Of a DNA stretch of 64,000 bases, positions 1-64,000 are shown one piece after another. The stretch is from positions 5,816 to 69,815 of IMG/VR virus record IMGVR_UViG_3300025626_001351; one strand, written 5' to 3'. The position numbers and the translations under genes are program-made. The first letter of the stretch is position 1; every line of letters starts with the position of its first letter. The stretch comes from a virus. The notes under the pieces were generated by a model. The model was given only the letters and a program-made list of their open reading frames with translations. It did no database searches and was not told the origin of the DNA.

Positions 1-1
1 A

Positions 2-676
2 CATTACAAACTTATATCCTTCTAATTGCATTCTGATAAATAAATCCATATCGTCAAATGAAGCGGGTGCGAATAGTGGGTCGTTACCACCTATCCATAT
101 ATAATCTTCAGTCTTACAAAAGAAACCAGCCCCACCACCTTTTCTAACACGCGTTTCATCCATTGCCGCAAGCTTTTGAGCCCACTCATCAAACCACTCT
201 TTATCAAAGTTGTGGTGGAATTCTCCAAACTCATCAGTTGATACAAATACAGTACCAGGTCGGTAATCAGGGTCATTAGGGAATATTTTAGGTTGAATTC
301 TAAATGATGATGCGATTATTCTATCAACCCCATCACCCTCTTCTATAATCTTTTGTAGTTCAATATCTTGATTTGGTGCAATCCACATATCTGCATGGAT
401 TATATTTACATATTTAGTAGTTACTTTTGATACACAAAAATCCATCCCACCACCTATTCCTCGTGGGACATCGTTATGTTCTATAAAACCTTTTAAATTT
501 TTGTCTACTTGTAATCGATTCAGTAACCATGCATCTGTACCATCGGTACAATTTTCTGCGTGAATTACAATTGGTTGGTCTTTATAGTATGCGTTTTTTC
601 TAATTGACTCATATGCTAACATTACATAGTTCAAATTATTATTTGATGAGATACAACTTGTTATAGGGCTTTCCAT
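2..676 (-). CDS. GT2-family glycosyltransferase, 3' end runs off the window (missing from ORF track)
   Basis: Hand translation from ATG at 676: MESPITSCISSNNNLNYVMLAYESIRKN..VIHAENCTDGT..GIGGGMDF..NIIHADMW..IGGNDPLFAPASFDDMDLFIRM. GT-A motifs present; frame open to the window edge. Confidence 0.8.
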   Translation of the reverse strand, partial: MESPITSCISSNNNLNYVMLAYESIRKNAYYKDQPIVIHAENCTDGTDAWLLNRLQVDKNLKGFIEHNDVPRGIGGGMDFCVSKVTTKYVNIIHADMWIAPNQDIELQKIIEEGDGVDRIIASSFRIQPKIFPNDPDYRPGTVFVSTDEFGEFHHNFDKEWFDEWAQKLAAMDETRVRKGGGAGFFCKTEDYIWIGGNDPLFAPASFDDMDLFIRMQLEGYKFVM

Positions 677-1611
677 ACGTCTGTCCATTTATATGTTTTA
701 GTTTGTTTCATAAAATTGTAAGCATTATATTTTGAATATTCACTTGCTATTTTATACCAATCATTGGATTTTCTTTGTGCGTTTATATCAAGACCAACCT
801 CTTTATCTACATAACTTCTCTTTCGTGGGTGTTCTCTATTGTGTACTAACAATATATTCTTTACAATATACAACGGAATTTGGTTATTTCCAAACATTAG
901 TAGCATTTTATTCATTATTGCTGTATCTTCATGAGTAAAGAATGTTGATTTTGGTATATTAACACCACTTTTTACTAAATCTGATGACATTATTAACCCA
1001 CATCCATTAAATTTATAGTCATAGGTAGCTTCAATCATTGGTGATTCAACATTTGAGTTTATCTCTTCCATTTTATCATAACCCATATAACATCTTGTTC
1101 CATACCATGCGTGTGGGTCTCTTGGTAAGTCTGTTAGTTTAGGATGTTCCAATGGTTTCCACGAATCATCCCACATTTTACAAGTAGAGAAGAAACCTAA
1201 CCATTTAGGAGTATCATCTTTTACAGCTTCTTGTAGTGATAATATTGATTCAATACATTGAGATGGTACTAGCATATCAGATTCACCCCAAAACAATACA
1301 TCTGTTAATTCAGAGTATTTTTCATTGAAATCTCGTCTATAATCTGCGATAGTATATAAATCACCTTCTGTTCTATATGTAATTTGATAACCTTTAAGCT
1401 TGTATTGATTACACACTCTGATATACTTTTCCATAATATAAGTTAGCATATCAACTTCGTCAGAACATTTTTCTAAATCTTGATTTGTGACCATACACAT
1501 ATCAATCAAAACTTTATCCTTTTGGCCACCTATTGATTTGATTAAAGAATCTAAATATTCTTCAAACATTTCAATCTCGTACCATTGTACTAAACAACCA
1601 GCTGCTACCAT
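661..1611 (-). CDS. Putative GT-A fold glycosyltransferase
   Basis: Track ORF 661..1638; start moved to ATG 1611, which overlaps the upstream stop. DVLFWGESDMLV is a DxD-like motif, FFTHEDT is acceptor-loop-like, and the gene sits in a glycan cluster. Confidence 0.55.
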   Translation of the reverse strand: MVAAGCLVQWYEIEMFEEYLDSLIKSIGGQKDKVLIDMCMVTNQDLEKCSDEVDMLTYIMEKYIRVCNQYKLKGYQITYRTEGDLYTIADYRRDFNEKYSELTDVLFWGESDMLVPSQCIESILSLQEAVKDDTPKWLGFFSTCKMWDDSWKPLEHPKLTDLPRDPHAWYGTRCYMGYDKMEEINSNVESPMIEATYDYKFNGCGLIMSSDLVKSGVNIPKSTFFTHEDTAIMNKMLLMFGNNQIPLYIVKNILLVHNREHPRKRSYVDKEVGLDINAQRKSNDWYKIASEYSKYNAYNFMKQTKTYKWTDVWKAL

Positions 1612-2429
1612 AATGTATCTCTTGGAATTCCTTCCCAACCAGGATTAGTTTCTGAATCTATTACCCACGAAACACCCTGCTTCTGTAACCATTGGTAAAT
1701 ACCTTTAGTTGCGTTTGCTACTGATTTGATTTCCCTTGGCCCCATTGATGTTTTTGCATAAACAATCTTTTCATGTTCATTACCATAGAAGTGTTCTTGG
1801 AATACTCGTTGTGTATCGTCTTCAGTACCTTTTTCAAAAGATGACAAGTCACCAATGTCCCAACCAACTGTTACTATTTTTCTAACACCTAAGTATAAAC
1901 AAAGTGGTATAGCCATTTCGTACATAATACCTGGCCCCCATGGTTGATTCATACCATATTCGGGGTGGTCTAATTTCATAGAATCCCAATCTTCCATTTC
2001 TGACAATGAATGAATCATTTTATTTGGGCCTACACCACCACCAACGTTTGGATTGTTTCTAAATATAGGAATGAATAAGTCTGATTCTAAATTATTATCG
2101 AATATCATTTGTGGATGAAATTGTTCAAATATTGCCCAAGTAACAATTGATTTATTATTTGTCCAATCGTATGGTGCAAAGTTACACCAATTTAGTAGAT
2201 GGAAATCTGCTACATCTTTTAGAATATTATATGATTGTTTGATTGGTAAACAAAGTTTATCTTCCATAAACTCGTTTAAAAATTCAGTATCATATTTTTT
2301 TAATGATGGGCCCCCTGCTATTATGTACGCAGTTTCATCTTTGTATTGATTTTTTAATACCTCTAAACGTTCTTGTGGTTCTTCTAATTTTAGAAGTTCT
2401 TCTCGTAACTTACTTGTTTGTAACTTCAT
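1605..2429 (-). CDS. Maf/DUF115 (MptE-like) family putative ulosonic-acid transferase
   Basis: AYIIAGGPSL and AIPLCLYLGVRKIVTVGWD motifs typical of Maf/DUF115 proteins. Confidence 0.65.
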   Translation of the reverse strand: MKLQTSKLREELLKLEEPQERLEVLKNQYKDETAYIIAGGPSLKKYDTEFLNEFMEDKLCLPIKQSYNILKDVADFHLLNWCNFAPYDWTNNKSIVTWAIFEQFHPQMIFDNNLESDLFIPIFRNNPNVGGGVGPNKMIHSLSEMEDWDSMKLDHPEYGMNQPWGPGIMYEMAIPLCLYLGVRKIVTVGWDIGDLSSFEKGTEDDTQRVFQEHFYGNEHEKIVYAKTSMGPREIKSVANATKGIYQWLQKQGVSWVIDSETNPGWEGIPRDTLW

Positions 2430-2431
2430 TA

Positions 2432-3013
2432 CTATATATTAGTATTTTTAAAATATATGTCAGCGTGACTTGATGCAATCTTGGCTATACTTGTCTGTTC
2501 AAATCCAACTGATTTAAGAAAACTGACTACATCTTCGGCTAACTTTTGACCCTTATACCATTCTTCGTATTCACATTCACATTTTATATGATGTGTTTTT
2601 TTTAATATTTCTTTAGCTCCTTGTAAGATTTCATACTCAGAACCCTGTGTATCCATTTTGAGAAAGTCTATATGAGATAAATGTCCTAATACATTGTCCA
2701 TTGTATCCGCGTTAACCTGTATTTTCTTGTAATTTATCAAATCTCGTCTATTTAAAACAGCAGTATTTGGTTCTCTTAATGACGAACAATTTCTTTTTTG
2801 AGTTAGATAAAAGTCAAAAGTTCCTTTTTTGTCCGATAATGCTGTATCATATATTGTGATATTATTGTGATTTCCATACTTGTTATTCAGGTCACTATAA
2901 AAGTCAGGATGACATTCGAATAAATATATTTCATCTTTGTTAATATCGTCAACACCATAACTTGAAGCAGGAAATCCAGATGCGCCTACATCTACTATAA
3001 TTCTTTTATCCAT
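2432..3013 (-). CDS. FkbM-family SAM methyltransferase
   Basis: IVDVGASG, YLFECHP and IDFLKMDTQGSEYEILQGA motifs. Track start 3025; ATG 3013 preferred. Confidence 0.85.
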   Translation of the reverse strand: MDKRIIVDVGASGFPASSYGVDDINKDEIYLFECHPDFYSDLNNKYGNHNNITIYDTALSDKKGTFDFYLTQKRNCSSLREPNTAVLNRRDLINYKKIQVNADTMDNVLGHLSHIDFLKMDTQGSEYEILQGAKEILKKTHHIKCECEYEEWYKGQKLAEDVVSFLKSVGFEQTSIAKIASSHADIYFKNTNI

Positions 3014-3407
3014 TTGTGATTTCATTAAATTGTTTCAAAGTTTGTTCCCATGATTCAAACCTAATTCCTCTGTCATCTATATAACAGAGTGCTCTTGGTT
3101 TTTCACAAGTTATTTCCTTTATATAAGTATCAATCTCATATTTAGTTAACCACTCCCAAATTAACTCTTCTCCACTTTTTCCATTTACAAGTGGTCTATC
3201 TGGTTTTACTTTAGCAGTAAATAAAACTATATCATACCCTTCAGATTTAAACCATTTGATAGCTTCGATTGAACCTTCAATTGGTGGGTCATATACAGTT
3301 CCATCGTGAAATCCTTTTGAATTACCATGAACAACTCCATCAAAGTCTATTGCAACTTGATGATTATTTTCGTGGTGTTGTAATTTATCGTAATCTGTTA
3401 TTATCAT
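3006..3407 (-). CDS. HAD-superfamily phosphatase
   Basis: VAIDFDGVV (motif I), LFTA (motif II), EKP..YIDDRG (motifs III/IV). Track start 3437. Confidence 0.8.
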   Translation of the reverse strand: MIITDYDKLQHHENNHQVAIDFDGVVHGNSKGFHDGTVYDPPIEGSIEAIKWFKSEGYDIVLFTAKVKPDRPLVNGKSGEELIWEWLTKYEIDTYIKEITCEKPRALCYIDDRGIRFESWEQTLKQFNEITNG

Positions 3408-4225
3408 AATACTGCTCTTCCTTTCATTTGTTCCCAATCTCTATGTTTTCTAACGTTGTTGTTAGTTTCTTGAACTGCACATAGTACATTGTCAATTGTG
3501 TTTAAGTTCTCACTTAAATAAAGTATTGCTGCTAAATCTTTTGGCAAACAATGTCCACCAAATCCAAAATCCCCATCTGGCCCTGGTACATTCCAATGAG
3601 ATTTTCCTAACCTATCATCTAATGTTGCATATTCTACAACTTTATCATAATCAACATTGAGTTCATTACACAATGAATACATTTCGTTTGCGAATGATAC
3701 TTTAGTAGCTAAAAATGTATTAGTTAAATACTTCACCATCTCAGCATGAGTTGAATCTGTTTTGATTATATGTGCCTTTGGGAATACTTTTGAAAATATA
3801 GTTTTCAATTCAGTAGTTGCAGGTCTTACACCACCTAATATAATTCTATCTTGGTTCTCATAATCAGATACAGCATTTGCCTCTGTTAAGAACTCTGGAT
3901 TAAATACTACACTCATGTTTGGGTATAGTGAGTTTAATCTAGCAGTTGTACCAGGTGATACAGTTGATTTAATTACCACAGTCTTTGTAATACCAAATTC
4001 AAAACATCTTTTGATTACAGATTCTACTAAAGAAGTATCACAACTACCATCTGATTTCATTGGAGTTGGTAAACACACAAATACAATTTTGTTATCTAAT
4101 GTTTCTTGTTCAGATGAATTACATTTAGATGAATCTAAGTCATATGTTGAGATATCATAGTAATTTTTAAACTTTTGGTAAACTGCATTACCAACAAACC
4201 CTTGTCCTATAATCCCTATTTCCAT
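3404..4225 (-). CDS. ugd: UDP-glucose/GDP-mannose 6-dehydrogenase family (short form lacking C-terminal domain)
   Basis: GIIGQGFVG, VCLPTP, IKSTVSPGTT, FNPEFL, AEMVKY, GFGGHCLPKD. Confidence 0.85.
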   Translation of the reverse strand: MEIGIIGQGFVGNAVYQKFKNYYDISTYDLDSSKCNSSEQETLDNKIVFVCLPTPMKSDGSCDTSLVESVIKRCFEFGITKTVVIKSTVSPGTTARLNSLYPNMSVVFNPEFLTEANAVSDYENQDRIILGGVRPATTELKTIFSKVFPKAHIIKTDSTHAEMVKYLTNTFLATKVSFANEMYSLCNELNVDYDKVVEYATLDDRLGKSHWNVPGPDGDFGFGGHCLPKDLAAILYLSENLNTIDNVLCAVQETNNNVRKHRDWEQMKGRAVL

Positions 4226-5925
4226 GATGTTACCATTGTTTCAACGATTTCAATATCTCCTGGATAGTCTACTGCGTGTGATACACTGTCAACCATTACC
4301 ATTTTTACTTTATGTCCCATCTCTATAAATCTATCAATCTCAATATCTTCTTCAAATTCGAGTGGTGTCTTTTTACCATAATCGGCAAAGTCTTTTAGAT
4401 GTTCTCTGTTGAATCCATAGATACAAACTTGTTTTAGTGGATTATTAGTCTTACCCTGCTTTGTTCCTGGTAACGGACTTCTTGAACACCAAATCAACTC
4501 ATCATTTAAATTTGTGATTACTTTTGGTATTTTTGGGTCTTCAATATCTTCATGTGGATTCAAGTAAGCCATACAATTTATTATATGGTCAGGATAATCC
4601 ATCTTAGCTTGAATAACCTTATCAATGTCTTTTGGTGATAACATAGGTTCATCACCTTGAACATTAATAATAAAATCTGCGTCTATTTCCATTGCTGCTT
4701 CTGCAACTCTATCTGTACCTGTTGGACATTCGTCTGAGGTTAAGATTACGTTTAAACCATTGTTTTTTGCAACATCAACTATTTCCTCGTTTTCTGTTGC
4801 TATGTAAATATTATCTTTACCTACCATTGATTTTTGACATAATTCAGCGACCCAAAGAATCATTTCTTTTCCATGAATCATTGCAAGAGGTTTACCAGGA
4901 AATCTTGATGATTTATATCTCGCTGGAATAACGATAGCAACTTTAGGTTTTGTAACCTCTTCAAGTTTGGTACTATCAAATGATTGTGGGTCTGATATAT
5001 CAAGTAGTACATCTTGTATTCTATTAGGATGTAGGAATGATTGTTGTAAATTTTGTGGATATAATGGGTGAATGTGTTTTAACCCACTAACCATATAGTT
5101 GTGTGTAAAGCCCCATTTGTATTTTTCCATCAAAGGATTCATCCAATCAGATATAACCTTTTGTAAGGGTTTACAATCGTATGACCCCATACCCTCACCA
5201 TACTGAAAATATGTGACGAGTTGTTCAGTCTTTACATTTCCGACACCCCTACCCATTCCAAGTAAAGTACCATCCAACCAATATGCTCCTTCAGAGTAAC
5301 CAGCAAGACAATTAGCAAAAGCAAGACCAAGATTATCATGTGTGTGAATACCAATTGAATCAGAGCCTTTAAACAACTCAACTATTTCCTTTGTTGTATC
5401 AGGTGTCAATGCTCCATACGAGTCGGCAAAGTATAATGCCAATGGTTCTAATGTATTCATAGCTACGACAAACTCAGAAATCTTTCTATATTCTAATAAA
5501 GAAATACCCATTAAGTTTATTATTAATGAATATCCTTTAGATTTAATATATTTACCGATTTCGACAGAATGGTCTAACTCCGAATATTTTATAGCTAGAC
5601 GACAAATGTCAAATGGTGAATCTTTACTATCGTGGATAACGTCATCAATCAAAGAGAAATCTACTTCATCGTTTTTTATGAAATCTTTAGCATCAATCAT
5701 AAATGCTAATTGTAAATTCACCGGCTTTCTATAATCTAATACTTCCCAAATGAACCTATCGTTACACTTACGATATTTACCACCCTTAACAGGTGACTTG
5801 TAACCCATCTCCATTACTCCGACTCCCGAAAGTTGAAGGGCTTGAACTAATTCTTTGACCATTTGAGTTTCAAAGTTCCAATTGGTGTAATAACCACCAT
5901 CTCTTAATGTACAATCTAATATCAT
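4216..5925 (-). CDS. Fusion of HMGL-like (DRE-TIM) aldolase and CMP-Kdo synthetase (KdsB-like cytidylyltransferase)
   Basis: N-terminal LDCTLRDGG, FADSYG, GIHTHDNLGLA, GMGRGVGN. C-terminal (4216..4950) IPARYKSSRFPGKPL, TGTDRVAE, INVQGDEP, LEFEEDIE, VDYPGD. Track start 5970. Confidence 0.85.
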   Translation of the reverse strand: MILDCTLRDGGYYTNWNFETQMVKELVQALQLSGVGVMEMGYKSPVKGGKYRKCNDRFIWEVLDYRKPVNLQLAFMIDAKDFIKNDEVDFSLIDDVIHDSKDSPFDICRLAIKYSELDHSVEIGKYIKSKGYSLIINLMGISLLEYRKISEFVVAMNTLEPLALYFADSYGALTPDTTKEIVELFKGSDSIGIHTHDNLGLAFANCLAGYSEGAYWLDGTLLGMGRGVGNVKTEQLVTYFQYGEGMGSYDCKPLQKVISDWMNPLMEKYKWGFTHNYMVSGLKHIHPLYPQNLQQSFLHPNRIQDVLLDISDPQSFDSTKLEEVTKPKVAIVIPARYKSSRFPGKPLAMIHGKEMILWVAELCQKSMVGKDNIYIATENEEIVDVAKNNGLNVILTSDECPTGTDRVAEAAMEIDADFIINVQGDEPMLSPKDIDKVIQAKMDYPDHIINCMAYLNPHEDIEDPKIPKVITNLNDELIWCSRSPLPGTKQGKTNNPLKQVCIYGFNREHLKDFADYGKKTPLEFEEDIEIDRFIEMGHKVKMVMVDSVSHAVDYPGDIEIVETMVTSWK

Positions 5926-5978
5926 AGGAAATTTGTTAAAATTTTCTTTCGAACACACGATTCGTTCCAAAACGTGGG

Positions 5979-6602
5979 TTACACGAGGGTATCGTAATAT
6001 TCATTTTGTTTTTCTTGTTTAGCTATATTCTTATGGTGATATAATGCCAACCCCTCATCCCATGGTAAGTTTGACATAGTTTGGTAACCATCGAGTTTCT
6101 CGTGTACCTTGTTTATCCAACGAATATTATCTGAGTTTTTGTATAGTCTCCATTGAGGGTCTGGCCAATTAACCCAACCCTTTTCGTCTACCTTCCAACC
6201 CCATTTCTGAATATGAGAATCTGTTAAACCATCTACTGTATTTACTCTTGGGACTAAAATTACATCCATTGAGTTTGCTTCAAGTATATCTGAAAGGTTT
6301 GTGATTAGAATCTCATTTGGAATCTCATCTGCATCAATTTGGAATATCCAATCACCATTACACAAATCTGTAAGTTTATTCTTCCAATTAGCAAAGTGTC
6401 CATCAAACTCCCCACCATGCCAACTGAACTCAGCATTAACTGATTTTGCTCTTAGGAAATCTTCTACTGATTTAGAACCATTTTTAGAATCGTATAGAAC
6501 TACGATTTCATCTTCAGCTCTAATATACTTTTGTAAGAATGGTATGAGTTTTTGTATTTCTACAAACTCATTACATACTGTTATTGCGTAACTTATTTTC
6601 AT
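5979..6602 (-). CDS. GT2-family glycosyltransferase
   Basis: ISYAITVCNE, DWIFQIDADE, WPDPQWRLY, KVHE. Confidence 0.85.
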   Translation of the reverse strand: MKISYAITVCNEFVEIQKLIPFLQKYIRAEDEIVVLYDSKNGSKSVEDFLRAKSVNAEFSWHGGEFDGHFANWKNKLTDLCNGDWIFQIDADEIPNEILITNLSDILEANSMDVILVPRVNTVDGLTDSHIQKWGWKVDEKGWVNWPDPQWRLYKNSDNIRWINKVHEKLDGYQTMSNLPWDEGLALYHHKNIAKQEKQNEYYDTLV

Positions 6603-6606
6603 ATTT

Positions 6607-7116
6607 TTATACTATTGGTGTATCTTGATTTGTTTCTAAATTAACGTCATCTTTTCTAACTTGTGCTTCTCTACGTTGAACTGCTTTAGGGGCTATGACA
6701 TCATGGACTCCATAATCATAGTTGTAAACAGTAACAGTAGATATGTTTTTCTCAACTAAAGTTCTGTAACCTGGTTGGAGTTTTTTGTTTCTGATTTTTC
6801 CTAAATAGAATTGTTTTGAACTTTCATCCAATTGTAATTTAGTTAAGTCTAGCTTTTTGATTCGTGGAGTTTTACTATTGACTTCCATTAAATCTTCAGC
6901 TAATTTAATCATTTGTGCTGGTGGTATATGTTTTAAATCTAAACAATGGAAATATGTTTTAAATGCAGGTTGAAGAATAAATACGAAATAGTCTCTTGAT
7001 TTACCATCCACTTTCTTGTACCTAATCTTAGCCACCATACCACGTTCCAACTTTGATTTTGACAACCGAGTTGGGTCAGCTAAATTACTTCTATGTCTAC
7101 TTGTAAAATCTGCCAT
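6607..7116 (-). CDS. Hypothetical protein (weak resemblance to T4 gp2 DNA end protector)
   Basis: 169-aa basic ORF; FHCLDLKHIPP loosely recalls gp2 FLGLNLHYLPP. Confidence 0.3.
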   Translation of the reverse strand: MADFTSRHRSNLADPTRLSKSKLERGMVAKIRYKKVDGKSRDYFVFILQPAFKTYFHCLDLKHIPPAQMIKLAEDLMEVNSKTPRIKKLDLTKLQLDESSKQFYLGKIRNKKLQPGYRTLVEKNISTVTVYNYDYGVHDVIAPKAVQRREAQVRKDDVNLETNQDTPIV

Positions 7117-8384
7117 TACTTCTTCTTCAATTTAGGTAGTTTTAGTCCAACTTGTTTAGGGCCCTCACCTACTTTATTGTTAGTAAGTATTTCACCTAAT
7201 TTAGTTGACATCAATTCTTTGGTAAAATTAGTCTTTACATAGTGTCTGTTTTTACGAGACCTTTCAACACATTTCTTGTATTGTTCATATACTAATTTCA
7301 TTGTACCACTAGCTTTTCCATAATCGATAGTAAACCATTTAGACCCATCGATAATCCATTTATTTTGAGCAGACTTGTGAACAGGTTCTAATTGTCCATC
7401 AATCAAGAAGTTAAAATCTTTGTTCAAGAAATCAACATGACCTGACCAAGCTCCTGCTATAATAGGTTTACCACTCATACAAGCTTCTAACAATGGTCTC
7501 CCAAATCCCTCACCCCTTGTATATGAAACGTGAGCTTTCACTTTTGGATGATTGTATAATGAATTCATTTCTGAATCTGTTAAGTCCCCATCAAGGATAT
7601 AGATATTTGGTAACTTACTACCACCAACTTGCTCTCGTATCATGTCAACACGTTTTTGTATCTCATGTACATTTGTAATAGATGGAGCGACTATTGATGT
7701 TTTAAGTATCAATGCCGGTTGTACTTTTTTGTTTTTAAATGTAGTTAAGAATGAATGAACCAATGTACTTACATTTTTTCTATCGTGTCCCATATCACCA
7801 TTTAACCAATGACCTACAAATAAGAAACAAAAACTCTCCTTTATATTAGATAACTCTTTATTAATAGTTTCGTCAATTGGAGTTTTATTATTATATACGT
7901 TGGTGTCAAATCCTTCAAATAAAACTTGTACGGGTTTTTCTAATCTTAACTCACCAATCTTTTGGTTTGTCTTCTCATTTACTTTATCGTATACTGCAGT
8001 CAATGTTCTAGCTGAATGTTCCGATGATACAAGATTTAAATCCATCCTATTACATCCCTCAATGAACTCATACGATGCATCGGTAGTTTCTATTACAGCT
8101 GATACACCAATATTAAAATGACCTACTGCTTGAAACTCTGATGGGATTGTAATCTGAATCCATATATCTGGTTTAGTTTCCATCTTAGGTAAGAATCTAC
8201 CTATAAGGTCTTGGTCATCTTTCGTCAATGCGTTTTGAGGTGTTGACCCCCATCGTTGTGGTAGGATTTTAATATCCCACTCATCACCTTTTTGTTCTAT
8301 AAGAGCTCTTACGAAATCTCTACTTCTTGAACCATACCCACTTCTTGTAGCTATGGGACAACTAACTATACATAACTTTTTCAT
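7116..8384 (-). CDS. GT4-family (GT-B) glycosyltransferase
   Basis: SGYG, FLFVGHW, RKNV, TRGEGFGRPLLEA (EX7E). Confidence 0.85.
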   Translation of the reverse strand: MKKLCIVSCPIATRSGYGSRSRDFVRALIEQKGDEWDIKILPQRWGSTPQNALTKDDQDLIGRFLPKMETKPDIWIQITIPSEFQAVGHFNIGVSAVIETTDASYEFIEGCNRMDLNLVSSEHSARTLTAVYDKVNEKTNQKIGELRLEKPVQVLFEGFDTNVYNNKTPIDETINKELSNIKESFCFLFVGHWLNGDMGHDRKNVSTLVHSFLTTFKNKKVQPALILKTSIVAPSITNVHEIQKRVDMIREQVGGSKLPNIYILDGDLTDSEMNSLYNHPKVKAHVSYTRGEGFGRPLLEACMSGKPIIAGAWSGHVDFLNKDFNFLIDGQLEPVHKSAQNKWIIDGSKWFTIDYGKASGTMKLVYEQYKKCVERSRKNRHYVKTNFTKELMSTKLGEILTNNKVGEGPKQVGLKLPKLKKK

Positions 8385-8387
8385 ATC

Positions 8388-9833
8388 TTATATCTTGTGT
8401 ATATCAAATCTTTTTCTTGGTTTCCAATTACTAAAACATCCTTCAATAGCATCGATGAATTTCTCACCCATTCTTTCTGAAGCCATATCACCTTCACCAA
8501 TGACATATTCGTGTCCTAATAATCCACATTTTGTTCTTTCTTCCGCTTCCATATTCATCCAATAATCAATAGCATCAGTTATATCTTTATGACTTGCTCT
8601 GTCATCAAATATGTATGGTGTCATAGGTGAACCTTGTAGTGATAAATTTGATGGCCACACCGGCTTCACCCACTCACCCCAAGTCAGTTCATCTATAATT
8701 GGACTATCTTTGTCATGTAAAGAACCAATATCTACATAATCATCAGCTGTTAGATATTCCCATTGTTCATTCATACCTTTGGGAGCAACATTCCATTTGA
8801 ATCCACATTGGTCTTGTAATCCACCTGTGACATTAACTACTATTGGAGTACCTGCTCTCATTGCTTCACAACTTGCGAGACCAAATCCTTCATTAGATGC
8901 TATGTTCAAACAAATATCAGCTGAGTTGTACATTATATTTAGTTCTTCTGTACTATATTTTTTGTTGGTAAATTTGTAATCACCATACTCACCTATCATT
9001 TTAACTACTTCAGCGATATCCGTACCATTATCATCTACTGGTTGTGTATGTAATACTAAAACACATTTCTTGTCAGGATGTCGTTTAGCAAAGTTACTAA
9101 ATGATAATACTAAGTCACCTGGCATTTTTCTACGAATGTTTCTATTATTCCAAATGGCTACAAAGTCATGGTCTTGAATCCCAAGGTCTTTTTTAAACTT
9201 AACTACTGATTCATCATTCGCGTCTAATGGTTTGAATAATGGTGATACTCCATGTGGAATATATTTGTATGCCCAATCTTCTTTTACCATATTATACTTA
9301 TCGAGTACACGTTTGTTGATACCATATGTTTGCTTTGAAATACCAACAAGTAAATCACAACTAGCATAAAATGGTGCATTCCATTGTGGGTCAGGTATTG
9401 AATCCCAAATGTTATAGTACATAATAGGACATATTTGTCTTACCTCGTTCTCCATTTCATATAACCATCTCCAAAATCTTGGGTCGGTAAAATGTAGAAT
9501 AGCATCTGGCTTTTCAATATTAATTAATTCTCTTAAAACTTCAGGATTACCATACCCAGTATGAGCATATATTTTAAGATTTGCATCTTTAATACCATGA
9601 CTTTTTCTGACATCTTCCGATATATCAAATACCTTACCATGTTCAGGATGTTTTAAAGCTGCACCTAATTGTACCCAATCATACTTATGAAGGGTTGAAA
9701 TTACAATTTCTTTTGATTGTGTAGCTATACCACTATGTAATCTGAGGTCATCCGATAAAAGTAATATCTTTGGCTTTTTCGGAGAATTCGGGTCTACTTT
9801 TTTAAGAGTAGGTAGTTTTATCTTATCATTCAT
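8388..9833 (-). CDS. GT4-family (GT-B) glycosyltransferase
   Basis: ILLLSDD..SGIA, YIPHG, NRNIRRK, SNEGFGLASCEAM. Confidence 0.85.
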   Translation of the reverse strand: MNDKIKLPTLKKVDPNSPKKPKILLLSDDLRLHSGIATQSKEIVISTLHKYDWVQLGAALKHPEHGKVFDISEDVRKSHGIKDANLKIYAHTGYGNPEVLRELINIEKPDAILHFTDPRFWRWLYEMENEVRQICPIMYYNIWDSIPDPQWNAPFYASCDLLVGISKQTYGINKRVLDKYNMVKEDWAYKYIPHGVSPLFKPLDANDESVVKFKKDLGIQDHDFVAIWNNRNIRRKMPGDLVLSFSNFAKRHPDKKCVLVLHTQPVDDNGTDIAEVVKMIGEYGDYKFTNKKYSTEELNIMYNSADICLNIASNEGFGLASCEAMRAGTPIVVNVTGGLQDQCGFKWNVAPKGMNEQWEYLTADDYVDIGSLHDKDSPIIDELTWGEWVKPVWPSNLSLQGSPMTPYIFDDRASHKDITDAIDYWMNMEAEERTKCGLLGHEYVIGEGDMASERMGEKFIDAIEGCFSNWKPRKRFDIHKI

Positions 9834-9856
9834 TCGTAACTCGTTCTTTTATTTAA

Positions 9857-9864
9857 TATAAATA
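9857..9864 (-). promoter_or_regulatory. Putative late promoter TATTTATA (glycan operon)
   Basis: Recurrent intergenic octamer upstream of 9833. Confidence 0.6.
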
Positions 9865-9879
9865 TACAAAAAATAATTA

Positions 9880-10224
9880 TTAAATCCTATTATATTCATC
9901 TGAAATTCTGACTATATCATCTTCTCCAAAGTAAGTACCAGTTTGTACTTCTATGAACTCCACAATCTCATCTGTTTCATTCCATGCTCTATGCCTAGAA
10001 CCTAATGGTATTTTTATACTTTCACCATACGACCTAAATACTTTTTCGTCATCTAATATAATTGTTAGATTACCTTTTGTAACAATCCAATTCTCTTGTC
10101 GTTTATGGTGGTATTGGTACGATAATTTTTGGTTTGGATTTACCGTAATCTTTTTTACTTTACATTCAGTCCAATCATAAAGTATTTCATATTTACCCCA
10201 AGGTCTTTCTTCTATTTTTCTCAT
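9880..10224 (-). CDS. Cupin, mannose-6-phosphate isomerase type II C-terminal domain
   Basis: RPWGKY, LSYQYHHKRQENW, HRAWN, IEVQTGTYFGEDDIVR. Confidence 0.85.
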   Translation of the reverse strand: MRKIEERPWGKYEILYDWTECKVKKITVNPNQKLSYQYHHKRQENWIVTKGNLTIILDDEKVFRSYGESIKIPLGSRHRAWNETDEIVEFIEVQTGTYFGEDDIVRISDEYNRI

Positions 10225-10616
10225 TGTACAAATTTAGCAGTTTTACCCCACTTAGTCAATAATCGTTTGAAGTGATTAAATTCATTTCTTTTGATTTCAC
10301 CAAAGTGTACTATCTTATCAGCATTATGAACGATACAATCATATTGATGAAGGGGTTGTGTTGGGTGATATGGTTTACCATAATAATCATCTTCCATTCC
10401 GCTGTAAAGTGATGTTGGTGTACTAGCAGCATTATACTCTATATACTTTGCACCCATCTCTAATGAATATTTACGAACCCACTTTTCAATACCATTCTTA
10501 TTTCCTCGTGTAACTATAATTAAATCATCACCGAATTTACTTTTTAAGTTGAAGATGAGGTCTTTTATCTCACCTCTCTTTTCATACTTCTCGTCCCCTA
10601 TTAACGCTATCCTCAT
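10221..10616 (-). CDS. SLOG/DUF2493-like protein
   Basis: MRIALIG..IIVTRGNKNGIEKWVRKY pattern. Track start 10715 overlaps the next gene; ATG 10616 preferred. Confidence 0.45.
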   Translation of the reverse strand: MRIALIGDEKYEKRGEIKDLIFNLKSKFGDDLIIVTRGNKNGIEKWVRKYSLEMGAKYIEYNAASTPTSLYSGMEDDYYGKPYHPTQPLHQYDCIVHNADKIVHFGEIKRNEFNHFKRLLTKWGKTAKFVQ

Positions 10617-11118
10617 TTGCTTTAAGTCTCTTTTGAATCTTTTTCCAATACCTTTTAGTTTGCTTCTTTTGTAGTCCTTTCGGCCCACCATTCCAACACC
10701 TGGCGATTTTCTCATATGTACTTTCTTTGTGATAATAATTGTAAATTACATAAAACATTTCAATAGATTTAACCTCATCCCACCTGTCATCAAGTGTATA
10801 AAATTCTTCTGATTTTGTTTTATGTAATAATCTATTTACTTCATTCACCATGATAGGTCGTATTTGAAGTATACCAGCAGCGTTTTCACCTTTAGCAAAT
10901 GCATTTGGATTTCCTTCAGATTCTACTAATATCATAGCTTCTATCAAATCACTTACATCCCTTTCAGGAATTGTAAGTAATGTTGGGATTTCTTTTTCAA
11001 TTTTTAATTCTATAATTGGCTTTGGAAGTAATGTTATGATTGGTTGATGATATCTTGGAGTTTTACTATTAGAACTTACTAATAAACACCCAACTATTCC
11101 TATTATTAATAACCTCAT
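10582..11118 (-). CDS. Lytic transglycosylase (SLT/lysozyme-like) with N-terminal signal or anchor
   Basis: AMILVESEGNPNA (catalytic Glu), GILQI, ARCWNGGP; hydrophobic N-terminus. Confidence 0.75.
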   Translation of the reverse strand: MRLLIIGIVGCLLVSSNSKTPRYHQPIITLLPKPIIELKIEKEIPTLLTIPERDVSDLIEAMILVESEGNPNAFAKGENAAGILQIRPIMVNEVNRLLHKTKSEEFYTLDDRWDEVKSIEMFYVIYNYYHKESTYEKIARCWNGGPKGLQKKQTKRYWKKIQKRLKANEDSVNRGREV

Positions 11119-11120
11119 AT

Positions 11121-12071
11121 TTAAACTTTTATACGTTCTTTCTTACTACACAACCCATCATTAGTTTTAAATGGACACCACTTACAATTTTTATTGTTCT
11201 TACCTGCTATTGGAAGAAATTCACCTTCTGAATTATATGTACCATCATCATTAAATGCTACGTCAATAAAATCATTGAAACTATTGACTATCTTATTTAG
11301 TGTTGGTTTACCATGAGCTGGTACAAATTCTTGTACTCGTTTTTGTGCAAACATTGCCTCTTCCCATAACTTACGTTTTACAATAAAATATCTAACTTGA
11401 ATCTTATCAACTGGGTATCCATATTGTTCAGCGAAGAACTTTTTATATAATACTAATTGAGCCGTTTTGGTCTTATCAGCCTTTTGCCACTTGTTCCATC
11501 CTTTAGTAGATGTTTTAATGTCCCATATTTCAATCGAACCATCATCAATAACTTCGAACACCAAATCAAGGAATCCCTTCATCATAACGTTTTCATTGAC
11601 CTCAGATGCTGGGAAGTATATTGGAAGTTCTACACCTACTAACCTCATCTTACGAGTTGAAAAGTAGTCACTTCTATTTTTCTTAAGGAAATCTATAATC
11701 TGAACCCCATCATCGTAAAACTCATTCATTTCACTACGATTGGTAAACTTAACACCATACACAGCCATCATCTTTTTATACTCCTTAGCCATCTCATCTA
11801 AGAGTAATTGGTTTAAGTCCATCTTTTCAGCTTCAACAGCCGATTGATTGTACATGACTTGTAACCAAGCTTGTAGAGTTTCGTGCATTGCTGTACCAAA
11901 TACAAGATGGATTGATGGGTCAAAGTCTCTATGACCATCCATGTAAGTTAATTTCCATTGTTTTGGACAATTAGCCCACATCGTATACTGAGAATACGAT
12001 ACTTTAACATCACCCTTCTTTTCTTCGTGAACAGGAAAGTTAAAGATATTCGATACCATTGATTTTTTCAT
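11121..12071 (-). CDS. PD-(D/E)XK Cas4/RecB-like exonuclease
   Basis: SYSQ..CP, FGTAMHE, GFLDL, IWDIKT, QLVLY, CKWCPF..C. Start at ATG 12071, directly after a promoter (track start 12107). Confidence 0.8.
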   Translation of the reverse strand: MKKSMVSNIFNFPVHEEKKGDVKVSYSQYTMWANCPKQWKLTYMDGHRDFDPSIHLVFGTAMHETLQAWLQVMYNQSAVEAEKMDLNQLLLDEMAKEYKKMMAVYGVKFTNRSEMNEFYDDGVQIIDFLKKNRSDYFSTRKMRLVGVELPIYFPASEVNENVMMKGFLDLVFEVIDDGSIEIWDIKTSTKGWNKWQKADKTKTAQLVLYKKFFAEQYGYPVDKIQVRYFIVKRKLWEEAMFAQKRVQEFVPAHGKPTLNKIVNSFNDFIDVAFNDDGTYNSEGEFLPIAGKNNKNCKWCPFKTNDGLCSKKERIKV

Positions 12072-12076
12072 ACACT

Positions 12077-12108
12077 CTAATATACGACAATTTGGCGTAA
12101 ATACCAAA
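12077..12108 (-). promoter_or_regulatory. Bacteroidota-type sigma70 promoter
   Basis: TTTG-N20-TATATTAG; ATG 5 nt downstream. Confidence 0.8.
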
Positions 12109-12136
12109 TTTTTAATGTTATTAAATTGTTAAGTTT

Positions 12137-12544
12137 TTACTTAGCCCACTTCTTTCTTTGGACTATCTGAGAAATAATTCCATATACACTCAAGTCTTCG
12201 TAAGTGTCTTGAATATTTTCACCGACTTCATCAGGTTGGCCTAATACAACTAATTGCTTTAGTCTCTGAATCTTGTCATTTTTTCTGAACCATAACCCTA
12301 CTAAAGATAATTTTATATCTTCATCAGATTCTAAGTTAGTTCCAACTGATATATTACCTGGTCCGTAGTTTCTTTGCTTCTTACAAAACGTAACATACAT
12401 CTCATCTAATATACTTTTAAACTCATTACAAGTTTCAGGATATAATCTTTCACAATAATCTTGTGCGTTTTCTTCTTTTTTATTCTTTACAACACGTTCA
12501 GAATATTTTACTTTGTTCTTTTTGTCTCTTATTATTTCAGCCAT
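12137..12544 (-). CDS. DUF1599 / nucleotide-modification-associated domain protein
   Basis: FCKKQRNYG, RKNDKIQRL, ENIQDTYEDLSVYGII. Confidence 0.7.
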   Translation of the reverse strand: MAEIIRDKKNKVKYSERVVKNKKEENAQDYCERLYPETCNEFKSILDEMYVTFCKKQRNYGPGNISVGTNLESDEDIKLSLVGLWFRKNDKIQRLKQLVVLGQPDEVGENIQDTYEDLSVYGIISQIVQRKKWAK

Positions 12545-12972
12545 TTCTTGATTTGTTTTTTATCTATCCCATATTTTTTAAGAATATCGGATATTTCTTC
12601 CTTACTTAATATCTCAAGGTAGTCTTTTACTTCCCTTTGAGAAACTTTATAGTATCGAGATAAGTACTCTAATACATTAGAATCGTACTTTTCTCCGGTC
12701 TTACTTTTTATGTATTTATCAAAAGATTTCTTCTTAGGTAATACATCTAAGTATAATTTATACACATCTCGTGGACTGAGTTGACCAATAGTAAATTGTT
12801 GCAACTCGTTTACCAACTCAAGCAGTCCCATATTCATAGATAGGAATCTATTTACCATGAATGGTTCAAAGGTCTTTCTATCCATAGTGGATAGTTTATC
12901 CCACGATACCTTCTGCTCTTTGAGTCCTGAGAGGTGTTGAAATAATGTCTTAGCTTTCTTAGCTACCGCCAT
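12532..12972 (-). CDS. Clamp loader small subunit (T4 gp62-like)
   Basis: PFMVNRFLSM, LSRYYKVSQREVKDYL; lies downstream of the gp44-like gene. Confidence 0.7.
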   Translation of the reverse strand: MAVAKKAKTLFQHLSGLKEQKVSWDKLSTMDRKTFEPFMVNRFLSMNMGLLELVNELQQFTIGQLSPRDVYKLYLDVLPKKKSFDKYIKSKTGEKYDSNVLEYLSRYYKVSQREVKDYLEILSKEEISDILKKYGIDKKQIKKWLK

Positions 12973-13231
12973 CTAGTAATTCTTTTGGTGTAAATTTAGG
13001 ATGAACTGTTCCACAATTATTACAAACCACAACTGGTATTGGTAACATTGAAGCTTGACCTGTCGGTGATTGAACTGCTGGGACTTCTTTATACATCGTA
13101 AGTTGTTCGAAGAATATCCCATCACAATTAGGACACGTTACAGTCTCCAATTTAGCTGGGTCTAATTTTAATTGTTGTGGTTGTGATTGGGCTCCACCCA
13201 TATTCAAAACCTTTCCTTTGTTTTTTGCCAT
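12959..13231 (-). CDS. Zn-ribbon hypothetical protein
   Basis: CPNC...CNNCG. Confidence 0.6.
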   Translation of the reverse strand: MAKNKGKVLNMGGAQSQPQQLKLDPAKLETVTCPNCDGIFFEQLTMYKEVPAVQSPTGQASMLPIPVVVCNNCGTVHPKFTPKELLDGGS

Positions 13232-13234
13232 AAT

Positions 13235-14152
13235 TTATCCTATTGTCATTAAAATGTTTAATATCATTGCCATTACATTGATTTCTTTATCAACTACCAT
13301 TGAATCTTTATACTGACCATCAGCTATGTTTAAAATAGTTTGTCCTACCTTACCACCACCATAATTATCCACATTATCATATAAAGAACGATATAATGGT
13401 GTAAAGTCTTTTACTTTAGAATCAGCTATAATCTGTCTTATTGACATAAATTTAGATTTGACATCATCTGACTTCTTTAGAACTTCTATAATATCATCCG
13501 TATAGTTAGCTTGTATAGTAGACGTTTTATCAATAACTAATTTACCATTAATTACTTGTCTTTGACCTGCGTTAAGTACTCTACGAATATCAGGATACCC
13601 ACTATTTACTAAAGTTACTAAATCTTGAACATCAAAGTCAACACCTTCTTCTTGTAAGATATCATTTAATCGTTTAGCTACATCTTTTTTAGAAGGGGGT
13701 GCTATAGCGAATGTCTGACATCTACTTTGAATAGGGTCAATAATTTTCTCAACATAATTACAAGTTAATATAAATCTTGTTGTTGCTGAGAATGTTTCCA
13801 TTAGATTACGAAGTGCTGCCTGTGCATTTGGTGTTAGGTAATCAGATTCATCTAAGATGATAACTTTCCATTTACGGAAACCCATAGAAGATGCAAATCC
13901 TCTAATCTTATCTCTAACAGCATCTACTGAGTTTTCATCAGATGCGTTAATGTACATCAAATCACAATCGATTTGGTTTGTAATGATTTTAGCGAGAGTG
14001 GTCTTACCTGTACCTGCTACTCCGTAAAGTAATAGATGTGGTACATCTTCATTCTCAATGTAAATTTTTACTTTTTCTAAGATATGTTCATTACCAACAT
14101 ACCCTTCTAATGTATCGGGTCTATATTTTTCAACCCATAGTGAATTGCTCAT
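13235..14152 (-). CDS. Clamp loader AAA+ subunit (T4 gp44/RFC-like)
   Basis: LWVEKYRP, GVAGTGKTT, ILDESD, SRC. Track start 14194; ATG 14152 overlaps the upstream stop. Confidence 0.92.
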   Translation of the reverse strand: MSNSLWVEKYRPDTLEGYVGNEHILEKVKIYIENEDVPHLLLYGVAGTGKTTLAKIITNQIDCDLMYINASDENSVDAVRDKIRGFASSMGFRKWKVIILDESDYLTPNAQAALRNLMETFSATTRFILTCNYVEKIIDPIQSRCQTFAIAPPSKKDVAKRLNDILQEEGVDFDVQDLVTLVNSGYPDIRRVLNAGQRQVINGKLVIDKTSTIQANYTDDIIEVLKKSDDVKSKFMSIRQIIADSKVKDFTPLYRSLYDNVDNYGGGKVGQTILNIADGQYKDSMVVDKEINVMAMILNILMTIG

Positions 14153-15339
14153 CTTCCTACTTCTTTTAAATATGTTTCTTTTGCTTTTTCCCAAGTCATT
14201 CCAATGATGTCTAAGTAGAACAATGGTTCTGGCTTAATACGACCTTCATCAAATAGCTTTGCGTATCTTCGTATTGCTTTTGGCTTCCACCACTTCATAG
14301 TATATTCGTCACCCTCTGTGAATTTCTTCTTCATCTTCAGTTGACTCTCATCAATTTTGTTTTGAAGAAACTCATTCCCATTGTCATACATCATTGCGAA
14401 ATATACACCTCTTTTAAATCCATGTTGGTAGTGAGTACTTTTAATACCTAACTCTTTAAATATCATTGAAAGGATACGTTGTTTAACACCTGATACAGGT
14501 CCTTCAATTCCTTCTTTCTGAGTGGTGGTTTTTGTATAGTCCTCTGATTTATGTTCTTTCAACCATTGATGCCAAACATCATAATACTTGTCATCTGGTT
14601 TAGTAGCAACTTTACCTGCGGATTCACCTAAAGTTTTGTAATGTGGAATACCATTATATTGGGAGTGGATACCATATAGAGATGTAGTGCCGACTGCTAT
14701 CAGTTCTTGACCATACTTTTCCTTCCAATGGTTACGAACGATTGGTGAAGTACACATACAGGCGACTAATTTACCACCAAGAAAATTATAGCCAAGTGGT
14801 TGGGTACAAACAATTGTACTGGCTATTGTGGTGTGGTTTAGACGACCATCTTTAAATTTATTTTCTTTACTCCATCCTATATAGTTATCCCTAACTCCCA
14901 ACGATGTTACATCTGAACCTAATGATACTAAACCTAAGAGTTTACCACTCACTCTATCCTTAATATATAACTTTACATTACGACCTGGATTAGCTGAAAA
15001 CGACATTGTATGAATCAACTTACGAATTTCTGTCCATCTTGTTGATTCTTTGGAGTCTGTTACGATTTCAACATATGGGTCTAAGGACTCTATCTCTTTG
15101 ATAGTTTGGTCTTTATCCATAATGTTAGTAGGTGACCACAATTGGTCAATATATGGCGCCATAGCAGCTTTTCTCTTCATAGAAGATGGAAGGTCACCAT
15201 TATACTCTACCCACTTTTTATATAAGGTTTGTTCTTCAACTGACATAGATGATAGATAATCCATATTTCCTATGAAATTCTCTTTCTCTACATCGTAGTC
15301 GAATATTGGTTTAGCTGGCTCGGTATCCCAAAAATTCAT
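14149..15339 (-). CDS. DUF4338 / DruA-like protein
   Basis: PGRNVKL..SGKLLGLVSLGSD..LGVRDNYIGW, QPLGYNFLGGKLVA, TTSLYG..SQYN. Confidence 0.7.
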   Translation of the reverse strand: MNFWDTEPAKPIFDYDVEKENFIGNMDYLSSMSVEEQTLYKKWVEYNGDLPSSMKRKAAMAPYIDQLWSPTNIMDKDQTIKEIESLDPYVEIVTDSKESTRWTEIRKLIHTMSFSANPGRNVKLYIKDRVSGKLLGLVSLGSDVTSLGVRDNYIGWSKENKFKDGRLNHTTIASTIVCTQPLGYNFLGGKLVACMCTSPIVRNHWKEKYGQELIAVGTTSLYGIHSQYNGIPHYKTLGESAGKVATKPDDKYYDVWHQWLKEHKSEDYTKTTTQKEGIEGPVSGVKQRILSMIFKELGIKSTHYQHGFKRGVYFAMMYDNGNEFLQNKIDESQLKMKKKFTEGDEYTMKWWKPKAIRRYAKLFDEGRIKPEPLFYLDIIGMTWEKAKETYLKEVGR

Positions 15340-16034
15340 TACTTTATCTCTACTAAGTAATAGTTAGACTTAAATCCTTCATGTTCAAATACAACCTCTG
15401 CTAATCCTTGTGGTGATACTTTTAGTGAAGAAGACTTAGCACCTCTATTAGCGTTAAGAATTTCTTTTAAATATTTAGCCGAGAACGAGATTGGTTCTAC
15501 ATCACCCTCACAAGTACAGTCTACATTCATAGAAATTCTATTTGAGTTAATTTTAGAATAACCTAAAATAACCTCACCTTTAGATTTTTTACAAGTGAAT
15601 GTAAATGTATCTGAATCACTAAGTGCTCCTTTTGATTTAATGAATTTACTAACAAAATCATCATTCATTGTAATTGTTGACGTGAATGGTGGAAGTGCTT
15701 TTAACTCTGGAACTACTGGGATTACAGATAGGTCAGCCAACATATAGTTTACTGATGTACCTTTATCAGAAAATACAAGAGCTGCTTCACCCTCTTTAAC
15801 ATCCATATTAGAGTCTAAAACTCCAAGTAGACCTTTTAATTGTGATGTAGTATAAACACCATACTCTCCATTTGGAAAATCTTTGTTATCACTACTTACG
15901 TTACCTAATAAGGTTTTATCATCAGATATAAAATTAACTGATAATCCTGCATCTGTCGATGTTACTTTTACTGATTCGACTTCACCACCGAGATTGTATC
16001 GGTTAATAAAGCCTTCAAACGAACTTTTTTTCAT
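15339..16034 (-). CDS. Sliding clamp (T4 gp45/PCNA-like)
   Basis: 231 aa, FSAKYLKEIL and YYLV C-terminus; lies between PolB and the clamp loader. Confidence 0.75.
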   Translation of the reverse strand: MKKSSFEGFINRYNLGGEVESVKVTSTDAGLSVNFISDDKTLLGNVSSDNKDFPNGEYGVYTTSQLKGLLGVLDSNMDVKEGEAALVFSDKGTSVNYMLADLSVIPVVPELKALPPFTSTITMNDDFVSKFIKSKGALSDSDTFTFTCKKSKGEVILGYSKINSNRISMNVDCTCEGDVEPISFSAKYLKEILNANRGAKSSSLKVSPQGLAEVVFEHEGFKSNYYLVEIK

Positions 16035-16066
16035 AATTTACTTTTTACTATTGATTTATTATTATA

Positions 16067-16098
16067 CTAATATACGAAATTTATTTTTAAAAACCAAA
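16067..16098 (-). promoter_or_regulatory. Bacteroidota-type sigma70 promoter (clamp operon)
   Basis: TTTG-N20-TATATTAG. Confidence 0.8.
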
Positions 16099-18603
16099 AA
16101 ATTGTGAAGCTTTATTTAGATTCGGGTTTGGTTTCTCCCAATTCATAGCTTTATAGAAGTCATCAAGTTTATTTTCTAACTCTTGTTTCCATATTTTGTC
16201 ATAGTCAATGTATTGTTCTACAAAGTCTAATATCTCTTTTGGGTCATTATGACCCTTTAGGCCCGTTGTATCTAATCCAAGAGGGTTTCTTTTCAAATAT
16301 ACCCATTTAATTTTATCACCATCTTTCATTGGTTCATATTTGTAAGCAGTCTTAAAGTATTTTAATAACTGATTGTAAGTAAGTGCTGCTTTAACGTGAG
16401 CTGGTGTTCCTTTCATAAACTCACCCAATACTTGAGACTTATGTGTATATTTGGTCATATCCTTTACTGCTGAATTCTTTGCGATATCAATGAAGTTTTT
16501 GTTTGGCATCTCTTCTTTGTAATCAAGAATCTTAGTATCAATTTTAGTTTTTTCAGTAGACTTCAGAATATCCATCAATACAGTACTCATCACTTCTTTG
16601 AAGTAAGTTGGGAATGATGAACGTTTCACATCCAATCCTTTAACATCCAACTTATCACAATCAACCTCATTATCATTAATAATCCATTGAGCGTATCGTT
16701 TCTTTGATACCCAAAATCCACCTTTAGCGATAGTTTCTTGTTTGATATCAAAATGATGTTTTGTTATGTTAAACATTTTTAATGCCATCATATCATATAC
16801 TTTGTTGATGTGAGTCTCAACTTCTTTTGCAGCTGATAGAATAGCTGGAATCATCTCTTCATCAGAATCTTCATTAAGTTCTGGATTACGAGCTTTTACT
16901 AATGGAGCGGCTTGATAGAATACCGAGTCAGTATCAGTATACACGTTGTAATCAGCATCTTTACCAATAACACTTGAATAGTACTTATTAGCAATCATCT
17001 CAGTTGTTTTAATTACAGTCTGACCTGTGATTGTAGTTGCTTCTGCATTATCTACATCATAGAATCTGAATGATGGTAATCCCATTACACCATATAATGA
17101 GTTCAACATAATCTTTTGTACTAACTGACGTTGAGCGTAAAATTTATATAGTTTATCATTCCCAGCTTTACCATAGGATTTCATTTGATTTTTAAACTCC
17201 ACTCTTTTGTTGAACCATACATTAAGAATTTCAGGAATAACCCCTACTTTGTCTTGTCTATATAGTACACCATTAGCTGCTACTGAATATTCATTTTTCT
17301 CAATAAAATTATTAAACTTATCTTTTGGTAATGGTGGAAATTCATTACCATCGTCATCGACAATTGAATATGTTTCAATAGCACCCTTCATGTGGTCTTC
17401 AGCTGAATAGTTCTTAAGTTTACCAATCTTAGTTTCAGGTGAGATATTGATACTCATAATGATTGATGGGTATAGTGAAGTCAAATCCAAATCATAAACC
17501 CATTTGTAAAGACCAGGTTTTGGTTCTTTTACATAAGCTCCTGTAAACTTTCCTTCACCATCAGAACCATCAGCATTTTTAAACATACGTTGAGGTTTGT
17601 TAGGTGCGATTCTATCACTCCTTCTAAGGAATGTTAAAATAGCCCCTTCTAACCATTTAGATGAAAATAAAAAATCCTCATAGAATACATGACCTGCGTG
17701 ACAAATTGCTTGTGCGAGTTGTATAAATTGTAGTTTCTTATCCATATCCACTACCAATTCAACATCAACTAAGTTGTACTCACAAAACTTCTCAATATCA
17801 TCTCTGAATAATTGGTCTAAGTTTCCTTCATACTCAATCTTACCTCTACCCAATTCCATCTTAGCGATAGTATCTAATCGGTAGTTTGGGTATTCTGTAT
17901 ATGTAAAGTTCTTGAATAGTGCAATATAATCTAATGCAGATACTCCTGCTATAATGTACCTCTTACGATATTTGTTCCAATGAACTTTACCGATTGGTGA
18001 TAATCTATTTGCTTGTGTAGTACCTAAGACTCTTTTTAATCTATTGTAGAGATATGTTACATCAAAGAAATCAATATTCCATCCAGTAATAATAGTTGGT
18101 GAAATCTCTTCCCAAGCATTTACAAATGCAACCAACATATCTGCCTCACTACGAAATGAACGTACTTTAGCACCTTTGATAGTCTTATCTATCTCTTCAC
18201 CTTCACTAAGTACATATACAGTGTAATCGTTTGTAGCTGAGTCGTGAAATGCAACTGAGGTCATTGTGTTCTCAGCTTTTTCAGTATCAGGCAATCCACT
18301 ATTCATCTCAACCTCAATATCAAACGTCAATGTAACGTGTCCAGTTGAAATTTCATCTGAATCACCATACTCATCGATTAAAAATCGAGTCATTTCGTTT
18401 ACATCTGATTCGTAAAGTTTAAGACCATCATCTTGTTTCCAAAAATTAATCTTCTTTAACCTTTCGCCATGAATAGATTGGTGTGCTCCATTACCATCTT
18501 TTACATAAGCGTACCTACGATATTTAGATGTGAAATACCCCTTCTGGTCATCCCAACAATGGATGATACTTTTTTCTTTTTCAAAATAAACGTTTTGATA
18601 CAT
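16087..18603 (-). CDS. Family B DNA polymerase (gp43-like)
   Basis: Exonuclease DIE, GWNIDFFD, YNLVD; polymerase DLTSLYPS, KIMLNSLYG, YTDTDS, KKRY; C-terminal PIP-like QFFGF. Confidence 0.95.
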   Translation of the reverse strand: MYQNVYFEKEKSIIHCWDDQKGYFTSKYRRYAYVKDGNGAHQSIHGERLKKINFWKQDDGLKLYESDVNEMTRFLIDEYGDSDEISTGHVTLTFDIEVEMNSGLPDTEKAENTMTSVAFHDSATNDYTVYVLSEGEEIDKTIKGAKVRSFRSEADMLVAFVNAWEEISPTIITGWNIDFFDVTYLYNRLKRVLGTTQANRLSPIGKVHWNKYRKRYIIAGVSALDYIALFKNFTYTEYPNYRLDTIAKMELGRGKIEYEGNLDQLFRDDIEKFCEYNLVDVELVVDMDKKLQFIQLAQAICHAGHVFYEDFLFSSKWLEGAILTFLRRSDRIAPNKPQRMFKNADGSDGEGKFTGAYVKEPKPGLYKWVYDLDLTSLYPSIIMSINISPETKIGKLKNYSAEDHMKGAIETYSIVDDDGNEFPPLPKDKFNNFIEKNEYSVAANGVLYRQDKVGVIPEILNVWFNKRVEFKNQMKSYGKAGNDKLYKFYAQRQLVQKIMLNSLYGVMGLPSFRFYDVDNAEATTITGQTVIKTTEMIANKYYSSVIGKDADYNVYTDTDSVFYQAAPLVKARNPELNEDSDEEMIPAILSAAKEVETHINKVYDMMALKMFNITKHHFDIKQETIAKGGFWVSKKRYAQWIINDNEVDCDKLDVKGLDVKRSSFPTYFKEVMSTVLMDILKSTEKTKIDTKILDYKEEMPNKNFIDIAKNSAVKDMTKYTHKSQVLGEFMKGTPAHVKAALTYNQLLKYFKTAYKYEPMKDGDKIKWVYLKRNPLGLDTTGLKGHNDPKEILDFVEQYIDYDKIWKQELENKLDDFYKAMNWEKPNPNLNKASQFFGF

Positions 18604-18606
18604 ATA

Positions 18607-19740
18607 CTATTTTAACTTATTATGTAACTCCTTAATCATTATCTCTTCGTTCAAAGATAATTCCAAAGCTCTATTTAATGACATTTTGTCGTGTTCTTTA
18701 CGGAACGTGTCATCATCTAATATTTTATCTAAATAATTAAAGAAGTCTTTTTTATATTTAAAGAACATTCCATTAGGGTCAATTTCCCTATAACAATCAG
18801 AATCATGCCAAATCATTGGAGTACCATTCATCATACAATCAGTTCCACTTACTGACCAACCATAATTTGTTTGTTTCATTTGAACACCAACAACACAATC
18901 TTGTAATCGTTTATAGTAATCATGTTTTGGTACTTTGGTATTGTCTACCCAAGTGTGTGGTGGTTTACCATTCAACTGAGGAATCCACACTTTGAAATCA
19001 TCTCTTGTTTTTCTGTATTCTACCATCAACTCCATAAACTTTGGATACCCCTTGTATGCAGCTGCTCTGTGATTGAATACAATTAACTTTTCTTTTGATT
19101 TCTTAACATCACTAACAATCTTTTGTTTAGGTAACCCTAAGTTCCAAACTGAAAGTATATTATCCAATTTGGTTACAAATTCTTGATTAAAAGTATCACC
19201 TGCTTCTTTTAATACTCTATTCTTTTGGTCTTGTGTATTAATATAACAAGTATCCATTTGGGAGATACCTAATAATTCAATTGGTAACCATAGCCATTTT
19301 GGTTTACCAGCTCTATTATCAGGACCATTACATGATTTCATTTCCCACCAATGACAATAACCTATAATTTTAGTATTCATTGTTTTACGATACCTACCCA
19401 CTTGTACCCAATCAGGCAGATGTGAATAGATTACATCATAATCAATGTCTTTTAACATATTAATTAACTTGTCAGATGGAAACGACCTCTGATTCATCAT
19501 GTCACCAGGTATATGAATCTGATGCTGTTTGACGTTTGGTAAGTTTAACTTCTTTGCTAACTTACCTTCAGGCATGAGAACATTAAAGAAGTAATCACCA
19601 CATTCATTTAGTTTTAGAATATGATTATATATAACGTCTACGAAACTGTCTTTATCAACATTGGATGAATTAGTAATATTAGGAATTACAAGCACCTTAC
19701 GTGCTTTACTATAATCTATACTATCACCCCAAAAATTCAT
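18607..19740 (-). CDS. GT-B fold glycosyltransferase, candidate DNA glycosyltransferase
   Basis: DVIYSHLPD, IVFNHR...YKG, GWSVSGTDCMMNGTP; co-transcribed with PolB. Confidence 0.6.
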   Translation of the reverse strand: MNFWGDSIDYSKARKVLVIPNITNSSNVDKDSFVDVIYNHILKLNECGDYFFNVLMPEGKLAKKLNLPNVKQHQIHIPGDMMNQRSFPSDKLINMLKDIDYDVIYSHLPDWVQVGRYRKTMNTKIIGYCHWWEMKSCNGPDNRAGKPKWLWLPIELLGISQMDTCYINTQDQKNRVLKEAGDTFNQEFVTKLDNILSVWNLGLPKQKIVSDVKKSKEKLIVFNHRAAAYKGYPKFMELMVEYRKTRDDFKVWIPQLNGKPPHTWVDNTKVPKHDYYKRLQDCVVGVQMKQTNYGWSVSGTDCMMNGTPMIWHDSDCYREIDPNGMFFKYKKDFFNYLDKILDDDTFRKEHDKMSLNRALELSLNEEIMIKELHNKLK

Positions 19741-19759
19741 ATTTGTTATTTTATATATA

Positions 19760-19791
19760 CTAATATACGACTTTTATTTTAAACTACCAAA
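19760..19791 (-). promoter_or_regulatory. Bacteroidota-type sigma70 promoter (GT-PolB)
   Basis: TTTG-N20-TATATTAG. Confidence 0.8.
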
Positions 19792-20578
19792 AGTTTACCT
19801 GATTTTCTGGCGTAAATGTTTCATGATGTACCACTTCTGATAGAAACTCACTTGCGTCTTTAGGATATGGACTTACTTTGTGCTTAAGTCGTTTAGTTAA
19901 CTTACGTTTTTCCGATTTGTTCTGACCTAACACTTGTATATATCTGTGTTTTGCTGATTCTTTTTTTCTCCAAAATTCAGTTAAGTTCTCCTTACCAAGT
20001 TGTGTCTTTAAATGGTCAAGGTTATGACTACCCCATCGAGAAAATACAGTTCTTGAATGTATCCACTTATGTGGGTCACTTTCGATTGATATGGAGTAGT
20101 TTGGCATTAATTGTATATCACGACAATCTTGATATAACCAATTGGTTGCTTGATAGATACCACCTAAATGCATTTGCTCGGGGTCAGCATACGATAATAA
20201 CATTTTTATATTAGATGCGTTATCTTTCATCCATTTAAAAGATTGTCCCATAGCAAACGATTCAATATTTGAACCATACCCATCGTGTATAAATAATCGT
20301 GTTAGTTCTAAACACTCATCTTTTTCTAAACCATCAATAACTGATTTTATTGCCGACCTACCTACTGGATACCCATATACTAAACACCCTATTAATGTTT
20401 CTGTATTACCAAGAACATCCTTTTCGTCAGTTTCATAGAATACCCCAAGTGCGTATCTACACATCGTCCAAGCATGCGAATAGTGATATTTTACAATCAT
20501 TTTCTTTGCCGTAGATTTACCTATTTCTCTAATAGTAACACGAGATGTATCTACATAATGTTTATTAGCTTCTTTCAA
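19784..20578 (-). CDS. Mom-family (GNAT) DNA-modifying acyltransferase, paralog 2
   Basis: IVKYHYSH, GCLVYG, LELTRLF, NIESF, LSYADP..HLGGIYQATNW, KHRY. Confidence 0.8.
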   Translation of the reverse strand: MKEANKHYVDTSRVTIREIGKSTAKKMIVKYHYSHAWTMCRYALGVFYETDEKDVLGNTETLIGCLVYGYPVGRSAIKSVIDGLEKDECLELTRLFIHDGYGSNIESFAMGQSFKWMKDNASNIKMLLSYADPEQMHLGGIYQATNWLYQDCRDIQLMPNYSISIESDPHKWIHSRTVFSRWGSHNLDHLKTQLGKENLTEFWRKKESAKHRYIQVLGQNKSEKRKLTKRLKHKVSPYPKDASEFLSEVVHHETFTPENQVNFW

Positions 20579-21323
20579 TTGGGTCTAATTTTCTAATTTC
20601 TAATTCCTCTACGATACCACCTTTTGGATATGGTAATGTTGGATGTTTTAAATTCTTAAGTAACTTTCTTCGTTGACCACCCTTAGCGAGAATGTAAACA
20701 TATCTGTGCTTTCGTGGTTCTTTACGAATCCAAAATGAGGTCTCCACCTGCTCTTGTATCTTTTTAGGATTGTTAGTTCCATAATATGGAAATATAGTTC
20801 TACCATGTTGCCATTCACCATCTTCGGTAAATTTAAAACTCCAGCTATCATTGAATCTTAACTCATTACCCTGGTACTCCCAATTAGTAGCTTGGTAAAT
20901 TGTACCAGCGTGTCCTTCTTTTGGGTCTGAATATGATATTAATCCTTTTATTTGTGGTTGGTTTTCTCGTAACCATTGAAACGTCTGTCCTAAGAACCAA
21001 CTCTCTATATTAGAACCATAATCGTCAAATACAAACAGTCTTACTAACTCTAAAACTTGAGTTCTATCTAATAATGGTGTAATTGACTGACCACTTAATC
21101 TTCCGATTGGGTCACCATAACAAGCGACTCCAATTAACTTTTCACTACAATTAAAGAACTGATGTTCCTCAACGTCAGATGTAAACAAACCTATGGCGTG
21201 AGATACCTTAGTCCATAGATGTGAATAATGGTTTTTTACTATGATATCCTTGGCGACAGATTTGGAAATTTTTCTAACTGATAACTTTGATGTGTCACAA
21301 TAAGATTTTCCCTCTTCTTTCAT
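20565..21323 (-). CDS. Mom-family (GNAT) DNA-modifying acyltransferase, paralog 1
   Basis: IVKNHYSH, GVACYG, LELVRLF, NIESW, ISYSDP..HAGTIYQATNW, KHRY. Confidence 0.8.
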   Translation of the reverse strand: MKEEGKSYCDTSKLSVRKISKSVAKDIIVKNHYSHLWTKVSHAIGLFTSDVEEHQFFNCSEKLIGVACYGDPIGRLSGQSITPLLDRTQVLELVRLFVFDDYGSNIESWFLGQTFQWLRENQPQIKGLISYSDPKEGHAGTIYQATNWEYQGNELRFNDSWSFKFTEDGEWQHGRTIFPYYGTNNPKKIQEQVETSFWIRKEPRKHRYVYILAKGGQRRKLLKNLKHPTLPYPKGGIVEELEIRKLDPIERS

Positions 21324-21526
21324 TATTGATAGTCGTTAAATTCTCCAAATAAAATGTGTGTCCATGTTTGTCCTTTAACAATCTTTCGAATGTTGGCTGG
21401 GGATACTCCATTGTTTTTAGCTAATACTCTAATATTTCTATGTCCAACAGACCACAATTGTCTAATAGACCTAACTTGTCGTTCTGTTAATTTATGTGCG
21501 GGATGTGATTCACCTCTTAATGCCAT
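21323..21526 (-). CDS. Small HTH DNA-binding protein (resembles the HNH endonuclease C-terminal domain)
   Basis: RGESHPAHKLTERQVRSIR..LAKNNGVS..IRKIVKGQTW. The track GTG at 21541 overlaps the promoter, so ATG 21526 is preferred. Confidence 0.65.
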   Translation of the reverse strand: MALRGESHPAHKLTERQVRSIRQLWSVGHRNIRVLAKNNGVSPANIRKIVKGQTWTHILFGEFNDYQ

Positions 21527-21540
21527 TCTAAATCTTTTCA

Positions 21541-21572
21541 CTAATATACGAATTTATTTTGTAATTTCCAAA
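21541..21572 (-). promoter_or_regulatory. Bacteroidota-type sigma70 promoter (HTH-Mom-Mom)
   Basis: TTTG-N20-TATATTAG. Confidence 0.8.
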
Positions 21573-22129
21573 CTTAAGTCACCATTTCTTACACCACTTG
21601 GTGGGTCTGTCCATAAGTTTATAGCTATGGCGCTTCTAAGACCTCTTGTTACAGGTGTAACTTTATGATGATGATATCCAGCTGGAAATATAACCAATCT
21701 ATTTTTCTTTGGTGCAATACATTCTGGAATTGTATCAGGGGTTGTATATGGGTTTTCTTCATATATTTCAAGAAACCCACCATCTATATCATTTTCAATA
21801 GGATAATAGACCGTACCAATTATTGGACTGACAATTTCACCTGTTTTTAAGTAAAGTGCTTCGTCTTTATCAAGATGAAATGGTAACCCCTCAGGTTTAG
21901 TTTCATCATACTGACCTGTCCAATATTCAAATCCACTAACAGACATCTGCTTATATGGTGATGCTTCACCCCAAATAGCTTGTATCAGCCGTTTTTTAAG
22001 AGTGTTTGCTGGTGTGTTCCACCAACCATCCCACCACATATATTGCCCACCATTATCGAAAAAGGTTTTGTCATTTTGCAAGTCGTTCAATAACGACTCG
22101 TCTTTAATAAAATCATCTATTACAATCAT
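21554..22129 (-). CDS. 2OG-Fe(II) oxygenase
   Basis: MIVIDDF, HLD, GGFL, NRLVIF, HKV, R-S-A. Confidence 0.8.
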   Translation of the reverse strand: MIVIDDFIKDESLLNDLQNDKTFFDNGGQYMWWDGWWNTPANTLKKRLIQAIWGEASPYKQMSVSGFEYWTGQYDETKPEGLPFHLDKDEALYLKTGEIVSPIIGTVYYPIENDIDGGFLEIYEENPYTTPDTIPECIAPKKNRLVIFPAGYHHHKVTPVTRGLRSAIAINLWTDPPSGVRNGDLSLEITK

Positions 22130-23217
22130 AACTTTTCTACTTTTGTTAGGGCTGATGCTATCACTTGATGCATATCATAATACTTATATTCTGCTAATCT
22201 ACCACCAAACACTACTTTATCTTGAGCATCTGCTAGCTTTTTATATTTAGAATATAGCTTTTTGTTTAAATCATCACTTACAGGATAAAATGGTTCAATA
22301 CCACGTTCATATAGTATAGGATATTCCCAACTAACATATGTACCCTTCTGACCTTGGTCATCGAAATGTTTATGTTCTATCTTTCGAGTGTATGGTGTCT
22401 TGGAGTCTGTATAGTTCATTACAGCACATCCTTGGTGATTGTCGACTGATTTATACATCTTATTCATCCAATGAACTGATTTGTATTCTAAATCACCATA
22501 TTTGTAATCAAAATACTTATCAATTGGACCTGTATAAATTATAGTCTCACCTAAATCATCCCAATAATCTTTATTCTCTAAATAATCACAATCTGTAAAT
22601 ACTTTAACATCCTCTAATAACTTATCAAATATCTGAGTATATCCACCAATTGGCATTCCTTGATACTTGTCATTAAAGTAATTATCATTATATGTAAATC
22701 TTACAGGTAATCTTTTTATGATTGCTGCTGGTAGTAACTTTGCCGACTTCTTCCATTGTTTTTCAGTATAACCTTTTATTAACTTCTCATATACGTCTTT
22801 ACCTACTAATGATAATGCTTGCTCTTCTAAATTAGTAATCTTACCTTTAAATCGTTGTGATTCTATCTTTTCTTTAGCTTCTTTAGGAGTCGTTACTCCC
22901 CACATTTTATTAAAGGTATTCATATTAAATGGTAATGGGTATAAATCACCTTTATAGTTTGCTATTGGATTTAAATGAAATTGTTTAAAATCAGCAAATT
23001 GATTTATCCATTGCCAAATGCGTTCGTTATTAGTATGGAAGATGTGAGGCCCGTATGTGTGAACATGGATATCATTTTTATTCTCAGTATAACAATTACC
23101 ACCAATGTGTTTTCTTTTTTCTAAGACTAATACCTTTTTACCACGTTCTTTTAATTCATAAGCACAAGTAGCTCCGAACAATCCTGACCCAACTATGACG
23201 TAATCGTATTTATACAT
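22126..23217 (-). CDS. glf: UDP-galactopyranose mutase
   Basis: VGSGLFG, HIGGNCY, YGPHIFHT, GYTEKQW, YTGPID, GRLAEYKYYDMHQV. Track start 23274. Confidence 0.92.
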   Translation of the reverse strand: MYKYDYVIVGSGLFGATCAYELKERGKKVLVLEKRKHIGGNCYTENKNDIHVHTYGPHIFHTNNERIWQWINQFADFKQFHLNPIANYKGDLYPLPFNMNTFNKMWGVTTPKEAKEKIESQRFKGKITNLEEQALSLVGKDVYEKLIKGYTEKQWKKSAKLLPAAIIKRLPVRFTYNDNYFNDKYQGMPIGGYTQIFDKLLEDVKVFTDCDYLENKDYWDDLGETIIYTGPIDKYFDYKYGDLEYKSVHWMNKMYKSVDNHQGCAVMNYTDSKTPYTRKIEHKHFDDQGQKGTYVSWEYPILYERGIEPFYPVSDDLNKKLYSKYKKLADAQDKVVFGGRLAEYKYYDMHQVIASALTKVEKL

Positions 23218-24322
23218 ATTTAGTAGCTTTAGTATGTAAGGTTTTACATAAATCACCCGTATCTTGATACGCATTGTTATCTATAAAAAATACTAATGAT
23301 GGGAATGGGTTTGTTCTACCCTCTTGGGTTAATTGATTAGTACACTTTATCATACTATTGTAATCCTCAATAGAGTCATAATATTTAGCTAAATATACTA
23401 AGTGTTCGTTTCTTAATTCAGAGAATCGGTTAGCATCATTTAGATATTTTAACATATTATCAATATCACCTAACCATTCATAAGCTTGAGCAATTAAATA
23501 ACAAGCATAGTAAGCCATTTCATCGTGTTGGAATACGTTCGATTGAATAGTATTTTCATAGTCATGTGTTTGATTCAAGTACATATTGAAGTAAAATATA
23601 ACTCGCCTTGCATATTCATCTGAGTGTGCTTTTCCAAATGGTAATTCGCCCATAGCACGATACCCATCATTGTATGATTTAGCTATATACCATAAATGAT
23701 AATTATCTTCTAAGACTAAATTGGATGGTACTTTATCTAATTCCAAGGTTAGCCCATCTGTAATAAACTTCATTGGAGCGTTCCAAGTATCACCATCGTT
23801 TGTAATAATTTGCCTAAATCCAGCGGATAAATTATGTCTATGAAAGTCTTCACCTATCTCTGGTAAATGTATAGTTTCATGACGCTTGTCATGTTGGAAA
23901 AACCATGGTCGGTTTGCATTCCACATCCAAGTTCTGTAATACAATGAGAATCCTGGATCTGCTACTATATTAAATGAATCTATTGATGTATCATCAAATA
24001 TAGACCAATCAAAATCTTCGTCAACTTGAAGCTGCTCATCAGCATCCATTCTTAGAATCCAATCACACCCATGGTCTGCTGCTATACACTCTTGTAAAGT
24101 ATGGTCACGATTCCAACCTGGATAGTCCCAATCAATATAGTAAGTAAATCCTGGTGTATTATTAGCTTTGAAAAACCTATCGATAATATCTCGTGTATCA
24201 TCATTTCCATTACATTGAATAACATAATAATCTACATAATCTACAACTGAATCTAACATTCGTTGGATAGTAGCTGCTTCATTACCAACCATGGCATTCA
24301 AAACTATTTTGGTTTTTTTCAT
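23210..24322 (-). CDS. GT2-like glycosyltransferase with C-terminal TPR-like repeats
   Basis: LNAMVGNE, WILRMDADE, RHETI; helical YIAKSY and YLIAQAY repeats. Confidence 0.75.
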   Translation of the reverse strand: MKKTKIVLNAMVGNEAATIQRMLDSVVDYVDYYVIQCNGNDDTRDIIDRFFKANNTPGFTYYIDWDYPGWNRDHTLQECIAADHGCDWILRMDADEQLQVDEDFDWSIFDDTSIDSFNIVADPGFSLYYRTWMWNANRPWFFQHDKRHETIHLPEIGEDFHRHNLSAGFRQIITNDGDTWNAPMKFITDGLTLELDKVPSNLVLEDNYHLWYIAKSYNDGYRAMGELPFGKAHSDEYARRVIFYFNMYLNQTHDYENTIQSNVFQHDEMAYYACYLIAQAYEWLGDIDNMLKYLNDANRFSELRNEHLVYLAKYYDSIEDYNSMIKCTNQLTQEGRTNPFPSLVFFIDNNAYQDTGDLCKTLHTKATKYV

Positions 24323-24335
24323 AACTATTTTTTAA

Positions 24336-24572
24336 TTATACACTTAGATATACATTAACTGGTTTTACTCCGATGTGTCGTTTTACTTCGTGACCATTAT
24401 CTAATAGAATTACAGTGGGTACATTCCTTATACCATATTTTTGTGCAATATCAGATTGTTCATCAACATTAATTTTTCTTACTGGGATAGTTTGTCCCAC
24501 ACTTTGCATTACCGGCCCTAATGTTCTACATGGCCCACACCATGGGGCTGAGAAATATAAGTACTCTTTCAT
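24336..24572 (-). CDS. trxA: Thioredoxin
   Basis: WCGPC, IRNVPT; next to nrdA. Confidence 0.9.
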   Translation of the reverse strand: MKEYLYFSAPWCGPCRTLGPVMQSVGQTIPVRKINVDEQSDIAQKYGIRNVPTVILLDNGHEVKRHIGVKPVNVYLSV

Positions 24573-24584
24573 AATTCTACCTTT

Positions 24585-26369
24585 TTAACCATCACAGGAT
24601 ATACAATCTGGGTCAAGGGCTCGTGCTGCGATGTCTCCACGAAGTACTGACTCAGTTCTCATATAATAGAGAGTTTTAATTCCTTGTTCCCAAGCTTCCA
24701 TATGAATTTGATTAATCCATTTTGGACTTGCTTCTGATGGGAACGCTAAGTTCAATGAAACTGATTGGTCGATGTATTGTTGTCTTACACCGGCTTGTTT
24801 AACCAAATCTAATTGATTAATTTCTTTAAATGTTTTAAATACATCTTTGACCCAAAATACTTGGTCTTTATCAAATACTTCTTGTGGTATGTCGTCTTTT
24901 TTCATTAACTTTCCATCGACATATCCCCAATCGTCCAATTCTTTTATATCTTGAATTGAACCACCATCGGATAAGATTTTATCCCAAGTAGACTTTTTAT
25001 TGATTCCAACTTTTCTAAGTACTTTTTCTAATTCAATATTTTTTCTAATAAACGTACCTTTTGCGGTTTGTTCAGTAAATACGTTGGAAGGCCAAGGTTC
25101 AATCCCAGCAGATACATTACCACTTAACTTAGAATTAGAAACAGTTGGAGCGATTGCTCTTAAGTGAGTGTTTCTAAATCCAGTTCCAACACACCATAAT
25201 GGTTCACCTAATTCAGCTGCCATATCTCTTGATGCTCTTTCAGATTCAATTTTTAATTGCGAAAATATCTTACGAGTTTCAAACTGAGCAGTTAATCCTT
25301 CAAATGGAATTCCTTTACGTTGTAAGTAAGTGTGCCATCCTAATGTACCTAATCCTAACGCTCTACCTTTTTCAGCTGAACGTACTGAGTTATCAAAACC
25401 TTTCATATTCTTAGCTCTTTGAAGAAACTCTTCCATAACCCCATCTAAGAACCATGTTGCTGTGTAGATTAAATCAGTATCTTTCCATTCATCATATTTT
25501 GCTAAGTTAAGGGAAGATAAACAACAAACGAATGAATGTGATTCATCTGTATGTAGTGTAATTTCAGAACATATGTTTGTCATATGAACTTTTAATCCAT
25601 TATCTTTGTATGCTCTTGGGTTTTGTTTATTAACATTACCCTTATACATTACATATGGTTCACCAGTTGCTTTTCTCTTTTGAAGTACTTTACCCCATTT
25701 TCTACGAGCTTCTACATCACCTTCTTTAAGTTTTCTCATAAACTTATCACCAACAACCACACATTGATGTAAGTTCAAACATTGTCTGTTTACATCACCT
25801 TTGGGTTCTCTAATTTCAATCCACTCATCAAAATCATCATGGTCTATGTTTAAGTTTACAGATGCTGCCCCACGTCTTACTGCCCCTTGATTAGTAGCAA
25901 GTATTGTAGAATCATATATTTTAGCAAATGGTACAACACCATCTGATGTTCCATTACCTGTTATATTAGAACCAGCTGGTCGAATCATATTAATACCAAC
26001 ACCTACACCACCACCATGTTTGGCGAGTAGCATCATTTCTAAGTTTTTCAACCCAATATCTTGAATTGAATCAGCTACATCAATTCCAAAACAACTAATT
26101 GGTAATCCCCTATCAGTTCCAGTATTTGATAATACTGGCGATGCAAGGTTTAACCAACCCTTCCAAATGTAATCGAAGAACTTTGAAGCAAGTTGGGGTT
26201 TGTTTAATCTACGAGCTACTGCCGTTGATACTCTCCAATATGCATCTTTTGGTTTCTCTCCAGCAAGTAAGTAACCATTTGATATAGTTTTAACATATAT
26301 CTCTGTGTTACCCCATACAGGAAAGTCTACTCCAACTTCCCAATCTAAATCTTGTGCGTAATTTTTCAT
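24585..26369 (-). CDS. nrdA: Class I ribonucleotide reductase alpha subunit
   Basis: ISCF, TNICSEI, CCLSSLNL, AIAPT, KTLYY, C-terminal CISCDG. Confidence 0.95.
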   Translation of the reverse strand: MKNYAQDLDWEVGVDFPVWGNTEIYVKTISNGYLLAGEKPKDAYWRVSTAVARRLNKPQLASKFFDYIWKGWLNLASPVLSNTGTDRGLPISCFGIDVADSIQDIGLKNLEMMLLAKHGGGVGVGINMIRPAGSNITGNGTSDGVVPFAKIYDSTILATNQGAVRRGAASVNLNIDHDDFDEWIEIREPKGDVNRQCLNLHQCVVVGDKFMRKLKEGDVEARRKWGKVLQKRKATGEPYVMYKGNVNKQNPRAYKDNGLKVHMTNICSEITLHTDESHSFVCCLSSLNLAKYDEWKDTDLIYTATWFLDGVMEEFLQRAKNMKGFDNSVRSAEKGRALGLGTLGWHTYLQRKGIPFEGLTAQFETRKIFSQLKIESERASRDMAAELGEPLWCVGTGFRNTHLRAIAPTVSNSKLSGNVSAGIEPWPSNVFTEQTAKGTFIRKNIELEKVLRKVGINKKSTWDKILSDGGSIQDIKELDDWGYVDGKLMKKDDIPQEVFDKDQVFWVKDVFKTFKEINQLDLVKQAGVRQQYIDQSVSLNLAFPSEASPKWINQIHMEAWEQGIKTLYYMRTESVLRGDIAARALDPDCISCDG

Positions 26370-26375
26370 AATTAT

Positions 26376-27386
26376 TTAAAATAAATCATCCCAATCTTCA
26401 CCTTCACCTGCTTTACTATAATCAGTAGGTCTTACTGCGAAGAAATCTGTATGTGTTTGTCCACCTGTTAAATGGTAGAACCATTCTAATTCAGCGGCTG
26501 AATCTTTATCGTATTCAAAGTAGTAATCACCACCTTCAATTGCGTTATATCCTAATTCACCTAATTTTTCATTCAGACGTTGATTAATAAAGTTTTTTAA
26601 ATCTTCTTTTTTAAGATTTTCTAAATCACCCATTTCAAACATCTTGTCTATATATTTGTGTTCTAATGTCTGAATTAACTTAGCGGCTAGTACAATACTA
26701 TCTTTACTATCTTCTAATAACTCAGGATATTCGTCACACATATGTCTGAATAATTGACATCCCATTCGTGAGTGTAATGATTCGTCTCTTACCGACCATT
26801 TCATTTGTTGACCAATACCTTTTAGTTTGTTTCTCATCTGAAATGAGTAAAGTACTGCAAATGATGAATATAAAGCAACTCCTTCAGTAAACGCTGAGAA
26901 TATAGCTAATGATGTAGCTACTTCTTTTCTTGCTTCTGCGTTAGTTTTCAGGTCTTTATATGTGTATGAATTGGTAACTTCAGCCAAGTTATCAAATCGT
27001 TCTGCTGTAGCGGGTTCATGTAAAAATGCTTCAAAGTCTTCAAGACCAAGAGATTCATTTAAATATGAATAAGCCGTAGCGTGTATAGTTTCTTGAGAAC
27101 CGAACATCATAGCCATCTGTTTAATTTCATGCTTTGGAAACCAATGCGTAACCATATTAGTCCAATAGTCAGATACAGCACATTCTGTTTGGGCAAACCC
27201 TAAAAGGATGTTACCTACTAAATTCTTTTCTTCGGGTGTAAGATTTTCGTTCCAATCTTTAATATCACCCTGCATTGGTATTTCGGTATGTAACCAAAAT
27301 GCCTGAGCTTGCTTTAGCCAACCCTCTGTGTAGTACTCGGGATATTCAAACGGCTTAAAGGGTACTCGATTATCAAATAATCCCAT
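26376..27386 (-). CDS. nrdB: Class I ribonucleotide reductase beta subunit
   Basis: ETIHATAYS, EGVALYSSF, RDESLH, DFF. Confidence 0.95.
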   Translation of the reverse strand: MGLFDNRVPFKPFEYPEYYTEGWLKQAQAFWLHTEIPMQGDIKDWNENLTPEEKNLVGNILLGFAQTECAVSDYWTNMVTHWFPKHEIKQMAMMFGSQETIHATAYSYLNESLGLEDFEAFLHEPATAERFDNLAEVTNSYTYKDLKTNAEARKEVATSLAIFSAFTEGVALYSSFAVLYSFQMRNKLKGIGQQMKWSVRDESLHSRMGCQLFRHMCDEYPELLEDSKDSIVLAAKLIQTLEHKYIDKMFEMGDLENLKKEDLKNFINQRLNEKLGELGYNAIEGGDYYFEYDKDSAAELEWFYHLTGGQTHTDFFAVRPTDYSKAGEGEDWDDLF

Positions 27387-27453
27387 AATATTTACTTACT
27401 TTTTTATTGTTAAACTTAGTTGCTAGGTGAATATACATATTAAAAATTTAATA

Positions 27454-28815
27454 TTAAAATCCAATATCACCATTCATTTCTTTATATTTTTGAGCCAATT
27501 CTTTTCTTACTAAACTCTCCCCACCTTTCATCTCTTTCTTAGTCTGTTGACCAGAAATGGAATCTTCATTATAGATGTGGATTTGCCCAGTAGAAAAGTT
27601 AGCTTTGGATGGAAATGTCATCCCATCAGGACCAAATCGGTTTTTTATTACGTGCCATCTACCTGTACCTGCAAGCTTGTCTTCAATCTTACGAGATAAA
27701 GATACCACAAAATCAGCAGTCATCATTTTTGAGAATGACCCAGCAATCTTTGTACCTGTAATAATATCGTCTTCTGCCCCACTTCTGTTAATCTGAGATG
27801 CTGTAAATACTGGAACTTCATATTCACCTGCCATACCACGAAGGTCTTCTATAATTTCTTCCAACTCTTCGTGTCGTTTCTCTTTTGCATGACCATTCCT
27901 TAATAAATCAGCGTAATCTACAATAACCACATCTGGCTTTTTACCTTGAAGTGTCATTTTATCCATATGAGCTTTAAGTGAATTAACACTTGCAGTTTTC
28001 GTAGGATAGTGTTTCACCACTAAGTCACCTGATACGGTATTTACAGCTTTCTTGACATCTTCCATATTGTACTTAAGGTTAGCTACTGCTACACCACTTA
28101 ATACAGCATCATATCGTTGACCTGTATAACCCTCGTTTAATTCAAGAGTATAATGTGCGACTATCTTACCCTTCTTCATAGCGTTAACACCAATGTTAAC
28201 TAATGCCCATGATTTACCAATACCTGGAGGAGCTGCCATAAGTATTAACTCACCTTTACCGAATCCACCTTGAGTAATCTCATCTATAACATCCCAACCA
28301 CTTGATACAACATTTCGTACTGAGTCTTCGTATCTCTCAATAATCATTGTTTTATATTCATGACCTAAATCAGAATCTTGACCTGCTTTCATAGCATTAT
28401 CAATATTCTTTTTAATCATCTCATAATGACCATTTTCTAATAATGGTACTGAATCTAAGATTGCGTTTTTAATTGATTGATTTTTACAAAAGTCAAGGAC
28501 TTGTTCTTTTACAAACTCTAAGTCATCACTTTCGAGGTGATTCCAAGCGAATTTAAGTATATCTACTACTGAGGTTTGAAGTACGTCACGTTCAATAGAG
28601 TTAATTTTAACTTTAAGGACATCTAAGGTAGGCATTTGCTCGTAATCATTAAAGTGTTTCATAATGGTTTTAACTAACCATTCAGACCCTTCTGAATCAA
28701 AATACTCTGGCATAAGGATATCATATATCTGACGAAACCACGCCCTATCTGATAATATACTTGATATTACTTTATTCTGAAATGATGTACTAAACTTACT
28801 TCCTAACTTCTCCAT
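27454..28815 (-). CDS. Replicative DnaB-like helicase (gp41-like)
   Basis: APPGIGKS, TLE, VDYADLL, TASQINR, KNRFG. Confidence 0.92.
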   Translation of the reverse strand: MEKLGSKFSTSFQNKVISSILSDRAWFRQIYDILMPEYFDSEGSEWLVKTIMKHFNDYEQMPTLDVLKVKINSIERDVLQTSVVDILKFAWNHLESDDLEFVKEQVLDFCKNQSIKNAILDSVPLLENGHYEMIKKNIDNAMKAGQDSDLGHEYKTMIIERYEDSVRNVVSSGWDVIDEITQGGFGKGELILMAAPPGIGKSWALVNIGVNAMKKGKIVAHYTLELNEGYTGQRYDAVLSGVAVANLKYNMEDVKKAVNTVSGDLVVKHYPTKTASVNSLKAHMDKMTLQGKKPDVVIVDYADLLRNGHAKEKRHEELEEIIEDLRGMAGEYEVPVFTASQINRSGAEDDIITGTKIAGSFSKMMTADFVVSLSRKIEDKLAGTGRWHVIKNRFGPDGMTFPSKANFSTGQIHIYNEDSISGQQTKKEMKGGESLVRKELAQKYKEMNGDIGF

Positions 28816-28821
28816 ATGATA

Positions 28822-28853
28822 CTAATATACGAAATTTAATTTTACTATCCAAA
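28822..28853 (-). promoter_or_regulatory. Bacteroidota-type sigma70 promoter (helicase)
   Basis: TTTG-N20-TATATTAG; ATG 6 nt downstream. Confidence 0.8.
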
Positions 28854-28868
28854 CTTATTGGATTAAAA

Positions 28869-29909
28869 TTACTCTGCATTTTTTAAAAAGTTTTCAAGTG
28901 ATGTAAATGAGTTGCGTAACCAGCTATCCACATTAGCAAATGTAGTGTATAACTTGTCATACAAAAACATTTTCTTGAATTGTACCATATCCAATCGGTC
29001 TGACCCAGTATCCATGATACTTCTAACATTTGATTTGATTGATGATGAAATATCGGGGTCTTTTAATTGCATTAGATTGTAGTTCATATTGATAGTTGTC
29101 ACATTTTCTAATAACTTTTGTGACAACTTATCATCACACTCCGTTGAACATTTATCAATGAATGTATCTAAATTAAGAACATCCCCATTCAGGAATGACA
29201 TTTTGCTATGAATTGTCTTAGGGCCAACACCTCGTATACCTGTTATATTGTCAGACTTATCACCTTCCATTACACGATAAAACACAAGATTTTGTGGTAT
29301 AACCCCATACTCTGAGCTCACTAATGCCTCATCATACATTTTCTTCTTAGTTGGTGCCCACACTTTAATTCGTGGATTTACCAATTGTAGAAAGTCTTTG
29401 TCTGATGAAATGATTGTAACTTCTTTTTTAAAATAATGATTTGCTAACCATGCTATAATATCATCAGCTTCTACATAATCAATGTAAGTTAATGATATCG
29501 GTAATACTTGAAGATATTCTATAAGTCTAGCAAATTGCTTTCTCATAGATATGGATTGGTCTTCTAAATCTTCATAACCAACCAATCTATTAACCTTAGT
29601 TAATCCAGTTCGACCTTCCTTATATCCTTTATATACAGACTTTCTACGATTTGAACCACCTTTACCATCGAATACAATTACCACACGAGTTGGTTTTAGT
29701 CTACGAATGGTTGCGGCGGTGGACAGTAGAAATCCTGTCACACCACCACAATGTTCACCATCGTCATTCAAGGCAGGTACTGCCCCAAAGCATCTAATAA
29801 ATTGATTAAGTCCATCAATGATTAAAACTTTATCATTTAATGATTCATCTTTTGTTTCATTATGTTCTTTACTAACTTCTTTGAGTAGTTCCTTATACCT
29901 ATTATGCAT
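28869..29909 (-). CDS. 5'-3' exonuclease / flap endonuclease (T4 RNase H-like)
   Basis: LIIDGLN, VFDG, YKEGR, EADD, SSDKDFLQL, GDKSDNITGIRGVGPKT. Confidence 0.92.
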   Translation of the reverse strand: MHNRYKELLKEVSKEHNETKDESLNDKVLIIDGLNQFIRCFGAVPALNDDGEHCGGVTGFLLSTAATIRRLKPTRVVIVFDGKGGSNRRKSVYKGYKEGRTGLTKVNRLVGYEDLEDQSISMRKQFARLIEYLQVLPISLTYIDYVEADDIIAWLANHYFKKEVTIISSDKDFLQLVNPRIKVWAPTKKKMYDEALVSSEYGVIPQNLVFYRVMEGDKSDNITGIRGVGPKTIHSKMSFLNGDVLNLDTFIDKCSTECDDKLSQKLLENVTTINMNYNLMQLKDPDISSSIKSNVRSIMDTGSDRLDMVQFKKMFLYDKLYTTFANVDSWLRNSFTSLENFLKNAE

Positions 29910-31035
29910 CGAAATCTGTTAATTCAATATTATCAATATTTGACTCTTTACTTGATTCTTTGTAAGCCATAACATATGATTCACAAATTTTCTCGTAAAT
30001 ACTTGTTTTCAACTCTGGTCTATCTTCCAATAGCTTTTCAAAGTTCTTAGCTTGGAATTTAAGTTCCTCACCAGTTTCTGTATCTACATATGTGTACCAA
30101 GCACCTGCGATGTCTACCAATTTATAGGTTTTCATCATTTGTAACCATGAACCATAGTTGTCGATACCTCTATCAAAGTAGATATCATAATCTACTGAGC
30201 GTAGTGGTGGCCCCATACGATTCTTAATTACTTGTGCACGAGTCTTAATACCCACAACTTGGTCAACTCCACCAATTTTGGATTTAAGTTGTCCCATTTG
30301 CTTTAACCTTAATCTACACGATGAATGAAAAGCGATTGCTTTACCACCACTTGTAGTCCAAGGGTCACCAAATGATACACCTAAACGAGTCCTTAATTGA
30401 TTTGTAAAGATTAACGAAATTCGTTCTCTACCAATAAGATTAGTAACCTTTCTCATAGCTTTGGAAATAATAATAGCTTTCTGAGTAGCATAACCAGCTT
30501 GGTCATAATCAGCTGATAACTCAACCTTAGTTGATGCACCAGCCACAGAGTCTACTACTATTGTTACTAATTTCTTCTTATCAGAACTTCTTACAGATTC
30601 TATAATAGAGTCAATTGCTTCGAATATATCTTCTACTGATTCAAGAGGGACGTATAACATTTTTTGAATGTCAATTCCAATAGCTTGTAAAAACTCAGTA
30701 TTACATGCATTCTCAGTATCTATATAGACACCAAGTCCACCTTGTCTTTGAGTATCTGCTATTGCGTGTGCAGCTAATAGTGATTTACCACTTCCTTCTA
30801 AACCAGTAATCTCAGTAATACGACCTACGGGTAATCCACCATTAGGTCTATTTGAGATTGCCAAATCTAACATTGGAGAACCTGTCGAAACCCACCCATC
30901 AAGGTCAGTTGGAGTTTGTTCCCCACCATCCAAGAAGTAAGCCACCTTATTGGCGGACTTAAACTTCTTGTTTAGATTGGTAGCTAAGATTGAAGATAGT
31001 TCATCACGAACTGATTCTTTCTTCTTCTTTGCCAT
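29902..31035 (-). CDS. recA: RecA/UvsX recombinase
   Basis: STGSPMLD, GGLPVGRITEITGLEGSGKS, YIDTE, VVDSVA, FTNQLR, TTSGG. Confidence 0.92.
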   Translation of the reverse strand: MAKKKKESVRDELSSILATNLNKKFKSANKVAYFLDGGEQTPTDLDGWVSTGSPMLDLAISNRPNGGLPVGRITEITGLEGSGKSLLAAHAIADTQRQGGLGVYIDTENACNTEFLQAIGIDIQKMLYVPLESVEDIFEAIDSIIESVRSSDKKKLVTIVVDSVAGASTKVELSADYDQAGYATQKAIIISKAMRKVTNLIGRERISLIFTNQLRTRLGVSFGDPWTTSGGKAIAFHSSCRLRLKQMGQLKSKIGGVDQVVGIKTRAQVIKNRMGPPLRSVDYDIYFDRGIDNYGSWLQMMKTYKLVDIAGAWYTYVDTETGEELKFQAKNFEKLLEDRPELKTSIYEKICESYVMAYKESSKESNIDNIELTDFDA

Positions 31036-31038
31036 ATG

Positions 31039-31800
31039 TTAGTTATTGAATAAATCGTCAAATGCTTCCTTTACATTAGATGCAGGAGAGGTAGCTTTTG
31101 TTTCGGTTTGAGTTTCAGCTTTTGGTTCTTGTTTCTTATCAGTAACTTCACCAGTATCTAACCATTCTTTCAACATTCCTTCCATTTCCTCATAAGAAAC
31201 TTTTTTGAACATTGATGGTAGTTCGATTTGGTCTTTTACAGATTCTAAAACAGCCTTATCTTCAGAAATAGCCGTAGTATTAGGTTTAACTCTAATATAC
31301 GTCTCTGGATAAGTTTTTCCTAACTCTGCAGCAGTTTTGAATTCTACTGTGATATCTCTACCATTAACAGGGTCAGTTAAATCACCATAATCTGGGTCAG
31401 CGAAGAATCCAAGAAGTTCTTGGTAAACATTCTTACCGAATCCCCAAAACTTAACACCTTCTGACTCTTCACCTCTAACGATAACAGGAACATAAGTTCT
31501 CATTTTCGGAGTTAGTTTTCGAGAAAGTTGGTAATCATCTCTACTACCTGTTGATTTCAACTTTTCAGCGAACTCTAAGATAGGGTCTGCTTCACCATGT
31601 GAACTTGGAGAGATAATGTTCTTACCACCAAATCCAAAATGGAAAAATAGTTCAATAAACGGGTTAGAGGGATTGTGAATGTAAGGTAAAATCCTTACTT
31701 GTTGTTTGCCTGGCTGTGGTTTCCACAGGTTATCGGTCTTTGTAACTTTTGTCTGAAGTGTATTCAGACGGTTTCTGATTGCATTTAAATCAATTGCCAT
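31039..31800 (-). CDS. Single-stranded DNA-binding protein (gp32-like)
   Basis: WKP..VRILP, VKFWGFGK, DLTDPVNGRD; acidic C-terminus FDDLF. Confidence 0.8.
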   Translation of the reverse strand: MAIDLNAIRNRLNTLQTKVTKTDNLWKPQPGKQQVRILPYIHNPSNPFIELFFHFGFGGKNIISPSSHGEADPILEFAEKLKSTGSRDDYQLSRKLTPKMRTYVPVIVRGEESEGVKFWGFGKNVYQELLGFFADPDYGDLTDPVNGRDITVEFKTAAELGKTYPETYIRVKPNTTAISEDKAVLESVKDQIELPSMFKKVSYEEMEGMLKEWLDTGEVTDKKQEPKAETQTETKATSPASNVKEAFDDLFNN

Positions 31801-31839
31801 AATTTGCTCTTTTTTAATTATTAATTATTAACTATGTCA

Positions 31840-31871
31840 CTAATATACAACATTTGGGTGACAATACCAAA
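31840..31871 (-). promoter_or_regulatory. Bacteroidota-type sigma70 promoter (SSB-RecA-exonuclease)
   Basis: TTTG-N20-TATATTAG. Confidence 0.8.
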
Positions 31872-31963
31872 TGTATTCTTAATTATTTTTTATTTTTTTC
31901 AAATTAGTGGTATTTTCGTTACCGAACCACTCTATTATATATATCAAAATATATTTTAAAAAC

Positions 31964-32797
31964 TTAATGTTCTTTAATAATTCTATTACTTTCCCCATTT
32001 TTATTCAGCTTACCATTATCCAACAACAAGGCCCATGACGAGTCTTCAAATAAAGTTAGGTTTTTCTTTAAATACGTTTCTCCAAATACAGTTTTAAGTG
32101 CTTCATGAACACCATCAAAACGTTGACCAAAGTCATGTCCTGACAAAATGTATTTGGTTTTTCTGTAAAACATATGAATATCGTTTAATACTGAATCGTA
32201 ATCGTGTGCTGCGTCTATATAGGTTACATCAAAGTACTCATCAGGAAAATGAATGTCACCATTTCCGACTTCATATGAATATTTTTTAATATATTTAAGT
32301 TGATTACGATGATGTCTTGTATTCAGTGCGAATTCAGTTTTTACATTATCCCAATTTCTACCAGACATTTGATTATACTCTTCATAACCACTATGTGGGT
32401 CTATTGCTATTATCTCATCAAATAAACCACTTGATGCAATCATATGAGTCGATTCACCCATATAACTTCCAATTTCACAAAAACGTCTTTTATTTTCAGG
32501 TCTAACACCCCAACCAGCTCCATATTGTGATGTATCTGGTTTATTTTGATAAAATCGGTCTATATAGTGAATAAATGATGTGAATCCAATATATTGTGGA
32601 TTACGTCTAACTTCCCATGAAGGTGATTTTTTTCTCCACTCTTTTGGTGGGTTAAATCTTAACGTTTTACCTTCATTTGCTAAATCATTAGTAGTTGTAT
32701 CAGGAGATGGGGATTCCCATTCATTAGCTGTATTAGGATGGTCTTGCACCTCAATTGGAGTCCAATTAGTACTTATGTTTGTAACTTCTTGTTGCAT
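31964..32797 (-). CDS. Class I SAM methyltransferase (Methyltransf_24-like)
   Basis: EIGSYMGES, AIDP, YIDAAHDYDSV, GHDF. Confidence 0.75.
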   Translation of the reverse strand: MQQEVTNISTNWTPIEVQDHPNTANEWESPSPDTTTNDLANEGKTLRFNPPKEWRKKSPSWEVRRNPQYIGFTSFIHYIDRFYQNKPDTSQYGAGWGVRPENKRRFCEIGSYMGESTHMIASSGLFDEIIAIDPHSGYEEYNQMSGRNWDNVKTEFALNTRHHRNQLKYIKKYSYEVGNGDIHFPDEYFDVTYIDAAHDYDSVLNDIHMFYRKTKYILSGHDFGQRFDGVHEALKTVFGETYLKKNLTLFEDSSWALLLDNGKLNKNGESNRIIKEH

Positions 32798-32802
32798 TAA
32801 GT

Positions 32803-33192
32803 TTAATTTACGTTTACTATTCTAAATAAACTTGTTTTTAAGATTTTATGGCCAAGACCATCTGTTAAAATTACTGAATTTTTGTAATCTTCCCAAGAGA
32901 CTTGGTATTTCTTATCAAGTACTCCACCATTTAGATTTGTTATTAATCTATTTAGAGCGTTGATTGTATATATTGTATTAGATTCCTTTTTACGATGTGT
33001 TAATATCGTGTTTGGAAGGAATTTACTATCTTCTGTTGGTATAATGTTGTAACTCACTACTAATTCTTTTGATGGGTCAAGTTTAAGTATAAATATTTTT
33101 CTACTATAAAGTTCAAAATTAGATTGAACGTCATGTAATACTTTTTCGAAATCAGATTCATTAGTAAATGTACATAATAATTGTGTTCTCAC
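32803..33192 (-). CDS. Hypothetical phage protein
   Basis: 129-aa ORF with GTG start; no function recognised. Confidence 0.6.
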   Translation of the reverse strand: MRTQLLCTFTNESDFEKVLHDVQSNFELYSRKIFILKLDPSKELVVSYNIIPTEDSKFLPNTILTHRKKESNTIYTINALNRLITNLNGGVLDKKYQVSWEDYKNSVILTDGLGHKILKTSLFRIVNVN

Positions 33193-33202
33193 TCATCTCT
33201 CC

Positions 33203-35293
33203 CTATATCTTTAAAGCAGATTTTACTTTACCTAATGAAAGTTCTTGTGTACCTTCAAAGTTGTAACTATATCTACCAGTTGAATTTGTTCCCATTCTAA
33301 ATTGTGAATATTTTAAATCACCCGTAGTTTCGTTTATACCACTTAACCCATATCCAGCTATGGTAAAATATGGACCTGATTTAGAATTTGCTCTTAAGTA
33401 AAATACAACTGTATCTGATAAATCTTTAGCTAATTTATTTTGAATAAATGTTTCTGAACCTGGATATGCGGTAAATGCCGTTCCTTTACCATCTTTATCT
33501 AAACCGAATACTTTGTATAAAGGTAATGTTGTTTTACCATACACCATTTCTTTTTCCAACTCTACTAATTGTGAATATAGTGTTTTAGCATCACCAGTTA
33601 AATCACCCAATATACTTTTCAGTACAATTGCTGATTGGAAGTTTGTCAGTAGTTTAGCCACATCATCTTTAGTTACGGGCGCAGTTAATGCAAGTTTTGA
33701 ATATCCTTTAAAATAGAATGCTGGATTAGCCATTGAAGCTTTTACCAATGAACCCATTTCTTTATTAACATTATCTACTAATTTATTTAATACATTTTGG
33801 TTTTTTGCAATTGTATCAAACGAATCCCATATTTTTGGCTTCTTAGCTTCATTTAAAATACCTTCATGTAATCCTGCTTTAAATAATTCCTTCTCTAATC
33901 TCTTAACATCAGATTTTGGAGATTTTTTGAATCCCTTTTCCATCTTTTTTAAGAATCCACTTAAGAACGAACCTAATTTAGATATTTTTTCTAATAATTT
34001 AGAACCTAAACTTTTTATGAAGGTAACTCCTTTATTTAGAAAATCTCTTAAACCTTCATCTAATTGAACGGACTCTAATGCTAACTTCTTAACATCAGCT
34101 GAATCTAATAAACCATACTTATCTTTTAAGAAACCATATATCTTACCTAATTGAGCTGCACCTTTACCTTTTTTAAGAGATACTTGTAAAAACTTAATAT
34201 TTGTTCCTTTTATAGTACAAACACCTTTTTTATCGTATTCAACAGGTAACCCCTCATTTAGTTTAGATATAAGTTCAGAACCTGGCACATTACATACAAC
34301 ACAATCGGCTGTATTATCTTTTACACCATCTACTAACTCAGAACGTTCTGTTGCTGAGTAGTATCCTTTAATATTTTTATGAATTAGGTATGGAGTTTTA
34401 AATGGTAGAATTCCTTGTGTAAATTTAGTCATACCTGCCATTAACTGAGCTATCATAAAATAATCACCCAATGGCATTGAATCTAATTTACTTAAAATAG
34501 CATCTGGTTTAGCGTAGTCTCCACTACTCCCTAATGCTTTAATAAATCTATTTTTTACTGATTTAGTTACCTTTGCTAAATCCTCTTCAGTTTTAGCACT
34601 ATCTAACTCCTTAAGAATACCAACACCATTTACATATAATCCCATACATGCCGCAGTTTCCATTGTATCTGTATCAAAGTTTACATCAGTTGCCGATGCA
34701 CCTTTTTTCATTTTACCAAATAAAGATTGTATGTTTTTATCACTTGCCGTAATAATATAGTTTTTACCAGTATCATCAGCTGAGACATATACCGTTCTAC
34801 CACTATTAATTTTTACCTCGATACCATCATCTGTTGGTGATATTTTATTAAATGGGCCTTTAGGTACTCTTGTAGATGGTGGTAACCCCATTTTGAACAA
34901 ATCTGCAGTATTCTTAAGTGGTAAAAATTTATCACCTACTGAATATTTGTTATCGTATATTGAAGCTTCACTAAGGATTTGACCTAATTCAATTAATAAG
35001 TTTTCTTTTAAATTATCTTTTGATTTTAATTCATCTCGCTCAGCAGCTGTCATCATTGCATACTTTTCATCTTCAAGCTCTTTTTCATCACCTGAGTCAG
35101 GACGTTCTTCGGCATTTTTACCAATTTCTTCTAAATATGCTTTGGCGAAGTCAGCGTCAACTTCATCTGAAAGTATCTCGTATAGTGATTTTAAAAATTC
35201 TTCAGTATATACACCTTCAAATAATTTAGTGTCTATCTGATGATATACTTTTTTAAGTACTTTGTCTATAAATGATGTCTTGGAGTTCTTCAT
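33203..35293 (-). CDS. Large hypothetical protein, candidate internal head protein
   Basis: 696 aa; preceded by the TATTTATA motif; many L-x-E-(G/A/S/N) sites. Confidence 0.5.
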   Translation of the reverse strand: MKNSKTSFIDKVLKKVYHQIDTKLFEGVYTEEFLKSLYEILSDEVDADFAKAYLEEIGKNAEERPDSGDEKELEDEKYAMMTAAERDELKSKDNLKENLLIELGQILSEASIYDNKYSVGDKFLPLKNTADLFKMGLPPSTRVPKGPFNKISPTDDGIEVKINSGRTVYVSADDTGKNYIITASDKNIQSLFGKMKKGASATDVNFDTDTMETAACMGLYVNGVGILKELDSAKTEEDLAKVTKSVKNRFIKALGSSGDYAKPDAILSKLDSMPLGDYFMIAQLMAGMTKFTQGILPFKTPYLIHKNIKGYYSATERSELVDGVKDNTADCVVCNVPGSELISKLNEGLPVEYDKKGVCTIKGTNIKFLQVSLKKGKGAAQLGKIYGFLKDKYGLLDSADVKKLALESVQLDEGLRDFLNKGVTFIKSLGSKLLEKISKLGSFLSGFLKKMEKGFKKSPKSDVKRLEKELFKAGLHEGILNEAKKPKIWDSFDTIAKNQNVLNKLVDNVNKEMGSLVKASMANPAFYFKGYSKLALTAPVTKDDVAKLLTNFQSAIVLKSILGDLTGDAKTLYSQLVELEKEMVYGKTTLPLYKVFGLDKDGKGTAFTAYPGSETFIQNKLAKDLSDTVVFYLRANSKSGPYFTIAGYGLSGINETTGDLKYSQFRMGTNSTGRYSYNFEGTQELSLGKVKSALKI

Positions 35294-35296
35294 AAC

Positions 35297-35304
35297 TATA
35301 AATA
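35297..35304 (-). promoter_or_regulatory. Putative late promoter TATTTATA
   Basis: 3 nt upstream of ATG 35293. Confidence 0.55.
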
Positions 35305-35305
35305 T

Positions 35306-36532
35306 CTAAATATTGGACTTAACCATGTGTCCGTAATTATTACCTATTTCTAAATCTGTTGGAAACCCATCCATTTCCATTAATCTTTTTACTTCTAATA
35401 TATAATCGTTATCAGATGGGTGGACATCAAATAATATAGAATCATATGTGTACAATACAGGTATGGATTGTTGACCCATATCTAAACGATGTAACTTATC
35501 TAATATAAGTATGTTTCTTTCAGTCTCAACCGATTGTAAGATGTAATTAAATAGTTTATTTTTATTAAGTGAGTCGTTTATTTCTATTTTCCGGCTCATA
35601 ATTGGTGTATTTGTGAATCGATTACGCAAAAAGTCCATCCATAGTGAGTTTATATACTCAGATGTTTTTCTGAAAAAGGGAATGTGGTAATATTCGTCCT
35701 CTACTCCACCATATAGTTGTCTAAATGTGATTGCTTTTGCTTGACTTATATCTTTACCATATTGATTTGCCAACCACGCATGTGCTTTTATATCTAATGG
35801 GATATCTACCCCTATTAATTTAGCAATTAGTCGTAGGTGATACCCATCAAAATCCAATTGGTATAATTTACCACCCTCAAATCTTGATATAAATCTGTCT
35901 CTAACCCCACCATCTTTTTTTAATGCTGCGTAATTAACCCCATCAAATGTATTTGAAGGTCTTGATGTTGTCGTAAGTGTATTATATTGAGTATATTCAG
36001 TTGTATGTAAATCCGTATAAAGTCCATTCTTTTCAACCCATTGTAATGCTTTCACATATAGTTGTGAGAATTTAGAAATTTTTGAGTCGACAAAAAGTTT
36101 CTTCCAATCTTCGAATTGTTCATAGTGTTTCCAAATTGGAATAAGGTCGTTTGCTTTAGGTGCTTGTCGTCTTCTGAATATAGTGTAGATAGGTTTCTCC
36201 TCTACATCAAAGTTTTTAGCTTGCCAAAACAACGACATTTCCAAATCATGCATATTTGGTAAAAAATCATAATGATATAGAAAGTCCTTCATACCTACTA
36301 TGTACACTTCGCTGAATTGACTAAAGTCTACCATTTCATCGACAACATCTGCATCAATGTTATGATAGTTAATAAAGAGGTCTAAGACCCCATCTGATAA
36401 TATTAATGAAGATATCCTTGATAACTTAGGATGTTTGTCTAAGCTCGTTAAAATAGGGTACACGAGCACCTTTTCCCTTTGGAGTTGGGAAATGTGTTTA
36501 TTAAGTTGTTTTTGACTATCTACAATTTTCAT
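35306..36532 (-). CDS. Divergent short family A DNA polymerase
   Basis: TTTSRPSN, motif A LDFDGYHLRL, motif B AKAITFRQLYG, NYILQS, motif C LYTYDSILFD. Confidence 0.75.
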   Translation of the reverse strand: MKIVDSQKQLNKHISQLQREKVLVYPILTSLDKHPKLSRISSLILSDGVLDLFINYHNIDADVVDEMVDFSQFSEVYIVGMKDFLYHYDFLPNMHDLEMSLFWQAKNFDVEEKPIYTIFRRRQAPKANDLIPIWKHYEQFEDWKKLFVDSKISKFSQLYVKALQWVEKNGLYTDLHTTEYTQYNTLTTTSRPSNTFDGVNYAALKKDGGVRDRFISRFEGGKLYQLDFDGYHLRLIAKLIGVDIPLDIKAHAWLANQYGKDISQAKAITFRQLYGGVEDEYYHIPFFRKTSEYINSLWMDFLRNRFTNTPIMSRKIEINDSLNKNKLFNYILQSVETERNILILDKLHRLDMGQQSIPVLYTYDSILFDVHPSDNDYILEVKRLMEMDGFPTDLEIGNNYGHMVKSNI

Positions 36533-36538
36533 TACTAA

Positions 36539-36569
36539 CTAATATACGAAAAATAAATGAGACTACAAG
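36539..36569 (-). promoter_or_regulatory. Bacteroidota-type sigma70 promoter (PolA-like gene)
   Basis: CTTG-N19-TATATTAG; ATG 6 nt downstream. Confidence 0.7.
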
Positions 36570-36586
36570 TATTTTTACACTTATTT

Positions 36587-36841
36587 TTAATAAATTCGTG
36601 CATCGGTGATATTGTAATTGTATAAAATACCACAATCATCATCTTCATCAACAATATTTTCGGTAACCTTACAATAATGTGGTAGTATTTCTTGTAAACC
36701 TTCGAAATCTACTTTTTGCCAATATCCAAATCTAAGTGTTATTCCCTTACCTCTTGTAAAGTAAGCATCATATCCGATTTCAAAATCAGATGAACCATAC
36801 CACTCTTTTATTTCTTTAAATTTTTTATATCCTAATCTCAT
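36587..36841 (-). CDS. Small hypothetical protein
   Basis: 84-aa ORF in the early-gene array. Confidence 0.6.
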   Translation of the reverse strand: MRLGYKKFKEIKEWYGSSDFEIGYDAYFTRGKGITLRFGYWQKVDFEGLQEILPHYCKVTENIVDEDDDCGILYNYNITDARIY

Positions 36842-37002
36842 ACTACAAATTCATAATTTTCGGATTCCAATGCCATTTCTTTATCATATTCAGAACCATC
36901 TGATAAATTTTGTAATTGCATCATATCGATATACTCTTCGGTTGTTATGTAACCACCATTTACACCTACCCATAGGTCTATTACTAAATTTGTTTTATCC
37001 AT
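36838..37002 (-). CDS. Small acidic hypothetical protein, 54 aa (missing from ORF track)
   Basis: MDKTNLVIDLWVGVNGGYITTEEYIDMM...YEFVV*; A-rich leader; ATGA overlap with the next gene. Confidence 0.6.
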   Translation of the reverse strand: MDKTNLVIDLWVGVNGGYITTEEYIDMMQLQNLSDGSEYDKEMALESENYEFVV

Positions 37003-37020
37003 TTTTTATTATTTTAATTA

Positions 37021-37227
37021 TTATTTATTTTCGGTTTTTTTATCTTCTGGCCAATCAAAGCCTTTTATCCTATTAGTGGTAAGTGCCCATATGAATAGTT
37101 TAGAAAACAATTCATCTGTACTAAAGGACTCTAATTCTTCTTGAGTCAAAGCCATATCTTTTTGGAATGCTCCTATTAATATAGGTAGATATGTACTAAT
37201 AATATATTCTTTTTCTTTACTTACCAT
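37021..37227 (-). CDS. Small hypothetical protein
   Basis: 68-aa ORF, tightly packed with its neighbours. Confidence 0.55.
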   Translation of the reverse strand: MVSKEKEYIISTYLPILIGAFQKDMALTQEELESFSTDELFSKLFIWALTTNRIKGFDWPEDKKTENK

Positions 37228-37549
37228 ATCCTATGAATTCTATGTTAATATCGTTTACAATTTTAAGTTTATTTACAGAGTAATCCCACTCTTCGTTCAA
37301 CCAATAGTTTTGAACATTCTCTAACTCTTTCAAACACTCATCATACAACTCTTCGATTTCATAACCATCACCAAACTTAATACCACCACATAGTGATATC
37401 AAATCGTTTAGTTTATCAAAATCATTTTTGTTATTTTTGATACTGAGTAATATCTCAGCTTTCATCAAATCAGCTACTTTGTCATTGTGGTCATACATTT
37501 CTTTTGACCAAGGTTTTGTAATTTCTATTCCGTATTTCATATTTTTCAT
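37217..37549 (-). CDS. Hypothetical protein
   Basis: 110-aa ORF, tightly packed with its neighbours. Confidence 0.6.
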   Translation of the reverse strand: MKNMKYGIEITKPWSKEMYDHNDKVADLMKAEILLSIKNNKNDFDKLNDLISLCGGIKFGDGYEIEELYDECLKELENVQNYWLNEEWDYSVNKLKIVNDINIEFIGYGK

Positions 37550-37550
37550 T

Positions 37551-37766
37551 TTATCTATACATTGTTACTACTGAACCGAACTTATCATCGAATACTTTGA
37601 TTAGATTCTCATAATCACCACTTCTCATTTCATCCAAAAGTGGTTTGGAATCAACACCCACTTGTTTACAAAGGTTTTTAGCCACACCTAAGATGTAAAA
37701 TGCGTTACCTTGAGGACCTGTCAAATCTATTTCGATTTTTCCGTTATTTTGTTTTTTCTTTATCAT
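37551..37766 (-). CDS. Hypothetical phage protein
   Basis: 71 aa, IDLTGPQGNAF..LG motif. Confidence 0.65.
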   Translation of the reverse strand: MIKKKQNNGKIEIDLTGPQGNAFYILGVAKNLCKQVGVDSKPLLDEMRSGDYENLIKVFDDKFGSVVTMYR

Positions 37767-37769
37767 ATC

Positions 37770-38036
37770 TTAACTTAAAAATAGGTTAGTAGGAACTGAT
37801 ATTCCTTTTTGTTTCTTTATCTGATAAAACACGTTGAAAAATGCTTTGTAAACTTTACCAGCATGCTCTAAGTAATCGGAATTTGGAGATTTCCACATCA
37901 TTTCACCACCATTCATTCGGTGTTTATTAACAACTTTGATTTCATATCCTTTAAGGATTAAATCAACAATCTTTTTTTGAGCCGGAGTAAATTTAACTCC
38001 CTCGATTGATTTTTTAAATTCTTTAATTTTATTCAT
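37770..38036 (-). CDS. Small basic hypothetical protein
   Basis: 88 aa; first gene after the promoter at 38074. Confidence 0.6.
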   Translation of the reverse strand: MNKIKEFKKSIEGVKFTPAQKKIVDLILKGYEIKVVNKHRMNGGEMMWKSPNSDYLEHAGKVYKAFFNVFYQIKKQKGISVPTNLFLS

Positions 38037-38073
38037 TTTTTATTTTTGATTAAACTCTCACTCATTAACTATA

Positions 38074-38129
38074 CTAAAGTACGACAATTAATTGACAATT
38101 CCTAATTTTTAATGTTAAGAAATTGTTAA
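38074..38129 (-). promoter_or_regulatory. Sigma70 promoter plus TTAACA-N5-TTAACA box
   Basis: TTAG-N20-TACTTTAG; direct repeat at 38113-38129. Confidence 0.7.
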
Positions 38130-38134
38130 ATCTT

Positions 38135-38206
38135 TTAGAAGAACATTTTATTCCAAGTTAACCACGATGGTTCGTTTACCGCTTTGGTGTTTTGAAATAC
38201 TGACAT
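38135..38206 (-). CDS. 23-aa micro-ORF (missing from ORF track)
   Basis: MSVFQNTKAVNEPSWLTWNKMFF*; starts 5 nt after the previous stop and ends just before the next promoter block. Confidence 0.4.
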   Translation of the reverse strand: MSVFQNTKAVNEPSWLTWNKMFF

Positions 38207-38211
38207 AACTA

Positions 38212-38403
38212 TTATTTTAAAACTTCAATTACTTTACCAACTTTAACAAAGTCTTCGATAGACAATGTTGACATCCACTCTTCAGACACCTCATCGATGT
38301 GAACACCATTCTCAAGGTCAACTGACCCATCTTCCATTTGTGCGTGAACTAAAAACTCATTGGTGTCAATCACACATCCTACTGATTCTAAACTTACTTT
38401 CAT
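38212..38403 (-). CDS. Small acidic hypothetical protein
   Basis: MKVSLESVG..; ATG 38403 has an A-rich leader (track start 38436). Confidence 0.6.
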   Translation of the reverse strand: MKVSLESVGCVIDTNEFLVHAQMEDGSVDLENGVHIDEVSEEWMSTLSIEDFVKVGKVIEVLK

Positions 38404-38448
38404 AACTTTTAATTTTAGTTGGGATAAAACTCCCACTCATTAACTATA

Positions 38449-38504
38449 CTAAAGTACGAATAATAAATGAGAAATCCAAATAAAAAGTGTTAAAGTTTTG
38501 TTAA
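38449..38504 (-). promoter_or_regulatory. Sigma70 promoter plus TTAACA-N5-TTAACA box
   Basis: TTTG-N20-TACTTTAG; direct repeat at 38488-38504. Confidence 0.75.
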
Positions 38505-38508
38505 AGTT

Positions 38509-39102
38509 TTATCTTGGAGAGAAATAAAATTCTTTTAAGTCTAAAAGATATCGGTCTATTCCAATGAAGTTATTTTTATGTAGTGCTAATGTACGTCTAT
38601 TAGTGTCTATTACACCTTTTTCCATTCCTACATCTTGCAAAGGGCCTACTATTTTCCATTGTAACTCTAACTTATCGTAATAAACTGAATCAAACCCAAA
38701 ACCATCTTTATCTACTTCAAAGATAGTTTCATTACCTTTGTGTTTCATAAAGTATCTTGTAATAACCCCTTTAATCTTATCTTTATTAGTTAGGATTGGA
38801 TAATATGGGTCTGGAATATCAATAATAGACGAGTAATCATCCGCCTCTATTTCTTTTAATGTATTATATTGAAAAACACGCTTAACGTCAGCTGAACCAC
38901 CTAAGTCTGCGAATGGTATAAGTCGTCTTGATAAGTTTTTTACATAGTTAGGTTCACTAAATATTTCTTTAGTGTTTTTGTAAGTGTGGTATTGACCAAC
39001 ATACGGAGTTCCATCTTTTTCCATTAGTTCACCACCATTAGTATAAAGACCACTACTTATTGAGCCAATTGGGTAATATATACGTTCTCTTCTATCTGCC
39101 AT
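38509..39102 (-). CDS. Hypothetical protein, last gene of the baseplate operon
   Basis: LYTNGGEL..YVGQYH, ITRYF; assigned by position. Confidence 0.5.
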   Translation of the reverse strand: MADRRERIYYPIGSISSGLYTNGGELMEKDGTPYVGQYHTYKNTKEIFSEPNYVKNLSRRLIPFADLGGSADVKRVFQYNTLKEIEADDYSSIIDIPDPYYPILTNKDKIKGVITRYFMKHKGNETIFEVDKDGFGFDSVYYDKLELQWKIVGPLQDVGMEKGVIDTNRRTLALHKNNFIGIDRYLLDLKEFYFSPR

Positions 39103-39104
39103 GA

Positions 39105-40820
39105 TTACTTCCCTAACATCATTATACCTGTTATATCAGTTACCCAATCACCATTACTAAAATTTTGTCCTATCTTACTTACGATAAAATAAGCTTTAGC
39201 TGCTTTTAAGCTTTTTGGTAGTCTATCAATGGTGAATGCATCAGCATATCTAGCACCAAAATAACCATCACATTGAAATGATACTTCTAAATTATATTTT
39301 ATTATTGGTTGAGTTTTCTTGGATATTGACTCTACATAAGCTTTTAATGATTGCTTTGCCGTAGTAATTTCTTCCATACCTATATTATCACCCAACGTTT
39401 CCATTACTTCTTTTAAGTTTTCTTTGTAATCAACAACTGCTGCAGCCTCAGGTTCTAAAGTATCAAAACAACCAGGATATAAGTTTTTAAGATTATCACC
39501 ACCCTTGCCTGTTTGTGCAGCGTGAAGTGCCATAGCCATCATTTCCGAATCCATATTGGTACTGACATTGTATGACCTTACACCATTCTTATATCCATTT
39601 AAAACTTTTAATTCAGTTGGACTTCCACTTGGTTCAAAATCGCTACCTTTATTTAATATTAACATCTGCTCCCCTTTAGCAGTTTCAGCTGAATTTGGGT
39701 CTGAGTAAATATAAGGTCTAACATACCCACCCGTACATACGTCAACTAATCCAAATATCTTTTTTAGATAATCTACAGTAGCTACTGATTTTTTACTATC
39801 TGAACCTGGTGGCATTGTTAGGTCATTTTGAATCTTAGCTATTGCTGGAATGCTTATATAAATCTTTCCTAAAAGAGAACTACCCTCAGCTGATATGTCA
39901 AATTGGGCTTTACTACCATATCTTCCATTACCTGAAATTAAAATAGATAGTGGGTCGGCTGATTTTATCTCGGATGGGAAGGTTTGCTTACTACTTTCTA
40001 CAAAAAGTTTATCATAGGTAAATAATGGGTTTTTAATTTTTAGTTCTGGATTTATATTTTTATTAATTGAATCTATAATGTAACTAGCCGCTACATATGA
40101 AATTTGACTATCATTACTGAACCAGCTGGTGTTTTCTTCCATTTGATGATTACAAATTGCAAATGGCCCATTCTTTTTAGCTCGACCATCGCTCGGGCTT
40201 AGACCTTTTAGCTTTTGGCTGGATTCTCCAATTATATTTCCAAGAATATCACTTGGTGTAATTGTTTTGCCTGATTCTTCATCTGTATACTCAATTGGTG
40301 CTGAGCTGCTTAGTGTAAAGAAATCAGCCGAAACTACTCCATCTAATTTACCACCTGCTTTTATAGTAACATCAAAGCTACTGTCTTGGTTTATTGTAAA
40401 ATCATAACCCACAATCTCAGCGTCTATGCTGTCACTTGTACCACCTGCATACCCTAATTTAATAGTAATTCGTTGTCCTGGTATTAAAAATGAATTTTCC
40501 ATGTCATTTAAATCATCAAGCGAAAATACTTTTACTTTAGCAGATGCTTCAAACAACATAGCATCTGATGCGTCTTGTCCACCATCATTTGCCATTTCGA
40601 ATGATTCTAATACAGGTTGTGGTGTTAATCTACCACCCTCAGTACTCATTAATGCTGAATGGGTTTTTTGGACATTACTTTCTATTGATGTAATAGCCCC
40701 TGAACAACTTGCTTTACCACCACCCTTAAGTGATATCTGAGCGTATGCACGTTTATGTACACCACGAGTGTGTTCTTGTCGTGTTGGGGGAGTTAATTGT
40801 TTTGAGCCTAATGCTGCCAT
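39105..40820 (-). CDS. Putative baseplate hub protein
   Basis: PGQRITIKLGY, YDFTINQDSSFDV, FIVSKIGQNF..WVTDI (gp27/GpD-like pattern); follows the LysM-like gene. Confidence 0.5.
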   Translation of the reverse strand: MAALGSKQLTPPTRQEHTRGVHKRAYAQISLKGGGKASCSGAITSIESNVQKTHSALMSTEGGRLTPQPVLESFEMANDGGQDASDAMLFEASAKVKVFSLDDLNDMENSFLIPGQRITIKLGYAGGTSDSIDAEIVGYDFTINQDSSFDVTIKAGGKLDGVVSADFFTLSSSAPIEYTDEESGKTITPSDILGNIIGESSQKLKGLSPSDGRAKKNGPFAICNHQMEENTSWFSNDSQISYVAASYIIDSINKNINPELKIKNPLFTYDKLFVESSKQTFPSEIKSADPLSILISGNGRYGSKAQFDISAEGSSLLGKIYISIPAIAKIQNDLTMPPGSDSKKSVATVDYLKKIFGLVDVCTGGYVRPYIYSDPNSAETAKGEQMLILNKGSDFEPSGSPTELKVLNGYKNGVRSYNVSTNMDSEMMAMALHAAQTGKGGDNLKNLYPGCFDTLEPEAAAVVDYKENLKEVMETLGDNIGMEEITTAKQSLKAYVESISKKTQPIIKYNLEVSFQCDGYFGARYADAFTIDRLPKSLKAAKAYFIVSKIGQNFSNGDWVTDITGIMMLGK

Positions 40821-40832
40821 AACTTAGTTTCT

Positions 40833-41138
40833 TTATGTTGTTGGTTTATTAAGTATATTAAACTCTTCTTTAATACCCTCTATATCAAATGGAATTCGTA
40901 ATTGTTCTCCAATTTTAACTCCCATATTCCCAAAACCTAATTTGTTAGCTCTAGCTATAATCCACCACAAACTTGGGTCTTGATAATATTCCCATGCTAA
41001 ATTATCCAACCTATCTCCAAATGCACCTATAATATAGGTATCTGAAACTGAAGGTGGAATTGTTGGGTATACGATAGTATTATATTGTAATCGTTTCGTG
41101 TTCCGTTTTCCTATGGTTATGTCTTCGTATCTTTTCAT
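40833..41138 (-). CDS. LysM-like baseplate protein (gp53/tail-X-like)
   Basis: GDRLDNLAWEYYQDPSLWWIIARAN..GEQLRIP. Confidence 0.75.
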   Translation of the reverse strand: MKRYEDITIGKRNTKRLQYNTIVYPTIPPSVSDTYIIGAFGDRLDNLAWEYYQDPSLWWIIARANKLGFGNMGVKIGEQLRIPFDIEGIKEEFNILNKPTT

Positions 41139-41155
41139 GGTTTATGGGGTTTATG

Positions 41156-44100
41156 TTATTGGGTTCTTGTAAATGTTCCAAATATATTATCAGCTTTATA
41201 CTTATGTAATCCGTTACCAAGTACAGTACACCCGACTGAAATATCTATACCCATTGGTAATTGATAATCTATGTCCCATGGAGTGTCATCTGAGTAAGTA
41301 TATGATAACGTTGTTAATATCATTGGGGTTTGATTATATAATTGACCTATTGTTAACTTTAGGTCAGTAGCACCTGGAGCTGTATATCCAACACTAGCAT
41401 ATTGAGGCATTGTATATGTAGATAAGCGTTCTAATTTAGTCCACAACGGCTCCATCTCTATTCGAGATGTTGGATACACTTTAAAGTTAAATGAAATATC
41501 TCTTTTAAAAGTATCATATACATAAACAGGTTCTGCTCTACCAGTATACTTTATATCCGTATAACCTGGTGAAAAGTTTTCTGATAATCCAGATATAGTT
41601 CCTCTAAATTGTATATTATCTCCTGCTCCGGCCGTTTTAAAAACTAATGGAATTATATCAGTCCCAGTCGTTCCAATTGTAGAAGCTTGAACTTCATCGT
41701 AGTAACCTTTATAGTTAGCTGCATCTGAATATGTTATCGTCCACTTATCACGAACCTTTCCATCAGTTTTGAACATTTTACCAGGAGTACCAAATTTATA
41801 GTTGGTTTCAAGGTTCTTTGACGTAAAGTCAGATTCAGTAGCAAATCCTTTTTGTTGACTAGTACCTACATCTCTAAAATCTTTAGGTATAATAGGTGGT
41901 TGTCCTGTTGATAATTTAGCCTTATTCTGAAGGTTCTTGTAAGACATTCCATTAAAGTCTTTAATGTCATTTAATGCACCAGCTGTATTTCCTTCACTTG
42001 ATAGTAGGTTTTCACCTGGATACTTCTTCTTATGGGTATCATCAATATCACCTAATACTTGTTGAGTATTTCCGAACTTTAACTTATCTGTCTTGTCAGC
42101 TGGTACATCGTCATTATACGTTTTAGCATCTGAAGCGTATGGATTATACTTTTGTGCTAATATATCTATGTTTTTCTTACCATCAGTTATATAAGGACTT
42201 GTAGTTCTACCATCTCTATCTTTTTGTAAAACTCCTTTGGATAGTTCGATGATTTTATCTGAATCTTCAGCTAATTCACCATTATCGAATTTTTTTAGAT
42301 TTTCAGTATAAGTTCCACTTCCCTCACCCAACAAGGCCATAGGATTAAATCTTTGAAAGAACCTTACTCCCGTTTGTGCACCATTTCTATTACCAAAGTC
42401 TTGGCCAGCATTGTGATATCCTAATGTAGAAGTCCCACGAGATGTTAAACTTATACCAAGCCCATATACGGAATCAAATCCACCATTATTTTTTAAAGTA
42501 GATGGAAACGGCATTCCCGGAGCAATCATTGGCCCAGCTTTTACTAATTGCTCATAAAAATCACTTATCTTATCTTTATATCCACTAAGACCTAATTTTT
42601 TGTACTTACCTGCTTTATCTTGTAAGATTACACCACTTCTATCGGGACGTAATCCTATCAGCCCACCACCAACACCTGCAAGTAAGTTTATTGGAGTCCA
42701 AGTTCTACCAAATGCGTTTGCTTTTTGTGTACCAAATTGTCTAACAGACCAAAGTAGTCCTTTTACTGATAAAAAGAATGAACCTAAACGTACTAAATCA
42801 ATTGCAGCTCTATTTAATGATGTTACTGTACCACCTCTGATAAATCCATCATCAATTCCTAACCCAGTCAAATCCCAATTTTGTGGTTCGGTTTTATTTT
42901 TCCTTTGAATACCCCTTAGTACATAAGGCTGTTTGAAAATACTTAACCTATTTGATGCATCATCTTGTAGATTAAATTTGTTGTACATATTATCTAAAAA
43001 CGATGGTGAGTTTTTTTGTTGTGATATGGTTTCTAATGAAAAGTTTGGATACAAGAAAGTACCAGCGTCATAATATTTACCAGAATTAGGTGAATATCTT
43101 GGCGACCCTGCAATTTCAGAACCTACTTTATATTGACCATATCCCGGTGTAAATGCTAGACCTGGAAATGCGTTATCAAAATTACTTAATAATGAATTTG
43201 AACTATTAAATTCTGTACCTTCAATACCAGTAAATTTAGTATCATCGATAGTTTTCATAAATGGTGAGAATCCAACAGCTTTTTCATCTGTAATATAATT
43301 TACAGTTTCAAAACTCTTCCCTTCACCTTCTAATTTTGGACTAAACCCAAATGGGTCAGTTGTTATATTACCTTTAAACTTATCACCTTGATTTAATACT
43401 TGTGTATCAGTTTCACCTAAAAACTTAGAACTTATATCAGATGGTATTTGGTCAGTTTCACCTAAAAAGTTAGAACTTCTGTCAGATAGGTTAGGAGTTG
43501 TTTCACCTAAGAAGTTAGAACTTATATCTGATTCATTAGGAGTTGTTTCACCTAAGAAGTTAGAAGTGTTGTCAGCTTCATTAGGAGTTGTTTCACCTAA
43601 AAAGTTAGAACTTCTGTCAGATAGGTTAGGAGTTGTTTCACCTAAAAATTGTTCTGTAAGTGTTGATTCTTTTGGTGTTGTTTCACCTAAAAAGTTTTGT
43701 GTAAATTTAAAAGTAGCAGGAGTTGTTTCACCTTTAAATATATCACCTTGAGTAGCTTCAGTAGGAGTTGTTTCACCTTTAAATATATCACCTTGAGTAG
43801 CTTCAGTAGGAGTTGTTTCACCTTTAAATATATCACCTTGAGTAGCTTCAGTAGGAGTAGTCTCTCCTTTGAACTTATCACCTTGAGTAGCTTCAGTAGG
43901 AGTAGTCTCTCCTTTGAACTTATCACCTTGTTGTACTTCAGTAGTAGTAGTTTCTCCTTTGAACTTATCACCTTGTTGTACTTCAGCAGTTTTAGTTTCA
44001 CCTAAAAATCGTTCTGCCAAAGACATTGGTTTAGGGTCAGGTAGTCCAGCAAGTTTATCAATGTTACCAGATGGTAATATTTTTACATCCACTCCTACTT

Positions 44101-44263
44101 TTTCAGGAGTTACTTTTGGAGCTAATACTTTTTTACCTTGTACCTTATCACTTAATGGAGTTGTATTGAATGACTCTGGTTGTACTGTCTCTTTTTTATC
44201 AAGAGGTGTACTTGTTGGTTTTCTGAATTTAGATAAATCTGATTTTAAGTCTTTAAGTGCCAT
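41156..44263 (-). CDS. Large baseplate / tail-tube-initiator-like protein with a 15-aa repeat tract
   Basis: C-terminal FRGTISGLSENFSPGY..YTGRAEPVYVY..RDISFNFKV, LTIGQLY, PWDI resemble tube-initiator folds; follows the tape measure gene. Confidence 0.55.
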   Translation of the reverse strand: MALKDLKSDLSKFRKPTSTPLDKKETVQPESFNTTPLSDKVQGKKVLAPKVTPEKVGVDVKILPSGNIDKLAGLPDPKPMSLAERFLGETKTAEVQQGDKFKGETTTTEVQQGDKFKGETTPTEATQGDKFKGETTPTEATQGDIFKGETTPTEATQGDIFKGETTPTEATQGDIFKGETTPATFKFTQNFLGETTPKESTLTEQFLGETTPNLSDRSSNFLGETTPNEADNTSNFLGETTPNESDISSNFLGETTPNLSDRSSNFLGETDQIPSDISSKFLGETDTQVLNQGDKFKGNITTDPFGFSPKLEGEGKSFETVNYITDEKAVGFSPFMKTIDDTKFTGIEGTEFNSSNSLLSNFDNAFPGLAFTPGYGQYKVGSEIAGSPRYSPNSGKYYDAGTFLYPNFSLETISQQKNSPSFLDNMYNKFNLQDDASNRLSIFKQPYVLRGIQRKNKTEPQNWDLTGLGIDDGFIRGGTVTSLNRAAIDLVRLGSFFLSVKGLLWSVRQFGTQKANAFGRTWTPINLLAGVGGGLIGLRPDRSGVILQDKAGKYKKLGLSGYKDKISDFYEQLVKAGPMIAPGMPFPSTLKNNGGFDSVYGLGISLTSRGTSTLGYHNAGQDFGNRNGAQTGVRFFQRFNPMALLGEGSGTYTENLKKFDNGELAEDSDKIIELSKGVLQKDRDGRTTSPYITDGKKNIDILAQKYNPYASDAKTYNDDVPADKTDKLKFGNTQQVLGDIDDTHKKKYPGENLLSSEGNTAGALNDIKDFNGMSYKNLQNKAKLSTGQPPIIPKDFRDVGTSQQKGFATESDFTSKNLETNYKFGTPGKMFKTDGKVRDKWTITYSDAANYKGYYDEVQASTIGTTGTDIIPLVFKTAGAGDNIQFRGTISGLSENFSPGYTDIKYTGRAEPVYVYDTFKRDISFNFKVYPTSRIEMEPLWTKLERLSTYTMPQYASVGYTAPGATDLKLTIGQLYNQTPMILTTLSYTYSDDTPWDIDYQLPMGIDISVGCTVLGNGLHKYKADNIFGTFTRTQ
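43361..44008 (-). repeat. 45-nt (15-aa) tandem coding repeat, 14 full units plus a partial one, F(L/K)GETTPxxxxxxxx
   Basis: The first Phe codon at 44008 and the 15th at 43378 are exactly 14 x 45 nt apart. Confidence 0.9.
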
Positions 44264-46965
44264 TATCCAACTCTCCTAGTGCTTTTTGCATTTTGTACTT
44301 TACTTATTTCGCTGATGACTTTGTTACCCATTACTATTTGAATTGGTTGAGATTGTAAATCACTTCTCAGACCTTTAATTTCAGCTAATAGTTCAGAATC
44401 ACCATCACCACCACCTGCTTCAGCTTCAGAATCACCACCACCCATACCAAACGCTCCAGCAAGTCCACTAAGAGCGGGTGCTACAGCCGATAAAGCTATT
44501 AGTAATCCAATACCAGGCATAGCAGCGAGTCCAGCAAGTGCAATCATACCTAATCCAGCAGCTATACTTACTAACCCAGCCCCGACACCTAATAACATTG
44601 GTGCGACTCCACCGAGAGTTATTAATGACTCAATCATTCCACCCATGTCACTTTGACCTAATTTAGAAAATCCTTCAGAGATTGGCCCTAATGCAACTCC
44701 TAATGCTGTAAGTGCTACAGCACCTAAAATAATGAATGGTGACATAAATCCTAAACCAGCTACAGTAGTTGCTAATATACCTATACCAGTTGAGAATGAA
44801 ATTATAGCTTGAGTATCCAATCCTTCTAACATTCCAAATGCAGCTGCGGCTGGGCCTAATGCTATTCCTAATACTGTAAGTGCAACAGCACCCATAATAA
44901 TAAACGGAGCTAACAGTCCTAAACCAGCAGTAGCCAATGCTAATACACCAACACCTGTTGAGAATGATATTAGTACTTGTGTATCTAATCCTTCTAACAT
45001 TCCAAATGCCGTAGCAGCTGGAATTATAGCTGCTCCTAATATTGCAACAGCAGCAGCACCCATGATAACAAATGGTGCAAGGAATCCTAATCCAGCAGCT
45101 GCTAATGATAATATTGTAAGTGCTCCTGCGAATGCGAACATTGAAGCTGGTTCAACCCCAGCCAAAAGACTCATAGCATACGCGGCTGGTATTAATGCTA
45201 TTGCTACAATACCAAGTGCCAATGCACCCATTATTACGTTACCACTAATCATACCCATTAGAGCCAATGTAGCTCCTAATATACCAATTGACGCAGAAAA
45301 TGCTATCATTGTAACTGGGTCTACGTCACCTAACATATACATAGCAGCTGCGAATGATGCTCCCATCACTGCAACTAATGCACCTAAGACAACTATACCC
45401 ATTAATTTTTTACCTGGTTTTTTTCCTAATGAATCTAAACCTTCACCTAAACTTTTGAGGATACCACCCCCACCATCTCCACCACCACTTGGTGCTTCTG
45501 GCATTGGTGAATCACCACCACCTTTTGAAAATGGATTAAGATTACTTAAACCAGTACCTTTACCCTGCATTACATTCATTAGTGCGTATTGAGCTACCAT
45601 CGTAGCTATCGCAGCACCACCACTCATCGCACCACTTTTAATTTCAGCAAACATAGCTTGCTGAGCTTGCTTTTTCTCTTCAAGTTGTTGAAGTTCTTTA
45701 GCATTCATGCCTGGATTTTTAGCTTGTAGGTCAGCGAAGTTTTCTTGTTTCACTATCATATCTGATAATTCGTCTGTACTCATACCATATGTAGCAGCTA
45801 GAGCATCTCTACCAGCTCTACTCATATCATGGAACTTTTCACTACTAAGGTTAGCTTCCTTCATAGCAGCTGTCATCATTTCCATACCTTTAGCTTCATC
45901 ACCAAACTTCATTTCGAAGGCAGCGTCTTGAGCCATAGCAGCGGATGCTGTATATTCACCCATACCCATAGCTCTTAATTTCATTTGAGCTCTGGCTTGA
46001 GTTTCAAGGTTTACCATATTATCTGACATTTGTTCCATCATCTTCATGGAAACACCTTGTTGTTTTAATTCGGCTGTTTTTTTAGCTAAGTTAATTAATT
46101 CTTCTTTTGAAGCTCCAACTAACATACCAGCACTATCTGCCATTTCTTTGAATAAGACGTTAGCATTTACACCAGCTCCATAAGCAATAGCTTTTATTTC
46201 GCTGGTCATCTCTTTAGCATTACCATTAGCGTCTGCAAATATCTGATTTAATTTAACAGAACTAGCAGCGTCACCAGTTAGTGCCGTTAATGCAGCTACG
46301 TTTTTCTGCATATCACCTGTGATACTTTTTGTAGTACCAAAGTACTCACCTGCATCTTTTGCAGCTTGTGCTAATCCCTCTGTACCATATAGTAATCCTT
46401 CTATACTAAATGATGCGGCTAAAGTTTGAGCACCTAATCTACCAGCTTCATCAGCTGATGTACCCATGTTGACGTATAATTCTTTTGCGAGTCCAACTGT
46501 GTTGGATATTACGTTACCAAGAAATTCAGCTGCTTTTTGAGCTATTACAATTCCGGCACCTATTAACGTACCAGCTTTTATCATTTCACCCATAGTTCCT
46601 AAAGAACCATATAAGGTATCTGATACATCTTCCGTAAGTCCTTTTAATTTCTCTTCGGTATCTTTTTGTTTTTGTTTTTCTTCAAGAATAGTTTTAACAT
46701 TATCTAATTGGTCTATATAATGTTGATTGATATCTTCACCCTTATCAAGTTGCTCTTTTAAGAGTTCATCAATAGTTGTGTTAATATCGTTTATTTTGGA
46801 CGTTAAATCTTTTTCTTCGGCAAGGTTTTTTAATAAGTCTTCTTTTATATCCTTAGCTTGATTAGAAACAAACTTATAGGTTTGTGCGGACTTAACGATT
46901 TCATTCATTAAGTCACGTTCTCCTGCTAAGAGTTCTTTTCTTTTTTGGATATCATCAGATGCCAT
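44263..46965 (-). CDS. Tail tape measure protein
   Basis: 900 aa; N-terminal coiled coil; Ala/Gly-rich hydrophobic repeats; lies between the chaperone and baseplate genes. Confidence 0.85.
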   Translation of the reverse strand: MASDDIQKRKELLAGERDLMNEIVKSAQTYKFVSNQAKDIKEDLLKNLAEEKDLTSKINDINTTIDELLKEQLDKGEDINQHYIDQLDNVKTILEEKQKQKDTEEKLKGLTEDVSDTLYGSLGTMGEMIKAGTLIGAGIVIAQKAAEFLGNVISNTVGLAKELYVNMGTSADEAGRLGAQTLAASFSIEGLLYGTEGLAQAAKDAGEYFGTTKSITGDMQKNVAALTALTGDAASSVKLNQIFADANGNAKEMTSEIKAIAYGAGVNANVLFKEMADSAGMLVGASKEELINLAKKTAELKQQGVSMKMMEQMSDNMVNLETQARAQMKLRAMGMGEYTASAAMAQDAAFEMKFGDEAKGMEMMTAAMKEANLSSEKFHDMSRAGRDALAATYGMSTDELSDMIVKQENFADLQAKNPGMNAKELQQLEEKKQAQQAMFAEIKSGAMSGGAAIATMVAQYALMNVMQGKGTGLSNLNPFSKGGGDSPMPEAPSGGGDGGGGILKSLGEGLDSLGKKPGKKLMGIVVLGALVAVMGASFAAAMYMLGDVDPVTMIAFSASIGILGATLALMGMISGNVIMGALALGIVAIALIPAAYAMSLLAGVEPASMFAFAGALTILSLAAAGLGFLAPFVIMGAAAVAILGAAIIPAATAFGMLEGLDTQVLISFSTGVGVLALATAGLGLLAPFIIMGAVALTVLGIALGPAAAAFGMLEGLDTQAIISFSTGIGILATTVAGLGFMSPFIILGAVALTALGVALGPISEGFSKLGQSDMGGMIESLITLGGVAPMLLGVGAGLVSIAAGLGMIALAGLAAMPGIGLLIALSAVAPALSGLAGAFGMGGGDSEAEAGGGDGDSELLAEIKGLRSDLQSQPIQIVMGNKVISEISKVQNAKSTRRVG
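44480..45400 (-). repeat. About 56-aa hydrophobic repeats in the tape measure protein
   Basis: FGMLEGLDTQ coding copies at 44823 and 44991 are 168 nt apart; boundaries approximate. Confidence 0.7.
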
Positions 46966-46978
46966 TGACTAACCTTTT

Positions 46979-47218
46979 TTATTTACCAGTACTATATGCT
47001 TTATCAAAAGCATTAGCTAATCTACGAAGTTGGTCTTTTTCTTTTTTTGTTGGAGCTCCGTTGATTGTTTTTTCAATCTTATTCTTGATATTATTTAAGT
47101 CAGTCTCAAGTGATTTTTTTAACTTATTCTTTTTACTAACGAATAAATCAAATATACCTTCAGAAATATCTAACTTAGTAAATAATTCTTTTAGTTTAGA
47201 TTTTTTAATTGTTTTCAT
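46979..47218 (-). CDS. Small basic hypothetical late protein
   Basis: 79 aa; TATTTATA motif upstream. Confidence 0.6.
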   Translation of the reverse strand: MKTIKKSKLKELFTKLDISEGIFDLFVSKKNKLKKSLETDLNNIKNKIEKTINGAPTKKEKDQLRRLANAFDKAYSTGK

Positions 47219-47241
47219 ACAAATCCCTTTTGTTCATATAG

Positions 47242-47249
47242 TATAAATA
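47242..47249 (-). promoter_or_regulatory. Putative late promoter TATTTATA (tape measure/baseplate operon)
   Basis: Directly after a terminator. Confidence 0.65.
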
Positions 47250-47251
47250 TG

Positions 47252-47280
47252 TAAAAACCCAACAATTACGCTGGGTCTTT
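47252..47280 (-). terminator. Intrinsic terminator
   Basis: Minus strand ACCCAGCG-TAAT-TGTTGGGT followed by TTTT. Confidence 0.65.
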
Positions 47281-47281
47281 A

Positions 47282-47500
47282 CTATCTTGTTCTACTTTTT
47301 GCCTTAGCTTTCTTCATTTCCTTGTCATGTTGTGACTTTTCTTCTTCTTTAAACTCTATAATCTTCTGAATATAGAAGCTTCTAGCCCATACTGGCATAT
47401 TGTAAACGTCAGTATGTGAGAATCCACCATTACCATGATAAATCAAGTCAAATATTTGAGAGTGTAAGTGTTTCCTATAATCAGACCTCAGGCCAAAAAA
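47282..47500 (-). CDS. gp51-like tail/baseplate chaperone C-terminal frame, probably reached by frameshift
   Basis: DYRKHLHSQIFDLIYHG..FSHTDVYNMPVWARSFYI; overlaps the end of the upstream gene at a T7 run (track ORF 47282..47563). Confidence 0.6.
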   Translation of the reverse strand, partial: FFGLRSDYRKHLHSQIFDLIYHGNGGFSHTDVYNMPVWARSFYIQKIIEFKEEEKSQHDKEMKKAKAKSRTR

Positions 47501-48353
47501 ACCCGATACCCATAGGTAACGACATATCTCTCCCTTCTCCAGTCTCTTCCGATACGAATTCATATGTTAAATCAATATCAGGAACTACTTTTGAAATATG
47601 TGCTCGGAGTGACTTTGAATCTACTGCAAATAATTCGTTATCCACGAAATTGTTTATTACTTTTTGTTCTACTTCACCATCTACTGAAAGTATCATGTTT
47701 TTCAATCGAGTTGTTAATTGTCGTGATGTGACATCCTTTAACTTACGATTTGCTTTCTTAATCTCTTCGGTTTGGTGTTTTACTTTTCGTTCTTTGGACT
47801 CTGTCATTGCTTGGAACGTAATTTTTCGTTCTGACCTTGGTAACGTGTATTCAAATTCATTTTTATGTAATTCTATTTGGTTAGAACCATCATAATCATT
47901 ATTTTCAAATTGTGTTAAATCAATTGTTTCCTTTTGTTTGTTATCACTATAAGGGTCATCGATTTCTACTACATAATCTTTACCATATCCTAAGATTCTA
48001 GCCGCAATCATAATAGCGTTCTTGTCACCTGTAACTAAATCTACATATTTAATCACGTCACCCTTACCATTACCAATTATTAATGACTGAAATAGTCTAT
48101 CTAAGACTGTACCATCTTTAATGTATGATTGTGTGGTTAGGATATCTTCCTCTTTTGCTGTCATATACTTCATCTCGATTTGTCCTGAAGACAACGGATT
48201 GTCTTGAGGGTAAATTAATCCTTTAGATGGTAAGTCTATAATTTCAGTAGGGAATTTGTAATCACTAAGTTGTTTAACTTCGTGTTCTTTTTTTAACTTT
48301 TCTATCAGGTCTTTTTCATTACCTTGATATTCGTCTTGTAACTCATTACTCAT
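47481..48353 (-). CDS. Baseplate hub / tail assembly chaperone (T4 gp26-like)
   Basis: FPTEIIDLPSKG, MTAKEEDIL, IAARILGYG, LPMGIGFFWP; lies between tube and tape measure genes. Confidence 0.75.
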   Translation of the reverse strand: MSNELQDEYQGNEKDLIEKLKKEHEVKQLSDYKFPTEIIDLPSKGLIYPQDNPLSSGQIEMKYMTAKEEDILTTQSYIKDGTVLDRLFQSLIIGNGKGDVIKYVDLVTGDKNAIMIAARILGYGKDYVVEIDDPYSDNKQKETIDLTQFENNDYDGSNQIELHKNEFEYTLPRSERKITFQAMTESKERKVKHQTEEIKKANRKLKDVTSRQLTTRLKNMILSVDGEVEQKVINNFVDNELFAVDSKSLRAHISKVVPDIDLTYEFVSEETGEGRDMSLPMGIGFFWPEV

Positions 48354-48454
48354 AACGTATGTTCTTTTTATTTAGATTTATATAAAATTAGGCAAAATAT
48401 GCCTTTTTAACCTTTCATATAGTAATATATATGTGATTCGCAATTAATTAATAC

Positions 48455-48484
48455 AAAAAAACCCCCAATTTCTTGGAGGTTTTT
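48455..48484 (-). terminator. Intrinsic terminator after the tail tube gene
   Basis: Minus strand ACCTCCAA-GAAA-TTGGGGGT followed by a T run. Confidence 0.8.
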
Positions 48485-48505
48485 ATCAATTTGTATTTTA
48501 TTCAA

Positions 48506-48994
48506 TTAGAATTGAAGTATTGCGTAATCGTATGTAAGTGTTAATTCAACCGTTGCAAGGTCTTCACCAGCATAGTCCATATCTGAAAAGTTAGCTGATT
48601 GTATATAAGCTCCCTTTAACGTCCACTCTTCTACTTTATCACCAACAGGACCCAAACTATTGAATGTGATATCTTTTTTGTAGAAATCAGAGTAACCATC
48701 TCTACCTGTTACAGATTCGTGATGTAATCTTACCCATTCCATTGTTGCTTGTGCAGCAGATGGTACTACTGGGTCATATAAAGTGATTGCGAGGTCTTGC
48801 CATTCAGAGCGACCTTTCACATATCTTCTAACATTGATGTGGTCGATGGTAACTTTACCATTTTGAATTTCTGGCCTAGCAGCTGTTTTCACTAAGTACG
48901 CAGGTATTCCCTCGATATACATAATGAACCTGTTTGACATTTTAGGTTCAAAATTCGTGAACATAATTTCTGTTGGGTCTAATAATTGTGCCAT
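48506..48994 (-). CDS. Tail tube protein (gp19-like)
   Basis: FEPKMSNRF, WQDLAITLYD, YKKDI, EEWTLKGA, LTLTYDYA. Confidence 0.88.
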   Translation of the reverse strand: MAQLLDPTEIMFTNFEPKMSNRFIMYIEGIPAYLVKTAARPEIQNGKVTIDHINVRRYVKGRSEWQDLAITLYDPVVPSAAQATMEWVRLHHESVTGRDGYSDFYKKDITFNSLGPVGDKVEEWTLKGAYIQSANFSDMDYAGEDLATVELTLTYDYAILQF

Positions 48995-49021
48995 TTAATT
49001 CTCCTATTGTTTCTTCTTACT

Positions 49022-49029
49022 AATAAATA
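49022..49029 (-). promoter_or_regulatory. Putative late promoter variant TATTTATT (tail tube)
   Basis: One mismatch, same relative position. Confidence 0.5.
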
Positions 49030-49044
49030 GTCTTGTTTTAAATT

Positions 49045-51444
49045 TTATCCTTCAGGAAAAGCTGCGCCAGTCGGAAGTACATTGAAATCAAGTACTATGA
49101 ATTCAGCAGTTTTAGCTGGTTGAATAAAAATTTCACCTTTTAATATATTTCTATCGATAACGTCTGGTGTATTGTTAGTTTCATCCATGATTACTCTAAA
49201 TGCGTACAGACCTTGTCTTTGTTGTACTGATTCTAAGTATGGGTTAACTATTGCCAAGAATCTGTTTCTTGTAGCAGCCGTATTATTTTCGAATATTAAA
49301 TATCTTGAAGATGAAGCGATAAATTTCTTTAAAGCGATTAATAATCTTCTTACATTAATTCTGTCAAGTGCCGATGGTTTAGCTTGAAGTGTCTTCTGAC
49401 CAAATACAGTAGCACCTTGTCCAGGGAATGTAGCGATTGGGTTAATTCTGTTTTCGTAAAGAGTATCTCTTTCTGTGTGAGTTAATCTTGTTTTAACTTC
49501 TATTACGTTTGGTAATCCACCTCTGTTTAAACCTGCAGGTGCGAACCATGGTTCAGCAACTGAATCGTTAAATGCAATTACACCTGGTATTACAACACTT
49601 GGCGGTACCCAGATTGGTTTGTTCTTATCAGTATCAAGGATTTTTACCCATGGGTGATAAGTACCAACGTAGTTAGAATCGAAAGCCGTTAATGAGTTAA
49701 CAACAGTAGCAATAGAATCTTGATATGCACCAGCGTCCATAACGTAGAATGCGTCTTGTCTATCTTCACACATATCTTTAGCAAATGTACTTACTGATGA
49801 GTGATATCTGTTGATAACACCTGGTGTTACTAACATATTCATATCGTATTCATCAGGATTAGATACAGCTGCGATAGCTTTTCTATAAGCAATTGTTCCA
49901 TCAGCCGTAGCAGATGATAAGTCTAAACCTTGTGAGTTTCCAGCGACAATATCAGCCCCTTTGTAAACTAATCGGTTTGGAGCGAATCCATCAAATCCAC
50001 CTTGGAATGGTATCATAAATTTCTTAGCGTCAATAATTGAGTTTAAAGATATAGCGGTTTCTTGTCCTACAATACCAGTTACACAATTAGACAACATAAA
50101 ATCAACACCTACTGATTCAAGAGAAGAATCTGGAATTGGATTTAAGAAGTTTAAATTATCTGTGTTTGTGAAATCAAATGAGTATCCTAAGAATGCTCTC
50201 TTGTTATATTCACCACCAATAGATTGTGATACTTCGTATGTTGGATGTGGTAAATCATACCCACTATGTACTGGAGACCTTAGAGCTTTAAATCCGAAAG
50301 GTACTAATGTTGAATCAAGTGCTTGATTATCTACATCAGAATCAACTTCTACTCTAATATGAACTGAAGCGTTAGCGTAGTCACCATTTGAAGTAACTTT
50401 ACCATTTGCATCAACAGTTATGTATTTGTCACCAATTACTCTCTTAATATAATTAGGAGAATTAGGGTCTAAGTTAACACCACTAAATTCTTCAACTATA
50501 TTAGGTCTAACATCAGAATCTTGTACAGTTGCACCAAAAACAGAATTAGGTATTTTACCCGTATCTACTCTTCTGATTATTACAGAGAATGTTCCGTATT
50601 CAGAACCTGGTACTTCAGATGCTTGTTTGATATCTCTAATACCTACTTTAAATTCGTAGTTAGTTGGATTACCATGAGATAGTGTATGGAATTTTATTAA
50701 TTTTTTAGTAACACCACTAACGTTTTGAGACGTAATCCAAGGAGTTGAAGCCTCTGAATAAGCTTTGGTGTAGTCAGTTGTAAAGTTTGATGCTTTAACT
50801 ACTTCTATAACTTCGTCTTTAGCAAAAGATGCTGATTGGAAAGTAGAAAAGTTCAAGTATGTGTATAGGTATTCCGATGATTTAGGAGCGTATCCAAGAA
50901 CTTTAGTAAAGTAATTTGTACTTGTTGGGTTTAAAGATGCTGTAGCAATTACAGTATATGCAGATGCTGATAATACAGGAACCGGTCCTGATGCACTTAG
51001 TGCAAGTTTAAAATCAGATGCTGATACATCAGTTAAAGAACCACTCAAGTTAGCTACAAAAGATAAATCTGTTGAACCAGTGTTGTGTGATGTTAATGTA
51101 GTTGTCGGATGGAATACAGCCGCAACTTGTCTTCCAGCTGAGCTGGATATTTCTAATACAAGTGGTTCAACTACATATCCACTCTGTCCTAATACTCTTA
51201 CGATAGTTGCATTTCCTGCATCTTCTAAGTATGCTTGCGCAGTATAAGGAAGATATGAATCTTCAGTTAAGCCTCCAAACGTTTGTTGGAATTCTTGAAA
51301 TGACTCTACTTTCGTTGGTACGAATGCAGGGCCTTTTATGGTTTGTCCTATAAGAGCAGCACCTATTTCACCAATACCTACTGGTAAAAATGATAAATCT
51401 TTCTCTCTTGTGAATACACCTGGACTAACAATTCTTTCAGCCAT
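49045..51444 (-). CDS. Contractile tail sheath protein (gp18-like)
   Basis: SPGVFTREKDLS, WFAPAGLNRG, RINPI, GQKTLQ, RINVRRL, IQPAKTAEFI. Confidence 0.93.
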   Translation of the reverse strand: MAERIVSPGVFTREKDLSFLPVGIGEIGAALIGQTIKGPAFVPTKVESFQEFQQTFGGLTEDSYLPYTAQAYLEDAGNATIVRVLGQSGYVVEPLVLEISSSAGRQVAAVFHPTTTLTSHNTGSTDLSFVANLSGSLTDVSASDFKLALSASGPVPVLSASAYTVIATASLNPTSTNYFTKVLGYAPKSSEYLYTYLNFSTFQSASFAKDEVIEVVKASNFTTDYTKAYSEASTPWITSQNVSGVTKKLIKFHTLSHGNPTNYEFKVGIRDIKQASEVPGSEYGTFSVIIRRVDTGKIPNSVFGATVQDSDVRPNIVEEFSGVNLDPNSPNYIKRVIGDKYITVDANGKVTSNGDYANASVHIRVEVDSDVDNQALDSTLVPFGFKALRSPVHSGYDLPHPTYEVSQSIGGEYNKRAFLGYSFDFTNTDNLNFLNPIPDSSLESVGVDFMLSNCVTGIVGQETAISLNSIIDAKKFMIPFQGGFDGFAPNRLVYKGADIVAGNSQGLDLSSATADGTIAYRKAIAAVSNPDEYDMNMLVTPGVINRYHSSVSTFAKDMCEDRQDAFYVMDAGAYQDSIATVVNSLTAFDSNYVGTYHPWVKILDTDKNKPIWVPPSVVIPGVIAFNDSVAEPWFAPAGLNRGGLPNVIEVKTRLTHTERDTLYENRINPIATFPGQGATVFGQKTLQAKPSALDRINVRRLLIALKKFIASSSRYLIFENNTAATRNRFLAIVNPYLESVQQRQGLYAFRVIMDETNNTPDVIDRNILKGEIFIQPAKTAEFIVLDFNVLPTGAAFPEG

Positions 51445-51482
51445 TATTTTCTCCTAATAATTAATCTTTGGGTTTACCTTTA

Positions 51483-51490
51483 TATAAATA
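51483..51490 (-). promoter_or_regulatory. Putative late promoter TATTTATA (sheath)
   Basis: Recurrent intergenic octamer. Confidence 0.65.
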
Positions 51491-51515
51491 CCTTAAAAAA
51501 TTTGAAAACGAATAT

Positions 51516-51797
51516 TTATTTGCTTGGAGTAAAGGTATTTTTTTCAATATCGTAAGTTCCCTCACCATATTTTTCCCTTAAACCGTTTCCTAATTCTGTT
51601 TCTTCAGTTCTTAAGTTATCATAATCGCCTAACAAAGTTTTCTTTTCGTCCTTTAATTGTCCGAATGTTTGTTCTAGCCTTTGTATATCAATTTCGATTT
51701 CCCCTAACCTACTTGTAACAGTCAAAACTTTTGCTTGAATGTCATAAATACGTTTTTGTTCTTCGTTTGTAAATTCTTTTACTATTTTCTCTTCCAT
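51516..51797 (-). CDS. Coiled-coil hypothetical protein
   Basis: 93 aa, LREKYGEGTYDI; has its own late motif. Confidence 0.6.
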   Translation of the reverse strand: MEEKIVKEFTNEEQKRIYDIQAKVLTVTSRLGEIEIDIQRLEQTFGQLKDEKKTLLGDYDNLRTEETELGNGLREKYGEGTYDIEKNTFTPSK

Positions 51798-51820
51798 AAC
51801 ATCTTTTGTTTATTTGTGTA

Positions 51821-51828
51821 TATAAATA
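51821..51828 (-). promoter_or_regulatory. Putative late promoter TATTTATA
   Basis: Recurrent intergenic octamer. Confidence 0.6.
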
Positions 51829-51836
51829 TGTAAATA

Positions 51837-52676
51837 TTATTCATTACCACGTTTTTTAGCATTTGAATTACCTGAAAGTGATGGTACTTCTCCAAAAGAT
51901 ACCTTACCAACTGAAATATGACGTTTAGTATTGTTGGTAACAGCAGCATATTCTGGTACTATGTAAGCTTTAACAGTTAAACTTATATTTGCTCTCGTAA
52001 TTCGGTCTTGACCCATTTCTGATATGGTCTCAAATCCATATGATTCACCCTTTACAACAAATTTATATCTTTCACCAAATGAACGTCCTTGGAAATAAAC
52101 TATTTGCTCTACTACCTTATTAACTTGTTCCATATAATCAGTCCAAACAACTACTTCATATTCTAAATTAACATAATCAGGTCTTTCTACTGATAAAAAC
52201 TCTTTTTTAGGTGTCTCATCTGTTAATATTGAAAATGCATCATATCGATTAACATTAGTATATGTTCGTTCAAACATCTGATGAGCATCTTCGTTTTGAG
52301 CTACTTTTAATTTTGAAAGTTCTGTATTAACTGACAAGTTATTTCTTTTAAACATAATAACAGGTGTTTGTAACATCCCATTGTCATCTCGCATAAACCC
52401 ATCACGTTGTGCACTTGCCCATTTTTCAGGAGAAGCATACATTACTGGTATTGGTAAAAATCTACCATCATCTTCTACAGTAGGTTTAACATCTTTTTCT
52501 AAAAACGTTTTAAATGCAGAATCAATATCATATATACCAACATTAACATTTTTTACTTTGTCTTTATCTCTACGAAGTTGTTTTGCTTTATTAAGCTTTG
52601 GGTCAACAGCCGTAGATGATTGTGTTTGTATAATCTGAGGTTTTGAATTATCTGTATTTCTATATTTAGTTGCCAT
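51837..52676 (-). CDS. Tail terminator / sheath stabiliser (gp15-like)
   Basis: IPVMYASPEKW, PDYVNLEYE, QVNKVVEQI; consistent position. Confidence 0.65.
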   Translation of the reverse strand: MATKYRNTDNSKPQIIQTQSSTAVDPKLNKAKQLRRDKDKVKNVNVGIYDIDSAFKTFLEKDVKPTVEDDGRFLPIPVMYASPEKWASAQRDGFMRDDNGMLQTPVIMFKRNNLSVNTELSKLKVAQNEDAHQMFERTYTNVNRYDAFSILTDETPKKEFLSVERPDYVNLEYEVVVWTDYMEQVNKVVEQIVYFQGRSFGERYKFVVKGESYGFETISEMGQDRITRANISLTVKAYIVPEYAAVTNNTKRHISVGKVSFGEVPSLSGNSNAKKRGNE

Positions 52677-52677
52677 G

Positions 52678-53205
52678 TTATAGTCCTATTGGTACTTTGT
52701 TATCATTTTGATTTGAATTACCAAATCGTGTATCAACTAATTTAATACTTGTTTGTCTTGAAACGTGTGCATCACATATAATAGATACATTCAACCCTTG
52801 GTCGTCACCACCATCCCAAGTCTTTGGGTTTTTTCCGGCAAAATATTGATATGAGTATGATGCGTCAATTAAATGATATTCATCATTCCATTGAATGATG
52901 TCACCAACACTTGGTACTAATTCTCTATCTACTAAACTTTGTCTAAGAAATCTAAACTGTACCTCACGACTATAAGATTGACCATAGTCATCTGATATTT
53001 GTGCTGATTGGTTTCTTTCGATTAAACATGGTACTTTTATAGGTTGGTTGTATACTTTATCTTTTCCTTCACCATATAAGTTAGATTTAGTATCGCTTAC
53101 TGATACCATATAGTAATATATCTCTGTATCGATTATATCATCTATTAGCTCTTTGTTTAGTTTATTAAACAAACTCATATCTCGTTGTCCACCGAACAAT
53201 GCCAT
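52678..53205 (-). CDS. Neck / head-closure protein (gp14-like)
   Basis: IYYY..NLYGE, PSVGDII; consistent position. Confidence 0.65.
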   Translation of the reverse strand: MALFGGQRDMSLFNKLNKELIDDIIDTEIYYYMVSVSDTKSNLYGEGKDKVYNQPIKVPCLIERNQSAQISDDYGQSYSREVQFRFLRQSLVDRELVPSVGDIIQWNDEYHLIDASYSYQYFAGKNPKTWDGGDDQGLNVSIICDAHVSRQTSIKLVDTRFGNSNQNDNKVPIGL

Positions 53206-53208
53206 AAA

Positions 53209-54372
53209 TTACCCTATAAAAATTGGTCTTGGTACTCTATTTAAAGTCTCTTCTAAATATTCAGACTCTTCTTTTCTTGCTTCCATTAATGACCTACGAG
53301 ATGTTGAATCTAACATTTCTTTTAAGTCAGTTAATAGAGTTTCTTTTTCTGCAGAAGCTTCATTTCTTAAATCTGCACCATCAAGTGTTACATCAGCTCC
53401 TGGTATTGGAATAGAACTAAATTTAGCTCTAATAGCACCTAACATTTCTTTAGCTAATGCTAATGCGTATCTAGCAATCCATTGTTTACCTGCACTATTG
53501 ATATTGGCATATGTTAATCTTCCAAATGGTGCGTTTGATAAATCACTCACAACATTAGTATTAGCAATAGGTGATTTAGTTTCACTTTCAAGTGTATATT
53601 CAAAATATACTTTAGCACCAGTGTCACCTGCCGTTGGTACAGGAAATAGTTTTACTCTCTGACCATCTATATGAAATCCAAATGAAGATTTACGGATGTA
53701 ATCGTTAAATTCAATAGCTTGTAATCTTAAGAGGTCATCAAACATTGGTTGCATCATAAATGATACACCAGGTGAGTAATTACCCCAACCAAAGGTTTGC
53801 ATCATTTGTTGAGAACCAAGACCAGTACCTACAAATGGGTCAAAGTATCTAATAATTGCAGGTGGTGATGTATGAAATACCTTACGAAGTGTTACTCCAT
53901 TAGATACTGAACCACTTTCTAAATTTACTCTAGAATCGTCACCTAAATCATAAATTTGTTGACCACCATTCATTTCGAATGAACCTGTATAAACAGTAAC
54001 TCTACCACCAGAACCAGCTTCTGTACCATAATCTTTAGCTATATTAACTACACCACCTAAATTTGTAGCTATTTCTGTATCTGATAAATCTAAATCTAAA
54101 GATGAGCCTTGTATAGATAACATATTCTCTTTTGCTCTGTACTGATTTACTTGTGAAGAATATTCATTAGCTGCCTCTTCAAGACAAGTAAAAAAGTTTA
54201 TATCTTGTAATTCAACATCTACGATTGGATAACCTAATCGCTTAGCACACCATTCAGCTACTTTTGGAGCATCTGATTGAAACTTAACGTCTGCATCAAA
54301 AAACCCAAAAGGAGTTGATGACCCACTTGAAAATGAACCTGAACCAGGCCAAATTGGAATATCTACTGCCAT
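53209..54372 (-). CDS. Neck / head-tail adaptor protein (gp13-like)
   Basis: RLGYPIVDVEL, WIARYALALAKEMLG.IR.KF..IPIPG..VTLDG. Confidence 0.75.
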   Translation of the reverse strand: MAVDIPIWPGSGSFSSGSSTPFGFFDADVKFQSDAPKVAEWCAKRLGYPIVDVELQDINFFTCLEEAANEYSSQVNQYRAKENMLSIQGSSLDLDLSDTEIATNLGGVVNIAKDYGTEAGSGGRVTVYTGSFEMNGGQQIYDLGDDSRVNLESGSVSNGVTLRKVFHTSPPAIIRYFDPFVGTGLGSQQMMQTFGWGNYSPGVSFMMQPMFDDLLRLQAIEFNDYIRKSSFGFHIDGQRVKLFPVPTAGDTGAKVYFEYTLESETKSPIANTNVVSDLSNAPFGRLTYANINSAGKQWIARYALALAKEMLGAIRAKFSSIPIPGADVTLDGADLRNEASAEKETLLTDLKEMLDSTSRRSLMEARKEESEYLEETLNRVPRPIFIG

Positions 54373-54392
54373 TTAATTCTCCTTGTTATACA

Positions 54393-54400
54393 TATAAATA
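54393..54400 (-). promoter_or_regulatory. Putative late promoter TATTTATA (neck operon)
   Basis: Recurrent intergenic octamer. Confidence 0.65.
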
Positions 54401-54409
54401 TGGTAGAAC

Positions 54410-56140
54410 TTATCTTTCCCTATTTTTCATAAAAGAAACTGTAATATAACGTGTTCCTTTAGTAGTAGCACGAGCTCCATGCTTATGTGTTATGTTTCCT
54501 GGATGTAAGGTAGCATAACCTATTGAATTCTTAACTAATTTTTGTTGTCTTTTAAAATAAGTACCACCACCTTCATATTCATCTAAGTCTGATAGTTGTA
54601 CTAAACAAGTTAAATCAGAAGAATCATGGTGTATTGACAAATGACCTTGTGCGTCAGGTACATATTTGGCTAAGAAGTTTTCACATTGTAAATCATCCCA
54701 ACCCTCTCCTTCAAGACCATATATATACACTCCCAATTGCATTACATAGTCTTTTAAAACAGCATTGTATATATCATCCATACCTATCTCAGTTAATAAC
54801 ATATCAGTAGTTGGATAAAATTCATGCCGTTTAAATGTCCACTTTTGCGAATGCTCAGCCTCTTCTCGAATCATTTTACAAAAATCTTCAGTAAATAATG
54901 GGAATGATAAACAATTATTAAATGGTTCATCTATAATTAAATCCCATTCCTTGGTTCTTACTGAATATGTTAAGAATTTGCTTTCCCACTCTTTTTTGTT
55001 ATCCCAATAAGAATATAATTCCGGATGTAATTTATCAATATTTTCATTAGTACTTCTTACTTTAAAAGTATGTGCACCAGTTGGTATTTTAATTGAAGTA
55101 TTTATCATATCAATCCACTCATTACTTCGAGTTTCCCAATTTTGTTGTCTTGCAAATTTTTCAGCTACATCTAAGTAGTCATATCCATTCTCTTCGATAA
55201 ACTCATAAGTTGATAAAAACGTCGCCTCTTGAATAGTTTCAGAAGTGTCAGCTCTAACTATTGCAGCTTTTCCATTTAGTAATGATTTTAAATTACCAGT
55301 ATCAGTTGAAATTATTTTAGTTCTACCCATCATCATTTCAAGGGCTGTAATACAATAAGTTTCATCATAGTTAGATGGGTACATCCAATATTCTGCCGAT
55401 TTAATCTGTTTATATAAATCTGCTGGTGGTAAGTTGCCCAACCATTTTACATCTTGATAAAACATTCTATTTTTATAGTCATTATACCATTCCATAGCAT
55501 ATGGTGGTGATGCGACCCATAACGTTAAGTATGGGTTTATTTTTTTTAATGATGGCCATAGTTTAATTAATACTTCAAGTCCTCTATCTGAGGCTGACGT
55601 ATAAACTATTTTATTTTTAAAAGTTTCTTGTTCTATTTCATCAAAATCAATAGGGTCAATAGCATTACCTAAAACAAACACTCGTTCTGGATCTAAATTA
55701 TAGTCCATAATTATATTTTTTCGTTGGTGTTCGGAAACTGCTATGATTTTTGTTAATCGTGGGTCGTTTAGATAATCTTTACCACCATTTGGTAATTCTT
55801 CACCATTATACCAAGGATAAAACTCCATATTATGCATCCAAAAGTATGATTTTTCATATGTGATATTTAAATCTTCTAATAAGGGTAAATAATTGATATA
55901 ATTACTTGCGATTACAACATCAAAGTAAATGTTACTCTCCAAATTAGCATATGGTATATACTTTACACCATCTGATTCAGATTCTATTACTTCACCTGTA
56001 ATAGTAACATCATGTCCCATAGATTGGAACTTTTCAGCTAATTTTATACTACAATATTCTGACCCACCTATTCCATTATTTAACCAATAATCTTTATTTA
56101 TGGGTTCTTTATGATACCCTGTACAAAATAGTATTTTCAT
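54410..56140 (-). CDS. Fusion of GT4 glycosyltransferase and PLOD-like 2OG-Fe(II) lysyl hydroxylase
   Basis: N-terminal GIGGSE, YTSASDRGL, YPSNYDETYCITALEM. C-terminal FPLFTEDFC..EAEH..W, PTTD, HHDSS, YEGGGTYF, LHPGNITHKHG..TTKGTRYITVSF. Confidence 0.85.
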   Translation of the reverse strand: MKILFCTGYHKEPINKDYWLNNGIGGSEYCSIKLAEKFQSMGHDVTITGEVIESESDGVKYIPYANLESNIYFDVVIASNYINYLPLLEDLNITYEKSYFWMHNMEFYPWYNGEELPNGGKDYLNDPRLTKIIAVSEHQRKNIIMDYNLDPERVFVLGNAIDPIDFDEIEQETFKNKIVYTSASDRGLEVLIKLWPSLKKINPYLTLWVASPPYAMEWYNDYKNRMFYQDVKWLGNLPPADLYKQIKSAEYWMYPSNYDETYCITALEMMMGRTKIISTDTGNLKSLLNGKAAIVRADTSETIQEATFLSTYEFIEENGYDYLDVAEKFARQQNWETRSNEWIDMINTSIKIPTGAHTFKVRSTNENIDKLHPELYSYWDNKKEWESKFLTYSVRTKEWDLIIDEPFNNCLSFPLFTEDFCKMIREEAEHSQKWTFKRHEFYPTTDMLLTEIGMDDIYNAVLKDYVMQLGVYIYGLEGEGWDDLQCENFLAKYVPDAQGHLSIHHDSSDLTCLVQLSDLDEYEGGGTYFKRQQKLVKNSIGYATLHPGNITHKHGARATTKGTRYITVSFMKNRER

Positions 56141-56141
56141 A

Positions 56142-57434
56142 TTACTCCACTATATAATTTAAAACTTCTTCTTTATTTCCATAACGTGTTCTATCCATCC
56201 ATGATTGTAGTTTGTATGAACTACCATCGTCATCATTCCAATTCCAATCAAACCCACCTAACTCACTAATACGTTCGTGAATAGAAGTATCGTAGTAATC
56301 TCGAATTAATCGGGCTCTTCTGTTAATATCAACTCTATTATTGTCAACAGTAGAGTCACCATTATTATATTGTACATACAACATTTTTTTAAGATGAATA
56401 AACTTTGTTTCTAAAAATGTTTTTAGAATTAATTCATAATCATCAGCTACTGATATATTACGATTGTGTCCACCTACTTTATGATAAGTATCACGATTCC
56501 AAATACGACAATGATTAGGCATTCCAATATTAAATCTAATTGTTTTTGGATTTATATCAGGATAGTGATGGGTTAACCATGATTTACCATCAGCCTCTAC
56601 CCAAGTGTGACCAGCATATGCCCATGCAAATCGATTGTCAGTATGTTGATACCAATCATCACCAATATGACCATACACTCGTGGTGAGTCGTCTTTTTCA
56701 ACCTCAGTTACATCAGTATATATAAACCCAGCGTCTGGATATTGCTTACTAGCATTAAGTACGTCTTCCAAACAAGTAGAAATTAACCAATCATCATGGT
56801 CTAATTCAAATAACCACTCACCATTACACATCATAGCTGCTCTGTGTTTGGCTTCTCCTACATTTCCTGATGTAGTTGGTGTAATTCTATGTATATGTAC
56901 TCTATAATCTTGACTAGCTATATCTTCTAAGTAATCCCAAGTAGTATTATCACCAATTGGTGAATCATCTACAACTACCCATTCCCAATTTTCATAGGTT
57001 TGGTTAACTAAACTCTCGTATGTTCTAAATATTCGTTCGTTAGTTTTATATGTTGGTGTAAAGATTGATAGTATGGGATTATCCACATCTCTGTAAATAT
57101 TATTTATATTACATGACCAAAATGTAGACTGACATACTACATCATTAGCTAAAACATTGTCAGATGGAGCAGTATCATATGATATTATCTTACTTGATAC
57201 CATAGTGTGGTGGTCAAGTTTTAAAATATCAGTTTGATGAGTATAATCACCAATAGTCATAACTATATCGGGATTATGTTCTGCTAAATGTTTTTTAAAT
57301 CCATCTGAAGACTCATATGAATATAAAATTACACTTTCTTGTAAGTCTTCTTCGAAATAAATGTCAGATTTAAGTGATATTTTTCCAAATCTATTCCATC
57401 CATATATTAACGCTGTAGGTAATTTTGTTTTCAT
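56142..57434 (-). CDS. GT2-family glycosyltransferase
   Basis: SIFTPTY, WEWVVVDDS, FELDHDD, GFIYTD, VADDYEL. Confidence 0.85.
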   Translation of the reverse strand: MKTKLPTALIYGWNRFGKISLKSDIYFEEDLQESVILYSYESSDGFKKHLAEHNPDIVMTIGDYTHQTDILKLDHHTMVSSKIISYDTAPSDNVLANDVVCQSTFWSCNINNIYRDVDNPILSIFTPTYKTNERIFRTYESLVNQTYENWEWVVVDDSPIGDNTTWDYLEDIASQDYRVHIHRITPTTSGNVGEAKHRAAMMCNGEWLFELDHDDWLISTCLEDVLNASKQYPDAGFIYTDVTEVEKDDSPRVYGHIGDDWYQHTDNRFAWAYAGHTWVEADGKSWLTHHYPDINPKTIRFNIGMPNHCRIWNRDTYHKVGGHNRNISVADDYELILKTFLETKFIHLKKMLYVQYNNGDSTVDNNRVDINRRARLIRDYYDTSIHERISELGGFDWNWNDDDGSSYKLQSWMDRTRYGNKEEVLNYIVE

Positions 57435-57440
57435 ACATTA

Positions 57441-58043
57441 TTATCTATAAGGTTCACCACCTACCCATAATACAAATGATTTTCTAATACCTTTTGAGAC
57501 AGGGGTAACTCTATGTAAATAAAAAGATGGAAATATCACAGCAGCTCCTTGAACTCGTGGTGCTGTTAATTGTCTACCTATATTAAATTGTAAATCACCA
57601 TTATCATATTCAGAAGGGTCTGATAATTGTACTGTTACTGAGATTTTACGTTGATTTTGGATTTCTGTTCCACAATCCATGTGCCAATTGTAACCACCTT
57701 CTTGAGTTCCGTAATATTCTGTATATTGGATTTGCTCATTCATGGTAGATAGGTCAAACTTCCACATTTCATTATTAGCTTGAATAATCATATCATGAAG
57801 TTTAGAATAAACCCATCTCCATTGTTTATTTTGTGGACACCATTTTATTCGTGATTTTCTATATTCAGATATTTTTGATTCGTCACCTTCACCAGTTACA
57901 GCATCTTGAAATGGTAATTCTTTGGTCATTGACTCTATAATTGTAAGTTCTTCTTTTGAAAACCCATTTTTGAACCAATAATAATCTGTATAGTTTACGT
58001 CATCTCGGGAAGACGACCTATTAAATCCGTATTTTTCTAACAT
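57441..58043 (-). CDS. 2OG-Fe(II) oxygenase (PKHD/prolyl-hydroxylase-like)
   Basis: YNWHMD, RKISVTVQLSDP..GDLQF, FPSFYLHRVTPV..GIRKS. Confidence 0.85.
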   Translation of the reverse strand: MLEKYGFNRSSSRDDVNYTDYYWFKNGFSKEELTIIESMTKELPFQDAVTGEGDESKISEYRKSRIKWCPQNKQWRWVYSKLHDMIIQANNEMWKFDLSTMNEQIQYTEYYGTQEGGYNWHMDCGTEIQNQRKISVTVQLSDPSEYDNGDLQFNIGRQLTAPRVQGAAVIFPSFYLHRVTPVSKGIRKSFVLWVGGEPYR

Positions 58044-58063
58044 AACTAATTATTTGATTTATA

Positions 58064-58071
58064 TATAAATA
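58064..58071 (-). promoter_or_regulatory. Putative late promoter TATTTATA (hydroxylase-GT cassette)
   Basis: Recurrent intergenic octamer upstream of 58043. Confidence 0.6.
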
Positions 58072-58082
58072 TTAAAATGTTT

Positions 58083-61000
58083 TTAATAAAAACTACCAGA
58101 ATGGAATGTTCTTACAATATATACTGCATCACCACTTGACCACCCATTAGGTTTGAACATAAGTTTTTGTCCAACTACATCAAAATAACCACCACCACTT
58201 ATTACATTACCCTTTTCACCAAGAGTTCCTTTAGTTCCAGTAAGTCCCTTGTTTCCAGTAGCAGCTGTTGCGCCTGTTACACCTTTAGCACCTTGAGCTC
58301 CTTGGTCTCCACTTAAACCATTTGCACCTGCAGCACCAGTATTTCCTTTTATACCCTTTGTACCTTTTGAACCTTGAGCGCCTGTATCTCCCGTCGCACC
58401 TGTACTACCTTTTACACCTTTTGTACCTTGAGCACCTTGAGCGCCTGTATTACCAGCATCACCTGTATTACCTTTTGTTCCTGTAGCTCCCTTAGCACCT
58501 TGAGCTCCTAAGTTTCCAGCATTACCCTTTTCACCTTGATTTCCACTAGCACCCTTTTCACCTTGAGGGCCTGTATCTCCTGCTGAACCAGTGTTACCTT
58601 TTATACCCTTTGTACCTTTTGAACCTTGAGCACCTTGATTACCAGCATCACCTGTGTTACCTTTTATACCTTTTGAACCTTTTGAACCTTGAGCACCTTG
58701 ATTACCATCGTTACCTGTGTTACCTTTTATACCCTTTGTACCTTTTGAACCTTGAGCACCTTCGTTTCCAGCAGCACCAATATTTCCTTTTATACCTTTT
58801 GTACCCTTTGAACCTTGAGCACCTTCGTTTCCAGCAGCACCAGTATTTCCTTTTATACCTTTTGTACCTTTTGAACCTTGAGCGCCTGTATTACCATCGT
58901 TACCTGTGTTACCCTTTATACCCTTTGTACCCTTACTACCTTGAGCACCTTGATTACCATCGTTACCTGTGTTACCTTTTATACCCTTAGCACCTTTAGC
59001 ACCTTGAGCACCTGTATTACCATCATTACCAACTGACCCTGTATTACCAGTATTTCCTTTTGAACCTTGAGCTCCTTCATTACCAATATCACCAGTATTT
59101 CCTTTACTACCCGTAGCACCACCACCACCTTGAGGGCCTGTATTTCCTGCTGCACCTGTGTTACCAACAGCACCAGTTGCACCACCACCGCCTTGAGGGC
59201 CTGTATTACCACTAGCTCCTTGTAGACCTGTTGAACCTTGTGCACCTTGAGGGCCTGTATTTCCAGCTGCCCCTGTATTTCCTTTATCACCCTTAGCACC
59301 TTGTCCACCTTGAGGCCCTGTATTTCCTGCAGCACCTGTTGAACCTAAATTACCCTTATTTCCTAAAGAACCTTTATTTCCAGCTGAACCTGTGTTTCCT
59401 TTATCACCTTTAACACCTTGAGCACCTTGAGGGCCTGTATTTCCAGCTGCCCCAGTATTTCCTTTGTCACCTTTAGCACCCTGCCCACCTTGAGGACCTG
59501 TGTTTCCAGCAGAACCAGTATTTCCTTGGTTACCTTTATTTCCTAAAGAACCTTTATTTCCAGCTGACCCAGTATTTCCTTTATCACCTTTAGCACCTTG
59601 TCCACCTTGAGGGCCTGTGTTTCCAGCTGAACCTGTATTTCCTTTTAACCCTTTTGTACCCTTTGAACCTTGAGCGCCTGTATTACCACTAGCACCAGTA
59701 TTTCCTTTATTACCTTTAGCACCTTGTCCACCTTGAGGGCCTGTGTTTCCAGCAGCTCCACCCGAACCAGTATTTCCTTGGTTACCTTTTGAACCTTGTG
59801 CGCCTTGGTTTCCAGCATTACCTGTGTTTCCTTTTGGGCCTTTAGCACCTTGTCCACCTTGAGGGCCTGTGTTTCCAGCTGACCCAATATTTCCTTTATC
59901 ACCTTTAGCACCTTGTCCACCTTGAGGGCCTGTGTTTCCAGCTGAACCTGTATTTCCTTTATCACCTTTAGCACCTTGTCCACCTTGAGGGCCTGTGTTA
60001 CCAGCCGCACCTGTCGAACCTACGTTACCCTTATTTCCTAAAGAACCTTTATTTCCAGCATTACCTGTATTTCCTTTTGGGCCTTTAGCACCTTGAGCAC
60101 CTGTTGAACCTTTATTTCCAGCATTACCTGTATTTCCTTTATCACCTTTAGCACCCTGCCCACCTTGAGGACCTGTGTTTCCAGCATTACCTGTGTTTCC
60201 TTTATCGCCTTTAGCACCTTGAGCACCTGTTGAACCTTGATTACCAGCTGCCCCAGTATTTCCTTTATCGCCTTTAGCACCTTGAGCACCTGTTGAACCT
60301 TGATTACCAGCTGCCCCAGTATTTCCTTTATCGCCTTTAGCACCTTGAGCTCCTGTTGAACCTTGATTACCAGCTGCCCCAGTATTTCCTTTATCACCTT
60401 TAGCACCTTGAGCACCTGTTGAACCTTGGTTTCCAGCATTACCTGTGTTTCCTTTTGGGCCTTTAGCACCTTGAGCACCTGTTGAACCTTTATTTCCAGC
60501 ATTACCTGTATTTCCTTTTGGGCCTTTAGCACCTTGTCCACCTTGAGGGCCTGTATCTCCTGCTGAACCTGTATTTCCTTTATCACCTTTAGCACCTTGA
60601 GCACCTGTTGAACCTTGGTCACCAGCTGCCCCAGTAGGACCTGTATTTCCTGTATTTCCTTTAGCACCCGTTGCACCTTTAGCCCCAGCATGACCTGTGT
60701 TTCCTTTAGGACTTGCTCCTTGTGCACCTGTTGAACCTTTAGCCCCAGCATGACCTTTAGGGCCGGTTGGATTTGCCCCTTGAGCACCTTGAGGGCCTGT
60801 AGCCCCAGCATGACCTTTAGCTCCTTGAGGACTTGCCCCTTGAGCACCTTGAGGGCCTGTAGCCCCAGCATGACCTTTAGCTCCTTGAGGACTTGCCCCT
60901 TGAGCACCTTGAGGGCCTGTAGCCCCAGCATGACCTTTAGGGCCGGTTGGATTTGCCCCTTGAGCACCTTGAGGGCCTGTAGCCCCAGCATGACCTTTAG

Positions 61001-62249
61001 CTCCTTGAGGATTTGCCCCTTGAGCACCTTGAGGGCCTGTGTTTCCAGCATGACCTTTGTTTCCTTTAGGACTTGCCCCTTGAGCACCTTGAGGGCCTGT
61101 ATCTCCAGCATGACCTTTGTTTCCTTTAGGACTTGCCCCTTGAGCACCTTGAGGGCCTGTGTTTCCAGCATGACCTTTGTTTCCTTTAGGACTTGCCCCT
61201 TGTGCACCTTGAAGGCCTGTGTTTCCAGCATGACCTTTAGCACCTTGATTACCTGTCGACCCAGTCTCACCTATATGACCTTTAGCTCCAGCAGCTCCAG
61301 TAGCTCCTTGAGAGCCTGTAGCTCCTGCCGCGGCCTCATGACCTCTTTTACCTTTAGTACCTTTAGCACCTGTTGCACCTTTTGGGCCTTGTGGGCCTGA
61401 CCCACCACCTGAACCTGAACTACCTGTGGCACCACCTGCACCTTTTTGTCCTTTAGCACCTTGTGGGCCGGTTGAAGAGTCTGAATCTTCACATGCGTTA
61501 CATGAAGCAAATGAACTACCAACAGTTGGGCCTGCTAATCCGAATTCAGTTTCCCCTATTACTTCCCAACAACCAGACTGGCCATTAATGAATGTGACTA
61601 CAATACCAGGATCTAGTGTTGATTGCATATTGTAAAAAAGGGAACTTCCACCTTCACAAGATTCGAACTCTGTTGGGAAACCTTCATCTTCACCAAATCT
61701 GTTTCGTACTACAAAATTATTTGATAAATATAAATCACTTGGTTCTATATCAAACCATACAAGAGCGTCTTTTTCATTTTCAAGATAAGCTCCAGTGATT
61801 GGTACATATTCAAATGTATTTGTGGTATGGTCGTAATGTACTAAGTGATGTGTATCTGGATTTACATCAGTAACTTTTTCAAAATAAGAATTATACCAAA
61901 TTTCCCCTTGAGAATTTTCTAATTGTTTATCAGCAACCAAGATACCTTGGTCTTCTCCAACAGAAAGATTACCTCTATCTGTCTCTAATGTGTATATATA
62001 ATAACCCGCACAACTTGAAACGTCATCGTGTTTTCCAATTCTATTAACTACTTGGTTTTCTACTGCAGTAAGGAACGATGTATCTTGTGAACTACCACTC
62101 CAATCAAATGGAGTGTTATCTCTATCTGACGTTTGAGTAATACCACTAATATTAACACCAACAATTGTTGAGCCACTATTAAAGGTTTGAGCTTGTGATT
62201 GTGCTCCTGATAATGATGTTAAAATCTGTGACGAGTGTAATATTGCCAT
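58083..62249 (-). CDS. Collagen-like fibre protein with degenerate N-terminal Hint domain and Cys-rich linker
   Basis: 1388 aa; roughly residues 261-1348 are Gly-X-Y triplets. Confidence 0.9.
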   Translation of the reverse strand: MAILHSSQILTSLSGAQSQAQTFNSGSTIVGVNISGITQTSDRDNTPFDWSGSSQDTSFLTAVENQVVNRIGKHDDVSSCAGYYIYTLETDRGNLSVGEDQGILVADKQLENSQGEIWYNSYFEKVTDVNPDTHHLVHYDHTTNTFEYVPITGAYLENEKDALVWFDIEPSDLYLSNNFVVRNRFGEDEGFPTEFESCEGGSSLFYNMQSTLDPGIVVTFINGQSGCWEVIGETEFGLAGPTVGSSFASCNACEDSDSSTGPQGAKGQKGAGGATGSSGSGGGSGPQGPKGATGAKGTKGKRGHEAAAGATGSQGATGAAGAKGHIGETGSTGNQGAKGHAGNTGLQGAQGASPKGNKGHAGNTGPQGAQGASPKGNKGHAGDTGPQGAQGASPKGNKGHAGNTGPQGAQGANPQGAKGHAGATGPQGAQGANPTGPKGHAGATGPQGAQGASPQGAKGHAGATGPQGAQGASPQGAKGHAGATGPQGAQGANPTGPKGHAGAKGSTGAQGASPKGNTGHAGAKGATGAKGNTGNTGPTGAAGDQGSTGAQGAKGDKGNTGSAGDTGPQGGQGAKGPKGNTGNAGNKGSTGAQGAKGPKGNTGNAGNQGSTGAQGAKGDKGNTGAAGNQGSTGAQGAKGDKGNTGAAGNQGSTGAQGAKGDKGNTGAAGNQGSTGAQGAKGDKGNTGNAGNTGPQGGQGAKGDKGNTGNAGNKGSTGAQGAKGPKGNTGNAGNKGSLGNKGNVGSTGAAGNTGPQGGQGAKGDKGNTGSAGNTGPQGGQGAKGDKGNIGSAGNTGPQGGQGAKGPKGNTGNAGNQGAQGSKGNQGNTGSGGAAGNTGPQGGQGAKGNKGNTGASGNTGAQGSKGTKGLKGNTGSAGNTGPQGGQGAKGDKGNTGSAGNKGSLGNKGNQGNTGSAGNTGPQGGQGAKGDKGNTGAAGNTGPQGAQGVKGDKGNTGSAGNKGSLGNKGNLGSTGAAGNTGPQGGQGAKGDKGNTGAAGNTGPQGAQGSTGLQGASGNTGPQGGGGATGAVGNTGAAGNTGPQGGGGATGSKGNTGDIGNEGAQGSKGNTGNTGSVGNDGNTGAQGAKGAKGIKGNTGNDGNQGAQGSKGTKGIKGNTGNDGNTGAQGSKGTKGIKGNTGAAGNEGAQGSKGTKGIKGNIGAAGNEGAQGSKGTKGIKGNTGNDGNQGAQGSKGSKGIKGNTGDAGNQGAQGSKGTKGIKGNTGSAGDTGPQGEKGASGNQGEKGNAGNLGAQGAKGATGTKGNTGDAGNTGAQGAQGTKGVKGSTGATGDTGAQGSKGTKGIKGNTGAAGANGLSGDQGAQGAKGVTGATAATGNKGLTGTKGTLGEKGNVISGGGYFDVVGQKLMFKPNGWSSGDAVYIVRTFHSGSFY
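58206..61469 (-). repeat. Collagen Gly-X-Y coding repeat (54- and 60-nt higher-order units)
   Basis: For example GAKGDKGNTGAAGNQGSTGAQ-type units and 20-aa [20 protein letters not shown] units. Confidence 0.9.
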
Positions 62250-62265
62250 CGTAACTCCTAATTAA

Positions 62266-63999
62266 TTATATTGAACCACTTGTATACATTAGAACGACAC
62301 CTTTAAAACTACCACTTGTAAATGTTAGTAAGTTATCACTCGTTGAGAATTCGAATCCACCACTTGCTAAATTAGCTATGGTTGTACCCAAGGCAGATTC
62401 ACCTTTTTGTCCTTTAATACCACCAGCTCCTTGAGAACCTTGTACACTTAAACCTTGTGCACCTTGAGGACCTGTTGCCCCAGTAGCACCTTTAGCACCT
62501 TGAGGACTTGCCCCTTGAGCACCTTGGTCACCTTTAGCTCCATCAGCTCCAGTAGCTCCTTGAGGACTTGAACCTTGAGCACCTGTATCACCTTTAGCCC
62601 CAATATTACCTGTAGCACCTTGAGGACTTGCCCCTTGAGCACCTGTATCACCTTTAGCTCCACCAGCACCTGTAGCTCCTTGAGGACTTGCCCCTTGAGC
62701 ACCTTGATTACCCTGTGCACCTCTAGCTCCTTTATCACCTTGTGGTGAAGAACCTTGAGCACCTTGGTCACCCTTAGCTCCAGCAGCACCTGTAGCTCCT
62801 TGAGGACTTGCCCCTTGAGCACCTGTATCACCTTTAGCTCCACCAGCACCTGTAGCTCCTTGAGGACTTGCCCCTTGAGCACCTTGGTCACCTTTAGCAC
62901 CACCAGCTCCAGTAGCTCCTTGAGGACTTGCCCCTTGAGCACCTTGATTACCTTGAGCACCTTGGTCACCCTTATCACCTTGTGGTGAAGAACCTTGAGC
63001 ACCTTGGTCACCTTTAGCACCAGTAGCTCCCTTAGCTCCTTGAGGACTTGCCCCTTGAGCACCTTGATTACCTTGTGCCCCAGTAGCTCCCTTAGCACCT
63101 TGAGGACTTGCCCCTTGAGCACCTTGAGGGCCTGTATTACCTTTAGCTCCTTGAGGACTTGCCCCTTGAGCACCTGTGTCACCTTTTGTTCCCGTAGCAC
63201 CTTTAGCACCTTGAGGACTTGAACCTTGAGCACCTTGTGGGCCTTGAGCTCCAGTAGCTCCTTGAGGACTTGCCCCTTGAGCACCTGTATCACCTTTTGT
63301 TCCTGTAGCACCTTTAGCACCTTGAGGACTTGAACCTTGAGCACCCGTATCACCTTTAGTACCAGTAGCTCCCTTAGCACCTTGAGGACTTGCCCCTTGA
63401 GCACCTTGTGGGCCTTGAGCTCCCGTAGCACCTTGTGGTGAAGAACCTTGAGCACCTGTATCACCTTTTGCGCCAGTAGCACCTTTAGCACCTTGAGGAC
63501 TTGAACCTTGAGCACCTTGGTCACCTTTAGCTCCACCTGCTCCTTGGTCACCTTGGGGTGAGGCACCTTGAGCACCTTGGTCACCTTTTACACCTGTAGC
63601 ACCTTTTGAACCTTGAGGACTTGAACCTTGAGCACCTTGTGGGCCTTGAGCACCAACAGCACCTGTAGCACCTTGAGGACTTGAACCTTGAGCACCTGTA
63701 TCACCTTTTGTTCCTGTAGCTCCCTTAGCACCTTGAGGACTTGAACCTTGAGCACCTGTATCACCTTTTGTTCCTGTAGCACCTTTAGCACCTTGAGGAC
63801 TTGAACCTTGAGCACCCGTATCACCTTTAGTACCAGTAGCACCTTTAGCACCTTGAGGACTTGAACCTTGAGCACCTTGTGGGCCTTGAGCTCCCGTAGC
63901 CCCTTGAGGACTTGAACCTTGAGCACCTGTATCACCTTTTGTTCCTGTAGCTCCCTTAGCACCTTGAGGACTTGAACCTTGAGCACCTGTATCACCTTT
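62266..63999 (-). CDS. Second collagen-like fibre protein, 5' end outside the window (missing from ORF track)
   Basis: Frame open from the window edge ([16 protein letters not shown]...) to TAA at 62266; C-terminus ..[48 protein letters not shown]. Confidence 0.88.
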
Positions 64000-64000
64000 T

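What the first reader, a model, noticed from the sequence alone, without database searches (positions are those of the whole stretch)
12137..21526. Candidate DNA hypermodification cluster interleaved with the replisome
Seen: in transcription order HTH, Mom-like 1, Mom-like 2, GT-B, PolB, clamp, DUF4338, gp44, Zn-ribbon, gp62, DUF1599, all under sigma70-type early promoters, whereas the main glycan operon uses the late motif. Known: Mu Mom is a GNAT enzyme that modifies adenine; T4 DNA glucosyltransferases are GT-B; DUF1599 is associated with phage base-modification loci. Inference: a replication-coupled multi-enzyme base modification (acylated and/or glycosylated base) of unknown chemistry.
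Basis: partly seen in the sequence, partly recalled or inferred. Interest (0 to 1): 0.75.

Follow-up and report, generated by a model that had tools for sequence, protein, structure and literature searches.

The report
Clamp-linked DNA-modifying enzymes in phage replisome
An uncultured T4-like water phage keeps two Mom-type adenine-modifying enzymes, a third Mom-shaped enzyme of the unexplained DruA family and a phage-only sugar transferase among its DNA-copying genes, probably to disguise new DNA by a chemistry not yet described.

Summary
On the minus strand the order is HTH, Mom1, Mom2, GT-B, PolB, clamp, DruA/DUF4338, gp44, Zn-ribbon, gp62, DUF1599-like.

New here:
- The DruA-like protein is a GNAT whose closest solved structure is Mu Mom.
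- The GT-B is a GT4-like fold from a small, phage-only family.
- GT-B and DruA travel together. They sit beside PolB and the clamp in 80 related loci. In a second, distant lineage they sit between gp44 and gp62, without Mom.
- Mom2, GT-B and DruA share a terminal Phe-Trp tag that is rare elsewhere.
- A model docks Mom2, tag included, on the clamp trimer: score 0.67 against a best control of 0.01.
- The DUF1599-like and Zn-ribbon genes are backbone replisome genes. Mel-JY01 has them but has no Mom, DruA or GT-B.

No hydroxymethylase or TET homologue was found in five large relatives.

Reading: a clamp-associated DNA modification set, with two modules rather than one proven pathway. The chemistry is unknown.

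This scan has already noted the same system in at least 19 other genomes.

The parts
21539..21551 (-). 13-nt promoter-like motif (1 mismatch) before the HTH-Mom1-Mom2 unit
   Evidence: the sequence context is shown
21323..21541 (-). Small HTH protein (72 aa from the GTG start; an ATG start lies at 21526), first gene of the Mom unit
   Evidence: ORF. Weak PHROG HTH and HNH-associated matches (8e-5). A homologue was called in 46 ORFs across the 80 related loci.
20565..21323 (-). Mom1: Mom-family GNAT, 252 aa, no Phe-Trp tail
   Evidence: PF25680 at 1.2e-45. PDB 8bv8 Mu Mom at 5.6e-12. 44% identical to Mom2.
19784..20578 (-). Mom2: Mom-family GNAT, 264 aa, with a tail of about 25 aa ending Asn-Phe-Trp (codons 19787-19795)
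   Evidence: PF25680 at 2e-48. The C-terminal FW is kept in 60 of 65 Mom2-class ORFs. Modelled on the clamp trimer, with residues 262-264 in the interface.
19758..19770 (-). 13-nt promoter-like motif (exact) before GT-B and PolB
18607..19740 (-). GT-B glycosyltransferase, GT4-like fold, phage-only family. It starts Met-Asn-Phe-Trp. Its stop lies 3 nt before the PolB start.
   Evidence: Model pLDDT 83.7, with residues 1-6 disordered. Foldseek finds MshA, GlgM, BshA and PglA at about 1e-12. The family profile finds 280 cluster representatives among 1.84 billion. N-terminal MxFW is present in 65 of 80 homologue ORFs.
16087..18603 (-). Family B DNA polymerase (gp43-like). Its C-terminus ends ..QFFGF.
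   Evidence: the C-terminal [QK]FF[SGA]F is conserved in relatives
16065..16077 (-). 13-nt promoter-like motif (exact) before clamp-DruA-gp44-Zn-gp62-DUF1599-like
15339..16034 (-). Sliding clamp (gp45-like), 231 aa
   Evidence: phrog_223 at 6e-7. Lies between PolB and the clamp loader. Folds as a trimer (pLDDT 88). The invariant loop 104-115 and C-terminal residues 225-228 lie in the modelled interface.
14149..15339 (-). DruA/DUF4338-family protein, 396 aa: an N-terminal helical part plus a GNAT domain (about residues 80-342) closest to Mu Mom. It starts Met-Asn-Phe-Trp.
   Evidence: PF14236 at 8.2e-23. PADLOC DruA at 4.6e-25. Model pLDDT 83.5. Foldseek 8bv8 at 9.3e-4. VIA-align Z 11.1, 181 residues aligned. 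MxFW is present in 48 of 64 homologue ORFs.
13235..14194 (-). Clamp-loader large subunit (gp44-like)
12959..13231 (-). Zn-ribbon protein: a backbone gene of this replisome module, not specific to the modification set
   Evidence: 34% identical (7e-15) to the Mel-JY01 gene between gp44 and gp62
12532..12972 (-). Clamp-loader small subunit (gp62-like)
   Evidence: phrog_225 at 1.1e-19
12137..12544 (-). DUF1599-like small protein: a backbone gene
   Evidence: Pfam match below the cut-off. 48% identical (8e-44) to the Mel-JY01 gene after gp62.
21554..22129 (-). 2OG-Fe(II) oxygenase just upstream: possibly accessory, not a core part
   Evidence: PF13640 at 2.6e-8. A homologue is present in only 1 of 5 large relatives and was called in 6 ORFs across the 80 loci.

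Best explanation
The region is a DNA-modification set built into the early/replication transcription units of a T4-like phage. It has two modules.

Module 1 is HTH-Mom1-Mom2. By homology with Mu Mom, these GNATs take an aminoacyl group from a charged host or phage tRNA and put it on the N6 of adenine in double-stranded DNA.

Module 2 is the older and more constant part. It pairs a DruA-family GNAT of Mom-like shape with a phage-only GT4-like GT-B, and it is always placed beside the polymerase, clamp or clamp-loader genes.

Mom2, GT-B and DruA each carry a short Phe-Trp tag on a floppy chain end. The most likely role of the tag is to hook the enzymes onto the phage's own sliding clamp, as the polymerase tail does, so that they act on DNA just after it is copied.

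Inferred chemistry: a GNAT adds an acyl or aminoacyl group to a base, and the GT-B adds a sugar, either to that group or to another acceptor.

Shown here: gene identities, folds, conservation, the tag, the shared promoter-like motif, and a passing docking model.

Inferred: that GT-B and DruA act on DNA, that the tag binds the clamp in the cell, and all of the chemistry.
For: Mom identity:
- Both genes pass Pfam's cut-off and match PDB 8bv8.
- In 28 Mom sequences from the window and its relatives, the equivalents of Mu H58, Y59, R111, S124 and Y159 are invariant and D149 is nearly so. The residue list comes from PMC13219725, section 13.

DruA fold:
- Mu Mom is the only Foldseek PDB match at E <= 0.001.
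- It is also the top VIA-align match: Z 11.1, rmsd 3.7, 181 of 222 residues. The next GNAT scores 9.9 with 151 residues aligned.
- Others have written that DUF4338 is a GNAT (PMC10853773).
- Others have also noted that a cyanophage homologue resembles Mom in structure (PMC12801897; that gene matches DruA).

GT-B:
- It has a GT4-like fold.
- 43 residues are invariant across family members that are 31-62% identical to the window protein.

Linkage:
- Of 51 related loci with at least 6.5 kb downstream of GT-B, 48 have DruA and 50 have PolB.
- Three different gene orders all keep GT-B and DruA within the polymerase-clamp-loader block, and they are directly adjacent in two of the three.
- Over 37 loci, GT-B (median 69.6% identity) and DruA (65.6%) are better conserved than PolB (54.4%).
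- In a second lineage (GT-B about 37% identical, PolB about 32%), DruA is found in 29 of 31 loci with room and is adjacent to GT-B in 28. There the pair sits inside gp45-gp44-[DruA-GT-B]-gp62-regA.

Tag:
- Among the + strand ORFs of at least 40 aa in the 80 loci, N-terminal MxFW occurs only in GT-B (65 of 80), DruA (48 of 64) and one artefactual Mom2 start.
- C-terminal FW occurs in Mom2 (60 of 65) and 8 others. Two of those 8 are a TET-associated glycosyltransferase family member (PF20691, 1.8e-23) lying right after Mom2.
- In a 98%-complete relative, 5 of 431 ORFs carry such a tag, and 3 of them are these enzymes.
- The tagged ends are disordered in the models.
- The second residue varies while F-W does not, so the constraint is on the protein.

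Docking:
- Clamp trimer plus Mom2 gave 'supports binding', with a median score of 0.67 (runs 0.67, 0.20, 0.69) and a best control of 0.01.
- That mark was reached by 58 of 80 solved complexes and 2 of 110 mismatched pairs.
- The runs agree in at least 68% of contacts, and the partner's pLDDT is at least 75.
- The interface includes Mom2 262-264 (N-F-W), the 53-62 insertion that Mu Mom lacks, and the clamp's invariant 104-115 loop and C-terminus.

Expression: the same 13-nt motif precedes the three units here and also the helicase and gp32 genes.
Against: - No nucleoside or binding data exist. The docking model is a prediction made with my own shallow alignments, one of three runs scored only 0.20, and clamp-peptide complexes are solved, so part of the pass may be memory.
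- GT-B and DruA were not themselves docked, because the cap was one job.
- No sugar acceptor was found. The thymidylate synthase of five large relatives is canonical (TIGR03284 at 288-321 bits in the three scored; Asn kept in FNIAS in the one read). No Tet_JBP or TAGT was found in them, although the Tet_JBP control rang nowhere.
- Structure does not point to DNA glycosyltransferases in particular. The best matches are small-molecule and glycan GT4 enzymes, and entries labelled DNA alpha-glucosyltransferase appear only at ranks 31 and 50 of the viral library.
- A profile comparison of DruA against Mom found nothing (Neff 1.8).
- The Mu R151 equivalent, essential in Mu, is Lys in Mom1 and Glu in Mom2.
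- Cultured pelagiphages and cyanophages carry DruA-like genes away from the clamp and without GT-B. In Mosig the NFW lies inside the protein, not at an end.
- The second-lineage DruA has no FW start.
- One contig has GT-B beside a homing endonuclease, with no DruA or Mom on 27 kb.
- The related loci are kin, so the counts are not independent events.
Confidence: 0.55

Rival explanations
1. There are two unrelated functions. The Moms carry out ordinary Mu-type momylation of adenine. The DruA/GT-B pair does not touch DNA: it acylates and glycosylates a replisome or host protein, a nucleotide-pool compound or another small molecule needed during replication.
For: - The pair occurs without nearby Mom in 0 of 40 second-lineage loci, and the Moms lie about 11 kb away from it on two contigs.
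- The best structural matches of GT-B are small-molecule and glycan GT4 enzymes (MshA, BshA, GlgM, PglA).
- No hydroxylated base pathway was found.
- GNATs mostly acylate proteins and small molecules (one search list).
Against: - DruA's closest structure is the DNA-modifying Mom, with the longest aligned span.
- A family of DNA-base glycosyltransferases (TAGT) carries the same FW tag in the same slot in two relatives.
- The tag is shared with Mom2, which is modelled on the clamp.
- The pair's placement inside the clamp and clamp-loader operons in two distant lineages is hard to explain for a metabolic enzyme pair.
Confidence: 0.22
2. This is counter-defence by mimicry. The phage DruA homologue interferes with a host Druantia-like system as a decoy or dominant-negative subunit. 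The GT-B then serves another anti-defence role, for example modifying a host factor.
For: - The protein matches the Druantia DruA models.
- DruA's role in Druantia is not described in the papers my searches found.
- Phages are known to carry homologues of defence parts (general knowledge, recalled).
Against: - No other Druantia gene lies nearby.
- The gene is among the best-conserved of the replisome block. It is widespread, with 2916 homologues at E <= 0.001 and 31 cultured phage records from Synechococcus and Pelagibacter hosts. That pattern fits a core enzyme better than a host-specific decoy.
- 116 DruA positions are invariant across 22 sequences, as expected for an enzyme core.
Confidence: 0.08
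3. The Phe-Trp tag is not a clamp hook. It binds another hub (SSB, polymerase, or the enzymes to each other), or it reflects a shared translation-start signal. The genes sit in the replisome block only because that block is the early operon.
For: - The polymerase tail motif (FFxF) differs from FW.
- The GT-B and DruA starts share ATGAATTTTTGGG at the DNA level.
- One of three docking runs was weak.
- GT-B and DruA were not docked.
Against: - The residue before F-W varies widely while F-W is fixed, so the constraint is on the protein.
- The same pair ends Mom2 and the TAGT, at C-termini, where a start signal is irrelevant.
- The passing model puts N-F-W on the clamp's conserved inter-domain loop pocket, with controls at 0.01 or below.
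Confidence: 0.1

Closest known systems
Bacteriophage Mu Mom (Pfam PF25680; PDB 8bv8; Silva et al. 2026, PMC13219725: abstract, sections 13-14 and passages read)
   Same: - Mom1 and Mom2 are full-length family members that keep most of the residues shown to matter in Mu.
- DruA shares the GNAT fold, with Mom as its nearest structure.
- The likely logic is the same: post-replicative modification of adenine in dsDNA to escape nucleases.
   Different: - There are two to three diverged paralogues instead of one gene.
- The Mu R151 and W48 (dimer) equivalents are not kept.
- There is an insertion (Mom2 53-62) and a Phe-Trp tail that Mu lacks.
- The genes sit in replication-type units rather than Mu's late, Com-controlled mom operon.
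- They are accompanied by DruA and a GT-B.
- The donor and product are untested.
Druantia type I DruA (DUF4338, PF14236; PADLOC DruA)
   Same: The sequence family is the same (81.4 bits; PADLOC 4.6e-25), with a GNAT core.
   Different: - No DruB-E genes are present.
- The gene is phage-encoded, inside the clamp and clamp-loader genes, and paired with a GT-B.
- The function of bacterial DruA is not described in the papers my searches found.
T4/RB69 clamp clients (gp43 C-terminal tail, gp33, gp55) and PIP-box enzymes such as DNMT1 on PCNA (recalled knowledge; the RB69 peptide-clamp structure was cited in an earlier scan note, not checked here)
   Same: Short aromatic motif on a flexible terminus. 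The polymerase of this phage has its own aromatic tail. The model places the tag on the clamp's inter-domain loop pocket.
   Different: The motif is F-W, and it is at the N-terminus in two of the three enzymes. The clients are base-modifying enzymes. No binding has been measured.
Phage DNA glycosyltransferases: T4 alpha/beta-GT, TET-associated GTs (PF20691), and the arabinosyl-5-hydroxycytosine systems of RB69, DLP3 and HY126 (PMC13326640: abstract and passages read)
   Same: - A GT-B enzyme encoded next to DNA metabolism genes.
- A phage HY126 glycosyltransferase structure (9ir0) is among the fold matches, at rank 39.
- A TAGT with the same tag replaces or joins it in two relatives.
   Different: - No hydroxymethyl- or hydroxy-pyrimidine synthase or TET was found in five large relatives.
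- The family has no detectable sequence relative in 50,697 cultured phage records.
- The acceptor is unknown.

Membership tests
Mom family (PF25680), for Mom1 and Mom2 | Full-length match to the family profile above the curated cut-off | tested here: met
   156.1 and 165.2 bits against a cut-off of 27.1, covering profile positions 2-202 of 202. phrog_1384 'Mom-like' at 7e-52 and 3e-45.
Mom family (PF25680), for Mom1 and Mom2 | Residues needed for activity in Mu Mom: H58, Y59, R111, S124, D149, Y159 (PMC13219725, section 13) | tested here: met
   My reading of the HMMER alignments to 8bv8 (chain numbering = Mu minus 9) gives Mom1 H32, Y33, R95, S108, D133 and Y143. These are invariant or nearly invariant in 28 sequences.
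Mom family (PF25680), for Mom1 and Mom2 | Mu R151 (essential in Mu) and W48 (dimer contact) | tested here: not met
   The R151 equivalent is Lys in Mom1 and Glu in Mom2, and it varies among relatives. The W48 equivalent is Ser. These residues may be specific to Mu rather than defining for the family.
Mom family (PF25680), for Mom1 and Mom2 | Aminoacyl-tRNA-dependent modification of N6-adenine in dsDNA | not testable with these tools
   This needs expression and nucleoside LC-MS.
DruA / DUF4338 (PF14236) | Profile match above the cut-off | tested here: met
   81.4 bits against 27. PADLOC DruA at 4.6e-25.
Druantia type I defence system | DruA encoded together with DruB-DruE | tested here: not met
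   Its neighbours are the clamp and gp44, and no other Druantia family appears among the 30 window proteins scanned against Pfam. PADLOC matched only DruA among the 5 proteins given to it.
Mom-like GNAT fold, for the DruA-like protein | GNAT core with Mom as nearest structure | tested here: met
   Foldseek 8bv8_B at 9.3e-4, the only match at E <= 0.001. VIA-align Z 11.1, 181 residues aligned, against 9.9 and 151 for the next match. The lead of about 1 Z unit is small.
Mom-like GNAT fold, for the DruA-like protein | Detectable sequence-profile relation to Mom | tested here: inconclusive
   hhalign of A2 against A3 gave probability 0.7%. The profiles are shallow, with Neff 1.8.
GT-B glycosyltransferases, GT4-like | Two-Rossmann-domain GT-B fold | tested here: met
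   Model pLDDT 83.7. At least 500 PDB matches at E <= 0.001. The top ones are GlgM, MshA, BshA and PglA, with TM 0.65-0.71.
GT-B glycosyltransferases, GT4-like | Match to a Pfam GT4 or GT1 model above the cut-off | tested here: not met
   Only Glyco_transf_4 at 21 bits against 28.5. There was no NCBIfam or PHROG match. The second-lineage member has no Pfam match.
Phage DNA glucosyltransferases (T4 AGT/BGT type) | Specific structural or sequence similarity to DNA-acting GTs | tested here: inconclusive
   None appears among the 50 PDB rows shown. Entries labelled DNA alpha-GT rank 31 and 50 in the viral library, at 4e-9 and 2.5e-8, no better than generic GTs.
Sliding-clamp clients with terminal docking peptide | Conserved short aromatic motif on a disordered terminus | tested here: met
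Sliding-clamp clients with terminal docking peptide | Binding to the clamp | not testable with these tools
   Only a model is available: Mom2 on the clamp trimer scored 0.67, with a best control of 0.01. That mark was reached by 58 of 80 solved complexes and 2 of 110 mismatched pairs. GT-B and DruA were not modelled.
DUF1599 / nucleotide-modification-associated domain 1 (PF07659) | Profile match above the cut-off | tested here: not met
   20.2 bits against 25, covering 37 residues. An orthologue is present in Mel-JY01 (48% identical), which lacks Mom, DruA and GT-B.

The most novel reading that the evidence does not exclude
These phages run a 'tool-belt' of base-modifying enzymes on their own sliding clamp. 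A DruA-family GNAT (and the Mom paralogues) installs an acyl or aminoacyl group on a base of freshly copied DNA. The phage-only GT-B then glycosylates it, giving a glyco-(amino)acyl base of a kind not yet described. By extension, bacterial DruA, the unexplained first gene of Druantia type I, would be a DNA-marking enzyme.
Probability: 0.3. Interest if true: 0.9.

Novelty: new variant of a known kind. Interest (0 to 1): 0.7.

Why it matters
- Mom-type modification has only just been explained for Mu: Gly-tRNA is the donor (PMC13219725). Here the family appears as diverged paralogues in abundant aquatic T4-like phages.
- The set also contains a third Mom-shaped enzyme from the DruA family and a private glycosyltransferase. 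Together they point to base modifications beyond N6-carbamoylmethyl-adenine.
- The set suggests a testable way of coupling modification to replication, namely docking on the clamp.
- It gives a handle on what DruA does in Druantia, which the papers my searches found do not explain.
- Such modifications affect restriction, CRISPR and Type IV defences.
- They also affect sequencing and cloning of environmental phage DNA.

Tried and rejected
- Megablast of the 10-kb region against cultured phages found no match.
- NCBIfam found nothing for GT-B, DruA, DUF1599-like, HTH or the 2OG protein.
- The generic sigma-70 and terminator scan showed no enrichment.
- The T4 late motif TATAAATA was not enriched: 11 hits against 12.9 +/- 3.8. 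A related 9-mer on the coding strand is what marks the late genes.
- hhalign of DruA against Mom gave no signal.
- I looked for a hydroxylated-pyrimidine route for the sugar. Five large relatives have a canonical ThyA and no Tet_JBP or TAGT. The Tet_JBP control rang in no genome, so that absence is weak.
- I considered the 2OG oxygenase at 21554-22129 as a core hydroxylase and rejected it. A homologue is present in only 1 of 5 large relatives, and it is P4H/PiuC-like with only weak PDB matches.
- I considered DUF1599 and the Zn-ribbon as modification parts and rejected them.
- The small ORFs beside the clamp in the second lineage and in HTVC008M are not similar to the DUF1599-like protein.
- GT-B has no match in 50,697 cultured phage records.
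- The Protein Atlas only confirmed GT4-like neighbours and viral-only nearest clusters.
- The BFVD fold search gave no specific lead.
- The two extra FW-tagged ORFs of relative G001 have no informative PHROG match.
- tRNAs: none in the window. Relative G001 has nine distinct tRNA genes, including Gly-GCC, Ser-TGA and Thr-TGT. This is common in T4-like phages, so it carries little weight.
- Supplements of PMC13219725 (tested homologues, similarity network) were not opened. They may show whether these Mom clades were assayed.
- Not done: docking of GT-B or DruA on the clamp (cap reached), sequencing-run look-ups, and Rfam scans.

Full report
WHAT THE WINDOW IS. The window is most of a 69.8-kb fragment of an uncultured virus record; CheckV puts it at 35% complete. 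GC is about 33% and nearly all long ORFs lie on the minus strand. It encodes a T4-like replication set: gp32, UvsX/RecA, FEN, a DnaB-like helicase, RNR, PolB, clamp and gp44/62. It also encodes many sugar-pathway genes and tail genes. The nearest cultured polymerase is that of Microcystis phage Mel-JY01, at 47% identity. T4-like cyanophages follow at about 33%.

THE OBSERVATION.
- Firm by sequence: Mom1, Mom2, PolB, DruA/DUF4338 and gp44.
- Firm by PHROGs: the clamp and gp62.
- Weak by sequence: the GT (a sub-threshold Pfam match), DUF1599 (20.2 bits against a cut-off of 25), the Zn-ribbon and the HTH.

PROMOTERS. A generic sigma-70 scan is at chance. A specific 13-nt motif is not. It has ten hits, all on the coding strand, and none of 100 shuffles reach ten. 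It stands just before the HTH, before GT-B, before the clamp and before PDDEXK, and also before the helicase and gp32. The region therefore consists of three consecutive units of the replication class:
- HTH-Mom1-Mom2
- GT-B-PolB
- clamp-DruA-gp44-Zn-gp62-DUF1599-like

A different 9-mer precedes the downstream GT4 glycan operon and several structural genes.

THE MOM GENES. Mom1 and Mom2 are 44% identical to each other and match the solved Mu Mom. Silva et al. (PMC13219725; I read the abstract, sections 13 and 14, and passages) show three things about Mu Mom:
- It transfers glycine from Gly-tRNA(Gly) to N6 of adenine in dsDNA.
- The adduct then rearranges to N6-carbamoylmethyl-adenine.
- H58, Y59, R111, S124, D149, R151 and Y159 line the active site, and W48 holds the dimer.

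I read the HMMER alignments with the crystal chain numbered as Mu minus 9. On that reading both window proteins keep all of these residues except R151 (Lys in Mom1, Glu in Mom2) and W48. The same pattern holds over 28 sequences. Relatives carry one, two or three Moms. Of the 60 loci with at least 3 kb upstream of GT-B:
- 34 have Mom1 and Mom2.
- 16 have Mom2 only.
- 3 have other combinations.
- 7 have no Mom nearby. Two of those contigs have two Moms about 11 kb away.

THE DRUA-LIKE PROTEIN. It matches both the Pfam and the PADLOC DruA models. A model built on 22 homologues (pLDDT 83.5) shows an N-terminal helical part and a GNAT domain. The nearest solved structure to that domain is Mu Mom. 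Mom is the only Foldseek hit at E <= 0.001. By VIA-align it scores Z 11.1 with 181 residues aligned, against 9.9 and about 150 residues for ordinary GNATs. That margin is small. A profile-profile comparison with the Mom alignment found nothing, but the profiles are shallow. Two papers agree in part. DUF4338 is called a GNAT in PMC10853773. A cyanophage ORF that matches this protein was described as structurally similar to Mom in PMC12801897. My searches found no paper that states what DruA does.

THE GLYCOSYLTRANSFERASE. The model (pLDDT 83.7) is a GT-B whose best matches are retaining GT4 enzymes: GlgM, MshA, BshA and PglA. The family is small and private. Its profile finds only 280 cluster representatives among 1.84 billion. 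Nothing matches it in 50,697 cultured phage records, and its nearest Atlas clusters are viral only. Forty-three residues are invariant across members that are 31-62% identical to the window protein, as expected for an active enzyme. Structure does not reveal the acceptor.

LINKAGE. A scan with the GT-B found 120 related stretches, of which 80 loci were kept.
- GT-B, PolB and DruA almost always occur together: 48 and 50 of the 51 loci with at least 6.5 kb downstream have DruA and PolB respectively.
- Three gene orders exist:
  - Mom..GT-B-PolB-clamp-DruA-gp44
  - Mom..DruA-GT-B-PolB-clamp-gp44
  - Mom2-PolB-clamp-GT-B-DruA-DruA-gp44
- Over 37 loci, GT-B and DruA are more conserved than the polymerase.
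- A distant GT-B relative (P0128) led to 40 further loci of a second T4-like lineage. There the order is gp45-gp44-(175-aa ORF)-DruA-GT-B-gp62-regA...PolB.
- In that lineage DruA is present in 29 of 31 loci with room and is adjacent to GT-B in 28. No Mom hit occurs in any of the 40 loci.

So the DruA/GT-B pair is the old, constant unit tied to the clamp genes, and the Moms are an addition in the window's lineage. These loci are related to one another, so the counts are not independent events.

BACKBONE GENES. Mel-JY01 has the order PolB-clamp-gp44-small ORF-gp62-ORF. Its small ORF is 34% identical to the Zn-ribbon. Its last ORF is 48% identical to the DUF1599-like protein. Mel-JY01 has no Mom, no DruA hit and no GT-B hit. 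These two genes therefore belong to the replisome backbone.

THE PHE-TRP TAG. GT-B and DruA both start M-N-F-W, and Mom2 ends N-F-W after a tail of about 25 residues.
- In the 80 loci, N-terminal MxFW is confined to GT-B (65 of 80 ORFs), DruA (48 of 64) and one artefact.
- C-terminal FW occurs in Mom2 (60 of 65) and eight other ORFs.
- Those eight are a 269-aa protein right after Mom2 in two loci, a 54-aa ORF between the Moms in five loci, and one probable noise ORF. The 269-aa protein is a TET-associated glycosyltransferase family member (PF20691, 1.8e-23).
- In a 98%-complete relative, 5 of 431 ORFs carry a tag. Three of them are these enzymes.
- The residue before F-W varies, the tagged ends are disordered in the models, and the polymerase ends in a conserved [QK]FF[SGA]F.
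- More distant GT-B relatives keep an N-terminal [NDK]F[FW] in 7 of 9 aligned sequences.
- The second-lineage DruA has no such start. In pelagiphage Mosig the NFW is internal.

DOCKING MODEL. The clamp trimer plus Mom2, each given as an alignment, returned 'supports binding'.
- The median score was 0.67 (runs 0.67, 0.20, 0.69) and the best of three controls was 0.01.
- That mark was reached by 58 of 80 solved complexes and 2 of 110 mismatched pairs.
- The runs agree in at least 68% of contacts, and the partner's pLDDT is at least 75.
- On Mom2 the interface holds residues 262-264 (N-F-W), 17-30 and 53-62. Residues 17-30 form the helix that carries the dimer Trp in Mu. Residues 53-62 are an insertion that Mu lacks.
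- On the clamp the interface holds the invariant 104-115 loop and the C-terminal 226-228.

This is a prediction made with my own alignments. Clamp-peptide complexes have been solved, so part of the pass may reflect likeness to known structures.

WHAT THE SUGAR COULD GO ON. Five large relatives (79-100% complete) all have a thymidylate synthase. The three copies I scored reach the NCBIfam equivalog at 288-321 bits, and the one I read keeps the dUMP-type Asn. None of the five has a Tet_JBP or TAGT match, though the Tet_JBP control was silent. The neighbouring 2OG oxygenase is not conserved: a homologue occurs in 1 of 5 relatives. The acceptor is therefore open. One untested idea is an aminoacyl adduct that bears a hydroxyl. 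Relative G001 encodes tRNA-Gly, tRNA-Ser and tRNA-Thr among nine tRNA genes, but that is common in such phages.

VERDICT. The cluster is real, conserved and abundant; DruA alone has 2916 homologues.
- It is most likely a clamp-associated DNA-modification set.
- It is made of two modules rather than one demonstrated pathway.
- Two of the named genes are backbone genes.
- The chemistry is unknown.

Earlier notes of this scan describe the same system in at least 19 other genomes, and also the tag. I reached the tag, the fold and the second lineage from my own calls before reading those notes, and they agree. Relative to print, this is a new variant of a known kind (Mom-type and glycosyl DNA modification). 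The bolder reading is a clamp tool-belt that makes a glyco-acyl base, with DruA acting as a DNA-marking enzyme. I put that reading at about 0.3.

Noticed in passing
L036:1207-2016 and L039:522-1331: A 269-aa TET-associated-glycosyltransferase family protein (PF20691, 1.8e-23) lies directly after Mom2. It ends in ..NKFW, the same tag as Mom2. No TET was looked for on these contigs.
   Followed up: partly
L051-L055 (e.g. L052:5643-5807): A 54-aa lysine-rich ORF between Mom1 and Mom2 ends ..KKKFW. It has no Pfam family. It could be a small clamp-binding competitor or adaptor.
   Followed up: no
G001 contig 98824-99282 (L136:3824-4282, minus strand): A 152-aa basic protein has a lysine-rich tail ending ..NGDFW, far from the replisome block. 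It has no PHROG match.
   Followed up: partly
L040:6520-8001: In marine relatives a 493-aa protein with a sub-threshold GmrSD_N/DUF262 match (4.7e-7) lies directly upstream of GT-B, where other relatives have the Moms. GmrSD-type enzymes are known to attack glucosylated DNA (recalled).
   Followed up: no
L077 (contig of 26.9 kb): A GT-B homologue (62% identical, starting MNNFW) sits beside a GIY-YIG homing endonuclease and a holin, with a T4-type terminase and NUMOD3 endonucleases nearby. The contig has no Mom or DruA. CheckV's 99% completeness looks doubtful for a T4-like gene set.
   Followed up: partly
window 12075-12087 against ORF 11121-12107: The 13-nt promoter-like motif lies inside the longest PDDEXK ORF, which has a TTG start. 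The true start of that gene is probably further downstream.
   Followed up: no
window 28820-28832, 21539-21551, 19758-19770: The 13-nt motif ends only 5-18 nt before the start codons of the helicase, HTH and GT-B genes. This implies very short or absent leaders, or a role in translation rather than, or as well as, transcription.
   Followed up: no
window 58083-64000: GC rises to 44-49% over a 1388-aa ORF and a following open ORF. I did not examine this.
   Followed up: no
second-lineage GT-B, e.g. L119:6761-8110, residues about 380-449: The GT-B forms of about 450 aa carry a conserved C-terminal extension of about 70 aa (G-x-x-T-K...W...Y-R-x-x-L) that is absent from the window's form. It has no Pfam match. 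An earlier scan note calls it a DNA-binding-type tail. That was not tested here.
   Followed up: partly
G001 contig about 66.5-77.4 kb (L134, L135): A cluster of nine tRNA genes (Met x2, Gln, Gly-GCC, Thr-TGT, Ser-TGA, Glu, Arg, Leu) occurs in a 98%-complete relative. The window itself has none.
   Followed up: partly

What the first reader, a model, noticed from the sequence alone, without database searches (positions are those of the whole stretch)
54410..56140. PLOD-like domain fused to a GT-B (GT4) domain rather than GT-A
Seen: the C-terminal ~200 aa follows the PLOD catalytic domain block by block as I recall it (FPLFTEDFC / FPIFTEVAC; PTTD / PTID; HHDSS / HHDAS; YEGGG; HPGNITHKHG..TTKGTRYITVSF / HPGRLTHYHEG..TTRGTRYIAVSF), with intact HxD..H..R ligands. 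The N-terminus has a GT4 E-X7-E motif (DETYCITALE). Known: LH3 and L230 use GT-A domains. Inference: an independently assembled bifunctional hydroxylase-glycosyltransferase, relevant to the origin of PLODs.
Basis: partly seen in the sequence, partly recalled or inferred. Interest (0 to 1): 0.75.

Follow-up and report, generated by a model that had tools for sequence, protein, structure and literature searches.

The report
Phage collagen lysyl hydroxylase-glycosyltransferase fusion
An uncultured marine T4-like phage encodes one protein joining a bacterial-type sugar transferase to a true relative of the animal collagen lysine hydroxylase, directly after two giant lysine-rich collagen-like fibre genes, so the phage probably hydroxylates and sugar-coats its own fibres.

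Summary
ORF 54410..56140 (minus strand, 576 aa) has an N-terminal GT-B/GT4 glycosyltransferase with an invariant E-x7-E motif. Its C-terminal domain matches human LH3 (E 6e-29) and mimivirus L230 (E 5e-22; Foldseek TM 0.85-0.87), and no other oxygenase in the PDB. The Fe and 2-oxoglutarate residues are intact.

The gene sits in a cassette on one strand: two collagen-like genes (Lys in 100 of 355 Y positions, no Y-position Pro), a small 2OG oxygenase, a GT2, the GT4-LH fusion, then neck genes. This order recurs in all judgeable related viral contigs. Other phage lineages pair relatives with collagen-like genes in different arrangements.

New here:
- 36 of the 120 closest relatives are three-domain GT4-GT25-LH proteins.
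- The GT25 part matches human COLGALT1 (E 1e-20).
- Trees suggest the window's two-domain form arose by GT25 loss.

Most likely the enzyme hydroxylates fibre lysines and glycosylates them. The acceptor and sugar are inferred.

My five literature searches found no description of a phage PLOD-type enzyme. This scan has reported the same family twice before, on other DNA. I rate it a new variant of a known kind. Whether it bears on the origin of PLODs is unresolved, because the tree root is unresolved.

The parts
54410..56140 (-). GT4-LH fusion ORF, 576 aa plus stop
   Evidence: There are 215 relatives at E<=1e-3, and 232 viral contigs encode a relative.
55100..56140 (-). N-terminal GT-B (GT4) glycosyltransferase domain, residues 1-347. 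The E-x7-E motif E260/E268 lies at 55337..55363.
   Evidence: Pfam PF00534 and PF13692 score above their cut-offs. Foldseek matches PimA, MshA, BshA and tll1591 at TM 0.63-0.74. E260 and E268 are invariant in 34 of 34 aligned family members.
54413..55048 (-). C-terminal PLOD-type lysyl hydroxylase domain, residues 365-576. Fe ligands are H504 and D506 (54623..54631) and H554 (54479..54481). R564 (54449..54451) is the 2-oxoglutarate-binding residue.
   Evidence: Matches LH3 at E 6e-29 and L230 at E 5e-22. Foldseek TM to L230 is 0.85-0.87. Residues align to LH3 H667, D669, H719, R729 and Y656, whose roles come from passages of PMC6082870. All are invariant in 34 of 34.
56142..57434 (-). GT2 (GT-A) glycosyltransferase, 430 aa, with an unassigned N-terminal stretch of about 120 aa
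   Evidence: Pfam PF00535 at E 9e-18. Matches the chondroitin synthase GT2 domain at E 2e-12. Present upstream of the fusion in 65 of 74 judgeable related loci.
57441..58043 (-). Small 2OG-Fe(II) oxygenase, 200 aa, PKHD/PiuC-like
   Evidence: Pfam PF13640 at E 3.8e-12. Matches PDB 3dkq and PiuC at E 5e-6 to 1e-5. Present in 70 of 70 judgeable related loci.
58083..62249 (-). Collagen-like fibre protein 1, 1388 aa, with 355 G-X-Y triplets
   Evidence: Lys in 100 of 355 Y positions and 1 X position; Pro in 0 Y positions and 31 X positions. PF01391 matches are above cut-off.
62266..63999 (-). Collagen-like fibre protein 2, with its 5' end cut by the contig end; 157 triplets in 20-residue units
   Evidence: Lys in 34 of 157 Y positions. 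The window ends at the end of a 69,815-base viral record.
53209..54372 (-). Neck / head-completion protein (T4 gp13-like), directly downstream of the fusion
   Evidence: phrog_211 head-tail adaptor. Annotated as head completion protein in Flavobacterium phage immuto, 39% identity. Follows the fusion in 80 of 80 related loci.
51837..53205 (-). 175-aa protein (52678..53205) and gp15-like tail sheath stabiliser (51837..52676)
   Evidence: PF16724 at E 2.4e-5, 24.1 bits, just under the cut-off of 25. Both are present in 80 of 80 related loci.

Best explanation
The gene encodes a cytoplasmic two-domain enzyme of an uncultured marine T4-like myophage.

The C-terminal domain is a PLOD-type Fe(II)/2-oxoglutarate lysyl hydroxylase. 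It most likely converts Lys in the Y position of G-X-K triplets of the phage's own two collagen-like fibre proteins, encoded just upstream, into hydroxylysine. This would happen before or during trimerisation.

The N-terminal GT-B (GT4, retaining-type) domain then transfers a sugar from a nucleotide sugar. The acceptor is either hydroxylysine itself or a sugar already placed on it. The neighbouring GT2 and the small 2OG oxygenase would add further modifications.

Shown: the domain identities, the intact catalytic residues, the conserved cassette, and the K-rich substrate candidates.

Inferred: the substrate, the order of steps, the acceptor of the GT4 domain, and the sugar.
For: (1) Domain identity.
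- LH3 at E 6e-29 and L230 at E 5e-22 are the only oxygenases hit in the PDB.
- Foldseek TM to L230 LH is 0.85-0.87.
- The Pfam pair found on true PLODs is present.

(2) Catalytic residues. H504, D506, H554, R564 and Y493 in the LH domain, and E260 and E268 in the GT4 domain, are invariant in 34 of 34 family members. The LH3 residue roles come from passages of PMC6082870.

(3) Substrate candidates lie next door on the same strand. One has 355 triplets with 100 Y-position Lys and no Y-position Pro. The other has 157 triplets with 34 Y-position Lys. X-Lys-Gly is the site hydroxylated in animal collagen (PMC2877668 abstract, seen in the listing).

(4) Synteny across 80 related viral loci:
- neck genes follow the fusion in 80 of 80;
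- the small oxygenase is present in 70 of 70 judgeable;
- the 3' end of a collagen-like gene is present in 68 of 68 judgeable;
- the GT2 is present in 65 of 74 judgeable.

(5) Independent lineages. Of 78 further loci found with three-domain relatives, 55 carry a collagen-like ORF of at least 15 triplets. Many are on 40-62 kb contigs without the myophage neck genes, and have the oxygenase on the other side. Their ORFs reach 229 of 442 and 279 of 510 Y-position Lys. In the one lineage lacking an adjacent collagen gene, 3 of 4 contigs tested carry collagen-like ORFs elsewhere; the fourth is a 21-kb fragment.

(6) Rosetta-stone support. 36 of the 120 closest relatives insert a GT25 domain between GT4 and LH. 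That domain matches human procollagen galactosyltransferase 1 at E 1e-20.

(7) In 9 of 74 judgeable loci the GT2 is missing, so GT4 is the only transferase in the cassette. This favours GT4 acting directly on the protein.
Against: There is no biochemical evidence. The acceptor, the sugar and the regiochemistry are all untested.

The 80 syntenic loci belong to one phage lineage and count as roughly one observation.

Some relatives sit next to Lys-poor, Ser/Thr-rich collagen-like ORFs. L162 has three ORFs with 0, 4 and 4 Y-position Lys in 306, 308 and 302 triplets. L111 has 25 in 614.

Eleven loci of one lineage have no collagen-like ORF within 10 kb.

The 8 bacterial homologues have no G-X-Y ORF within 10 kb, and their neighbours are unrelated metabolic genes. 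Collagen-like genes elsewhere in those genomes (4 of 5 above cut-off) are only mildly more frequent than in control genomes (4 of 14).

LH3 Cys691, which positions 2-oxoglutarate, is Thr527 here.

The relative orientation of the two domains in the model is uncertain (pTM 0.61, linker 351-368 at pLDDT below 50).
Confidence: 0.7

Rival explanations
1. The LH domain hydroxylates fibre lysines, but the GT4 domain does not glycosylate hydroxylysine. It instead O-glycosylates Ser/Thr in the G-X-T/S triplets, or only extends a glycan started by another transferase (GT2 here, GT25 in three-domain relatives).
For: Thr fills 88 of 355 Y positions in fibre 1. Some relatives adjoin Ser/Thr-rich, Lys-poor collagen-like ORFs. 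The Bacillus collagen-like protein BclA is glycosylated (review PMC8968730, passages). In the animal pathway, the inverting GT25 enzyme primes Hyl and a retaining enzyme extends it (PMC12003778 abstract). GT4 enzymes are retaining; that point is recalled, not from a call.
Against: In 9 of 74 judgeable loci GT4 is the only transferase in the cassette. GT4 is always covalently tied to LH, whereas GT2 and GT25 come and go.
Confidence: 0.2
2. The cassette enzymes act on host molecules, such as O-antigen or cell-envelope components, as auxiliary host-takeover genes rather than on phage fibres.
For: Glycosyltransferases in marine myophage host-recognition regions have been read this way (PMC7029224, passages). 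PHROGs files both halves under 'moron, auxiliary metabolic gene and host takeover'. The bacterial homologues are stand-alone genes.
Against: The gene lies inside the structural module, between the fibre and neck genes, in 80 of 80 loci. It is fused to a protein lysyl hydroxylase. It co-occurs with collagen-like genes in several unrelated phage contexts.
Confidence: 0.05
3. The GT4 domain is a non-catalytic scaffold or substrate-binding module, like the accessory domain of LH3, and only the hydroxylase is active.
For: LH3 carries a second, inactive GT-like domain (PMC6082870, passages).
Against: E260, E268, G23 and G26 are invariant in 34 of 34 members at 42-80% identity, and R186 is kept in 31 of 34. 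The GT-B fold is modelled at high confidence, with block means of 81-97 over residues 1-350.
Confidence: 0.05

Closest known systems
Human LH3 / PLOD3 (PDB 6fxk and others)
   Same: The LH domain is alignable over about 210 residues (E 6e-29). It has the same HxD...H Fe triad, 2-oxoglutarate Arg and Tyr, and the same Pfam pair on the LH part. In both, the hydroxylase is fused to a glycosyltransferase in one chain.
   Different: The partner is a GT-B GT4 domain, not the GT-A 'GT_PLOD' plus accessory domains. The protein is 576 aa against 738 aa (the LH3 length is recalled). No N-terminal signal peptide is evident by eye. Cys691 is replaced by Thr. It falls in a separate starred clade from animal PLODs.
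Acanthamoeba polyphaga mimivirus L230 (LH domain PDB 6ax6/6ax7)
   Same: Both are viral bifunctional LH-plus-glycosyltransferase enzymes, thought to modify the virus's own collagen-like proteins. The LH fold superposes at TM 0.85-0.87 with 33% identity. L230 function is taken from passages of PMC5802723 and PMC9546862.
   Different: L230 has the human-like domain architecture (PMC5802723 passage), infects a eukaryote, and is reported to place glucose directly on Hyl. Here the host is a bacterium, the transferase fold is GT-B, and the sugar is unknown. I could not place L230 itself in my trees, because no tool returned its sequence as a usable record.
Human COLGALT1 / GLT25D1 with LH3 (PDB 8zgc, 9evj)
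   Same: 36 of the 120 closest relatives carry a GT25 domain that matches COLGALT1 at E 1e-20. This gives GT4-GT25-LH in one chain, a one-protein counterpart of the animal hydroxylate, galactosylate, glucosylate pathway.
   Different: The window's protein lacks GT25. A separate GT2 gene sits next to it, and three-domain relatives in the same synteny keep that GT2 as well (L079, L080, L099-L103). GT2 is therefore not simply a GT25 substitute.
Retaining GT4 GT-B glycosyltransferases (PimA, MshA, BshA, alpha-1,2-glucosyltransferase tll1591)
   Same: Same fold (TM 0.63-0.74), same E-x7-E motif, same Pfam families PF00534 and PF13692.
   Different: Sequence identity is only 12-17%. Those enzymes act on lipids, small molecules or glycans, not on a collagen-like protein.
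Predicted bacterial hydroxylase/sulfotransferase operons with collagen-like proteins (Iyer et al. 2010, PMC2938197)
   Same: Same concept: prokaryotic 2OG oxygenases encoded beside collagen-like or tail-fibre-like proteins and predicted to modify them (passages).
   Different: [quoted passage not shown] They are not PLOD-type LH domains fused to glycosyltransferases.

Membership tests
PLOD / collagen lysyl hydroxylase (LH domain family) | DSBH domain specifically similar to LH enzymes rather than to generic P4H or AlkB enzymes | tested here: met
   Matches LH3 at E 6e-29 and L230 at E 5e-22, with no other oxygenase at E<=1 in the PDB. Foldseek TM to L230 is 0.85-0.87. PF25238 scores 37.2 bits against a cut-off of 31.
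PLOD / collagen lysyl hydroxylase (LH domain family) | Fe(II) triad HxD...H plus 2-oxoglutarate Arg and Tyr | tested here: met
   H504, D506, H554, R564 and Y493 align to LH3 H667, D669, H719, R729 and Y656, and are invariant in 34 of 34. LH3 Cys691 is Thr527 here.
PLOD / collagen lysyl hydroxylase (full-length PLOD architecture) | N-terminal GT-A 'GT_PLOD' domain (PF25342) plus accessory domain | tested here: not met
   There is no PF25342 match. The N-terminus is GT-B GT4. True PLODs in the same search do carry PF25342.
PLOD / collagen lysyl hydroxylase (LH domain family) | Groups with animal PLODs in a tree of LH domains | tested here: not met
   The protein lies in a starred 90-row set of GT4/GT25/stand-alone forms. 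This is separate from the starred 35-row set that holds Lingula PLOD1. It belongs to the LH superfamily but is not an orthologue of animal PLODs.
PLOD / collagen lysyl hydroxylase (LH domain family) | Tail-to-tail dimer through a Leu (L230 L873, LH3 L715) inserted into an aromatic pocket | tested here: inconclusive
   The aligned residue is Ile550, four residues before H554, and is invariant in the family. The interface description comes from passages of PMC5802723 and PMC6082870. Oligomeric state is not established.
PLOD / collagen lysyl hydroxylase (LH domain family) | 5-hydroxylation of Lys in X-Lys-Gly of collagenous sequences | not testable with these tools
   Only contextual support: the adjacent fibre genes have 100 of 355 and 34 of 157 Y-position Lys.
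CAZy GT4-type GT-B glycosyltransferases | Two-Rossmann GT-B fold with Pfam Glycos_transf_1 | tested here: met
   PF00534 scores 32.5 bits (cut-off 26.4) and PF13692 scores 32.5 bits (cut-off 27). Foldseek TM to PimA is 0.71 and to tll1591 is 0.72-0.74.
CAZy GT4-type GT-B glycosyltransferases | E-x7-E motif in the C-terminal Rossmann domain | tested here: met
   E260 and E268 are invariant in 34 of 34. The motif definition is recalled, not from a call.
CAZy GT4-type GT-B glycosyltransferases | Retaining transfer from a nucleotide sugar | not testable with these tools

The most novel reading that the evidence does not exclude
Marine phages and some bacteria carry a complete collagen lysine-modification pathway in single polypeptides (GT4-GT25-LH). 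This pathway builds a Hyl-linked disaccharide on phage fibres by a route partly non-orthologous to the animal one, with GT-B replacing the LH3 GT-A glucosyltransferase. The animal PLOD and COLGALT modules would then descend from this prokaryotic/viral pool of shuffled LH, GT25 and GT modules, rather than being animal or giant-virus inventions.
Probability: 0.2. Interest if true: 0.85.

Novelty: new variant of a known kind. Interest (0 to 1): 0.7.

Why it matters
Hydroxylysine and its O-linked sugars are treated as hallmarks of animal collagen, with mimivirus as the only viral exception. A 2022 review states that most prokaryotic collagen-like proteins are not hydroxylated or glycosylated, and that phage collagens are only short segments (PMC8968730, passages).

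Here a PLOD-type hydroxylase is common in marine phages:
- at least 232 and 310 viral contigs matched in two scans;
- 215 protein clusters matched.

It sits beside fibre proteins of over 1000 residues, and it occurs in modular combinations with GT4, GT25 and GT_PLOD domains.

If the predicted chemistry is real, three things follow:
1. A new class of phage virion modification, which could affect host recognition or fibre stability.
2. Bacterial-cytoplasm-compatible enzymes for making hydroxylated, glycosylated recombinant collagen.
3. Material for asking where the animal collagen-modification enzymes came from.

Tried and rejected
- Complex prediction on two copies of the LH domain (residues 365-576, with alignment A1) returned 'no answer' (score 0.00, mark 0.42). 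It says nothing either way about dimerisation.
- The search for related loci with the single proteins P0110 and P0144 found nothing. The alignment A2 then worked.
- The INPHARED phage collection has no full-length relative: 13 records matched, and 0 covered 80% or more of the query.
- BFVD has no viral model that covers both domains. The top hits cover only the GT4 half (TMq at most 0.51), plus a Megavirus procollagen-lysine dioxygenase for the LH half.
- I tried to identify mimivirus L230 among the GT_PLOD-LH representatives that fall on the phage side of the tree. P0165 and P0151 are not L230 (E 2e-21 and 1e-25 to 6ax6).
- The listing of cluster members gave names for only 2 of the 10 clusters asked about. 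The taxa behind the GT25-GT_PLOD-LH proteins remain unknown.
- The paper PMC3243560 (Luther 2011, on L230) is not held. L230 function is therefore cited second-hand, from PMC5802723 and PMC9546862.
- Rooting the LH tree with the window's own 200-aa oxygenase gave a 7.1-long branch and an open root. I rejected any claim about the direction of transfer between phages and animals.
- Considered and rejected: that the neighbouring GT2 replaces the missing GT25. Three-domain relatives in the same synteny keep the GT2 (L079, L080, L099-L103).
- Supplementary files of the cited papers were not available and could hold alignments relevant to residue roles.
Full report
**What is there.**
ORF 54410..56140 on the minus strand encodes 576 aa. 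Pfam finds GT4-type families in the N-terminal half: PF00534 and PF13692 above their cut-offs, and PF13439 below its cut-off. It finds PF25238 ('OGFOD2-like') at residues 368-474.

phmmer against the PDB aligns residues 365-571 with human LH3 (E 6e-29) and with the LH domain of mimivirus L230 (E 5e-22). The remaining 8 of the 14 listed sequences have E>=0.074 and are not oxygenases. True PLODs recovered later carry the same PF25238 plus 2OG-FeII_Oxy signature on their LH part.

An AlphaFold2 model built on a 34-sequence alignment has mean pLDDT 86.1 and pTM 0.61, with a disordered linker at 351-368. Foldseek against the PDB gives three kinds of hit:
- full-length LH3, at E 2e-19;
- the L230 LH domain, at TM 0.85-0.87, rmsd 2.2-2.5 A and 33% identity;
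- for the N-terminal half, GT-B GT4 enzymes: PimA, MshA, BshA and the alpha-1,2-glucosyltransferase tll1591.

**Catalytic residues.**
I counted positions along the alignment and took residue roles from passages of the LH3 structure paper (PMC6082870). The mapping is:
- H504, D506 and H554 correspond to the LH3 Fe ligands H667, D669 and H719;
- R564 and Y493 correspond to the 2-oxoglutarate residues R729 and Y656;
- LH3 Cys691 is Thr527 here;
- the dimer-lock Leu (LH3 L715, L230 L873; PMC5802723) is Ile550.

These residues, together with E260 and E268 of the GT4 E-x7-E motif, are invariant in 34 of 34 aligned family members that are 42-80% identical to the query.

**Surroundings.**
All genes in this region are on the minus strand. 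In the direction of transcription the order is:
1. A collagen-like ORF cut by the contig end (62266..63999).
2. A 1388-aa collagen-like ORF (58083..62249).
3. A 200-aa 2OG oxygenase (57441..58043; PF13640; PiuC/3dkq-like at E about 1e-5).
4. A 430-aa GT2 (56142..57434).
5. The GT4-LH fusion.
6. A gp13-like neck protein, a 175-aa protein and a gp15-like tail sheath stabiliser.

The long fibre ORF has 355 G-X-Y triplets. Lys is in 100 Y positions and 1 X position. Pro is in 0 Y positions and 31 X positions. The second ORF has 157 triplets with 34 Y-position Lys. The fibres therefore offer abundant X-Lys-Gly sites and no classical prolyl-4-hydroxylase sites.

From recalled T4 gene order (12, wac, 13, 14, 15), the fibre genes occupy the position of the whisker and short-fibre genes.

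The window is part of a 69,815-base viral record estimated to be 35% complete. Its nearest cultured relatives, judged by the neck protein, are Microcystis phage Mel-JY01 (48%) and Flavobacterium phage immuto (39%). The host is unknown.

**How widespread it is, and the domain combinations.**
The search for homologous proteins returned 215 proteins at E<=1e-3. Of the best 120, 84 are GT4-LH (472-603 aa) and 36 are GT4-GT25-LH (786-842 aa). The inserted GT25 domain of P0110 matches human procollagen galactosyltransferase 1 at E 1e-20.

A full HMMER scan with the LH domain alone found 1905 representatives at E<=1e-3, 451 at E<=1e-10 and 82 at E<=1e-30. I classified the best 150 with local HMMs and checked 20 of them with Pfam:

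| Architecture | Count among best 150 |
|---|---|
| LH alone (many are fragments) | 61 |
| GT4-GT25-LH | 24 |
| GT25-LH | 15 |
| GT_PLOD-LH | 12 |
| GT25-GT_PLOD-LH | 11 |
| GT4-LH | 4 |
| Other single cases | 23 |

One GT_PLOD-LH representative, P0260, is Lingula anatina PLOD1.

**Trees.**
I built a quick IQ-TREE of 134 LH domains plus the window's 200-aa oxygenase as outgroup. It splits the family into two starred sets:
- a 35-row set holding the GT_PLOD forms, including the animal anchor (SH-aLRT 98);
- a 90-row set holding the GT4, GT25 and many stand-alone forms (SH-aLRT 96).

Three GT_PLOD-LH proteins nest in the second set, so domain shuffling is frequent. The outgroup branch is 7.1 long and the root is open, so I make no claim about direction.

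A careful tree of concatenated GT4+LH segments from 39 proteins was rooted on the neighbouring GT4-bearing clade. It shows the following:
- The three-domain forms are basal.
- The two-domain forms fall in one 19-row clade (SH-aLRT 96 in the quick run). This clade also holds three nested three-domain proteins and a 7-row clade (100/100) that holds the two proteins traced to bacterial genomes, P0088 (Chromatiales) and P0112 (Aliishimia); the source of the other five rows is not known.
- Three changes of state are needed in 200 of 200 bootstrap trees.

The window's protein is therefore most simply a three-domain enzyme that has lost GT25.

**Context in relatives.**
232 viral contigs encode a close relative, and 80 were fetched. 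Among those 80 loci:
- The neck genes follow the fusion in 80 of 80.
- The small oxygenase is present in 70 of 70 loci with enough upstream sequence.
- The 3' end of a collagen-like gene precedes the oxygenase in 68 of 68 judgeable loci. In 66 of these the ORF has at least 20 triplets; in 2 only the conserved C-terminal domain is visible.
- The GT2 is present in 65 of 74 judgeable loci. In the other 9 the oxygenase abuts the fusion directly.

These loci are one lineage, so they count as little more than one observation.

A second scan, with an alignment of three-domain proteins, found 310 contigs. 80 were kept, of which 78 were new. Of those 78, 55 have a collagen-like ORF of at least 15 triplets on the same strand. 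Many are on 40-62 kb contigs with no myophage neck genes and with the oxygenase downstream instead of upstream. Their Y-position Lys counts reach 229 of 442 and 279 of 510.

Of the 23 loci without a collagen-like ORF, 12 lack upstream sequence. The other 11 belong to one lineage in which the enzyme gene sits between the head genes and the neck gene. Three of four contigs tested from that lineage carry collagen-like ORFs elsewhere, in open frames of 248 to 1661 aa (the 248-aa one lies at a contig end); the fourth is a 21-kb fragment.

**Evidence that cuts the other way.**
- Some adjacent collagen-like ORFs are Ser/Thr-rich and Lys-poor. L162 has 0, 4 and 4 Y-position Lys in 306, 308 and 302 triplets. 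L111 has 25 in 614.
- Eight bacterial genome loci encode relatives: Granulosicoccaceae (two), a Chromatiales symbiont, a Rhodobacteraceae MAG, Aliishimia, a Flavobacteriaceae MAG, Thiotrichales and Aquimarina.
- None of those eight has a G-X-Y ORF within 10 kb, and the ten neighbouring genes tested at two of these loci (L082, L085) are unrelated metabolic genes.
- Collagen-family matches elsewhere in five of these genomes (4 of 5 above cut-off) are only modestly more frequent than in control genomes (4 of 14).
- One of them, Aliishimia, does have a collagen-like ORF with 64 of 158 Y-position Lys.

**Mechanism.**
The best-supported reading has two steps. The LH domain hydroxylates Y-position lysines of the nascent fibre chains in the host cytoplasm. 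The GT4 domain then glycosylates the fibre.

GT4 is the only transferase that is always present and always fused to LH. It is also the sole cassette transferase in 9 loci. For those reasons I favour direct transfer to hydroxylysine, at about even odds, as reported for L230 (second-hand, PMC9546862).

The alternative is that GT2 or GT25 primes the site and GT4 extends the glycan, which would mirror the animal inverting-then-retaining order. A third option is that GT4 targets Ser/Thr.

The role of the 200-aa oxygenase is open, because the fibres have no Y-position Pro.

**Comparison and novelty.**
The protein works like LH3 and L230 in that it is a bifunctional LH plus glycosyltransferase. It fails the full-length PLOD architecture test, because it has no GT_PLOD domain, and it is not in the animal PLOD clade. 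I therefore file it as a member of the LH domain family in a new architecture.

Five full-text searches, with passages read in seven papers, turned up no description of a phage PLOD-type hydroxylase or of a GT4-LH fusion. The nearest ideas in print are the following:
- Mimivirus L230 and R699.
- Iyer et al. 2010, who predicted other hydroxylase families acting on bacterial collagen-like proteins.
- The reading of marine myophage glycosyltransferases as host O-antigen modifiers.

Subscription journals and supplementary files were not searchable.

Two earlier reports of this scan, on other genomes, describe the same family and reached the same reading. I saw them only after my own. My additions are:
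- the GT25-bearing relatives and their COLGALT1 match;
- the census of architectures;
- the inference that the two-domain form arose by GT25 loss;
- the independent-lineage contexts;
- the counter-examples.

**Verdict.**
The finding is a new variant of a known kind. Interest is 0.7.

Noticed in passing
57441..58043 (-): The 200-aa PKHD/PiuC-like 2OG oxygenase is kept beside the collagen genes in 70 of 70 judgeable loci. It also occurs downstream of three-domain relatives in other lineages. Yet the fibres have no Y-position Pro; the X position holds 31 Pro and 98 Asn. Its substrate is unexplained.
   Followed up: partly
62266..63999 (-) and residues 356-513 of ORF 58083..62249: The collagen-like repeats come in strict 20-residue units: six G-X-Y triplets plus two extra residues (G-S-S-P-Q-G). 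This gives a regular four-residue interruption of the triplet register every 20 residues, with two Y-position Lys per unit.
   Followed up: partly
58000..64000: GC rises from about 0.32 to 0.44-0.49 over the collagen-like genes. This reflects Gly/Ala/Gln codon content rather than foreign origin. Long spurious ORFs appear in other frames of the repeats.
   Followed up: no
56142..57434 (-): The GT2 protein has an N-terminal stretch of about 120 aa with no family match. The gene is absent from 9 of 74 judgeable related loci, yet it is retained next to three-domain GT4-GT25-LH relatives.
   Followed up: partly
P0255, P0232, P0218, P0263, P0215 (metagenomic proteins, 917-1159 aa): Single polypeptides with GT25 + GT_PLOD + LH, that is COLGALT-like fused to a complete PLOD. 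Eleven representatives have this architecture. They come from unnamed contigs of 10-25 kb, so the organisms are unknown.
   Followed up: partly
L162, L163, L165 (viral contigs), 2..9926: Three tandem collagen-like ORFs of about 1100 aa each sit directly upstream of a GT4-GT25-LH gene. They are made of G-S/T-S, G-P-I/Q and G-P/I-I/Q/R triplets and contain almost no Lys.
   Followed up: partly
L082, L083, L085 (bacterial genome contigs): Bacterial GT4-LH homologues are isolated genes among unrelated metabolic genes, such as a GGDEF/EAL protein, a GDSL lipase and an aminotransferase. No collagen-like gene lies within 10 kb. They fall in a 7-row clade (100/100) that is sister to the phage two-domain clade.
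   Followed up: partly
L167 1..12283: In one myophage lineage the three-domain enzyme gene sits between the head-morphogenesis genes (portal, protease, scaffold, major capsid, PhoH-like) and the gp13-like neck gene. The collagen-like genes lie tens of kilobases away on the same contigs.
   Followed up: partly
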